Positions 1-16,351 of a stretch of 16,351 nucleotides of DNA are shown here, piece after piece; the stretch's first letter is position 1, and the number at the start of each line of letters is the position of its first letter. The translations under genes were made by a program, and so were the position numbers. Below the pieces are notes generated by a model, which saw only the letters and a program-made list of their open reading frames with translations, was not told where the DNA came from and ran no database searches. The DNA is from Nitrospinota bacterium (lineage in GTDB: Bacteria; Nitrospinota; Nitrospinia; UBA9942): contig JACQQJ010000140.1 of assembly GCA_016207035.1 (NCBI GenBank), positions 1-16,351 of the forward strand. Reading direction: 5' to 3'.

Positions 1-2
1 AA

Positions 3-80
<78 letters not shown>

Positions 81-152
81 AATTAATAAATATTATTTTT
101 TATAATAGATTTAACATAACCACCAGATTTTTGCAATAAAGAACAGCGGGGT

Positions 153-198
153 AAAAAAAACAGCAGAGGACACGGTGTAACTGTTTCCTCTGCTGTTT
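153..198 (-). terminator. Rho-independent terminator of glnA
   Basis: A perfect 12-bp stem (aacagcagagga / tcctctgctgtt) is followed on the minus strand by a run of 8 T. It lies directly 3' of the glnA stop. Confidence 0.8.
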
Positions 199-206
199 TA
201 ATTCCT

Positions 207-1619
207 TTAAATATCAAAATAGAGGGCAAATTCATATGGATGGGGTCTTAGCCTCATCTGATTCACCTCTTTATCCCTTTTATATTCAAGCCACATATCA
301 ATGGCATCCTGGGTAAAGACATCACCTTTTAGCAGAAAGTCCGGATCCTTTTCTAATGCCTCAAGGGAATCTTCCAGTGAACCAGGAAGGGATGGGACAT
401 TTTTCAACTCTTCAGGTCCAAGTGCATATATATCCTTATCCAGAGGCTCACCTGGGTCAATCTTATTCTGTATACCATCAAGACCTGCCATGAGCATTGC
501 TGCAAATGCAAGATAACCATTACAGGATGGATCAGGGAATCTGACCTCAACCCTCTTCGCCTTCGGGCTTGGTGAATACATCGGCACCCTGACACTTGCA
601 CTCCTGTTTCTGCTTGAATATGCGAGATTGACAGGTGCCTCAAATCCCGGAACTAATCTTTTGTATGAATTGGTTGTAGGTGCTACGATAGCTGCAAGGG
701 CATGGGCATGTTTGAGTATACCACCAACATAGTATAGTGCCAGTTCACTTAAGCCCCCGTAAGAATTTCCTGCAAATAATGGTTTTCCTCCCTTCCATAG
801 GCTCTGATGGGTATGCATACCTGAGCCATTATCGTTCCATATAGGCTTCGGCATGAATGTAACAGTCTTATTATTCCTCCTTGCCACATTTTTACAGATA
901 TATTTATACCACATCAGATTATCAGCACATTTTGTAAGAGGTGCAAACCTCATATCTATCTCGCACTGACCTGCGGTGGCAACCTCATGATGCTGACATT
1001 CAATTGGTATCCCAACCCCCATCATGGTTAATACCATCTCCGTCCTTATATCCATGAGGCTGTCAGTAGGTGGTACTGGGAAATACCCTTCCTTATACCT
1101 TGGTTTATAGCCGAGATTTGGGTTCTCCTCTTTACCTGAGTTCCATTTCCCCTCTTTAGAATCAATAAAGTAATAGCTGCACTGCTCTTTAGAATCATAT
1201 CTTATGTCATCAAATATAAAAAACTCTGCTTCAGGTCCCATATAAGATGTATCTGCTATTCCTGTGGACTTAAGATATGCCTCAGACTTCTGGGCAATGT
1301 ATCTCGGGTCCCTGCTGTATCTCTCCTTTGTTATTGGGTCGACCACATTGGATATCATGCTCAGGGTAGGCTCCTTTGTAAATGGGTCCATAACTGCTGT
1401 AGCCGGGTCAGGAATGAGGAGCATATCACTGGCATGTATAGGCTGCCATCCCCTGATTGATGAACCGTCAAATCCAAATCCATCTTCAAATGAGCTTTCT
1501 TCCAATTCTGTCATTGGAAAAGAGGTATGCTGCCACATTCCTGGAAAATCCATAAACTTTAAATCAAGAATCTTAGCCTTATTCTTTTTTGCAAAATCTA
1601 AAACCTCTTTCGGTGTCAT
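207..1619 (-). CDS. glnA: Glutamine synthetase type I (GSI-beta; adenylylation-loop Tyr appears conserved)
   Basis: The 470-aa ORF has typical GSI motifs ([17 protein letters not shown]). The segment [11 protein letters not shown] resembles the E. coli adenylylation loop DKNLYDLPPEE. An RBS GGGAGGA sits 5 nt upstream of the ATG. Confidence 0.95.
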
Positions 1620-1636
1620 AAATCCTCCCTAAAATT

Positions 1637-1674
1637 AACTTTCAACTTTTAACTTTTAACTTTCAACTTTTTTT
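1637..1674. repeat. Tandem heptamer repeat (AACTTTY)x5 abutting the glnA SD
   Basis: The units are aactttc aactttt aactttt aactttc aacttttttt. On the minus strand this is (AAAGTTR)n, immediately 5' of the glnA RBS. Confidence 0.7.
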
Positions 1675-1732
1675 ATATATCACCCCCTTTAAAAATTCAA
1701 ATTTGGGATTTAACTTTAAGGAAAGAGTATTG

Positions 1733-1747
1733 AAGAGAAATTCTCTT
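1733..1747. promoter_or_regulatory. 7-1-7 palindrome AAGAGAA-A-TTCTCTT in the glnA upstream region (candidate operator)
   Basis: This is a perfect inverted repeat about 115 nt upstream of the glnA ATG, inside a 408-bp intergenic region. Confidence 0.3.
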
Positions 1748-1943
1748 TTAAAGGGCTTTTAATGAATCTTTGAAGTAAAGGGTAATGGTAATGCTATCCC
1801 TAATTATCAACTCTCCCCTATTCCCACCAGAGCTGTTATCCCTTTACTCATGCAGCAAGACATTTAAATGAGAGTGAGGGATCATCTCCTTATCCATCAG
1901 AAAAATATTTGACAACCAAAAATGTTTATGTAAATAATATCAC

Positions 1944-2018
1944 AAGGGCAAGTCAGTTCAAAGGCAGAAGTGGTGGTTTAGGGGAACTGCTTCAACCTTT
2001 TTGTCCTGACTTGCCCTT
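1944..2018 (-). terminator. Long-range 13-bp inverted repeat between amt1 stop and glnA leader (possible terminator or attenuator)
   Basis: The arm aagggcaagtcag (1944-1956) pairs with ctgacttgccctt (2006-2018). On the minus strand the distal arm is followed by cattttt. It starts 9 nt after the amt1 stop. Confidence 0.3.
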
Positions 2019-2027
2019 TTAAATATA

Positions 2028-3443
2028 CTATATTATTCCTCTTGTAGTAGTTGTACCAACAAAATCAGGATACGCCTGCATCCCATGCTCTCCAATATCA
2101 AGTCCATTCCGCTCCTCATCCTCATCAACCCTTAAACCCATAGTAGACTTTATAACAAGCCACGCTATAGTACTCACTATCACCACATAGATCCCTACAG
2201 TTACTATACCTGTAATCTGAGAGATGAGCTGGGCTACACCTCCACCATATAAAAGCCCGGTTACGCCGCCTGTAACATTTGCTGCAAAAAGCCCTAAGGA
2301 TAATGTCCCCCATGTACCATTTACAAGGTGAACAGAGAGGGCACCTACAGGGTCGTCCACATGTATTTTATCAAAAAATAGAACAGCATAAACAACCAGT
2401 ATGCCAGCTACTATCCCTATAATAAATGATCCAAAAGGTGTTACCCAGTTACATGGAGCTGTAATAGCCACAAGTCCCGCAAGGATGCCATTTATGACCA
2501 TACTCAAATCTGGTTTACCGAGGGCAAGATAAGATGCATAGGTAGCTGCCACCCCTCCAACAGCGCCGGCTAAACAGGTATTTATAGTAACCCTTGAAAT
2601 GGCATCAGGGTCTGCAGCCATCGTACTTCCAGGATTAAAACCAAACCAACCAAACCACAGGACAAACATACCGAGTGTTGCCATACCCATGTCATGACCT
2701 GGTATTGCATTAACTTTGCCGTCATGAGTATATTTTCCTATCCTTGGTCCAAGCAGATAGGCACCTACTAACGCTGCCCATCCACCAATGCTGTGAACAA
2801 CTGTAGAGCCTGCAAAATCGAGAAAAGGGGTCTTCAAGGTAGCGAGCCATCCACCACCCCATATCCAGTGTCCTGCAACAGGGTATATAAATACAGCCAT
2901 AACTCCTGAAAAGACAAAGAAAGAGAAGTATTTTATCCTCTCTGCAACTGCACCTGATACAATCGTAGCCGCTGTTCCTGCGAAGACTAATTGAAAGATG
3001 AATTTAGCATAGAGAGGGACTCCTGTCCAGTTCAATGAGGGAAAGATTCCATTATACGCATCTCCCATAGCAGGGCTATTGTCAGCCCCATAGAGCATCC
3101 ATCCTGTCGCCCCGAAGAAGGGATTACTATTACTAAACATGATACCAAATCCTACAAACCAGTAGAAGATGGTAGTGACACAGAAGACTATAACATTTTT
3201 TGAAAGTATATTTACTGCATTTTTGGAACGGCACAAACCCGACTCTACCATAGCGAATCCAAGGTTCATAAAAAATACAAGGAAAGCAGTAAAAAGTACC
3301 CAGACCGTATCTGCTGCAAATTTAGCATCAAAGGATGGTGATGCAGAAGCTTGAGGGGCTTCTTCTGCAAAAACCAAGCCTGCAGTAAAAATTACCAGTG
3401 CTGATAAAATAAGCACAATACTAAAATACTTTTTTAAAAACAT
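2028..3443 (-). CDS. amt: Ammonium transporter (Amt/MEP family) with cleavable signal peptide
   Basis: The 471-aa ORF has a multi-TM Amt signature (region D..WVL.TAFLVFFM..GFA.VE.G, about 11 TM helices). The N-terminal signal MFLKKYFSIVLILSALVIFTAGLVFA is present. An RBS GGAGGGA lies upstream. Confidence 0.92.
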   Translation of the reverse strand: MFLKKYFSIVLILSALVIFTAGLVFAEEAPQASASPSFDAKFAADTVWVLFTAFLVFFMNLGFAMVESGLCRSKNAVNILSKNVIVFCVTTIFYWFVGFGIMFSNSNPFFGATGWMLYGADNSPAMGDAYNGIFPSLNWTGVPLYAKFIFQLVFAGTAATIVSGAVAERIKYFSFFVFSGVMAVFIYPVAGHWIWGGGWLATLKTPFLDFAGSTVVHSIGGWAALVGAYLLGPRIGKYTHDGKVNAIPGHDMGMATLGMFVLWFGWFGFNPGSTMAADPDAISRVTINTCLAGAVGGVAATYASYLALGKPDLSMVINGILAGLVAITAPCNWVTPFGSFIIGIVAGILVVYAVLFFDKIHVDDPVGALSVHLVNGTWGTLSLGLFAANVTGGVTGLLYGGGVAQLISQITGIVTVGIYVVIVSTIAWLVIKSTMGLRVDEDEERNGLDIGEHGMQAYPDFVGTTTTRGII

Positions 3444-3701
3444 ATTATTATCCCTCCCTCTGAAATTATTATGATTCAGATGCCCCTCCCTTCAGGGCGA
3501 GGTAATTCACCATAATAAGTATTTCCATTGTTTCCCCATTTTTTATCATATATATTTTGTTAAACCATTAATGACGCGATGAGGTTATAACCACGCCGGC
3601 TTGTGTTTCCCTGGTAACCAGAGTAACCTGGAATCCCCATAACATGAGACCATCATGTTCGATATCATGAGAAGTAACTTCCCCCTGTACAAAAATGAAG
3701 A

Positions 3702-5114
3702 TTACACCTCAATAGAGCTACGAGGTAGGTGATACGCATGTGTTCCGTGTTCCTCTACATCCAGTCCTTCTAATTCTTCTTCCGGAGAAACTCGCAAATT
3801 CCCCATCATTTTTAACGCGCCGAAAAGAATCAGCCCCATTCCAAAGGCCCAAACAAAGCATGTTACAACGCCAGTTGCCTGAGCAATTAAAAGCTTTGTG
3901 CCACCGCCAAATAAAAGTCCGTTACCTGTTGTGTTTGGCATGAACATATCCTGAGCAAAAAGCCCGAGACAAAGTGTTCCAAAAGCGCCGCACATTCCAT
4001 GCACTGGAATGGCTCCAACCGGGTCATCAATATGCAGCTTGTCTAACAAAAGAACGCCAAGGACAACCACGATGCCTGCAGCGCCACCAATAATAACAGA
4101 GGAAAGCGGGCTTACATATGCGCAGGGCGCCGTGATGGCGACAAGACCGGCAAGTGCACCGTTTAAAGACATGCCGATATCCCATCTGCCAAACATCCTT
4201 TTAGAAAAAAGCAGTGCTGTGATAACACCGGCGGCGGCTGCCAGATTGGTTGTGACGGCTATATGCGCGATGTTATCCACAGTTCCTGACATTGTAGAGC
4301 CGGGATTAAACCCGAACCAGCCGAGCCACAGAATAAACACGCCAAGCGTTGCCATGGGGAGATTATGCCCCAGAATGACGTTGACGCTTCCATCTTTGTT
4401 ATATTTCCCTATGCGAGGTCCTAACATTATAGAACCTGCGAGTGCTACCCACCCGCCTACGGAATGTACGACGGTAGAGCCTGCAAAATCCCACATTCCC
4501 ATTTTTGCAAGCCAGCCTGCTCCCCATACCCAGTGCCCGAAAATCGGATAAATAATCAAGCTGATGAAAATGCTGTACCACAGATACGCTGAAAACTTTG
4601 TGCGCTCCGCCATGGCGCCGGACACAATCGTTGCCGACGTTGCCGCAAACACAAGCTGAAACATATACTTTGCGTAGATGGACACATTTGCCCACGCTAT
4701 GGGTTCAAAACTCTTTATCGGGTCACCTGCAAGAAAAAAACCTGTCGTGCCGATAAAATCGTTTCCCGTTCCAAACATCAAGCCGAATCCTATTGCCCAG
4801 TACGCAATGGAGCCAAAGCAAAAATCAAGCAGGTTTTTCATCATAATGTTGTTTGTATTTTTCGCCTGTGTAAAACCTCCTTCCACATACGCAAACCCTG
4901 CCTGCATCCAGAACACAAGAAATGCCGTTACCAGCACCCACACCATGTCTATGGCGCGCGCATGAGCGTCTAATTTTGTGGATAAATCAGTAATGGTTGG
5001 CACTGCGTCCTCCGCAAGGGACAATAGCGGCTTGCATAAAAATGCTAAAAGCATAACCACAACCCACCCCGCAAAGAATTTCCATCTCTTTCTTTGATAC
5101 TTTTTTAAAACCAT
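3702..5114 (-). CDS. amt: Ammonium transporter (Amt/MEP family), paralog of downstream amt
   Basis: The ORF track extends to 5192, but the start is set at MVLKKYQRKRW (5114). This is based on the RBS AGGGAGGG and a leader about 40 nt long that is near-identical to the amt1 start region (ccatattattatccctccct). Length is 471 aa, the same as amt1. A strong Amt signature is present. Confidence 0.9.
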   Translation of the reverse strand: MVLKKYQRKRWKFFAGWVVVMLLAFLCKPLLSLAEDAVPTITDLSTKLDAHARAIDMVWVLVTAFLVFWMQAGFAYVEGGFTQAKNTNNIMMKNLLDFCFGSIAYWAIGFGLMFGTGNDFIGTTGFFLAGDPIKSFEPIAWANVSIYAKYMFQLVFAATSATIVSGAMAERTKFSAYLWYSIFISLIIYPIFGHWVWGAGWLAKMGMWDFAGSTVVHSVGGWVALAGSIMLGPRIGKYNKDGSVNVILGHNLPMATLGVFILWLGWFGFNPGSTMSGTVDNIAHIAVTTNLAAAAGVITALLFSKRMFGRWDIGMSLNGALAGLVAITAPCAYVSPLSSVIIGGAAGIVVVLGVLLLDKLHIDDPVGAIPVHGMCGAFGTLCLGLFAQDMFMPNTTGNGLLFGGGTKLLIAQATGVVTCFVWAFGMGLILFGALKMMGNLRVSPEEELEGLDVEEHGTHAYHLPRSSIEV

Positions 5115-5181
5115 ATTATTATCCCTCCCTTTAATCCCCATATATTTCCCCCTTAATGCAAAAATGGGGGATTGTAAGGGA

Positions 5182-5535
<354 letters not shown>

Positions 5536-5554
5536 TTAATTAACCCATCCTTAA

Positions 5555-5581
5555 TCCTCCCCTTAATGTAAGGGGACGGAG
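5555..5581 (-). other. Stem-loop (cccctta-atg-taagggg, extended by tcc/gga) between the OMP and glnK genes
   Basis: A perfect 7-bp GC-rich stem with a 3-nt loop. No T-run follows. Candidate processing or stability or regulatory element. Confidence 0.4.
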
Positions 5582-5590
5582 GAGGTGGGA

Positions 5591-6718
5591 TTAAAAATAG
5601 AAGAACACATTGACTGCCACCGTATCCTGTTCTTTTACATCTGCAGTCTTTTCTTTTTTATCAAATACAGGCTTATCAGATACATCATGACGATATTCAG
5701 GTCTTATAACGAGATACTTCTTTATAGCAAACTCAGGTGTAACCGTAATCTCCCACATATCCTGTTTTGTCAATGTCCTCGCACCATCATCATCCTTAAA
5801 TATCTCTCCCCTGAGATTGAGAGAAATCATATCATTTGCAACATATCTGATATAACCTGCAAGTCCTGACCATTTGCTATCACTATTCGGGCTCGATACA
5901 TTATTAGGATCCTTCTGTTCACTCCCATAGACATAGTCAAAAGCAAGGGTAAGACGCTCCAATAAAGTAAATGACAGATTTGCATCAAAGAGGCTTCTCA
6001 TATTGCTATCGTTGTTGGTCTGTTCTGGTCCCCACATGTATTTAATATTCAGCATAGTGTTTGGTATAGGTGTCAATGCCAGATGTGTGCAAATGGTCTT
6101 CCCCCTGTTATTATCCACTACATTGTCCCATCCATTTAAGACTTCTGCTGTTAGAGAAGCCATATCATTGAATTTATACACCCCTCTTAATCCGGTATGT
6201 GTGAATGGAATGGAATAGAAAAATAGAAGAGAGCGAGAGTAGTTGTAATTCCATGCATCGTATCCCTCAATTACCTCTGCCCCCATCTCTGTGATGTATT
6301 TTCCTAAATCAAGGGCAAGTCCAGTCCCTACAGGTAATACATATCGCACATAAGCCTGTTGGATATCAAAATCATCATCAGCAGCCTGTGTTACACCGGG
6401 CCAGGAAGAGCGTATAGCTTTAGGGATTGTATACCCATACATGATATCTGTCCTATAGCCAATATCCCCTGGCTCTATAGCCTCCTTTTGAAAAACCAGC
6501 TCTGCAACATCTACATTAAAACTATTTGCATTCTCATTAAAGGGTCTAAAATTTATCTTTCTTGAATCGGGGTCATTAAAATTATAGTTATATGCTGTCG
6601 AGACAAACCCATTTACCTTAATATCCTTTAAAAGATCTCCTGCATCTACAGCATAAGAAATGCTGCAAAATGAAATAACTAAAACAAAAGCTACTGTGAA
6701 AATTTTTAAACCTTTCAT
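5591..6718 (-). CDS. Outer-membrane beta-barrel (porin-like) protein encoded with glnK-amt
   Basis: A signal peptide MKGLKIFTVAFVLVISFCSISYA is present. Composition is beta-rich with alternating aromatics. The C-terminus ...VNVFFYF is a typical OMP signature. The start is set at 6718 (RBS AGGAGGG); the ORF track gives the alternative 6742. Confidence 0.7.
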   Translation of the reverse strand: MKGLKIFTVAFVLVISFCSISYAVDAGDLLKDIKVNGFVSTAYNYNFNDPDSRKINFRPFNENANSFNVDVAELVFQKEAIEPGDIGYRTDIMYGYTIPKAIRSSWPGVTQAADDDFDIQQAYVRYVLPVGTGLALDLGKYITEMGAEVIEGYDAWNYNYSRSLLFFYSIPFTHTGLRGVYKFNDMASLTAEVLNGWDNVVDNNRGKTICTHLALTPIPNTMLNIKYMWGPEQTNNDSNMRSLFDANLSFTLLERLTLAFDYVYGSEQKDPNNVSSPNSDSKWSGLAGYIRYVANDMISLNLRGEIFKDDDGARTLTKQDMWEITVTPEFAIKKYLVIRPEYRHDVSDKPVFDKKEKTADVKEQDTVAVNVFFYF

Positions 6719-6734
6719 TAATTTTACCCTCCTT

Positions 6735-6914
6735 TTAATCAACTAAGTTTTTAAGCCTCTTTATTTTGTCTATTACAACCTTTGATTTTGGCAGACTATC
6801 CCCCCTTTCCCATCTGGAGACTGTGGTTACTGTGACGCCAATCCTTCTTGCAAATTCATCCTGCGTCATTCCCAAGCTCTCCCTTATATTTTTTATTTCT
6901 TCTCTTTTGAACAT
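6735..6914 (-). CDS. XRE-family helix-turn-helix transcriptional regulator (small, about 59 aa)
   Basis: HTH_3 motif MTQDEFARRIGVTVTTVSRWERG. The ORF track extends to 6941, but a sigma-54-like promoter overlaps those codons, so the start is set at MFKREE (6914). Confidence 0.65.
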   Translation of the reverse strand: MFKREEIKNIRESLGMTQDEFARRIGVTVTTVSRWERGDSLPKSKVVIDKIKRLKNLVD

Positions 6915-6929
6915 CTGTATATACATGTG

Positions 6930-6945
6930 AGCAAAGGGCATGCCA
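6930..6945 (-). promoter_or_regulatory. Sigma-54 (-24/-12) promoter TGGCAT-N5-TTGCT heading the XRE-OMP-glnK-amt-amt(-glnA) gene string
   Basis: The minus strand reads TGGCATgccctTTGCT, with GG and GC at the canonical spacing. An ATG lies 16 nt downstream of the -12 element, implying a very short leader or a leaderless transcript. Confidence 0.5.
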
Positions 6946-6952
6946 GGAAGCC

Positions 6953-6990
6953 GTTTAAACAGTTTAAACCGATTAAACCGTTCAACCTGT
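6953..6990. promoter_or_regulatory. Array of palindromic GTTTAAAC-like repeats just upstream of the sigma-54 promoter
   Basis: The units are gtttaaac / a-gtttaaac / c-gattaaac / c-gttcaac, direct repeats of a self-palindromic octamer. Candidate regulator or architectural-protein binding sites. Confidence 0.35.
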
Positions 6991-7179
6991 TGATTTGGTT
7001 AAGGAAAATAGTTGGAAGGTCAGAAACTAAAAGACAGGAATCAGGAGTTTATATGCCCTATATTGAAGCAATAAGGTATTTTTTATGCCTGATTTTATAG
7101 CACTGTTATTAAACAGATAAAACTTTGGTTATTGAGTTTTAAATAATAGAAGATACACCAAAGAACTATCCTCCTGTAT

Positions 7180-8439
7180 CTATTCCTTTGTAAGCTCCTT
7201 TAATTGATTTAAAAGAAAAATGTCAAGGACTGGATTCCCTGATGTATGACTGCTGCCTCCTACAATAGCTGATGGAACTTTAACCTCTTTAAGTGCATTT
7301 GCCACCCCTATAAGGGTATCTCTCTTCATCTGCAGTCTGAGTTCAAGGGAATTGTCTGCCTTTGCCAGTGCCTGCCTCCACTCAGCCTCTTTTAGAGAGG
7401 CAATCCTCTTTCCTTCTGCTTCTTCCATAATCGCCTGTTTCTCAAGTCTTGCCTTCTCCAAAAATAGTTGTGCAGTCTCTTTCTCCCTTTGGGCATTGAT
7501 TAATGCAACTGTCTTCTCCTTCTCTGCCTCTATCGTTGACACCTCTGCCTCTTTTTCAGCACGTATCCTTGCCTCTAATCTCTGTGGTTCTTCTCTTGCC
7601 TTTGTCTCTGCCTGAAATTTCTCCTCCTCAGCCTTTGCAGTAATAGCATCCTGTTTTGCCTTTTCTGCTGCAATAATTGCATTATTCCTCTGCTGTTCTA
7701 ATAATCTCTGTTCATCAAACTTTGATTGGGACTGTTTATCATATTCAATCTTCTTTAAGGTAAAATTCCTGATAGCAATCCCGAATTTATCTGTAATTCC
7801 AGGCATTCTTACCGGTAACAAGATACCATTTTCTGTTTTTGTAAGAGGGATTAACATAATATTCCCATCTGTTACCCTTTTATCATAAGTAATCAGACCG
7901 TTCTGAAGACTATCAAATATATCCCTGATAAAATTCCCCCTCTCACGAATTGAGTCTGTGCTGCTATATGAGGCAGCCACGAGGGTCATCACAGTATTAA
8001 TATAGTTCCTCAATATCCTCTGCTGAAGATTATCTTCGTTTTGTGCCTCCTGGATGATCAATCTTATTTTTTCAGGGTCAGATGGCATTGTATACCGTAT
8101 CACCCCATTTATATTTGCAATGCCATTGTCCTTAAATACAACACTGATTGAATCAACAATCTTCCTCTCCTCTTTTTTTACCTTCTCTACATGATCTTCA
8201 AAAGTAACAGCCCCTGATACCCTGAACTTAGTTACTTCGCTGAACAACCCTTTCCAGTAAAGACCTGGATTTGTGATAATCTTTAATTCCCCACTTGGCC
8301 ACTTCTGAACTACAAGATAGTGACCGGTAGAGTTTTTTCCAAAGAGAGAATAGATTATCAACACCACCAGGATAGCTGGTATTAATTTTTTAAAGTTAAC
8401 CCTTTTCCATACAGGCTCTCTTTCTAATTCTGTATTCAT
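7180..8439 (-). CDS. SPFH/Band-7 (flotillin-like) membrane protein with C-terminal coiled-coil
   Basis: An N-terminal TM segment (LIPAILVVLIIYSLF) is followed by an SPFH-like core. A long E/A/K-rich coiled-coil tail (EKAKQDAITAKAEEEKFQAETKAREE...) is typical of flotillin/YqiK-like proteins. The start is at MNTELERE (8439) with RBS AGGAGGAGA. Confidence 0.7.
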   Translation of the reverse strand: MNTELEREPVWKRVNFKKLIPAILVVLIIYSLFGKNSTGHYLVVQKWPSGELKIITNPGLYWKGLFSEVTKFRVSGAVTFEDHVEKVKKEERKIVDSISVVFKDNGIANINGVIRYTMPSDPEKIRLIIQEAQNEDNLQQRILRNYINTVMTLVAASYSSTDSIRERGNFIRDIFDSLQNGLITYDKRVTDGNIMLIPLTKTENGILLPVRMPGITDKFGIAIRNFTLKKIEYDKQSQSKFDEQRLLEQQRNNAIIAAEKAKQDAITAKAEEEKFQAETKAREEPQRLEARIRAEKEAEVSTIEAEKEKTVALINAQREKETAQLFLEKARLEKQAIMEEAEGKRIASLKEAEWRQALAKADNSLELRLQMKRDTLIGVANALKEVKVPSAIVGGSSHTSGNPVLDIFLLNQLKELTKE

Positions 8440-8451
8440 ATCTCCTCCTTC

Positions 8452-8524
8452 AAAAAATAGCAATGAGCAACAAACAACAAGCAATGAGCAATGAGTAATG
8501 AGTAATAAGTTTTTTCCTCATTGC
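8452..8524 (-). terminator. Terminator-like hairpin built from tandem heptamers (GCAATGAG/TAATGAG) after the FGE-like gene
   Basis: On the minus strand, gcaatgagg ... (ctcattg)n ... gctcattgct is followed by attttttg. It lies 3' of the FGE-like stop and immediately 5' of the SPFH RBS. Confidence 0.4.
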
Positions 8525-8541
8525 TTTCCACTCGTCACTTT

Positions 8542-9465
8542 TCACTGTTTTTTGCTCATAGTTCGTTTAACGCACCTAAATCCAATGTCTATTCTGCATG
8601 CATTTGGCTTTTCTGTGTGGCGAAAAGAGACCCGCAGGGAATTTTTATCACTTTTCCACGACCCGCCTCGGATTACCTTTAGATGGTTATTAAGCCGTGG
8701 TCTTGGATTATTTTCCTTTCCATCCATATAAAGCTCGTATCCATCTGAAGTCCACTCCCACACATTTCCTGCCATATCATTAATTCCAAAACCATTGATA
8801 CTGTAGCTTCCGACCGGCATTATCCCCCCTTTGTAAGGGGGGGAATGGGAGGCGGGTAAGCCTCTCCAGTTAGATAGGTGGGTTTCAAAATTATTACCCC
8901 ATACATACCGCATACCTTCATAACCACCACGCGCAGCATATTCCCATTGTCTCTCAGTAGGGAGAGATTTCTGAGCCCACCTGGCATAGGCATCTGCGGC
9001 ATACCAGCTTACATATATTACAGGGTAGTTCTCCTTACCTTTTGGAAATTCAGAGCTATTCCAGTCCATGAGATAGTTTTCATCTGCCTCATCGAATTTT
9101 GGATTACCTTTCTGCCAGTGGGGATTGGCAAGTATAAATCTCTGATACTGAAGATAGATAACTTCATACTGATCCATAGAAAAGTCATCCAGCTCCACTC
9201 CGTGGAGAGGTCTCTCATCAAACTCGCCATCTTCACTCCCCATAGTAAATACCCCTGCTGGAATTTCAACCATTTCTTCAGAAAATTCCCCGTGCCCAGC
9301 CCCTTCTTCAAAGGGGGATGTTTGGAGATTCGCAGGGATTACCGAGACATCCTCAACCTGTTCATTCCAGTAAAATGTGATAAGTAAGGAGCAGGAGGCA
9401 AGGAGCAAGAACCCCAAAAATTTTATTCTGAATTCTGTATTCTGAATTCTGTCTCCTGTATTCAT
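8542..9465 (-). CDS. FGE/SUMF1-sulfatase-fold lipoprotein lacking the catalytic Cys pair (NirV-like)
   Basis: Hallmarks of the FGE fold are present (GNVWEWTSD, RGGSW, GFRCV). There is no CxxxxC after RGGS, so it is probably not a true formylglycine-generating enzyme. The N-terminus MNTGDRIQNTEFRIKFLGFLLLASC has a lipobox LASC. Its ATG overlaps the stop of the upstream octahaem gene (ATGA). Confidence 0.75.
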   Translation of the reverse strand: MNTGDRIQNTEFRIKFLGFLLLASCSLLITFYWNEQVEDVSVIPANLQTSPFEEGAGHGEFSEEMVEIPAGVFTMGSEDGEFDERPLHGVELDDFSMDQYEVIYLQYQRFILANPHWQKGNPKFDEADENYLMDWNSSEFPKGKENYPVIYVSWYAADAYARWAQKSLPTERQWEYAARGGYEGMRYVWGNNFETHLSNWRGLPASHSPPYKGGIMPVGSYSINGFGINDMAGNVWEWTSDGYELYMDGKENNPRPRLNNHLKVIRGGSWKSDKNSLRVSFRHTEKPNACRIDIGFRCVKRTMSKKQ

Positions 9466-10808
9466 TTCCCCTTATCCTTCCTCTCCCTTATCTCATTTAT
9501 CATTCTCTTCAATTCCACTCTCCCCCTTGCCAGCTCATAAAAACCGTGCCACTGGGTATAATCAGGACCCATCATGGATGCCCCCATCCTTGCCCTCCTC
9601 CCCTCATGGTGCCAGTATTCAAAGAATTTAAATTCCAAATCCTCATCAAATTTATCCTTTGTTAAATACCCCAGCTTATAAAGCTCGTCCATCTCCTTTT
9701 TTATAGGTTTATAGTATTCTTCATTATAAAGAGAGATCACATTATCAAACTGCTGGTAATATCCCTCCACCCAATTCTTTGAATGACATGATAGGCAGAC
9801 CATCTGCATCCTCTCCCTTTTGTTTTTCCAGTCCTTCCTCTTTTCAGAGAGGGGCCATTTAAGCTCCCATGAGAGTCTTTCACTCACATTATGAGATGGT
9901 TCAAGCATCCCTATTCCTGACATGTGACAGGTAGCACAGGTTGGTGCCCTGAAATATTTTGTATCCCATACAGAAGGTGCTACCTCCATATTCCATTTAT
10001 GTTTTTCTGAACTGTATATCACCCCATGTTTAGATTCCATATATATCTCATACTGTGGGTGGTCAGGACCCATATGGCATGTCCCGCATGCCTCCGGTGT
10101 CCTCGCCTCTGTAATTGAAAAGAGGTGTCGTGTATGACAGGCAGTGCATGACCCTTTGCTCCCATCGGGATTGACACGGCCTATTCCATTATTGGGCCAT
10201 GTATCTTTATCAAAAATTCCATTAGATTCGCTTCGCTCACTACGAGTTTTAACCTTTATAACTGACCCATGACACTTCTCACACCCCATAACTGCAGCCG
10301 CCTTTCCTTCTATTTTATAGGCAAGTGTATCATCACCTGCCCTGTCACCTTCAAGGACTTGTCCTGACCCTGAACTTGATTCAGGGGTTTCAGGATTTTT
10401 GATGAAAGAGACAGCCTTTGAATGCATAGATTCATTAAATTCCATAACCTGTTTTGGGTGGCATCTGGAGCAGTCCTTAGGACTTACAATAGCAGAGATA
10501 ACCTCACCTTCATGTTTTCTCGCATCTGCATCAGTAGTATCAGCCTGATGACAGTCTATACAGGTAACCTGTGCCTTTGCATGATTGCTCTTCTCCCAGT
10601 CATTGACAATTCCAGGGGACAATTGGCTATGACAGAGAATACATCTCTTTGCCACATCTATCTCCCCCTTTGTCTTCTTTATTGCAAGAGCATCGGAGGA
10701 AAAAAGCAGAACGTAGAATACAGAATACAAAATACAGAATAATAATATTATGCACCATCTCTTCTGACTTCTGACTTCTGACTTCTGACTTCTGTATTCT
10801 GTATTCAT
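9462..10808 (-). CDS. Octahaem cytochrome c, HAO (hydroxylamine oxidoreductase)-family-like
   Basis: There are eight CXXCH motifs (CILCH, CIDCH, CSRCH, CEKCH, CTACH, CGTCH, CATCH, CLSCH) in about 410 mature residues. A signal peptide ...FSSDALA|IKK is present. The start is taken at ATG 10808 (MNTEYRSQK...), 15 nt inside the ORF-track GTG. Its ATG overlaps the stop of the NrfH-like gene (ATGA). Confidence 0.8.
   Translation of the reverse strand: MNTEYRSQKSEVRSQKRWCIILLFCILYSVFYVLLFSSDALAIKKTKGEIDVAKRCILCHSQLSPGIVNDWEKSNHAKAQVTCIDCHQADTTDADARKHEGEVISAIVSPKDCSRCHPKQVMEFNESMHSKAVSFIKNPETPESSSGSGQVLEGDRAGDDTLAYKIEGKAAAVMGCEKCHGSVIKVKTRSERSESNGIFDKDTWPNNGIGRVNPDGSKGSCTACHTRHLFSITEARTPEACGTCHMGPDHPQYEIYMESKHGVIYSSEKHKWNMEVAPSVWDTKYFRAPTCATCHMSGIGMLEPSHNVSERLSWELKWPLSEKRKDWKNKRERMQMVCLSCHSKNWVEGYYQQFDNVISLYNEEYYKPIKKEMDELYKLGYLTKDKFDEDLEFKFFEYWHHEGRRARMGASMMGPDYTQWHGFYELARGRVELKRMINEIRERKDKGK
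10716..10803. repeat. Heptanucleotide tandem repeats in the first 14 codons of the octahaem gene, plus an inverted copy in the signal-peptide coding region
   Basis: Plus strand 10762-10803 is (tctgact)x4 then (tctgtat)x2. On the coding strand this encodes MNTEYRSQKSEVRSQKR. Plus strand 10716-10740 (gaatacagaatacaaaatacagaat) is its reverse complement and encodes the signal-peptide h-region. The two can form a hairpin of at least 13 bp spanning the start codon. Confidence 0.85.
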
Positions 10809-11353
10809 CAACTTTCCCTCCACATATGAACCAGGTTTTGATGGCAGTTCAGACAGCTTTTTACCTCTCCCCTTTTAAATGCCTTGTGCCCTAAGAGTCC
10901 GCCCCTTTGAAGCTCTGATGGAAAGAGATTTTTATGGCATTTGAGACATGCCTCAGACCTGATATTTTTTGCCGCAGACACTTTCCACTTTTGATGGTCA
11001 AAGTCTTCAGGTCTTAATAGGAAGTGCATAATAGTATCCTTCATACCCTGTCTAACCTTTGCATACCACTTATTCATTTCCCCAGGCGGCAGATGGCAGT
11101 CAGCGCAATCTGCCACTACCCCTCTGCTGCTGTCATAATGACTTGATTTAAGATACTGCTGATATGGCTCAATCATTTCATGGCATTGTGCCGAGCAGAA
11201 TTTATTTGTAGATGAATAATGAAATGAAATCGTTGTGAGACCATAAAATATTATCAACCCTGTCGTAGTCAGGATGACGATAGCACTTATCTGTACCCTG
11301 CTCGGGGAAGGTCTCTTAAAGCCCTCATCTATGTCTGCTCTGTTTTTATCCAT
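10808..11353 (-). CDS. NapC/NirT/NrfH-family membrane-anchored tetrahaem cytochrome c (quinol dehydrogenase)
   Basis: The 181-aa protein has an N-terminal TM helix (VQISAIVILTTTGLIIFYGLTTI). There are four haem motifs. The first is non-canonical, CSAQCH (CX3CH); the others are CADCH, CLKCH, CLNCH. Confidence 0.8.
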   Translation of the reverse strand: MDKNRADIDEGFKRPSPSRVQISAIVILTTTGLIIFYGLTTISFHYSSTNKFCSAQCHEMIEPYQQYLKSSHYDSSRGVVADCADCHLPPGEMNKWYAKVRQGMKDTIMHFLLRPEDFDHQKWKVSAAKNIRSEACLKCHKNLFPSELQRGGLLGHKAFKRGEVKSCLNCHQNLVHMWRES

Positions 11354-11375
11354 TAAAGATAAGAATAGGGTACTA

Positions 11376-11440
11376 GAGCACCAGTCACCAGTGCACCAGA
11401 AAAATATTTCTATTACTGGTGTTCTGGTGTTATGGTGCTC
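11376..11440 (-). terminator. Hairpin of octamer repeats NNCACCAG; likely terminator of amt3 and a repeat-family member
   Basis: The left arm gagcaccag-tcaccag-tgcaccag pairs with the right arm ctggtgtt-ctggtgtt-atggtgctc, separated by a 16-nt loop. It directly abuts the amt3 stop and is followed on the minus strand by T-rich sequence. Confidence 0.5.
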
Positions 11441-12790
11441 TTATTTTATATTTGTTATCTGGAAATCAGGGTATGCCGCTGCCGTATGCTCTGAATAATC
11501 AAGCCCGAGATACTCCTCCTCTTCTGATACCCTGAGCCCAATTGCCTTCTTGATTAAACTGAAAATCCCATAGGAAACGAAAAATGACCAGAGAAAGGCT
11601 ATAATACTGCCTAATAGTTGAATGCCTATATTCCCAATATTAAACATCTCACCTGTTTTAAATATACCAAGTGCTAAAGTCCCCCAAACACCACAGACCC
11701 CGTGAACAGAAATTGCTCCCACAGGGTCATCTATCCTTAATCTTTCAAACTGAAGAACAGAGAAAACGACAATAACCCCTGCAATTATACCTATAATTAC
11801 AGCCCATAATGGCTCTACATGGGCACAACCGGCAGTAATAGCAACAAGGCCTGAGAGGGCACCATTGAGGGTCATTCCCACATCAGGCTTGTTAAATTTA
11901 AACCATGCTGTAATCATACCTGATATTGCTGCTGCTGAACCTGATAAGGTGGTATTTATCATAATCTGGGCAATTTTACTCCCTCCCTCAAGGGTATTGC
12001 CGGCATTAAAGCCATACCATCCAAACCACAGGATGAGTGTTCCGAGGGCTGCGAGCGGTAGGTTATGTCCGAGTATGGGGTTAATTGTTCCGTCCTTTCT
12101 GAATTTTCCGCTCCTTGGACCAAGGACAATAGTCCCTGCCAGCCCTGCCCATCCGCCAATGGCATGTATTACCGTTGAACCTGCAAAGTCATGAAAACCA
12201 AGTTTCTCAAGCCATCCATCCCCATGATAAAAGCTCCCCCAGACCCAGCTCCCAAAGACTGGATATATGAATGATGACATAGCTGCTGTAAACATGAGTG
12301 AAGCAGAGAATCTTGTCCTCTCTGCCATAGCCCCTGATACTATGGCTGCTGTTGAAGATACAAAGACCAACTGATACATCCAGAAGGCAAAGAGCCATGG
12401 GTCACGGGACTCAGCATAATCATGCAAAAAAAAGCCTTCTATGCCAAAGAGTCCATTGGAAATCCCGAACATAATGCCAAAACCTACTGCCCAGAAGACA
12501 ATTGAACTAACTGCAAAATCCATCATATTCTTCATAATGGCATTAACTGCACTCTTTGCCCGTGTGAAGCCAATCTCCACCATGATAAACCCTGCCTTCA
12601 TGAAGAAGACAAGGATCGTGGCAATACATATCCAGACAATATCCAGATTTACCTGAACATCCTCTGATGTGATAATCCTCTCTGCTGAGGAATCATTCGC
12701 ATTGATAAAATTCCAGAAAAGAGACAGGATTAAAAATTTAAAAATTATTTTCATCCTCTTTTGTGAACCAAAGGCTTGTGAGAGTTTCAT
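11441..12790 (-). CDS. amt: Ammonium transporter (Amt/MEP family), third copy
   Basis: The 449-aa ORF has an Amt signature (D..W.......FFM..GF..VE.GF.R.K, multiple TM helices). A signal peptide is present. An alternative start is M13 at 12754. Confidence 0.88.
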   Translation of the reverse strand: MKLSQAFGSQKRMKIIFKFLILSLFWNFINANDSSAERIITSEDVQVNLDIVWICIATILVFFMKAGFIMVEIGFTRAKSAVNAIMKNMMDFAVSSIVFWAVGFGIMFGISNGLFGIEGFFLHDYAESRDPWLFAFWMYQLVFVSSTAAIVSGAMAERTRFSASLMFTAAMSSFIYPVFGSWVWGSFYHGDGWLEKLGFHDFAGSTVIHAIGGWAGLAGTIVLGPRSGKFRKDGTINPILGHNLPLAALGTLILWFGWYGFNAGNTLEGGSKIAQIMINTTLSGSAAAISGMITAWFKFNKPDVGMTLNGALSGLVAITAGCAHVEPLWAVIIGIIAGVIVVFSVLQFERLRIDDPVGAISVHGVCGVWGTLALGIFKTGEMFNIGNIGIQLLGSIIAFLWSFFVSYGIFSLIKKAIGLRVSEEEEYLGLDYSEHTAAAYPDFQITNIK

Positions 12791-12803
12791 TTAAATAAGG
12801 ATT

Positions 12804-12819
12804 AGCAAAATACATGCCG
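12804..12819 (-). promoter_or_regulatory. Sigma-54-like (-24/-12) element CGGCAT-N5-TTGCT upstream of amt3
   Basis: The minus strand reads CGGCATgtattTTGCT, the same core as the element at 6930-6945. The amt3 M1 ATG lies 14 nt downstream of the element, again implying a leaderless or near-leaderless start. Alternatively it serves the M13 start with a 39-nt leader. Confidence 0.4.
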
Positions 12820-12861
12820 TAAAAGATATAGGTGTGGATACCTTATAATGTGGGTTATATG

Positions 12862-12898
12862 AGAAAAAGCGGTAAGAAACTGCCTAATAATTAGGCAG
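12862..12898 (-). terminator. Rho-independent terminator after the cbb3 cluster
   Basis: A perfect hairpin ctgcctaa-taa-ttaggcag is followed on the minus strand by tttcttaccgctttttctc. Confidence 0.6.
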
Positions 12899-12964
12899 AT
12901 GATAAAGGATGTGACTAAACTTATAGCAGGAAGAATAAAAAAAGTCTATCTGGCAAATTATTTA

Positions 12965-13147
12965 TCATCTCCTGTAGTCCTGCCACTGGGTAGTATCAGG
13001 ATTAGTAGTCTTTAGCCAATGAGAAAAGTCAGGACGCCAGTATATTGCAAGATATATAAGACCCCAGATGATAAATATACCCCATATCAGCTTTATCCAG
13101 AGAGGGAGAGGATTATCCTGTTGTCCTATTTTTGTCTTTTCTTCCAT
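12965..13147 (-). CDS. Small single-TM membrane protein (60 aa), possibly CcoQ-like oxidase accessory subunit
   Basis: One hydrophobic helix (LWIKLIWGIFIIWGLIYLAIYW). It is adjacent to the preceding ORF with no gap, at the end of the cco cluster. No recognisable motif; assigned by position only. Confidence 0.4.
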   Translation of the reverse strand: MEEKTKIGQQDNPLPLWIKLIWGIFIIWGLIYLAIYWRPDFSHWLKTTNPDTTQWQDYRR

Positions 13148-13447
13148 TTAAGTCCCCCTCTCTATCTCTCGCATCTTTTCTTCCATCTCAAGGATTCTAT
13201 ACTTTGCCTTTTCCATATCTTTAAAATCTCCCTTCAGAAAACTCCAGAGAAAAAGAAAAAAGAAACCGATAGCAATGAGGAGATAGGTAATAACCTGAAT
13301 TACTGCAAAGCCTGTTACCTCACCCATGGGAACTGTTCTTGCAATCTCAAAAAATTTGTATACAAATGTCAGTGATGCAAAGGTAACCCCTGAAATTACC
13401 CATGTCCATAAAATAAAAACAGCCCACTCCTTTTTATCCTTCTTCAT
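13148..13447 (-). CDS. Small two-TM membrane protein (about 99 aa), unknown function, in cco cluster
   Basis: The start is at MKKDKKEW (13447), 4 nt after the ccoO stop, with an SD AAGAGGA 11 nt upstream. There are two hydrophobic helices and a charged C-terminal tail. Confidence 0.45.
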   Translation of the reverse strand: MKKDKKEWAVFILWTWVISGVTFASLTFVYKFFEIARTVPMGEVTGFAVIQVITYLLIAIGFFFLFLWSFLKGDFKDMEKAKYRILEMEEKMREIERGT

Positions 13448-13451
13448 ATTT

Positions 13452-14048
13452 TTATTTCCTCTTCCAGTTGCCAAGCCACTGCACATAGGTGACTACAGAG
13501 AGCCCTTTTTTATTTGGTCTTCCATTTTCGTCAAAGAACCATAGGTAGGAAGGCATTACTGAATCAGGCTGAACTGAATGAGGATCATAGAAATGAGCCA
13601 CATGCCAGTCATTGCTGTGCACACCTGCCTCCCGTATGAGGTCAGGGCCCACCCTCCTCGTACCGAATAACTGCGGCATCTGTAGTTCATTCTGATACTC
13701 AGAGGCAGTTGAAATATCTCCATACCTGACTTCTTCATTCGCTACAGGTCTCACATACTGGGAATGACAGTGCCAGCATGCCTCTGCAATGTAAGTATCT
13801 CTCCCCAATTTAAGTGCCTCAGCATAGGTAACTGGAGAGGGGTCTCCAAATGCCTTCTTAAACTCAACAGGGTAGTCTTCTGATAGTTGATAGAACTCAG
13901 AATTAATATCCTCTTTCACCAGCTCATCTATAGTCTTCATCGGTATATCTTTTAAGAAGATTATTGGACCCAGCATCTGGAAGATAAATCCGAGGAGAAA
14001 AAATCCAACCCCTGCGATGATAAATATAAAACTAAACCTCTCTTTCAT
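13452..14048 (-). CDS. ccoO: cbb3-type cytochrome c oxidase subunit II (CcoO/FixO), monohaem
   Basis: The 198-aa protein has an N-terminal TM helix, a single CWHCH haem site, and the CcoO-like region GPDLIREAGVHSNDWHVAHFYDPHSVQPDSVMPSY. Confidence 0.8.
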   Translation of the reverse strand: MKERFSFIFIIAGVGFFLLGFIFQMLGPIIFLKDIPMKTIDELVKEDINSEFYQLSEDYPVEFKKAFGDPSPVTYAEALKLGRDTYIAEACWHCHSQYVRPVANEEVRYGDISTASEYQNELQMPQLFGTRRVGPDLIREAGVHSNDWHVAHFYDPHSVQPDSVMPSYLWFFDENGRPNKKGLSVVTYVQWLGNWKRK

Positions 14049-14118
14049 GGTTTTCTTTAGTTCAGGAAATTATAAAAATTTACCACAGAAGCACGGAGAC
14101 ACAGAGAAAGACAGATAG

Positions 14119-14200
14119 GACACCAGATCACCAGAGCACCAGTAAAAAAACTGGTGACTGGTGCGACCCATCCACTGGATGGGTGCCCCGGACTGGTGAC
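14119..14200. repeat. NNCACCAG octamer-repeat hairpin element inserted between ccoN and ccoO
   Basis: The sequence is acaccag-atcaccag-agcaccag-t-aaaaaaa-ctggtga-ctggtgc, then hairpin acccatcca-ctg-gatgggt, then ggactggtgac. It belongs to the same family as 11376-11440. Confidence 0.6.
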
Positions 14201-14223
14201 CTTTTCTTTATAACCACTGTGCC

Positions 14224-15591
14224 TCAGTGTATCAGTGGTTTAATCAGGTTTTTGTTCTTCGCCGTCATAGAGAGATTATAAATTAAGGATATTATACCAC
14301 CGCTAATCATCAGCCCTGATAGAGTCCTTACAAACCAGAAGGGGACCGAGAACCGTATAGAATCCATAAATGGGTTAAGTCCCCACCATATAAAACCCTG
14401 CACAACACCTCCGATAGTAAGATCTATAAACATAAGGATGATTCCGAGTGTACAAAGCCAGTAAGCCCAGCCATTCAGGCTATGAGAATACCACTCTTTT
14501 CCTGTAAGTCTTGGCCAGAGTTCTGTAATTATACCCATGAGCCAGAAACTGAAGACACCGAACATTACCAGATGGGCATGAGCCACTACCCAGTCTGTAA
14601 AGTGGATGAGCTTCTGAGCTGTAAGGGTTGACTGTATAGCACACTGAAAACATGTGACCCAGTAAAATACCATTCCAGTATAAAACCATCTTATTGGATA
14701 GTTTGTCCTTAGATAGTCACCACTCCCTTTTAGTGTCATAATAAAATTTGCAAGGACACTGGTTACAACAACTTCTATGGCAATACTTGCCACCACTGCA
14801 CTGTATTGAACATGCATGGGGACAGGCGACCACATGAAATGATGGATCCCCTGCATGGGGTAGAAGAATGCAAGCCCCCAGAAACCCATTAGACTCAAGG
14901 TATGGCTCCAGATAGGTTTCTTGATTATAGTTGGGACGAAAAAATACATCAGCCCCCAGCCCAAAGGTGTAATAAGGAGTCCGACAAAGTCATGTATATA
15001 GTTTCCAGTAATTGCCGCACCTGCTGCCCCGGGGACAAAAAATTGCGGTATATAATTTCCCATGATATAGACCATAATAATCCAGACTAAAGCCCCTATG
15101 AAATACCACAATGAAACATAGAGGGGTGCATCCTTGCTGGACTTGAGTATTGGTGGGATAAAATTTGTAGCTAAGAGAAACAGTCCTAAAGTGATGAAGG
15201 GGTCAACGAATATCGGGGTCTCTCCAAATTCAATTGCCTGGGCATATCCACCAAGAATTCCTACTGCGGTAGCAAGGACAAGAATTTGAAGGAACCAGAA
15301 TATCAACCAGCTTAATTGCCTGCTTAAAACAGGATAGCCTGAGGTCCTCGGCACTGCCCAGTACATCCCTGATAAAAGACCATTGAGAAGCCATCCATAC
15401 GCAACGGCATTTGTATGGACCATCCTGACCCTGCCTGGAGAGAAAAATTCAATTCCTTGTAACGGATAATGGTTGAGAAACTGCAGGGAATATAAAAGCC
15501 CGGCAGTAATTGACATGATAAGAAAAATTAGCGCCGCAATAATATGTGCAGTGACGAGATTATAGTTTACAGGATTCTGTCTTTCATTCAT
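14224..15591 (-). CDS. ccoN: cbb3-type cytochrome c oxidase subunit I (CcoN), haem-copper oxidase C-family
   Basis: The 455-aa polytopic protein carries CuB and haem ligand motifs (YIHDF; FFYPMQGIHHF with Tyr six residues before HH, as in cbb3 cross-link Tyr; AHAHLVMFG). Its start overlaps the stop of the upstream cytochrome c gene by 8 nt. Confidence 0.8.
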   Translation of the reverse strand: MNERQNPVNYNLVTAHIIAALIFLIMSITAGLLYSLQFLNHYPLQGIEFFSPGRVRMVHTNAVAYGWLLNGLLSGMYWAVPRTSGYPVLSRQLSWLIFWFLQILVLATAVGILGGYAQAIEFGETPIFVDPFITLGLFLLATNFIPPILKSSKDAPLYVSLWYFIGALVWIIMVYIMGNYIPQFFVPGAAGAAITGNYIHDFVGLLITPLGWGLMYFFVPTIIKKPIWSHTLSLMGFWGLAFFYPMQGIHHFMWSPVPMHVQYSAVVASIAIEVVVTSVLANFIMTLKGSGDYLRTNYPIRWFYTGMVFYWVTCFQCAIQSTLTAQKLIHFTDWVVAHAHLVMFGVFSFWLMGIITELWPRLTGKEWYSHSLNGWAYWLCTLGIILMFIDLTIGGVVQGFIWWGLNPFMDSIRFSVPFWFVRTLSGLMISGGIISLIYNLSMTAKNKNLIKPLIH

Positions 15592-16318
15592 TTTTTCTCA
15601 TCGGTTTTAAACTTAAGAGAAATGATATTAAGTGCCACCTTTCTTCCTCAGCTATATCTGAGAATACAGGCATCGGTGTGCCTTCAATACCAGTAGTCAG
15701 TATTCTGAATATATCCCTTGGAGTTGAACCGCCTCTGTATATTCCCCTTTTAAAATTTCTTGGTTTGATTTTATTCCCCCACATATCTTCCAGTTCCTCT
15801 GCAGAAGAACCCCTCCCATCTCCAGTCTCACCATGACATAAATCACAGCCATTATCCTTATAAGCCTCCGCTCCCCTTTTAATAGATTCTGGAGAGTCTA
15901 TATAGAGAGGGACTGGAGGGATGTTGATTGATGCAGTAAGCCTCTCTTTGATCCATCTCGCTGAAAATGTCTTGATATATTCTATTACAGCCATCCTCTC
16001 TCGCTCAGGCACTAATACATAACTTGGCATGGAACTTCCAGGGAGTCCTTTCGTAATGGTGTTCATTAAATCTTCATCTGTAGGTAATGCACCCTGTGGA
16101 GTAGATTTAAATTTAAAGACACCTGTAGTAAAATCTCTCGGTTTAACAACTAAAAGTGTTGCTGCCTTACCTTTACCATCCCCTTTCTCACCATGACACC
16201 CTATACAGTATTTCTTATATACCTCATAACCTCTGTTTATTAATTCATCTGCCATTGCAAAGACAGGAATAAAAAATATACATGCAAAAAGAATTAATTG
16301 AGTTGTCCCTTTTTTCAT
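15584..16318 (-). CDS. Dihaem c-type cytochrome (class I, c4/CcoP-like soluble domain pair) with signal peptide
   Basis: The 244-aa protein has two CXXCH sites (CIGCH, CDLCH), each followed by a Met-containing segment (SSMP, GTPMP). An N-terminal signal MKKGTTQLILFACIFFIPVFAMA is present. It is translationally coupled to ccoN. Confidence 0.75.
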   Translation of the reverse strand: MKKGTTQLILFACIFFIPVFAMADELINRGYEVYKKYCIGCHGEKGDGKGKAATLLVVKPRDFTTGVFKFKSTPQGALPTDEDLMNTITKGLPGSSMPSYVLVPERERMAVIEYIKTFSARWIKERLTASINIPPVPLYIDSPESIKRGAEAYKDNGCDLCHGETGDGRGSSAEELEDMWGNKIKPRNFKRGIYRGGSTPRDIFRILTTGIEGTPMPVFSDIAEEERWHLISFLLSLKPMRKNE

Positions 16319-16351
16319 AAAATTAAACCTAACCCGAATAAATCGGAAAAG

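Follow-up and report, generated by a model that had tools for sequence, protein, structure and literature searches.

The window analyzed here is a whole 16.3-kb MAG contig from an uncultured Nitrospinota bacterium (16,351 nt; GCA_016207035.1). Two operons are read from its minus strand, XRE-porin-glnK-amt-amt-glnA and amt3-NrfH-like-multihaem-FGE-SPFH, each with a sigma-54-type -24/-12 element at its head (Table 1). The downstream gene order of the XRE operon (span 207..6718) is the same in the related loci L097 and L098. That of the amt3 operon (span 7180..11353), where Shine-Dalgarno sequences (SDs) were read, is the same in L091, L092, L094, L096, L098, and L099. In its 59-aa form, the XRE product scores 52.7 bits against HTH_3 (cut-off 23; E = 4e-14; residues 7-48).

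Table 1. Genes and candidate control features of the window (positions are counted from its first nucleotide).
Feature	Position	Strand	Remarks
glnA, XRE operon	1619-207	-	strong SD
amt, XRE operon	3443-2028	-	strong SD
amt, XRE operon	5192-3702	-	strong SD
PII/GlnK, XRE operon	5520-5182	-	strong SD
BBP2 porin, XRE operon	6718-5591	-	strong SD
XRE-family HTH gene, 59 aa (MFKREE...)	6735..6914	-	Pfam HTH_3; ATG at predicted +6, no SD
18-bp near-palindrome, CACATGTAT / ATACAGATG	6912..6929	-	about -10 to +8, covers XRE ATG
Sigma-54-type -24/-12 element, XRE-porin-glnK-amt-amt-glnA operon	6930..6945	-	TGGCATgccctTTGCT; predicted +1 = 6919
Tandem repeats, GGTTTAA-like, period 9	6951..6982	-	fill spacer from IHF-consensus site to -24 box
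IHF-consensus site, XRE promoter, AATCAACAGGTTG (WATCAANNNNTTR)	6983..6995	-	centre near -70, between putative enhancer and promoter
Proximal 17-bp dyad, XRE promoter, TGCTTCAATATAGGGCA	7054..7070	-	centre -143; putative enhancer (activator) site
Distal 17-bp dyad, XRE promoter, TGCTATAAAATCAGGCA	7086..7102	-	centre -175; 32 bp from proximal
SPFH gene, amt3 operon	8439-7180	-
FGE-sulfatase domain gene, amt3 operon	9465-8542	-
Multihaem cytochrome, amt3 operon	about 10656-9462	-
NrfH-like gene, amt3 operon	11353-10808	-
Ammonium transporter amt3	11441..12790	-	Pfam Ammonium_transp, E = 3e-117
Sigma-54-type -24/-12 element, amt3-NrfH-like-multihaem-FGE-SPFH operon	12804..12819	-	CGGCATgtattTTGCT; predicted +1 = 12793
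Proximal 17-bp perfect dyad, amt3 promoter, TGCCTAATTATTAGGCA	12881..12897	-	centre -96
Distal imperfect dyad, amt3 promoter, TGCTATAAGTTTAGTCA	12912..12928	-	centre -127; 31 bp from proximal

Read on the minus strand, the elements are TGGCATGCCCTTTGCT (6945-6930) and CGGCATGTATTTTGCT (12819-12804), and they have GGCAT-N5-TTGCT in common exactly as a preliminary description of this DNA had it. That description allowed that the motif might occur at chance frequency, for which it gave about 1 match per 130 kb per strand, a figure of the right order and generous if anything. Counting both strands, the window contains exactly two matches against 0.07 expected from 200 dinucleotide-preserving shuffles, and two were reached in one of the 200 shuffles. 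Compared with the canonical TGGCAC-N5-TTGCW, the XRE element is the sole one-mismatch match in the window, and the amt3 element is one of 13 matches with two mismatches. Both lie on the coding strand, each in a sizeable intergenic gap at the head of a nitrogen-gene operon (there are just two such gaps), with GG and GC 10 nt apart upstream of a gene, as in sigma-54 promoters. Searches of the XRE gap for a sigma-70-like promoter gave 0 matches against 1.5 expected. Upstream of amt3 there is a weak sigma-70-like site at 12986-12957, at chance level.

Across 10 related XRE loci and four related amt loci, the GG at -24, the GC at -12, and the distance between them never change; the N5 spacer does. 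The XRE promoter is kept as TGGCAY-N5-TTGCT (L081-L084, L088, L089, L097-L100) and the amt promoter as TGGCAT-N5-TTGCT (L001, L090, L091, L098). One of the XRE loci, L100, is a short contig starting within the -24 box and is uninformative on the 5' end of the transcript. A sigma-54 motif also precedes the same amt operon in the more distant L092, L094/L095, and L096. The gene content (glnA, glnK, and three amt genes) also favors the sigma-54 reading, because glnA, glnK, and amt are the classic NtrC/sigma-54 regulon. The T, rather than C, after GGCA is shared with the SigL promoters of AT-rich Firmicutes such as Clostridioides difficile, where promoters with mapped transcription starts have the core TGGCAT-N5-TTGCT[AT] (PMC7438776). 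Such SigL promoters usually control operons for amino-acid catabolism or the PTS and lie beside a bEBP gene of their own, whereas here there is no adjoining bEBP gene.

TGC-N11-GCA dyads of 17 bp occur in pairs upstream of both promoters (90-175 nt away; pair spacing 30-32 bp), and these pairs are conserved. Three of the five matches to this pattern in the window fall within the two promoter-upstream gaps. Related loci totalling 132.5 kb contain 50 dyads, of which 31 are within the 4.0 kb lying at most 220 nt upstream of a sigma-54 motif, although these loci are homologous and the matches are not independent. The proximal XRE dyad is kept as TGCTTAAAtaTaTAGCA in nine related loci, and the pair is spaced 31 bp apart in relatives. 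Paired changes preserve the palindrome of the proximal amt3 dyad in L001 and L098 (TGCTTAAATCTTAAGCA), and the distal one aligns with TGCCTGAAATTGAAGCA of L001, L090, and L098. Scanned for terminators, the window also yields the proximal amt3 dyad as a terminator-like hairpin; no T-run follows it in relatives. With position and spacing conserved, these putative sites (-96/-127 and -143/-175) lie at the distance typical of enhancer sites (about 80-200 nt upstream).

The dyad pairs resemble NtrC enhancer sites. Like the NtrC-activated promoters of enterobacteria (glnAp2, glnK-amtB, nac), those described here combine a -24 GG / -12 GC core with two 17-bp TGC...GCA dyads, roughly three helical turns apart and about 100-170 nt upstream, and serve glnA, glnK, and amt as targets. 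The enterobacterial consensus, TGCACC-N5-GGTGCA, usually occurs as two sites about three helical turns from each other; the dyads agree with it in length, in the outer TGC/GCA, and in pair spacing (30-32 bp). The inner half-sites differ, being AT-rich (TGCYTWAA...) where Escherichia coli NtrC sites have TGCACC...GGTGCA. Unlike enterobacterial gln operons, the operon here has a small XRE regulator and a porin at its head.

The XRE promoter has a further element, one of the two IHF-consensus matches in the window (6995-6983). Its AAATCAA..TT columns are invariant in the XRE alignment, and the site is also present in L097-L099. IHF-assisted sigma-54 promoters include nifH of Klebsiella and Pu of Pseudomonas putida. 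As in these, the putative IHF site is located between enhancer and -24 box and is kept in relatives. Unlike nifH and Pu, the spacers here are made of lineage-specific heptamer tandem repeats, with other heptamers at the same place and a similar overall length in relatives, and the amt3 promoter lacks a consensus IHF site.

It is very improbable that the matches arose by chance, or are the sites of some other DNA-binding protein, in a lineage without functional sigma-54. We did not find rpoN or bEBP genes in the flanks of the loci examined, nor literature on Nitrospinota bearing on rpoN or sigma-54, and both fit such an explanation. It would also have to account for two matches where 0.07 were expected, and for a GG-N10-GC frame that stays strict, although the spacer varies, in 14 or more related loci and also before the same operon of a different phylum-level lineage. 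The complete UAS-IHF-promoter architecture and the identity of the regulated genes, which are canonical sigma-54/NtrC targets, also speak against it.

We placed the predicted transcription start (+1) 12 nt past the C of the -12 GC. This equals the rule of 19 bp downstream of the motif centre (PMC4591121). This C is at 6931 in the XRE promoter and 12805 in the amt3 promoter. An in-frame ATG at 6914 (MFKREE) is 17 nt past the -12 C and 16 nt past the last base of the element. The in-frame ATG at 12790 (M1 of the amt ORF; predicted +4) is 15 nt past the C and 14 nt past the last base. The 14-16 nt given in the preliminary description for this distance were thus measured again. The XRE ATG is always at C+17 (predicted +6) in related loci without a leader indel. 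In the five amt loci the ATG is at C+15 (predicted +4; amt3, L091, and L098) or C+18 (predicted +7; L001 and L090), although three different sequences follow the promoter. These are the relatives' only workable starts, and they open MKI.../MKT... signal peptides in amt and MIKRED in XRE.

None of these starts has an SD. The anti-SD duplex energy in the 25 nt upstream is +0.8 kcal/mol at both amt3 M1 and XRE 6914, whereas FGE, the porin, glnK, both amt genes, and glnA range from -10.7 to -16.2 kcal/mol; the SD is likewise absent in L001, L090, L091, L098, and the XRE loci. The predicted 5' ends are unstructured (MFE -0.7 to -4.1 kcal/mol, with no excess over shuffles). In the distant L092, L094/L095, and L096, 48-144 nt separate the first ATG from the predicted transcription start; the amt start is farther away still and is preceded by an SD. 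With a predicted 3-6 nt before the AUG, the mRNAs of the window should be near-leaderless, not strictly leaderless. This layout is unusual for the sigma-54 promoter class. For the sigma-54 mRNAs of E. coli, the stretch from predicted start to start codon is at least 18 nt long (42 for glnK and 73 for glnA; PMC4591121), unlike the 3-6 nt without SD predicted here.

The amt3 gene has a second candidate start. Its annotated product (P0003; 437 aa) begins at M13 (ATG 12754), which would give a leader of about 39 nt and leave only XRE near-leaderless, with both promoters real. We regard this as rather unlikely. In its favor, the resulting MKIIFKF... is like the N-termini of many homologues (MKIALF.., MKILF..), the 12 extra codons are restricted to the sublineage of the window and L091, and AAGAGG (duplex energy -5.2 kcal/mol) stands before the ATG. 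However, AAGAGG touches the ATG, and zero spacing is poor for SD function. In the 98%-identical L091 it is replaced by AAAAAT, which is no SD, yet the upstream ATG is kept at C+15. L098, L001, and L090 have no second start, their sole ATG being at C+15 or C+18. M1 too gives a plausible signal peptide, with a longer and positively charged n-region.

A second alternative also accepts the sigma-54 sites, but takes the translated mRNAs to be longer, by read-through from the upstream operons or from unrecognised promoters. The AUGs without SD would then be used internally in an SD-independent way, and nothing would be leaderless. In its favor, we found no convincing terminator between SPFH and the XRE promoter (the sole match is inside the SPFH coding sequence), the surroundings of both AUGs are A/U-rich and unstructured, and upstream of amt3 there is the weak sigma-70-like site described above. 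With a far-upstream 5' end, nothing would require a fixed distance between ATG and -12 box, but this distance is fixed across lineages even though the intervening sequence changes. Every other well-defined gene of both operons has a strong SD, and the lineages that have a leader also have an SD. This alternative therefore appears quite unlikely.

Taken whole, the explanation we favor, and think probable though well short of certain, is that the two elements are true sigma-54 promoters, dependent on an activator and belonging to a nitrogen-assimilation regulon of a Nitrospinota lineage, with near-leaderless first cistrons. The sigma-54-type reading proposed earlier is supported comparatively by the GG/GC frame, the dyads of both promoters, and the IHF-consensus site of the XRE promoter, all kept in relatives. 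The near-leaderless layout, which depends on predicted starts, is likewise supported by the fixed ATGs without SD at C+15, C+17, or C+18 in relatives and the strong SDs downstream. The evidence consists of motifs, conservation, spacing, start-codon positions, and SD absence, from which we infer where transcription starts, what kind of activator acts, binding by IHF, and how the first cistrons are translated.

The XRE gene is annotated by NCBI with 68 aa (P0121), starting from an ATG inside the -24 box. We rejected this start, as that ATG is missing in relatives, which have GGCATA or GGCAC there. Two relatives, L088 and L097, have a leader indel with its own SD and a new ATG, from which XRE begins at the same point (MFKKEE and MIIKKED, respectively), and L088 has an in-frame TGA upstream of this start. 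Judged from these sequences, the two loci fix the N-terminal sequence as M(F/I)K(R/K)E. The 68-aa annotation is therefore wrong, as the preliminary description had argued from the position of the element.

The XRE ATG is covered by the 18-bp near-palindrome, which is the sole such site in the window. It is invariant save one C/T position in six aligned loci, while its flanks vary. In the XRE alignment, the segment TTGCTCAYATGTATATACAGATG hardly varies (one C/T position), and it is found in 10 XRE loci, in L097 one base short. The near-palindrome may be an operator and/or a melting region, and a DNA operator, instead of translation, could be the cause of the invariance of the ATG-containing segment.

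Well-known leaderless mRNAs include that of lambda cI from PRM, those of the controller C proteins of restriction-modification systems, and those of many actinobacterial and Deinococcus genes. As in these, the AUG here is at or beside the (predicted) 5' end, has no SD, and belongs to the first cistron only. Of the two genes, one encodes a small HTH regulator of the XRE/cI type, as cI and the C proteins are. The known leaderless cases are, to our knowledge, driven by sigma-70-type promoters whose -10 box, often an extended one (TGnTA), keeps a fixed distance, as in Bradyrhizobium japonicum (PMC4842269). Here the fixed-distance element is instead the sigma-54 -12 box, and the predicted leader is 3-6 nt, not 0.

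In the mechanism we propose, an NtrC-like enhancer-binding protein would bind the TGC-N11-GCA dyad pair of each operon. In the case of XRE, a bend of the IHF type near -70 of the promoter would carry the activator to RNA polymerase-sigma-54 at GG(-24)/GC(-12). Transcription would begin about 12 nt past the GC, leaving some 3-6 nt before the AUG of the XRE regulator or the Amt transporter. As the first cistron has no SD, it would be translated by a 5'-end-proximal, leaderless-type route, and later cistrons would rely on their strong SDs. In read-through transcripts the AUG would be buried, so the first cistron would presumably be made only from sigma-54-initiated transcripts. We offer, tentatively and as a possibility less likely than the explanation above, a joint reading in which loss of the leader has joined sigma-54 promoters of this clade to the first start codons of nitrogen operons, as transcription-translation insulation, and the 18-bp near-palindrome is a feedback operator of XRE. 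If true, translation of the XRE regulator and the Amt transporter would need a sigma-54-initiated 5' end, a built-in insulation device of a kind not described for sigma-54, and the leaderless XRE product would feed back on its own sigma-54 promoter through the near-palindrome.

The window is a complete contig of 16,351 bp from a Nitrospinota (Nitrospinae) MAG, and all its genes lie on the minus strand (see the table). Each of its two nitrogen operons is preceded by a gap that contains a sigma-54-type element. The preliminary description had reported both elements, each close ahead of an in-frame ATG, and both are confirmed, read in the sequence exactly there, together with the ATG geometry. 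The pattern GGCAT-N5-TTGCT matches the window at these two elements only, against 0.07 matches expected, and two matches were reached in 1 of 200 shuffles. Compared with the canonical TGGCAC-N5-TTGCW, the element of the XRE operon is the sole one-mismatch match in the window, and that of the amt3 operon is one among 13 two-mismatch matches. In the -12 GC, the C is nucleotide 6931 (XRE promoter) or 12805 (amt3 promoter), and the in-frame ATGs 6914 and 12790 are at C+17 and C+15 (nucleotides after that C). The transcription start was taken as C+12, which is the "19 bp from motif centre" rule for E. coli (PMC4591121). The predicted +1 is thus at 6919 (XRE) and 12793 (amt3), and the ATGs are at +6 and +4.

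Features of the window and candidate regulatory sites
Feature	Position	Strand	Sequence or remark
cbb3-like oxidase cluster, then gap	16318-13148	-	
Imperfect fourth dyad, amt3 promoter	12928-12912	-	relatives have a perfect dyad at the aligned position
Proximal dyad, amt3 promoter	12897-12881	-	TGC-N11-GCA match
Sigma-54-type element, amt3 operon	12819-12804	-	CGGCATGTATTTTGCT
amt3, NrfH-like cytochrome, multihaem cytochrome, FGE-sulfatase-domain protein, SPFH protein, then gap	12790-7180	-	
Dyads upstream of XRE promoter	7102-7086, 7070-7054	-	TGC-N11-GCA match
Exact IHF consensus, at about -70	6995-6983		AATCAACAGGTTG; the window has one other match; kept at every XRE locus
Sigma-54-type element, XRE operon	6945-6930	-	TGGCATGCCCTTTGCT
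Small XRE regulator, BBP2 porin, PII/GlnK, two amt genes, glnA	6914-207	-	
tRNA-Pro	80-3	-	

Ten further XRE-promoter loci (L081-L084, L088, L089, L097-L100) came from a porin scan of metagenomes and from XRE-homologue lookups; an exact-protein lookup of GlnA yielded no contig. All ten carry TGGCA(T/C)-N5-TTGCT, and the N5 spacers of the XRE promoter vary (GCCCT, ATCCT, ACCAT, AACCT, ACCCT, GTCCT). TTGCT is followed by CA(T/C)ATGTATATACAG and then the ATG; L097 is one base short in this segment. The short contig L100 was considered as a transcript end and dismissed, as it simply begins inside the -24 box. An 18-bp near-palindrome, CATATGTAT/ATACAGATG, covers -10 to +8 of the XRE promoter. It is nearly invariant, is unique in the window and might, speculatively, serve as an operator bound by the XRE product. 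A sigma-70 promoter using the TATATA of the invariant segment was rejected because its start would fall after the ATG, and a scan of the XRE gap detected no sigma-70-like promoter against 1.5 expected.

The XRE protein is conserved, and its 59-aa form matches Pfam HTH_3 (E = 4e-14). Two loci have a leader indel just after the +6 ATG, of 43 nt in L088 and about 60 nt in L097. These leaders bring a purine run resembling a Shine-Dalgarno (SD) sequence and a new ATG, from which XRE opens MFKKEE (L088) or MIIKKED (L097); L088 also has an in-frame TGA upstream of the new ATG. From these leadered starts the N-terminus of XRE is fixed at the counterpart of ATG 6914. In the database, protein P0121 is annotated with 68 aa, from an ATG within GGCATG of the -24 box. 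This ATG is absent in relatives, and with the leadered variants its absence bears out the earlier suspicion that the longer N-terminus is wrong. The conserved in-frame ATG 6926 was rejected as well, since it lies at promoter position -7 and transcripts made from the promoter cannot contain it. In the leadered variants (L088 about 3765-3815, L097 about 1299-1365) the +6 ATG is kept as the start of a small uORF. It has 5 codons in L088; in L097 it has 21, and its stop shares the bases ATGA with the XRE ATG. Because ATGACGC...GGGGAAGAATCT is common to both leaders, a deletion between ATGA repeats may have produced the leaderless form.

Among the amt loci, TGGCAT-N5-TTGCT is found in L091, whose amt protein is 98% identical to that of the window, in the fully syntenic 15-kb contig L098, and in L001 (UBA9963) and L090. 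The sequence from the -12 box to the ATG differs among these loci, and the ATG is at C+15 (window, L091, L098) or C+18 (L001, L090). In L098, L001 and L090 it is the only start giving a signal peptide (e.g., MKTILEFVSISCLLIFLFSGSASA/ERII, MKIFLNFLIFSFIFINDVSA/ERII). The window and L091 have 12 additional in-frame codons (MKLSQAFGSQKR) ahead of the MKIIF start chosen by NCBI, and it is possible that amt3 of this window starts there, at M13 (ATG 12754), with a normal leader. An AAGAGG directly abuts this second ATG (spacing zero) and is replaced by AAAAAT in L091. With the single start of the relatives, this makes a start at M1 (ATG 12790), at +4, plausible. In databases, amt and XRE gene calls frequently begin at the ATG within the -24 box (aTGGCAT), as in the database proteins P0001, P0004 and P0121 and in L098 at 2242, adding spurious N-terminal residues such as MAYLLLIYISI, MACLLLLSNF or MPFAHMYIQ. 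For the amt ORFs (P0001, P0004 and the L098 gene call) this start is a gene-caller artefact.

Upstream of the promoters are 17-bp dyads, TGC-N11-GCA. The window has five matches, three of them upstream of the two promoters. The dyads are paired at 30-32 bp, with centres at -175/-143 (XRE), -127/-96 (amt3) and -118/-88 (amt in L001, L090 and L098), and their position and spacing are conserved in relatives. Of the 50 dyads in 132.5 kb of related loci, 31 are within the 4.0 kb lying at most 220 nt upstream of sigma-54 motifs (the loci are homologous, so the counts are not independent). The symmetry of the proximal amt dyad is kept by paired changes (TGCCTAA...TTAGGCA vs. TGCTTAA...TTAAGCA). The proximal amt3 dyad might also be read as mainly the terminator of the oxidase operon upstream. 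We rejected this, since relatives keep the dyad but have no T-run after it, and like dyads are paired at the XRE promoter. Lineage-specific tandem repeats of heptamers, similar in total length, make up the spacers between the IHF consensus and the promoter. By lineage (L081-L099), the heptamers found at corresponding places in the XRE promoter are ACTGACC, ACTTACA, CTCATTG, TCAATCT, AATCGTA, ACTTGTA and CAACACT, and the enhancer-to-promoter distance at the XRE loci stays within 125-129 nt. Heptamer tandem repeats occur in many intergenic spacers (window 1637-1670, 8459-8510, 9424-9463, 10715-10806, 11378-11441).

Judged from sequence, the dyads, IHF site and promoter have the classical enhancer-bend-promoter layout of NtrC/IHF-type sigma-54 promoters, for which glnA, glnK and amt are classical targets. 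No enhancer-binding protein motifs (GAFTGA, Walker A) or RpoN box were found in all fetched Nitrospinota and Nitrospirota flanks, and the literature searched, with the N. gracilis genome paper among it, gave nothing usable on sigma-54, rpoN or NtrC in Nitrospina or Nitrospinota. That the motifs occur by chance, or that the organism has no sigma-54, is disfavoured by the pattern of their conservation.

The anti-SD duplex energy over the 25 nt upstream is -10.7 to -16.2 kcal/mol for the FGE, porin, glnK, both downstream amt and glnA genes, and the SPFH and multihaem genes have clear SDs too. For amt3 M1 and XRE 6914 it is +0.8 kcal/mol. The predicted 5′ ends of both transcripts are unstructured. 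The translated species could instead be longer transcripts, a reading disfavoured by the fixed distance of the ATG to the promoter and by the organism's use of strong SDs. The interpretation of the preliminary description is supported by comparison: the sigma-54-type motif is kept in relatives with a variable spacer, and the leaderless or near-leaderless placement, relative to a predicted start, is backed by an ATG at a near-constant distance from the -12 box and without an SD.

More distant lineages keep the sigma-54 motif ahead of the amt-NrfH-multihaem operon, but with a leader. The first ATG follows the predicted start by 48 nt (L096) or 144 nt (L094/L095), with an SD-preceded amt start further downstream; in L092 (Ca. 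Mariimomonas) well over 100 nt separate the predicted start from the SD-preceded amt start downstream. In this sample, leadered lineages have an SD and lineages whose ATG abuts the promoter have none. One lineage has an ANTAR response regulator gene ahead of the amt operon (L093 5199-5786, L094 5025-5624, and L095), and the amt leader after the sigma-54 motif in L094/L095 (L094 5765-6000, ~220 nt) contains a strong terminator, GCAAAGGCGCTTTT...AAAAGCGCCTTTTTTT, which implies antitermination control on top of sigma-54. Sigma-54-like promoters with dyads of the same type also occur at L094 4750-4820, where an ATG at +6 opens just a 12-codon ORF ~240 nt ahead of the ANTAR regulator, and at L002 1840-2030, which combines a dyad pair and TGGCACacctcTTGCT with a leader of ~50 nt and an SD.

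Given the observed motifs, their conservation, the distances, the identity of the start codons and the absence of SDs, we propose that a nitrogen-responsive enhancer-binding protein would sit on the paired dyads and, at the XRE promoter, be brought to the sigma-54 holoenzyme by a DNA bend, probably due to IHF. Transcription would begin 3-6 nt ahead of the AUG. The first cistron would be translated in a leaderless-type, 5′-end-dependent manner and later cistrons via SDs, and the first cistron would not be expressed from read-through RNA.

An Rfam scan of the whole window (E <= 1) matched tRNA-Pro alone, so neither promoter, nor the stretch between the amt genes, has a known leader RNA. Untranslated gaps of ~400 nt before glnA (1620-2027) and ~260 nt between the two downstream amt genes (3444-3701) have neither an Rfam match nor a sigma-54 motif. 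Very stable hairpins lie directly after stop codons inside the operons at 11445-11368, 10806-10715 and 2030-1945 (minus strand), that after amt3 at -35.2 kcal/mol (z = -7.75) and that after amt (2028) at -32.4 kcal/mol (z = -5.8). The hairpins at 11445-11368 and 10806-10715, the latter after the NrfH-like gene, are built from inverted heptamer arrays. All may be processing, stability or attenuation elements. The tRNA-Pro (3-80) directly after glnA, at the contig end, and a phage-type integrase gene after glnA in L098 (12809-13996) hint at an integration hotspot. The gene order of 12790-7180, from amt through the NrfH-like, multihaem cytochrome and FGE-sulfatase-domain genes to SPFH, is conserved in L091, L092, L094, L096, L098 and L099. 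This string is found on Nitrospinota and Nitrospirota contigs with a sigma-54-like promoter ahead every time, and suggests a periplasmic reduction induced by nitrogen limitation (e.g., nitrite or hydroxylamine to ammonium) and coupled to Amt uptake.

The promoters themselves appear to be ordinary members of a textbook class; the near-leaderless placement is conserved and, on sequence comparison, unusual. The leaders of sigma-54 transcripts are, as a rule, described as ordinary or long. In E. coli at least 18 nt separate the predicted start from the start codon at every protein-coding intergenic sigma-54 promoter (PMC4591121, Table 1), whereas the window's predicted leaders are 3-6 nt. Leaderless mRNAs in transcription start atlases are linked with sigma-70-type motifs, often an extended -10 (PMC4842269; PMC3616915). 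A leaderless sigma-54 case was not stated in the open-access text and atlases found, which is absence of evidence and not proof of novelty. If true, the placement would mean that leaderless-type initiation also occurs with a second promoter class and in a phylum that has been little studied, and would account for the mis-started gene calls of several database entries. The natural leadered and leaderless variants would be a ready set for testing the effect of the 5′ end on the expression of nitrogen-uptake genes. The loci also define a candidate nitrogen regulon, with its promoter and enhancer motif, for uncultured Nitrospinota.

Follow-up and report, generated by a model that had tools for sequence, protein, structure and literature searches.

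A five-gene unit that joins FGE-fold and SPFH partners to a HAO-type octahaem cytochrome in Nitrospinota and other bacteria

Why would a protein with the FGE fold be encoded beside an octahaem cytochrome of the HAO family? The question is raised by three consecutive minus-strand open reading frames, at 10808-11353 (181 aa), 9462-10808 (448 aa, or 453 aa if translation starts at 10823), and 8542-9465 (307 aa), in a 16,351-nucleotide contig from a Nitrospinota bacterium, all of which was analysed and which we call the window. A preliminary description, made from the sequence alone, had assigned them to the NapC/NrfH, HAO octahaem, and FGE-fold families and treated them as a three-gene module. 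Pfam searches bear out the genes and their families, but the conserved unit is larger. It has five genes (amt, nrfH, occ, fge, and band7), as an upstream amt and a downstream SPFH/Band_7 gene are kept with the three genes everywhere. These two genes, together with an amt/PII/glnA nitrogen-assimilation setting, are the strongest functional clues and had been missed. The features of the window that concern us are:

11441..12790, minus strand: dedicated Amt ammonium transporter, gene 1 of the five-gene unit (PF00909, 2.7e-117; TIGR00836, 2.8e-125)
10808..11353, minus strand: NrfH/NapC-type membrane-anchored tetrahaem cytochrome, presumed quinol dehydrogenase (PF03264, 9.5e-31)
10806..10810, minus strand: TGATG stop/start overlap of the nrfH-like and octahaem genes, 1 nt (sequence read)
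9462..10808, minus strand: HAO-family octahaem cytochrome c of the IhOCC / epsilon-Hao / Nitrospira 'ONR' type, presumed nitrite or hydroxylamine reductase (PF13447, 4.9e-35)
9462..9465, minus strand: ATGA overlap of the octahaem stop and the FGE start, 4 nt (sequence read)
8542..9465, minus strand: membrane-tethered, periplasmic FGE-fold accessory protein without the catalytic Cys pair (PF03781, 1.8e-59)
7180..8439, minus strand: SPFH/Band_7 protein with an N-terminal TM helix and a long coiled coil, the unit's last gene (PF01145, 1.9e-16)
6735-6941, minus strand: HTH_3 regulator (Pfam)
5591-6742, minus strand: BBP2 porin (Pfam)
5182-5520, minus strand: PII (Pfam)
3702-5192 and 2028-3443, minus strand: two Amt (Pfam)
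207-1619, minus strand: glutamine synthetase (Pfam)

The genes are tightly packed. ATGA overlaps had been claimed at both inner junctions, and the one between the octahaem and FGE genes is as described; it is also called in L001, L003, L004, and L087-L089, while in the remaining FGE-linked loci the two genes are +3 to +41 nt apart. The other junction is instead a TGATG in which the nrfH-like stop (10810-10808) and the octahaem ATG (10808-10806) share one nucleotide, and a GGAGG Shine-Dalgarno sequence lies 8 nt upstream of it. (If translation began at the alternative GTG at 10823, the overlap would be 16 nt.)

Exactly eight CXXCH motifs are present in the octahaem protein, which also has a Sec-type signal peptide (ending in ALA, followed by I) and a clear match to the multihaem cytochrome family (PF13447, 121.5 bits, cut-off 21.9). 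Its closest solved relative is IhOCC from Ignicoccus hospitalis (4qo5; 1.7e-47, or 3e-73 in a profile search), and further matches include 4fas/1fgj (~2e-26; N. europaea HAO, ~1e-26) and 6h5l (3e-23). The Asp-His pair of the active site is present: 'CGTCHMGPDHP' aligns with 'CATCHSGVDHN' of N. europaea, and D249 and H250 (of 'GPDHP') are invariant across 16 homologues. The cross-linking tyrosine is another matter. In oxidative HAO this residue (Tyr467 in N. europaea) is cross-linked to the neighbouring subunit's catalytic haem. When the octahaem clade was aligned (MAFFT L-INS-i) with HAO fragments from AOB, no such conserved Tyr was found in it; Tyr467 ('GGWTYTEGW', N. europaea numbering) aligns with Q419, which is variable (Q/H/W), although this is a loop alignment at about 25% identity in which a misregister of two residues is possible, and Y417 lies two residues away. 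Y417 is itself replaced by Phe in FGE-linked proteins (P0126, P0128, P0130, and P0137) and also in P0158 and P0214. Because there is no conserved haem-Tyr cross-link, the enzyme should work reductively, like IhOCC and epsilon-Hao, as had been suggested. We did not class the protein as an oxidative HAO or HDH (a P460 enzyme), given the variable Tyr467 position and a score of 90 bits against the NCBIfam HDH equivalog (cut-off 900). Nor is it an ONR of the Thioalkalivibrio type (TvNiR, of the NrfA-like clade), as 3sxq gave only a marginal local match in a profile search (E 3.6e-4, 22.6 bits).

Electrons would come from the product of 10808-11353, which belongs to the NapC/NirT/NrfH family (PF03264 Cytochrom_NNT, 107.3 bits, cut-off 24.1) but falls under the cut-off of the NrfH equivalog (TIGR03153, 76.9 bits, cut-off 134.2). 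It shows the CHEM signature, in which a Met stands at the second position beyond the first haem His (CH-x-M), and this is conserved in the clade. So we call the protein NrfH-like, on sequence grounds, without certifying it as NrfH proper. The proposed membrane tetrahaem quinol dehydrogenase fits the family, the N-terminal TM helix (at ~24-42, with a positive N-flank), and the number of haem motifs (CSAQCH(EM), CADCH, CLKCH, and CLNCH), except that these are three CXXCH and, at the usual first position, one CX3CH, where haem attachment is assumed. Every FGE-linked locus has an orthologue of the dedicated Amt (660-870 bits) encoded just upstream of nrfH; the remaining amt paralogues score only 200-350 bits against it.

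The FGE-fold protein matches PF03781 (FGE-sulfatase) at 201.9 bits and, as had been noted, lacks the catalytic pair: where human FGE has C336 and C341 (CX4C) in 'GGSYMsHRSYCYRYRC', this protein has 'GGSWKSDKN', a gap of three positions, and 'SLRVSFR', with no Cys. No Cys is invariant anywhere in the alignment of the subfamily, and the catalytic Cys motif occurs in 0 of the 120 nearest FGE-domain relatives. With both copper-binding cysteines gone, we rejected a role as an FGE/SUMF1 enzyme. In Foldseek searches with the AF2 model, the top match was human FGE (E 9e-22, 30% identity), with the Streptomyces and Thermomonospora FGEs also found (TM ~0.7). Residues that are invariant and specific to the subfamily are H88, D241-G-Y-E244-x-Y246, and N259-x-H261-x-K263, and the invariant His/Asp/Glu residues (H88, E244, H261) leave room for an enzymatic role. 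In the model, a single N-terminal helix (4-36) is joined to the FGE fold by a disordered linker (35-62). The idea that this is a lipoprotein found no support: the Cys of 'LASC' lies midway along a hydrophobic helix of 18 residues, hydrophobic residues come after it, and many orthologues lack it. The predicted anchor is instead a TM helix whose N-flank is positive.

The protein encoded by the last gene is recognizably SPFH (61 bits, cut-off 23.6) but belongs to a rare subfamily, with just 8 members among 1.84 billion cluster representatives at E<=1e-30. It has no sequence match in the PDB or in NCBIfam, and its AF2 model is confident only for a 150-residue helix (236-385), with low confidence for the SPFH domain. 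The protein also has a TM helix at its N-terminus, again with a positive N-flank, and the topology is ambiguous in the Nitrospinota orthologues. The contig of L087 elsewhere carries a canonical NfeD-Band_7-Band_7 set.

How far is the arrangement conserved? In one monophyletic clade, every octahaem locus also has the FGE and SPFH genes. The clade comprises 17 distinct octahaem sequences plus L177/L178, and its sources are widespread marine contigs and MAGs that bear the names Nitrospinota, Nitrospirae, and Planctomycetes. The SPFH gene directly follows the FGE gene in every locus that is long enough to show it, and orthologues of the FGE-fold protein at at least 45% identity always adjoin an octahaem gene. 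The order of the unit is constant across MAGs named for three phyla, and the flanks differ. Outside the clade the proposed conservation fails: neither gene lies beside the octahaem gene in any of the 80 loci of other clades (0/80) or in the sister locus L092 (PII-amt-amt-nrfH-occ-glnA). In related genomes the FGE-fold gene is conserved next to octahaem genes, contrary to what the preliminary description said would make the adjacency incidental. The residues that are specific to the FGE-linked octahaem proteins are mostly common to the unlinked sister too. Here the unit has cbb3-oxidase genes on one side and HTH, porin, PII, amt, amt, and glnA genes on the other, and the order of these nitrogen-assimilation neighbours (207..6941) is repeated in L001, L003, L004, L096, L097, and L100; PII, amt, and glnA lie beside the unit in the Nitrospinota loci. 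In L090, a gene for a hybrid-cluster (Prismane) protein is found near the unit.

Among known systems, the nearest in enzyme type are epsilon-Hao/HaoBA (Campylobacter, Nautilia, Caminibacter) and IhOCC, which share eight CXXCH motifs, membership in the HAO family, the lack of a conserved cross-linking Tyr, and a place directly after a gene for a NapC/NrfH-type tetrahaem cytochrome. IhOCC is an octahaem nitrite reductase without the P460 haem (PMC9250108), and four Tyr-less epsilon-Hao enzymes are summarized as reducing nitrite and hydroxylamine in vitro, with negligible oxidation of hydroxylamine (Haase 2017, as related in PMC8042395). However, identity to the octahaem protein here is about 45% or less, and those systems have no FGE-fold gene, SPFH gene, or dedicated amt; CX3CH as the first NrfH haem motif is a feature of the unit here. 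Also, they are treated as respiratory or ammonifying and do not lie within a PII/glnA locus, as this unit does.

The nearest in context is the "ONR" of Nitrospira moscoviensis (L074), from a nitrite-oxidiser lineage. It is an octahaem homologue at 44% identity, from the same Pfam family, and its gene follows amt genes within a nitrogen-assimilation cluster (amt-amt-Rieske-cyt b-OCC); it has been proposed to draw electrons from the quinol pool and make ammonium. Despite the name, both it and the protein here are of the IhOCC/HAO type and not of the TvNiR type. The "ONR" and its Rieske/cytochrome b genes are highly expressed with nitrite as the sole nitrogen source, and the enzyme is treated as an assimilatory nitrite reductase (PMC6606698; PMC12342949). 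The differences are that electrons enter through the Rieske/cytochrome b pair rather than through NrfH and that neither an FGE-fold nor an SPFH gene is found within 8 kb.

For the FGE-fold protein, the comparison that had been drawn was with NirV, and it stands at the level of the superfamily only. NirV of Sinorhizobium meliloti (pSymA, downstream of nirK) has the PF03781 fold without the FGE Cys pair and is encoded right after the gene for a periplasmic nitrite reductase, which the octahaem protein here is presumed to be. But the two are just 22% identical (36 bits), the nearest solved relatives of NirV are PvdO and pFGE rather than genuine FGEs, and NirV's partner is the copper enzyme NirK, which makes NO, with no SPFH protein. 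There is no nirK within the window, and we rejected orthology. As loss of the Cys pair is the rule in all 120 nearest FGE-domain relatives, it is no special tie to NirV. Given the low identity and the differences in nearest relatives, partner enzyme, and SPFH, the NirV-NirK and FGE-octahaem associations must have separate origins. Other proteins that kept the fold and lost the cysteines are pFGE/SUMF2 (1y4j, Foldseek E 3e-17), PvdO (5hha, E 3e-14), and PorK/GldK (9mzu, E 6e-13), which act as binding partners, ring scaffolds, or auxiliary periplasmic factors. None of these is tied to multihaem cytochromes, Amt, or SPFH, and PorK, part of the type IX secretion ring, is a lipoprotein, unlike the TM-anchored protein here. 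The fge-band7 pair also resembles NfeD-SPFH pairs (stomatin/QmcA-type), in which the gene for a membrane-tethered partner is immediately upstream of the SPFH/Band_7 gene, but here the partner has the FGE fold, the SPFH subfamily is rare and divergent, and the pair lies inside an operon for a redox enzyme and a transporter. We found no paper that describes the pairing of an FGE-fold protein with an octahaem cytochrome, in agreement with the preliminary description; nor, to our knowledge, have FGE-fold and SPFH partners been described with a HAO-type octahaem reductase.

The explanation that we favour, with some confidence but well short of certainty, is that the locus encodes a periplasm-facing, quinol-driven reductase that converts nitrite (six electrons) and/or hydroxylamine (two electrons) to ammonium for assimilation, with the FGE-fold and SPFH proteins as accessories. 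Judging from homology, the NrfH-like cytochrome, anchored in the inner membrane, would oxidise quinol and pass electrons to the soluble octahaem enzyme, which would operate in the reductive direction. Conserved gene context and the Nitrospira precedent suggest that the periplasmic ammonium would enter through the dedicated, co-encoded Amt, after which glutamine synthetase, controlled by PII, would fix it. The FGE-fold and SPFH proteins, each tethered by an N-terminal helix with domains that are probably periplasmic, appear to be clade-specific obligate accessories. Most likely they are non-catalytic partners or a scaffold that assembles or stabilises the NrfH-octahaem(-Amt) complex, which is the least supported step. 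The product could also be NO instead of ammonium, as it is for HAOr of Kuenenia (PMC8042395).

The accessories might instead be catalytic. The FGE-fold protein could be a maturation enzyme or chaperone of the octahaem cytochrome, the main idea of the preliminary description; it would then add or alter a post-translational modification or handle a cofactor, with SPFH assisting membrane-proximal assembly. The strict co-inheritance and tight juxtaposition of the two genes (from the 4-nt overlap to the 41-nt gap) would fit, as would a fold that is nearest to genuine FGEs (~30% identity) and the invariant residues around H88, E244, and H261. Also, the fold can be assigned to catalysis without the Cys pair, as NCBIfam names the Cys-less PvdO a dihydropyoverdine dehydrogenase (NF051459). 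Nevertheless, we think this unlikely: the copper-binding cysteines are gone and no Cys is invariant, the octahaem, NrfH, Amt, and SPFH proteins contain no CxPxR-type FGE target motif, the sister-clade octahaem and those of the 80 other loci manage without an FGE-fold gene, and few clade-specific octahaem residues set the linked proteins apart from the unlinked sister. Another idea is that the two accessories serve Amt, or general membrane quality control, and that their place beside the octahaem gene is a historical accident frozen in one clade. SPFH proteins are generally known to act on membrane transporters and proteases, and as the five genes are always found together, nothing in the data singles out one of them as the partner. 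But fge is always the next gene after occ, often with its start overlapping the occ stop, and never adjoins amt, and the order is kept across MAGs named for three phyla while the flanks vary, so we regard this as quite improbable.

Alternatively, the enzyme itself may have another purpose. The unit could be a respiratory (dissimilatory) nitrite-ammonifying system, like NrfHA or epsilon-HaoBA, that conserves energy at low oxygen. The nrfH-occ order matches the haoB-haoA order that is reportedly found in ammonifying Epsilonproteobacteria, about 22 of the 80 other-clade loci, many from anaerobes, have an NrfH-like gene next to the octahaem gene, and IhOCC is placed among dissimilatory reductases (PMC9250108). 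This seems distinctly unlikely given that amt is always the first gene, that PII, amt, and glnA flank the unit in the Nitrospinota loci and the sister locus, that a cbb3-type oxidase cluster is also in the window, and that the Nitrospira homologue is taken to be assimilatory; the unit could, however, serve both roles. A very unlikely explanation is that the unit detoxifies or scavenges hydroxylamine or NO from neighbouring ammonia oxidisers, or runs oxidatively as a hydroxylamine:quinone module. NrfH/NapC-type cytochromes are generally known to serve the oxidative hydroxylamine module of ammonia oxidisers as well, and NrfH/HAO pairs can in principle run oxidatively; the hybrid-cluster gene in L090 and, by the same summary as above (PMC8042395), the reduction of hydroxylamine as well as nitrite by four Tyr-less epsilon-Hao enzymes also count in its favour. 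As the conversion of hydroxylamine to ammonium is already part of the explanation that we favour, only the oxidative version is a true rival, and it is opposed by the lack of a conserved cross-linking Tyr, with oxidation by Tyr-less HAOs negligible in that account, and by the nitrogen-assimilation context.

Returning to the assimilatory reductase, a bolder and rather doubtful extension is that all five proteins form one membrane assembly, in which an SPFH ring and a tethered, dead FGE-fold protein corral the NrfH/octahaem nitrite reductase beside its dedicated Amt. If so, periplasmic ammonium and reactive intermediates (NO, hydroxylamine) would be captured rather than lost. Also, a Cys-less FGE-fold partner was recruited independently by the copper nitrite reductase (with NirV) and by the octahaem reductase, which would point to a general, unrecognised role of the Cys-less FGE fold in the biology of nitrite reductases. 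The octahaem-linked FGE-fold protein would then be the first experimental handle on NirV-type proteins.

Every gene of the window, which is the complete 16,351-bp contig of a MAG labelled 'Nitrospinae bacterium' at NCBI, lies on the minus strand.

Genes of the window, in transcription order
15584-16318, minus strand: dihaem cytochrome c
14224-15591, minus strand: ccoN-like
13452-14048, minus strand: ccoO-like
13148-13486, minus strand: FixS-like
12965-13147, minus strand: FixP_N-like small ORF, 60 aa
11441-12790, minus strand: amt
10808-11353, minus strand: NapC/NirT/NrfH-type cytochrome (PF03264, 9.5e-31)
9462-10808, minus strand: octahaem cytochrome (PF13447, 4.9e-35; exactly eight CXXCH)
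8542-9465, minus strand: FGE-sulfatase-domain protein (PF03781, 1.8e-59)
7180-8439, minus strand: SPFH/Band_7 protein
6735-6941, minus strand: HTH_3 regulator
5591-6742, minus strand: BBP2 porin
5182-5520, minus strand: PII
3702-5192, minus strand: amt
2028-3443, minus strand: amt
207-1619, minus strand: glutamine synthetase (glnA)
3-80, minus strand: tRNA-Pro (TGG), at the contig end, just downstream of glnA

An Rfam search of the window detected the tRNA alone, and promoter and terminator scans gave signals no higher than the shuffled expectation. Directly upstream of the five-gene unit described below is a divergent cbb3-type oxidase cluster (12965-16318), all members of which score far under the NCBIfam equivalog cut-offs. 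This neighborhood recurs in L001 and is absent at L003 and L004 (all Nitrospinota loci).

The preliminary description proposed a module of three coupled genes, and its three open reading frames and their families (NapC/NrfH, octahaem, and FGE fold) are correct. It placed ATGA overlaps at both junctions. The octahaem/FGE junction does have one (9465-9462), but the nrfH/octahaem junction reads AGT TGA TG AAT: stop and start share a single base (TGATG, 10810-10806), and a GGAGG Shine-Dalgarno sequence precedes them. Tandem repeats of short units, mostly heptamers, occur at 1637-1670, 8459-8510, 9424-9463, 10715-10806, and 11378-11441, that is, at gene boundaries and within the opening codons of the genes for the octahaem and FGE proteins. 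(The units are AACTTTC, AGCAATG, ATTCTGA, AGAATAC, and CTTCTGA, with the 7-8-nt units GCACCAGT and CTGGTGTT at 11378-11441.) They result in repeat-derived N-terminal peptides such as 'SQKSEVRSQK', and similar N-termini are found in the orthologues P0006, P0008, and P0124. ATGAATACAG (MNT...) forms the start of three consecutive genes. These repeats resemble the STRR repeats of cyanobacteria.

The pairing of the octahaem and FGE genes is conserved next door in related genomes, far beyond chance, and it is part of a larger unit: amt and the SPFH gene are two further obligate partners, which the preliminary description left out. Orthologues of the FGE-fold protein (which is 100% identical to P0001) form a discrete group, with P0002-P0028 at 63-78% identity and 388-541 bits and the next match, P0029, at 268 bits. 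In every orthologue context that could be read, the order is amt, NapC/NirT, octahaem, FGE, and Band_7. The unit is present in the Nitrospinota loci L001, L003, L004, and L005; in L086 and in L177 and L178 (from MAGs named Nitrospirae and Planctomycetes, respectively); in L087-L089, a marine variant seen in 70 collection blocks, TARA among them; and in L090 and L095, the latter with an FGE protein that is just 45% identical. Thus, it occurs in MAGs named for three phyla and in common marine contigs. We also scanned metagenomes with the FGE alignment and read the neighbors of the 80 resulting loci by ORF and HMM analysis. Those with at least 46% identity (L096-L112) carry the unit wherever the flank suffices, whereas genes for octahaem, NrfH, SPFH, and Amt are all missing from the neighborhoods of the 63 loci at or below 45% identity.

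For the reverse test, we scanned genomes with the octahaem alignment and considered 80 loci among the matches listed (42-50% identity, from many phyla). The FGE-linked clade is not represented among these listed matches, so they served as a negative control: an FGE-domain ORF lies within 8 kb of 0 of the 80, and an NrfH-like gene adjoins the octahaem gene in about 22. In a neighbor-joining tree of 98 octahaem proteins, all of those linked to FGE and SPFH genes (17 distinct sequences) form a single clade, and the sister locus L092 (PII-amt-amt-nrfH-occ-glnA) has neither gene. The FGE pairing is therefore a trait of one clade and not of HAO-family octahaems generally. Within that clade, the association of FGE and SPFH genes with the octahaem is solid, and the family assignments and synteny are directly observed.

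Downstream of the unit, the Nitrospinota loci carry HTH, porin, PII, amt, and glnA. The small XRE-type HTH_3 gene and BBP2/OmpL-like porin between the SPFH gene and PII (window 5591-6941) are kept in L001, L003, L004, and L005, and might provide a nitrogen-regulated outer-membrane entry route. Other neighbors vary. In L177 (6832-8175) and L178 (8281-9624), a second Multi-haem_cyto gene (447 aa) comes after the unit, followed in L177 by a further NapC/NirT-type gene. In L004, a response regulator and amt come before the unit, and they are themselves immediately preceded by a set of Tn7-like transposition genes (820-5488; TnsA-like, Mu-transposase C, TniB, and TniQ). In L001, glnA is followed by a DDE transposase and a PhdYeFM/PIN toxin-antitoxin pair. 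L090 has, ahead of the unit (2820-4469), genes for a hybrid-cluster protein (Prismane) and small desulfoferrodoxin-N-like proteins, which hints at handling of hydroxylamine or NO stress nearby.

A sequence look-up gave no exact match for the window octahaem protein. Its best solved relative is 4qo5 (E = 1.7e-47; profile, 3e-73), ahead of N. europaea HAO, Kuenenia kustc0458, HDH, and kustc1061; the Thioalkalivibrio-type ONR is a marginal match (E = 3.6e-4). 4qo5 is the octahaem nitrite reductase IhOCC of Ignicoccus hospitalis, an enzyme without the P460 haem that clusters with HAO and HDH (PMC9250108). An Asp-His pair past the catalytic haem motif ('GPDHP') is invariant in the homologues. To look for the cross-linking Tyr, we aligned three C-terminal HAO fragments from ammonia oxidizers with MAFFT. 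(The fragments contain 'NPGGWTY467TEGWGP', and this numbering agrees with a count from residue 408 of the printed alignment.) Tyr467 falls opposite Q419 of the window protein, at a variable position (Q/H/W), and several close homologues, the FGE-linked P0126, P0128, P0130, and P0137 among them, have Phe at the nearby Y417. Hence, no cross-linking Tyr is conserved, with the caveat that the loop alignment may slip by two residues; this agrees with a reductive-type octahaem. According to PMC8042395, HAOs that lack this Tyr work as reductases, with nitrite and hydroxylamine as substrates of four epsilon-Hao enzymes. Residues specific to the FGE-linked octahaems (12 positions) were set aside, as nearly all are common to the unlinked sister. 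Compared to the 82%-identical P0124, the window protein has two low-complexity insertions of its own, NPETPESSSGSGQ and TRSERSES (residues ~136-148 and ~186-193).

Of the four haem motifs in the NrfH-like protein, three are CXXCH, and the one at the usual first position is CX3CH (FCSAQCHEM; residues 52-59, window 11180-11200). The protein has a Met two residues past the first haem His, the NrfH-type signature. The CX3CH variant is common to the Nitrospinota orthologues, L111, and L092, and also occurs in a few unrelated NrfH-like genes (L013, L030, and L033); L086, L087, L090, and L106 keep the canonical CXXCHEM. Epsilon-Hao genes, as Haase et al. reportedly described in 2017, are usually preceded by a NapC/NrfH-type haoB gene.

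The FGE-fold protein lacks both catalytic cysteines, as expected from the preliminary description and as confirmed by alignment to human FGE. A CX4C pair is found in none of its 120 nearest database relatives, so Cys-less proteins are the norm across this large family branch. We do not find support for a lipoprotein, because the Cys of 'LASC' is mid-way in an 18-residue hydrophobic stretch and is missing in many orthologues, and because AlphaFold (mean pLDDT 74) predicts that a disordered linker (35-62) joins a single N-terminal helix (4-36) to the FGE fold. The likeness to NirV is one of superfamily (PF03781) and of position beside a nitrite reductase. An ORF and HMM search of S. meliloti pSymA (L093) identified nirK (23750-24880) and then nirV (22737-23651), whose product matches PF03781 at 144 bits and the window protein at 22% identity and 36 bits. 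The nearest solved relatives of NirV are PvdO and pFGE, whereas those of the window protein are genuine FGEs (119 bits by sequence; Foldseek E = 9e-22, ~30% identity), with pFGE, CalU17, PvdO, and PorK matching after them. The low identity and the different nearest relatives rule out orthology: the associations of NirV with nirK and of the FGE-fold protein with the octahaem arose independently.

The SPFH protein belongs to a rare subfamily, with 8 matches at E ≤ 1e-30 among 1.84 billion cluster representatives and no sequence match in the PDB or NCBIfam. Full-length matches fall from 367 bits (55% identity) to 136 bits (34% identity), and the next-nearest relative, P0266, is encoded on a contig too short for its gene context to be informative. 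A single-sequence AF2 model was poor (pLDDT 50.6) and was kept out of the fold search. Membrane-attached rings are typical of SPFH proteins, whose genes are usually paired with NfeD. Here, the FGE-fold gene takes the NfeD position; a canonical NfeD-Band_7-Band_7 set is found elsewhere on L087. The NrfH, FGE-fold, and SPFH proteins each start with one hydrophobic helix whose N-flank is the more positive. (The charge bias is clear in NrfH and FGE and in the distant SPFH orthologues; the SPFH proteins of the Nitrospinota loci are ambiguous.) Together with the Sec-type signal peptide of the octahaem protein, these features suggest that the soluble domains face the periplasm, and all of them would lie at the inner membrane beside Amt.

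The catalytic core, NrfH with a Tyr-less HAO-type octahaem reductase, is of a known kind, with epsilon-HaoBA, IhOCC, and the Nitrospira ONR as counterparts. In Nitrospira moscoviensis (L074), a 44% identical octahaem lies in amt-amt-Rieske-cytochrome b-octahaem, with the Rieske/cytochrome b pair in place of the NrfH-type quinol dehydrogenase. The Nitrospira 'ONR' and the two upstream Rieske/cytochrome b genes are highly expressed on nitrite as the only nitrogen source, and this 'ONR' is regarded as the assimilatory nitrite reductase (PMC6606698, PMC12342949). By Pfam and its 44% identity to the window protein, this 'ONR' (L074 6322-9323) is an HAO/IhOCC-type octahaem, and it is apparently no relative of the Thioalkalivibrio ONR (TvNiR), for which the name is usually used. 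In our unit, a dedicated Amt paralogue is the first gene in every case. The most economical reading is that the octahaem enzyme uses quinol to reduce nitrite and/or hydroxylamine to ammonium in the periplasm, and that the ammonium would be taken up via the co-encoded Amt and then assimilated; we infer here in which direction catalysis runs, which product forms, and that there is coupling to Amt.

The part played by the FGE-fold and SPFH proteins is more conjectural. Given the membrane topology and the FGE gene in the NfeD position, we favor a role as partner or scaffold, in which the pair would assemble or stabilize the reductase, or a reductase-Amt complex. That the FGE-fold protein, with SPFH, matures the cytochrome is a live alternative. 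Here, we note that the subfamily has invariant residues of its own (H88, D241-G-Y-E244-x-Y246, and N259-x-H261-x-K263, none of them invariant in the wider alignment), so that an enzymatic role is conceivable and the protein may have one; the FGE target motif [CS]xPxR does not occur in the partner proteins. A role centered on Amt is also a live alternative.

What is new is the strict five-gene unit with its dedicated Amt, the membrane-tethered Cys-less FGE-fold protein, and the rare SPFH subfamily. A full-text literature search gave no link of formylglycine or FGE to hydroxylamine oxidoreductase or multihaem nitrite reductases, and two unrelated matches only. Nitrospinota are the main marine nitrite oxidizers, and the ways in which these and related lineages derive ammonium from nitrite are known only in part; Nitrospina gracilis was described with NirA for assimilation (PMC3578206). 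The unit bears on this question: it would supply ammonium by a periplasmic route that is linked to quinol and independent of NirA, in several phylum-level lineages as well as in widespread ocean contigs. With its strictly co-inherited FGE-fold and SPFH genes, this multihaem enzyme has new partners, through which two questions become testable: the function of Cys-less FGE-fold proteins, NirV among them, next to nitrite reductases, and which clients the SPFH scaffolds of bacteria organize.

Follow-up and report, generated by a model that had tools for sequence, protein, structure and literature searches.

The heptamer repeat at the start of a Nitrospinota octahaem cytochrome gene is probably a translated copy of a REP-like inverted-array element

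We analysed a 16,351-nucleotide stretch of DNA from a Nitrospinota bacterium (contig JACQQJ010000140.1; hereafter the window), in which the first codons of a gene for a HAO-family octahaem cytochrome c are built from tandem heptamers. The repeat-encoded leader of this gene is probably a REP-like inverted-array element that is tolerated or has been co-opted as a Sec signal peptide, and not a dedicated switch. The 5′ repeat of the HAO gene would then belong, as a single copy, to a class of hairpins that is spread across the lineage and built from inverted tandem repeats with units of 7-8 nt. These hairpins appear to occupy most cistron boundaries in a clade of uncultured groundwater Nitrospinota (39-44% GC), and their usual layout would run from a purine-rich array through an A/T-rich loop to a pyrimidine-rich one. 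The question raised by the first-pass annotation of the window, whether the repeat marks a contingency locus, is answered mostly in the negative; the class of elements beneath it proved more interesting.

Results

The HAO-family gene (9462..10808, minus strand, as are the other genes, arms and arrays given below) encodes 448 aa with eight CxxCH motifs and a match to Pfam PF13447. Its product matches HAO and HAO-like proteins in the PDB, and a MAG protein annotated as Nitrospinota is 98% identical to it. A protein cluster listing identifies the window as the contig carrying MBI4378690.1. Upstream lies its partner, a gene for a NapC/NirT/NrfH-type tetrahaem quinol dehydrogenase (10808..11353), the stop codon of which shares one base with the HAO ATG (10808-10806) in a TGATG overlap (10806..10810). 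The Shine-Dalgarno (SD) sequence of the HAO gene, GGAGGG (10816..10821), is located within the final NapC/NirT codons. Overlapping stop and start codons were found in 12 of 12 leader alleles, an arrangement that, to judge from the sequence, allows translational coupling at this junction. An element at the junction would lie inside the HAO reading frame because the overlap leaves no spacer. At the gathering threshold, Rfam models matched the window only at a tRNA (6-80) and gave no match at the repeats.

The six heptamer units reported earlier for the first HAO codons were confirmed by the sequence and by TRF (period 7), and occupy codons 2-16. The array of 5′ arm and loop (10761..10805) consists of (AATACAG)x2, (AAGTCAG)x4 and a partial AAG, and encodes the charged n-region NTEYRSQKSEVRSQK; TRF placed 4.9 copies of period 7 at 10761-10794 (100% match) and 2.4 copies at 10790-10806. 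The 3′ arm (10716..10741; TRF 10715-10741), an imperfect (CTGTATT)x3.5, is the reverse complement of the AATACAG units and encodes the h-region residues CILYSVFYV. The resulting inverted repeat has arms of 24 nt (10716-10739 / 10783-10806) that are 88% complementary. The proposal that the h-region is encoded by an inverted copy of the repeat thus holds for the two AATACAG units, but not for the four AAGTCAG units, the exact reverse complement of which, CTGACTT, contains TGA in one frame and is therefore not translatable. The four perfect AAGTCAG units form the loop of the window allele and are partnerless there, so that the window copy is a poor hairpin. Just 3′ of the variable cassette, a T-run followed by CCTCC (CTTTTTTCCTCC; 10695..10706) encodes LFSS and provides an anti-SD-like partner in the short fold described below; the T-run was seen at this position in most HAO leader alleles. 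The T-run is not immediately 3′ of the stem, and a reading of the leader element as an intrinsic terminator was dropped for this reason; a promoter and terminator scan near the element found nothing exceeding shuffle expectation.

The first 42 codons of the HAO gene (10683..10808) encode a predicted Sec-type signal peptide, MNTEYRSQKSEVRSQKRWCIILLFCILYSVFYVLLFSSDALA, with predicted cleavage before IKKT. The predicted window leader has the features of a Sec (type I) signal peptide, namely a charged n-region (net charge +2), a hydrophobic h-region (best 12-aa hydropathy 2.93) and an AxA motif (ALA, followed by IKKT). Across all 12 alleles, n-region charge ranged from +1 to +7 and best 12-aa hydropathy from 2.2 to 3.2, AxA was present throughout, and the mature HAO part was conserved from IKKT onwards in all orthologues. 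We infer that the leader is translated and exported, since c-type cytochromes need Sec export and the sequence offers no alternative h-region. Upon translation, the purine-rich arm would yield a long, positively charged n-region and the pyrimidine-rich arm a hydrophobic h-region, with the conserved T-run, c-region and AxA site probably coming after the translated arms. Signal peptides accept almost any sequence that is first charged and then hydrophobic, which may be why hairpins are tolerated in the leader. A literature search on Nitrospinae repeats or repeat-encoded signal peptides found nothing directly relevant.

Arrays of the same kind were found elsewhere in the window. The first codons of the next gene after HAO, an FGE-sulfatase-like one, contain the units AATACAG, GAGACAG, AATTCAG, AATACAG and AATTCAG in this order (9424..9463; detected by TRF), encoding MNTGDRIQNTEFRI. 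Tandems of at least three MTYCTGA-type units are present at 10761-10795 and, with one mismatch, at 9425-9445 (0/200 shuffles). Further sister arrays are intergenic. An inverted-array hairpin of AGTGAAA/AGCAATG versus CTCATTG units (8445..8545; fold z = -3.1) fills the spacer that separates the FGE-like gene from the Band7 gene, and the orthologous spacer is polymorphic and replaced between strains. Between amt and NapC/NirT, a hairpin of AACACCAG versus CTGGTG units (11365..11441) folds at -35.2 kcal/mol (z = -7.0), and contigs L001 and L011 carry other unit families at this site. A nested hairpin (14097..14240; -60.1 kcal/mol, z = -4.9), missed by the repeat search and recovered by folding, consists of CACCAGT arrays around a T7 loop within an outer pair of 8-mer arrays. 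A direct heptamer array, (GAAAGTT/AAAAGTT)x5 (1637..1670), lies immediately upstream of the glnA Shine-Dalgarno sequence. The intergenic sister arrays differed by 1 or 2 units among contigs otherwise 99-99.9% identical, and intergenic hairpins were also replaced outright between strains with flanks 99-100% identical.

To quantify the array class, arrays with periods of 7, 8, 14 or 21 were scored in approximately 200 kb sampled around one operon. The window and 19 loci of the clade had 6-20 arrays per 10 kb, versus 0-2 in nine control loci of other lineages with homologous HAO genes (eight from other phyla and one from a 48%-GC Nitrospinae MAG). Of 97 arrays in 130 kb, 53 were intergenic, 34 lay in the first 150 nt of ORFs and only 10 in gene cores, although gene cores make up 72% of the sequence (boundary restriction, p = 1e-36). 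Arrays were present at operon junctions and at glnA, amt, Band7 and FixO, housekeeping genes included. There were 33 unique inverted array pairs and at least 21 unit families, which recur at different loci. The purine-rich arm was 5′ relative to transcription in 27 of 30 pairs (p = 8e-6), a polarity that therefore gives the order n-region then h-region whenever an element is translated, and that argues against purely neutral DNA palindromes. Selection for G.U wobble or on the sense-strand RNA was considered and rejected: folding energies of the 30 pairs showed no sense-strand advantage (sense vs antisense, 13 vs 17; p = 0.14), and an RNA-level role of the elements is therefore only hypothetical.

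We then compared HAO leaders among orthologous loci. The 34 contigs carried 12 distinct leader alleles, counts that are not fully independent because many contigs share related samples (Rifle, NC groundwater); L001 is from a German aquifer (ENA). A metagenome scan yielded 25 loci, approximately nine of them from the clade, and few extra alleles of the window type. The array pair at the start of HAO is particular to each species or strain; L002, for instance, has ATGCAAG x11 / T7 / CTTGCTT x4, and L013 has AGACAGA/GGACAGA x8 / TCTTCTG x5. In L011, TGTCTTC takes the place of the exact AAGTCAG complement, with one mismatch per unit. Leaders are replaced wholesale among strains while the flanks stay identical: mature-coding versus leader DNA identity was 97.6% vs 55% and 97.5% vs 57% in two comparisons, and was reversed in one other (88.6% vs 95%). 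Copy-number variation among orthologous loci, to which the first-pass annotation had pointed, was seen in part. Two orthologues with 99.7% identical mature DNA and 72% identical leader DNA differ by 42 nt (2x21) in the coding array, but the window and L001 have the same 2+4 unit count, with two point changes in the leader, despite 2.6% divergence in mature-coding DNA and approximately 4.5% across the aligned amt-NapC/NirT-HAO stretch. Elements probably evolve by slipped-strand gain and loss of units together with wholesale cassette replacement or recombination, and purifying selection would keep the leader in frame, stop-free and signal-peptide-like. Changes in leader length would be confined to multiples of 21 nt, and arms would be altered where the exact complement creates a stop.

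Slippage is real in this lineage, as the unit-count differences in sister arrays and the 42-nt difference in a coding array demonstrate. A phase-variable contingency locus, in which slippage by one AAGTCAG unit would switch the octahaem enzyme between on and off states in part of the population, was weighed against these data. As predicted, simulated changes of one or two units in the first-codon tract shifted the frame and gave products of 17-62 aa, and a 3-unit change kept it; sister intergenic arrays of near-clonal contigs are polymorphic in unit number, and the L012 scaffold hinted at two leader alleles coexisting in one sample. However, 0 of 34 contigs were out of frame (in assembly consensus, which would hide minority OFF variants), and the unit number is stable between the window and L001. 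The window tract has only four perfect units plus two variant units; the heptamer tracts of H. influenzae hmw comprise 12-28 units. In the near-clonal P0125 set, one of approximately nine arrays had an indel versus seven substitution columns in 7.5 kb, indicating only mild hypermutability of the arrays. Moreover, arrays lie clade-wide at the boundaries of housekeeping genes and are not gene-specific. As they stud the sampled clade DNA, finding heptamers in the first codons does not suffice to call a contingency locus. Together, these data show no sign of a dedicated on/off switch in the HAO leader repeat, and the earlier description of a classic phase-variable locus is very unlikely to be correct.

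The RNA around the HAO start was folded to assess whether the repeat could control initiation. The 150-nt fold is stable (-41.7 kcal/mol, z = -3.5), with +4..+20 paired to the 3′ arm, as the first-pass annotation had anticipated, and the SD GGAGGG paired to CUUUUUUCCUCC. The hairpin does not span the start codon as had been claimed; its helix begins at approximately +3/+4 and adjoins the ATG. Nor does the start seem unusually occluded: opening energy of -18..+12 (220-nt context) was 6.6 kcal/mol for the window HAO start, compared with means of 10.0 kcal/mol for HAO alleles and 9.0 kcal/mol for 13 other gene starts of the window. A translational operator would have the AUG-adjacent hairpin and the CCUCC anti-SD block independent HAO initiation until NapC/NirT ribosomes unwind the hairpin, which would fix the NapC/NirT:HAO ratio or tie expression to translation status. 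The stop/start overlap of all alleles is compatible with such coupling, as are the paired SD in the window fold, the fold of L011 (z = -4.85) and the T-run, with or without CCTCC, 3′ of the cassette in most alleles. The opening energies of the window start and of the HAO alleles showed no excess over the control starts, however; the folds of L002 (z = -1.8) and L005 (z = -1.1) are not significant, the anti-SD is missing from L003, L011 and L033, and a sense-strand folding bias is absent. We regard an operator as improbable, if less so than phase variation.

We also considered whether the arrays could be an artefact of assembling or sequencing this repeat-rich MAG contig, given that L002 ends within an array and that L012 and L055 contain N-gap duplications. 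The same allele was nevertheless assembled independently from the German aquifer (L001) and in the window MAG, and equivalent arrays are present in NCBI, JGI and ENA assemblies of many samples, which leaves an artefact a negligible probability.

Discussion

The closest counterparts that we found are the paired tandem hepta- and octanucleotide sites of Geobacter metallireducens, listed in classes 1-3 as 'predicted global regulator binding sites' (Aklujkar et al. 2009, PMC2700814). Their authors guessed at IHF/HU binding (PMC2700814). Class 3 consists of five tandem MTYCTGA units occurring twice, on opposite strands approximately 80-110 nt apart, and lies between successive operon genes, downstream of the first and upstream of the second (PMC2700814, Fig. 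S5, Table S4). The HAO leader is similar in that the plus strand of the window reads CTTCTGA x4.9 followed by CTTCTGTATTCTGTATTC, and strings such as ATTCTGTATTCTGA occur verbatim in Gmet_I304A, a comparison that rests on Fig. S5 of PMC2700814. A second array on the opposite strand likewise lies within approximately 100 nt, its ATTCTGT-type partner units being found in Geobacter sites too. Class 1 (GTTGCTYN) resembles the ATTGCTC/GTTGCTC arrays of the window, and class 2 (TCTCCGTS) its TCTCCGTG arrays. Unlike the intergenic Geobacter sites, the HAO pair lies at a cistron junction but inside an ORF and is probably translated, whereas its sister elements in the window are intergenic. Also unlike the Geobacter listing, there are at least 21 unit families here, and strain-to-strain turnover is documented.

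The elements further resemble REP/BIME/REPIN of Proteobacteria, which are short, imperfectly palindromic sequences located inside operons and where genes end, hairpin-forming and strain-variable. REPs have roles in stabilising intercistronic mRNA. REP/BIME/REPIN elements are targets of IS110-family insertion sequences, and ISGme8, of the IS110 family, adjoins Geobacter class 1 sites. The arms here are tandem 7-mer arrays, which REP arms are not; and while REPs are extragenic by definition, as are the sister copies, the HAO leader copy is probably translated. We infer that the elements are structural or selfish hairpins of DNA or RNA, akin to REPs, and that the leader tolerates them.

Long heptanucleotide SSRs (cyanobacterial STRR; Beggiatoaceae TAACTGA, PMC4679880; Mrazek et al. 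2007) are comparable as tandem heptamers with an enrichment between genes, just ahead of start codons. Among the long SSRs of repeat-rich genomes, heptamers form the most frequent class, and they are occasionally found in frame at protein termini (MacGregor 2015, PMC4679880; Mrazek et al. 2007). In BOGUAY, however, TAACTGA is the prevailing unit and is mostly repeated in direct orientation, with one indirect repeat reported, whereas here there are many families, mostly inverted and purine-first. In common with the heptamer tracts of H. influenzae hmw (PMC8262952, PMC12721329) and with tetranucleotide contingency loci, the HAO leader has a unit whose length is not a multiple of three in or near the gene 5′ end, where slippage changes the count. 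SSR phase-variation tracts are long, gene-specific, population-variable and often OFF; the window tract, in contrast, is short and of a widespread kind, does not vary in unit number between two diverged strains and stays in frame in all contigs examined. Borg tandem repeats, as described in PMC9879509, are similarly fast-evolving, translated, kept in frame by selection and a source of new protein segments, but they are described as giving rise to intrinsically disordered regions, whereas the 7-nt units found here run through all three frames, are arranged as inverted pairs and make up signal peptides.

The reading of the HAO leader as a translated REP-like element would provide, on sequence grounds, a concrete natural example of repeat DNA turned into a targeting sequence. 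Whole signal peptides are exchanged, with the DNA for the mature enzyme remaining 97-99.7% identical, and no other part of the genome turns over as fast as the elements, as sampled in the approximately 200 kb around one operon. The link to an uncharacterised Geobacter element class of 2009 suggests a wider, unstudied family. More tentatively, and with the balance against it, inverted heptamer-array hairpins may form a self-propagating or recombining family across phyla (Geobacter, Nitrospinota) that inserts at junctions, purine-first, and repeatedly creates or replaces Sec signal peptides; it is the purine-first polarity, encoding 'charged then hydrophobic', that would make such leaders work. 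If this were true, non-coding hairpin repeats would supply ready-made export signals and would drive the turnover of leaders at a very high rate.

On a practical note, the arrays break assemblies and mislead gene callers on start sites.

The repeat-built leader of the octahaem cytochrome gene

The minus strand carries all large ORFs of the window, among them an HAO-family octahaem cytochrome c gene (9462-10808; 448 aa, eight CxxCH motifs, Pfam PF13447), whose product matched hydroxylamine oxidoreductases in the PDB. Its ATG (10808-10806, minus strand) overlaps by one base with the TGA stop of the NapC/NirT-type gene upstream and is followed immediately by AATACAG x2 and AAGTCAG x4 (period 7, 100% match by TRF), with an imperfect (CTGTATT)x3 ~45 nt farther downstream. 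The first-pass annotation had described both the heptamers and their inverted copy, and the sequence, TRF and inverted-repeat matching bear this out with two corrections. The inverted arm pairs only with the AATACAG units, while the four AAGTCAG units of the window allele lack a complementary partner; and the hairpin, said to span the start codon, exists but begins at +3/+4, adjoining the AUG. The inverted arms measure 24 nt each and are 88% complementary.

The window leader reads MNTEYRSQKSEVRSQKRWCIILLFCILYSVFYVLLFSSDALA, then IKKT. The HAO arrays are probably translated, because c-type cytochromes require export and the sole available h-region is array-encoded. A coding constraint is also visible in the arm sequences of the leader. 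The exact complement of AAGTCAG, CTGACTT, contains TGA in one of its frames, and the orthologous contig L011 carries TGTCTTC in place of the exact complement, at one mismatch per unit.

Inverted arrays at gene boundaries

The heptamer array is not special to the HAO gene. In the window, which is one contig of a Nitrospinota MAG from groundwater, every strong 7/8-nt array detected by TRF lies at a gene boundary. On the minus strand we found a 7/8-nt array upstream of glnA (1637-1670), an inverted-array hairpin in the spacer between the FGE-sulfatase-like (FGE-like) and Band7 genes (8445-8545; fold z = -3.1), a heptamer array in the first codons of the FGE-like gene (9424-9463), an inverted-array hairpin in the amt/NapC spacer (11365-11441; fold z = -7.0), and a nested hairpin upstream of a FixO-like gene (14097-14240; -60 kcal/mol, z = -4.9). 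The last has a T7 loop between inner CACCAGT arrays; the outer arrays, of 8-mers (TCTCTGTG/TCTCCGTG), are similar to TCTCCGTS, the consensus of Geobacter class 2.

The window and 19 clade loci carried 6-20 arrays of period 7, 8, 14 or 21 per 10 kb, compared with 0-2 in nine control loci of other lineages with homologous HAO genes (eight from other phyla, one from a 48%-GC Nitrospinae MAG). Gene cores, 72% of the sequence, held only 10 of 97 arrays in 130 kb (p = 1e-36), most of these ten at ORF 3' ends. Arrays mostly formed adjacent inverted pairs with a short A- or T-rich loop (33 unique pairs), and the purine-rich arm came first in the direction of transcription in 27/30 inverted pairs of the clade loci (p = 8e-6). 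This polarity could reflect orientation-specific insertion or a replication-strand bias, or it could reflect a role at the RNA level, such as provision of a pyrimidine-rich tract before the next SD. Unit families recurred at several loci (AAGACAG in 8 places, ACGATTT in 7, CAGTGGT in 6).

The consecutive HAO (10806-10797), FGE-like (9465-9456) and Band7 (about 8439-8430) genes, all minus strand, start with ATGAATACAG (MNT...), suggesting that one repeat unit has spread, or been converted, between neighbouring starts. In L031, another orthologous contig, the inverted array pair at 10374-10442, AGGGTTT (x4)/CTAACCC (x4), is the plant-type telomere repeat sequence.

Turnover of leaders and cassettes among orthologous loci

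Orthologous loci were gathered from NCBI, JGI and ENA assemblies (contigs designated by L numbers). Mature HAO proteins of the clade are 77-98% identical to that of the window; the leader is different in every species or strain, each being its own array pair (for example ATGCAAG x11 / T7 / CTTGCTT x4; AGACAGA/GGACAGA x8 / TCTTCTG x5; GATTTAC xn / TAAAATC xn, then TGCCTAC x4; or AAGTTAC x4 ... GCATCTT x4). Among 34 contigs we counted 12 leader alleles, all of which are in frame from the ATG, which overlaps the upstream stop, through the AxA site, and all of which encode a hydrophobic h-region preceded by an n-region whose net charge is +1 to +7.

Identity of mature-coding DNA was uncoupled from that of leader DNA in four contig pairs. 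L016 and L003 are 99.7% identical in the former and 72% in the latter (leaders of 174 and 132 nt, differing by 42 nt or 2 x 21); alleles are unrelated in L017 and L018 (97.6% vs 55%) and in L003 and L033 (97.5% vs 57%), while L018 and L031 (88.6% vs 95%) are diverged genes with the same leader, i.e. a mosaic. The L012 scaffold has two leader alleles, one on each side of an N-gap, so that both seem to coexist in one sample. Coding DNA is about 95% identical among the window, L001 and L011, yet their unit families differ in the amt/NapC and FGE-like/Band7 spacers and at the FGE-like gene start. Three unrelated cassettes with sharp borders occupy one spacer in L003, L005 and L010, whose HAO proteins are 100% identical and whose flanks show 0-1 mismatch per 100 nt. 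As judged from these sequences, the best explanation of the HAO repeat is an inverted-array element of REP-like type whose translation would yield a fast-evolving signal peptide.

In some strains a MITE-like palindrome (GTCATTGCGAGG...CTCGCAATGAC) replaces the heptamers of the FGE-like leader (L001 3304-3420; L003 about 1770-1900), and the L033 HAO leader (about 5030-5055) contains an inserted TTGCCCTGAGCGAAGCCGAAGGG, read as PEACPERSRRV; read-through in signal peptides thus appears to extend to another type of small repeat.

Slippage without evidence of switching

The first-pass annotation had taken the HAO repeats for a phase-variable contingency locus, in which gain or loss of a unit switches the gene on or off. 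Slippage happens in these arrays: the FGE-like/Band7 hairpin is one unit apart between L004/L009 and L003/L006/L007, with flanks 99-100% identical, and a two-unit change in this hairpin was the sole natural in-array indel among nine contigs with >99.9% identity and seven substitution columns over 7.5 kb. One of these nine, L056, also has a 14-nt tandem duplication (6226-6239) of the Band7 SD region. Simulated 1- or 2-unit changes at HAO cut the product to 17-62 aa. Switching of HAO nevertheless fails as an explanation, judged by a refuting condition that the first-pass annotation itself had set, namely repeats across the genome at many starts. The unit number is the same, 2+4, in the window and L001, despite two point substitutions in the leader and an overall identity of about 95.5% over the amt-NapC/NirT-HAO stretch (97.4% in mature-coding DNA). 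Out-of-frame HAO alleles were found in 0/34 contigs, these being consensus assemblies, which could hide rare OFF variants. Moreover, the HAO tract has four perfect units only, and arrays occur genome-wide at many gene starts, housekeeping genes included. The repeat observation is confirmed and its earlier interpretation partly supported, for the mechanics only.

Folding at the HAO start

In a 150-nt fold of the window allele, +4..+20 paired with the 3' arm and the SD with CUUUUUUCCUCC (-41.7 kcal/mol, z = -3.5). The corresponding z for L011 was -4.85, and the folds of L002 and L005 were not significant. The proposed pairing of the first codons with the downstream arm was thus seen, but not support for sequestering of the initiation region: opening -18..+12 in a 220-nt context costs 6.6 kcal/mol at the window HAO, and averages 10.0 for the 12 HAO alleles vs 9.0 for 13 other window starts. 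Sense and antisense folding of 30 pairs revealed no bias. Opening energies and the sense/antisense comparison therefore do not support a specific translational operator at the HAO start. Translational coupling via the conserved stop/start overlap is plausible.

Relation to known repeats

REP sequences are sites at which IS110 elements insert. Among the long simple-sequence repeats of repeat-rich prokaryotic genomes, heptamers are the most frequent class, and relative to known heptanucleotide and REP-like repeats the HAO element is the same kind in a new form. The closest published description of the window elements is that of the G. metallireducens 'predicted global regulator binding sites', tandem GTTGCTYN, TCTCCGTS or MTYCTGA units forming opposite-strand pairs, on the 3' side of one gene of an operon and the 5' side of its successor; insertion of an IS110-family element next to class 1 sites is also described (PMC2700814). 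Fig. S5 of that paper includes strings identical to the window plus strand, e.g. ATTCTGTATTCTGA, and at least three MTYCTGA-type units in a row occurred in 0/200 shuffles. In Beggiatoaceae, start codons are preceded by TAACTGA arrays (PMC4679880). Our literature search turned up no account of arrays of this type in Nitrospinota, or of array-encoded signal peptides.

Gene neighbourhood and assembly

The window encodes glnA, three amt genes, PII (5182-5520), a porin, and the HAO-like octahaem cytochrome with its NapC/NirT partner, all on the minus strand. This looks like a nitrogen-assimilation cluster, which suggests that the HAO enzyme, previously called respiratory, may instead reduce nitrite/hydroxylamine to ammonium for assimilation. 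A 9-nt tandem array, CCGTTTAAA x3.6 (6951-6982), lies directly upstream of a small HTH (Xre-like) gene; it does not belong to the heptamer class and could be an operator. A tRNA gene (6-80, minus strand; Rfam RF00005, 62.8 bits) occupies the window edge.

Arrays disturb assembly and annotation. N-gap scaffolds show duplicated alleles (L012 1960-1975; L055 about 7440), L056 carries the SD-region duplication described above, the end of contig L002 (position 1) falls inside an array, and gene callers pick upstream or TTG starts, yielding 422-460 aa for one gene.

Follow-up and report, generated by a model that had tools for sequence, protein, structure and literature searches.

The two hairpins located in intercistronic spacers of the window, that is, the complete stretch of 16,351 nucleotides of Nitrospinota contig JACQQJ010000140.1 that was analysed, are fairly probably ORF-less copies of a palindromic repeat element and internally deleted, MITE-like derivatives of a PF05635 gene cassette resembling rRNA intervening sequences (IVS). 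Neither of the two window copies contains an ORF. Small palindromic repeats influence how operons are expressed and how plastic genomes are; the class with arms of tandem 7–8-mers has so far received no more than a passing mention in a single genome paper.

Architecture and dispersal of the CACCAG hairpins

Element B (11375..11441, no strand assigned) is a hairpin of CACCAG octamers with 3 + 3 units and a 16-nt loop (AAAAATATTTCTATTA, 11400-15). Its CACCAG cores at 11379-84, 11386-91 and 11394-99 are matched by the inverted cores CTGGTG at 11416-21 and 11424-29 and ATGGTG at 11432-37, one unit being a 7-mer and one inverted core containing one mismatch. The element occupies the spacer between amt for an ammonium transporter (11441..12790, minus strand; Pfam PF00909, E 2.7e-117), situated upstream, and nrfH for an NrfH-like NapC/NirT cytochrome (10808..11353, minus strand; PF03264, E 9.5e-31), situated downstream. 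Element B begins with the final base of the amt stop codon and stops 21 nt short of the nrfH ATG. Element A (14118..14201, no strand assigned) resides in the spacer between ccoN for cbb3 oxidase subunit I (14224..15591, minus strand; Pfam PF00115, E 8.7e-61) and ccoO (FixO; 13452..14048, minus strand; Pfam PF02433, E 2.7e-34). It also consists of 3 + 3 units around a loop (TAAAAAAA), with CACCAG cores at 14121-26, 14129-34 and 14137-42 and CTGGTG cores at 14151-56, 14158-63 and 14193-98, a nested hairpin of 26 nt (14165-14190) separating the third inverted unit from the other two. The arms of both elements follow the formula 3 x (NN)CACCAG versus 3 x CTGGTG(NN), and CACCAGNNCACCAG occurs five times when one mismatch is allowed, compared to an expectation of 0.05. 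Fold energies were calculated as −35.2 (minus strand) and −40.1 (plus strand) kcal/mol for element B (z about −7.3) and as −48.0 (minus strand, z −4.9) and −45.8 (plus strand, z −6.1) kcal/mol for element A. The existence of two CACCAG hairpins, as claimed in the first-pass annotation, is therefore confirmed, with 3 + 3 units in the arms and stable folds (−35 to −48 kcal/mol). An Rfam gathering search returned a tRNA at 6-80 as the sole match and no rRNA in the window, and an Rfam E-value search of 11300-14300 yielded just a chance match to a snoRNA (E 0.76).

When public genomes were searched with the exact 24-base hairpin pattern, for which we estimate a chance expectation of about 0.2, 91 stretches matched. 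Together with the window, these loci contain 113 hairpins, so that the earlier impression of a dispersed, REP/MITE-like family is borne out. Matches from Nocardia, Chloroflexi and Thermoplasmatota were left out of the statistics; they resemble perfect palindromes or repeats of unrelated origin. Copies were counted in a sister MAG, which served as a proxy for the organism of the window: this Nitrospinota MAG, JACQEW01, contains at least 53 CACCAG hairpins, and 31 were found in Yes70-11. The JACQEW01 loci contain 166 other arrays, and about 45 family copies were matched by element B in blastn. The family is dispersed and multicopy, and it occurs in a small number of lineages from groundwater and sediment. 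A scan of viral contigs gave 0 matches and thus no indication of a link to phages.

Arms with four units (4 + 4) are the most common arrangement among the 113 copies. The hexamer CACCAG (CTGGTG in the opposite arm) is invariant, while the spacers of 1–2 nt are variable, giving units of 7–8 nt; the elements have a length of 50–85 nt and end with GAG, GTG or GGT plus CACCAG. Spacers facing each other in register are complementary in only 15 of 185 cases (8%) versus about 17% in shifted registers, and this complementarity below chance, by which the stems are kept imperfect, suggests that a folded structure is recognised and not simple pairing. In the 62 cases in which the gene setting could be classified, the neighbouring genes are mostly co-directional (51) and seldom convergent (7) or divergent (4). 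Shine-Dalgarno mimicry by the GGTG(A) units was considered and rejected, since the stretch from stem to ATG contains an SD-like motif in just 12 of 51 copies. The likeness of CTGGTGG to the E. coli Chi site (GCTGGTGG) was judged coincidental, because the base following CTGGTG is mostly C, A or T and not G.

Insertion, turnover and nesting in intercistronic spacers

The ccoN-ccoO copy is an insertion. The first-pass annotation had considered the gap of 175 nt in the window abnormal and suggested a comparison with the ccoNO loci of relatives, and indeed the gap amounts to only 9–16 nt in four more distant relatives (75–82% ccoN identity), all without the element, and element A is absent in strains L187, L188 and L189, the flanks of which are about 98% identical. 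Within the species, gaps of 80, 110 or 175 nt occur at this site between 98% identical flanks, each with different arrays. In the amt-nrfH spacer of the same-species strain L190, a GTGACA/TGACAC hairpin is present in place of element B, and in the FGE-Band7 spacer of this strain a GTGTCA hairpin replaces an array of another family, the AGCAATG/CATTGCT heptamers found in the window at 8459..8533 (no strand assigned) and also in JACQEW01 loci; the gene order amt-nrfH-hao-FGE is conserved in strain L190. Hairpin families turn over fast, and one and the same spacer contains different families in strains of a single species, which points to an active, site-reusing exchange in uncultured groundwater Nitrospinota. 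The single insertion that permits a comparison (AAAA/element/TATC) shows no target-site duplication. The flanks of the family are AT-rich and often read TTA...TAA, which could belong to the palindrome. Contig L187 terminates in an inverted duplicate, which probably reflects misassembly at a palindrome.

Hairpins are also nested within each other. The 26-nt repeat in the 3′ arm of element A (GACCCATCCACTGGATGGGTGCCCCG, 14165..14190, no strand assigned) forms an inner stem-loop in the fold, and an exact copy is present at an unrelated place in JACQEW01 (L020, ~940-965). Element A, in turn, is enclosed by an older octamer hairpin. The 3′ arm of the latter, TGTCTTTC-TCTGTGTC-TCCGTGCT-TCTGTGG (14083..14113, minus strand), aligns with the TCTTTATT-TCTTTGTG-CCTTAGTG-TCTTGGTG arm of a simple hairpin in strain L189 and is part of the outer stem when the whole gap is folded (−71.3 kcal/mol, z −5.3); CTCTGYG arrays resembling this arm also occur in JACQEW01. 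A remnant of the 5′ arm, ACACTGAG-GCACAGTGG (14214..14230, minus strand), overlaps the ccoN stop codon at 14224-14226. The ccoO leader (GTAAATTTTTATAATTTCCTGAACTAAAGAAAACC, 14049..14082, minus strand) is near-identical in alignments of four same-species strains and does not contain a Shine-Dalgarno sequence; the spacers of 9–16 nt in the more distant relatives contain GGAG. No sigma-70-like site was called in this leader, and a ccoO promoter inside the insert was rejected: a TATAAT is present, yet there is neither a −35 box nor a TG extension. Another family of the same kind is represented by a heptamer hairpin at 10715..10806 (no strand assigned), in which (CAGAAGT)n/(CAGAATA)n face (CTGTATT)n on the minus strand, and the window carries several further 7–9-mer array families. 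Beyond the window, nesting was seen at loci L004, L026, L066 and L076. The first-pass annotation had missed the outer and nested hairpins, the other array families of the window and the connection to PF05635. In strain L190, NrfH was called 19 aa too long, a warning for annotation that ORF callers read through such arrays; arrays can also turn into coding sequence.

PF05635 genes and competing explanations

In two MAGs (L046 and L004), CACCAG arms enclose a PF05635/TIGR02436 gene. The loop ORFs reach 120 and 125 bits with PF05635 (cut-off 33.8) and 109 bits with TIGR02436 (cut-off 24) and match the PDB entries 2GSC (E 7e-18) and 2RLD (E 8e-8), each with five chains. These four-helix-bundle proteins are the "23S rRNA IVS proteins", homologues of the DGR accessory protein Avd, and no enzymatic activity is known for the family. 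Tandem 7–8-mer arrays are found beside 53 of 66 metagenome PF05635 genes (80%) versus 25 of 105 control ORFs (24%), on both sides of 19 of the 66 genes versus 1 of 105 other ORFs (p = 3e-8), and at 10 out of 10 homologues checked from cultured bacteria; homologous PF05635 genes are bracketed by such arrays in several phyla. For 69 non-redundant metagenome PF05635 loci, the arm duplex has a mean energy of −49.5 kcal/mol versus −32.8 for shuffled arms, the array period is 7–8 in 56 cases, and the arm cores co-vary (CACCAG/CTGGTG, CACAAG/CTTGTG, CATAAG/CTTATG, CCCCAG/CTGGGG, GGGTGTA/TACACCC). At about a quarter of the PF05635 loci, the arrays are direct rather than inverted. A comparison of sense and antisense duplex energies of the arms around PF05635 genes gave a borderline result (41 vs 28, p = 0.06). 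Of roughly 115 CACCAG hairpins, just 2 carry the gene, and a single PF05635 gene is present, alongside many array families, in about 250 kb of JACQEW01. The loop resembles the 3′ end of the PF05635 ORF in 31 of 92 cases, a count without a proper null model. No transposase or recombinase was identified with the elements, and we found no paper that reports a link between CACCAG-type hairpins and PF05635 genes.

In the explanation that we favour, the short hairpins would have arisen from the cassette by internal deletion or, alternatively, hairpins and cassette would use the same landing sites. The arms would be the cis-acting part, forming 6-bp helices split by obligatory internal loops in single-stranded nucleic acid, and would probably be recognised by a trans-acting factor, for which the pentameric PF05635 protein is the prime candidate. 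For their host, the elements would be passengers that are co-transcribed with the operon and form a strong, interrupted hairpin between its cistrons; by analogy with rRNA intervening sequences, this hairpin may give rise to RNase III cleavage or a barrier at the 3′ end. We propose only tentatively that PF05635/TIGR02436 proteins are the trans partners of tandem 7–8-mer arrays, to which they would bind and which they would thus help to maintain or mobilise. If this were true, four separately treated phenomena, i.e., STRR repeats, ORF-bearing rRNA IVS, the Geobacter sites and the hairpins described here, would share one gene-plus-array module. Arms bracket PF05635 genes in organisms from Nitrospinota through Nostoc, Azospirillum and Gemmatirosa, which provides a concrete candidate ligand for a family of unknown function with solved pentameric structures, and Nostoc punctiforme, Anabaena variabilis and Nostoc PCC 7120 are cultured, tractable models for the role of STRR-type repeats. 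The PF05635 gene could also be one more passenger, inserting into the loops of hairpins, as would fit the IS110 and IS481 elements that adjoin comparable Geobacter sites.

It appears unlikely that the elements act at the DNA level as arrays to which an IHF/HU-like nucleoid-associated or global regulator protein binds, the role suggested for the paired tandem-octanucleotide sites in Geobacter metallireducens. Invariant hexamer cores, free spacers, about four units per arm and the occurrence of both orientations would fit a repeated protein site, Geobacter sites are found in the nifD-nifK and proB-proA intervals, and Nostoc heptamer arrays alter promoter output, for which an interacting partner has been proposed. 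However, the swaps of families at one spacer between strains argue against a gene-specific regulatory logic, and covariation keeps the arms complementary across families, which a one-sided site does not need. The binding-array reading overlaps with our preferred explanation if the binder is PF05635.

We consider it quite improbable that the hairpin is a host regulatory RNA structure retained in the cbb3 operon, where it would set the CcoN:CcoO ratio via mRNA processing, differential stability or translational uncoupling. Precedents are REP sequences and IVS stems, which influence RNA stability or are cleaved by RNase III; further points in favour are the intercistronic position, the strong fold and the presence of some hairpin together with the conserved SD-less ccoO leader in all four same-species strains (4/4). 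On the other hand, the hairpin family varies among strains with 98% identical flanks, relatives at 75–84% identity lack any element, and the same family occupies more than 100 sites between unrelated pairs of genes. Furthermore, tuning of the hairpin to the host mRNA was rejected after comparing the folds of both strands, as the host-mRNA strand is the more stable one in 23 cases and the other strand in 24 (p = 0.92). After de-duplication, the orientation of the loop shows no significant relation to the direction of host transcription (11 vs 5).

A role as structure-specific recombination sites that are used single-stranded, similar to REP/RAYT, IS200/IS605 or integron attC sites, is very doubtful. 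It would explain the cassette-like replacement at fixed spacers and is consistent with the precise exchange of hairpin for hairpin plus nesting, with the apparently obligatory mismatched spacers between 6-bp helices, and with an intrinsic strand asymmetry, the A-form strand being more stable in 24 of 33 copies (p = 0.003, with related copies counted as independent). The small, promoterless loop ORF, which is co-directional with its upstream neighbour in 50 of 60 cases and with its downstream neighbour in 48 of 54, also fits this role. Yet, the element ends contain no GTAG motif (REP) and no conserved GTTRRRY motif (attC), and in the few loci whose neighbours were examined there is no consistent association with a Y1 transposase or integrase.

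A rho-independent terminator of amt, as the first-pass annotation had assumed for "amt3", combined with ordinary drift in the cco spacer, is hardly tenable even though a stable GC-containing hairpin directly follows the amt stop codon, since neither stem is followed by a U-run on the minus strand, a terminator scan gave just a 5-bp partial site at 11382-11369, T-runs after the stem are depleted on the transcribed strand across the family (6/51 vs 15/51 on the opposite strand), and nrfH starts 21 nt downstream in an order of genes, amt-nrfH-hao-FGE, that is kept in strain L190. As the folds show no adaptation to the host mRNA strand and the hairpins are not terminators, a cco-specific regulatory role is unsupported, and the stoichiometry or processing function suggested earlier does not agree with the unrelated hairpin families that sister strains carry at the same two spacers. 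Under the deletion-derivative explanation, the hairpin would be neither a terminator nor a cco-specific device.

Comparison with known systems

REP/BIME sequences are short, extragenic, imperfect palindromes with high copy numbers that often reside between co-directional genes of operons and serve as targets of the IS110 family. The hairpins described here are likewise short, high-copy palindromes between co-directional genes, but they lack the GTAG end, have internally repetitive arms and are longer (50–85 nt vs the 20–40-nt REP palindrome); no RAYT was seen, with a single contig of the MAG available, and the associated gene is PF05635. The Correia/NEMIS elements of Neisseria and cyanobacterial Nezha are non-autonomous inverted-repeat MITEs that are intergenic, co-transcribed and form hairpins in mRNA. 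A comparable pair of ORF-less and ORF-bearing forms is suggested here. Unlike MITEs, the elements have arms made of tandem arrays instead of unique terminal inverted repeats and lack a transposase-bearing parent, the sole ORF found between identical arms being PF05635. At the one insertion that could be compared, no duplication of TA or of another target was seen.

The rRNA IVS of Leptospira and Coxiella have complementary termini that form a long stem around a PF05635 (S23p) ORF encoding about 120 aa. These IVS are considered selfish elements that spread horizontally, and stem-loop forms without an ORF are known as well (PMC4990558). L046, L004 and the 69 metagenome loci resemble them in having complementary arms around a PF05635 ORF. 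In contrast to IVS, the elements are located in the mRNA spacers that separate protein genes and not in helices 9, 25 or 45 of the 23S rRNA, and their stems consist of tandem 7–8-mers with mismatched spacers. The STRR heptamers of cyanobacteria and the TAACTGA arrays of Beggiatoaceae are intergenic tandem 7-mers near start codons, with several families per genome and a scattered phylogeny that suggests transfer (PMC4679880). In cultured cyanobacteria, arrays flank four-helix-bundle genes as well; STRR repeats have mostly been described as one-sided and direct, whereas 8-nt units in an inverted pair form a hairpin here.

The paired sites of Geobacter metallireducens comprise class 1 (GTTGCTYN x4), class 2 (TCTCCGTS[Y] x3) and class 3 (MTYCTGA x5) and were interpreted as sites for an IHF/HU regulator, with IS110/IS481 neighbours being noted (Aklujkar et al. 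2009, PMC2700814). They share with the elements described here the 3–5 tandem 7–9-mers that recur as a matching array on the other strand, as seen in the 3 + 3 units of the window elements, as well as the multicopy, intergenic nature of the family, the occurrence within operons (nifD/nifK and proB/proA there) and the presence of several classes per genome. The core, CACCAG, is different, and the window additionally carries MTYCTGA-type (CTTCTGA) arrays and TCTCCGTG-like units. The Geobacter report (PMC2700814) does not include the PF05635 link, the turnover between strains or the hairpin analysis, all of which are presented here.

CACCAG hairpins in the window and in public genomes

Both octamer hairpins reported in the first-pass annotation were confirmed. 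The genes around them all lie on the minus strand, as confirmed by Pfam, and encode a dihaem cytochrome c (15584-16318), ccoN (14224-15591; protein 100% identical to MBI4378696.1), ccoO (13452-14048), a FixS-like protein (13148-13486), amt (11441-12790), an NrfH-like protein (10808-11353), a multihaem HAO-like protein (9462-10823), an FGE-sulfatase (8542-9465) and a Band-7 protein (7180-8484). Element A, in the ccoN-ccoO spacer, starts at 14118 with the 5' arm GGA-CACCAG-AT-CACCAG-AG-CACCAG and the loop TAAAAAAA and extends to 14201 with a 3' arm in which CTGGTG-A-CTGGTG is followed by 29 nt containing a nested 26-nt hairpin and then by CTGGTG-ACC. Element B, in the amt-nrfH spacer (11375-11441), reads GAG-CACCAG-T-CACCAG-TG-CACCAG / 16-nt loop / CTGGTG-TT-CTGGTG-TT-ATGGTG-CTC. 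The double-octamer motif occurs five times in the window (0.05 expected), and both elements fold much better than shuffled sequence (z -4.9 to -7.4). The neighbourhood (207-6742 and 8542-12790) is nitrogen-centred, with glnA, three amt genes, glnB (PII), an OmpL-like porin and NrfH plus the multihaem HAO-like cytochrome, followed by the FGE-sulfatase-domain protein; it adjoins the cbb3 oxidase operon, whose dihaem cytochrome comes before ccoN.

When one genome per species was scanned with the pattern CACCAGNNCACCAG-N(4-30)-CTGGTG-N(1-2)-CTGGTG, 91 stretches matched, compared with about 0.2 expected by chance according to our own estimate. The groundwater Nitrospinota MAG JACQEW01 contributed 40 of them and 'bacterium Yes70-11' another 27, the remainder stemming mainly from Omnitrophota and Planctomycetota MAGs. 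From the matching loci 113 hairpins were parsed, with 2-7 units per arm (4 + 4 being commonest), and the repeats are the only sequence that these loci have in common with the window, coding DNA not being among it. Viral contigs contained no match to the pattern and an Rfam search returned no matching family. The proposal of a REP/MITE-like dispersed family is supported.

The units are [AG|TG|AA|GG]CACCAG or the 7-mers TCACCAG and ACACCAG; the order of spacer types varies between copies, and a few loop families are common to several copies (e.g., TAAAGAATATATTT). Because only 15 of 185 pairs of opposed spacers in the stem are complementary (8%), as against about 17% when the register is shifted by one or two units, and a 7-mer faces a 7-mer in only 4 of 185 cases, the stem is a chain of 6-bp helices with enforced 2x2 or 1x2 internal loops. 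A decayed perfect palindrome was rejected on the same spacer comparison. The elements are a real, dispersed and rapidly exchanged family of interrupted palindromes, of a kind that has been poorly described so far.

CACCAG is just one among many array families in JACQEW01, where 166 other tandem 7-8-mer arrays were counted in loci L007-L086 (~250 kb). Their cores are diverse (CACAAAG, ACACGAAT, GCAAGA, GATTTAC, GAGTTAA, GCAGTAG and others), and many occur in inverted pairs. In six Yes70-11 loci (L087, L090, L054, L008, L027, L089), short 2 + 2 CACCAG hairpins whose loop is TTAA have another repeat at their flanks (ATGAAAGACGTTGCAATCAGTCC / CGTCGCAATCAGTTTCC), which suggests a composite element.

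Insertion, turnover and host transcripts

In relatives whose CcoN is 75-82% identical, the order cytochrome c-ccoN-ccoO is preserved, the ccoN-ccoO gaps are 9, 16, 15 and 10 nt, and no such hairpin occurs in the loci (5-17 kb). In three same-species contigs (L187, L188, L189), whose flanks share 97.6-98.2% identity with the window, the gap measures 110, 110 and 80 nt, and alignment with the window (A2) revealed three states of the spacer. In L189 the spacer holds a simple hairpin of octamers from a different family (5' arm CCACAAAG-ACACGAAG-ACACTAAG, loop, 3' arm TCTTTATT-TCTTTGTG-CCTTAGTG-TCTTGGTG), L187 and L188 have two related 5' units followed by an (CCGTTTAAA)x3 array, and in the window the CACCAG hairpin has been inserted into the loop between the outer arms. 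An exact copy of the 26-nt hairpin nested in this CACCAG hairpin occurs in JACQEW01, and the fold of the entire composite comes to -71.3 kcal/mol (z -5.3). The insertion at cco is nested and recent, in agreement with the first-pass claim that an element had split ccoN from ccoO. The 9-mer CCGTTTAAA that fills the L187/L188 spacer (L187 ~2195-2225) also forms an array (x3.6) at 6951-6982 of the window, upstream of a small HTH gene. At its contig end (3381-3520), L187 repeats its own ccoN-ccoO spacer and the 3' end of ccoN in inverted orientation, probably a palindrome-caused assembly artefact.

Strain L190 has the gene order of the window and a 98% identical nrfH-hao junction, and its amt-nrfH spacer holds a GTGACA/TGACAC hairpin in place of CACCAG; in the more distant L192 (NrfH 82% identical) this spacer is occupied by a nested ACACGAAT/ATTCGTG plus ACAGGAT/ATCCTG element. 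The strains also diverge at arrays in the FGE-Band7 spacer and the FGE N-terminus, as in the ccoN-ccoO spacer, so that their structural differences concentrate at tandem-repeat elements.

Arrays also meet coding sequence. At 10690-10830 (minus strand), following the SD GGAGGG and the ATG at 10808, a heptamer hairpin lies within the HAO-like ORF; (CAGAAGT)n codes for charged SQKSEVR repeats and the inverted (CTGTATT)n for the hydrophobic core ILLFCILYSVFYVLLF of the signal peptide. Because this region is 98% identical in L190, the hairpin appears to have been turned into coding sequence. The consecutive Band-7, FGE-sulfatase and HAO-like genes (minus-strand starts 8439, 9465 and 10808) all open with ATGAATACAG(A/G)A, giving the N-termini MNTE, MNTG and MNTE, and their start codons lie within or beside GAATACA/CAGAATA heptamer arrays; the FGE N-terminus of L190 is a different sequence. 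Directly upstream of glnA (1637-1670), (AACTTTC) x5, i.e., (GAAAGTT)n on the minus strand, is located between the SD and the promoter region. The public NrfH call in L190 (1359-1961) is 19 aa too long, its ORF extending across the hairpin, which shows how arrays of this kind can mislead start-codon prediction.

By crude ORF calls, 51 CACCAG copies lie between co-directional, 7 between convergent and 4 between divergent genes. Most begin within ~10 nt of the upstream stop codon, as seen on inspection of the flanks; in the largest single class an ATG follows ~11 nt past the last core, and an SD-like motif separates stem and ATG in only 12 of 51 copies. Neither window element is followed by a U-tract, and runs of at least four T after the stem occur in 6/51 copies on the transcribed strand versus 15/51 on the other, so that the suggested role of element B as amt terminator was rejected. 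A cco-specific function of the ccoN-ccoO hairpin is likewise unsupported, as comparison of the two strands' folds gave no preference for the host-mRNA strand (23 vs 24, p = 0.92). In 24 of 33 copies the better fold is that of the strand with the loop reading ...ATTCTTTA (p = 0.003, from a test that overstates the independence of related copies), and this asymmetry is intrinsic to the element. Influences on the cco and amt-nrfH transcripts would be incidental.

PF05635 genes are generally embedded in tandem arrays

ORF-bearing versions with arms identical in type to those of the CACCAG hairpins exist: two 'half' arrays are the arms on either side of a gene. In L046, a JACQEW01 locus with a flagellin-family gene and csrA as neighbours, one on either side, a 117-aa ORF begins 1 nt past a 4-unit CACCAG arm and its stop codon directly abuts a 4-unit CTGGTG arm. 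The ORF in L004 (Yes70-31) is 82% identical; it has a 9-unit arm on one side and, on the other, a CTGGTG unit with a nested hairpin after it. Both proteins belong to PF05635 (120 and 125 bits) and TIGR02436, the four-helix-bundle '23S rRNA IVS protein' family, are distantly Avd-like and have homologues in PDB 2GSC and 2RLD, both of them five-chain entries.

When metagenomes were scanned with this protein, 80 loci (62-86% identity) were obtained, flanked almost throughout by tandem arrays. Arm cores co-vary (CACCAG/CTGGTG, CACAAG/CTTGTG, CATAAG/CTTATG, CCCCAG/CTGGGG), one clade having AGCTTG-type arrays in direct orientation, and the arm duplex energy averages -49.5 kcal/mol versus -32.8 for shuffled arms. 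In 56 of 69 loci both flanks have 7-8 as their best period. With a strict detector, arrays adjoin 53/66 PF05635 genes versus 25/105 other ORFs of the same loci, and occupy both sides in 19/66 versus 1/105 (Fisher p = 3e-8). Neighbouring genes are mostly co-directional (50/60 upstream, 48/54 downstream).

In cultured organisms, arrays were present at all ten PF05635 genes examined: (TCAGGAG)n ... CTYCTGA in Nostoc punctiforme pNPUN02, similar TCAGAAK / CTCCTGA heptamers in Anabaena variabilis plasmid C, GGTGACA / TGTCACC in Anabaena sp. 90, GGGTGTA / TACACCC in Calothrix NIES-22, GGAGATAA / TTATCTCC in Picosynechococcus PCC 7003 (between cas10 and cmr3), AAGGGAA / TTCCCTT in Geminocystis, GAGGACGGAT-type / ATCCGTCCTC-type in Azospirillum lipoferum, direct arrays in Gemmatirosa and Pseudanabaena, and a downstream array only in Nostoc PCC 7120. 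On cyanobacterial plasmids (L183, L184, L179), four-helix-bundle genes and their arrays reside within CRISPR-cas operons, namely at cas10/cmr2-cmr3 (Picosynechococcus PCC 7003), cas6-cas4 (Pseudanabaena) and beside cas4 (Anabaena sp. 90).

Origin of the short hairpins and known systems

The association with PF05635 is the part of the finding worth follow-up. No published link between PF05635 genes and flanking tandem arrays was found in the part of the full-text literature that was covered. We infer that the short hairpins would be derivatives of a PF05635 cassette that have lost the ORF; as a lead only, 31 of 92 loops have an arm-proximal 6-mer, mostly TCTTTA, in common with the ORF 3' junction. 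The arms may act as cis-sites recognised in folded form, the PF05635 pentamer possibly being the binder. With reverse causality, PF05635 genes may, in common with IS110 elements and other hairpins, merely land in hairpin loops.

Paired tandem octa- and heptanucleotide sites (GTTGCTYN, TCTCCGTS[Y], MTYCTGA) were described by Aklujkar et al. in G. metallireducens, some of them between nifD/nifK or proB/proA and with IS110 and IS481 adjoining, and were proposed as IHF/HU sites (PMC2700814). MacGregor reported TAACTGA heptamer arrays directly upstream of start codons (PMC4679880). PF05635 proteins resemble Avd of diversity-generating retroelements (PMC10053308). The Coxiella IVS has been described as a selfish element in which a 28-bp stem, cut by RNase III, surrounds the ORF for S23p (PF05635), a protein family forming pentameric toroids, and according to an old hypothesis the IVS ORF helps mobility (PMC4990558).
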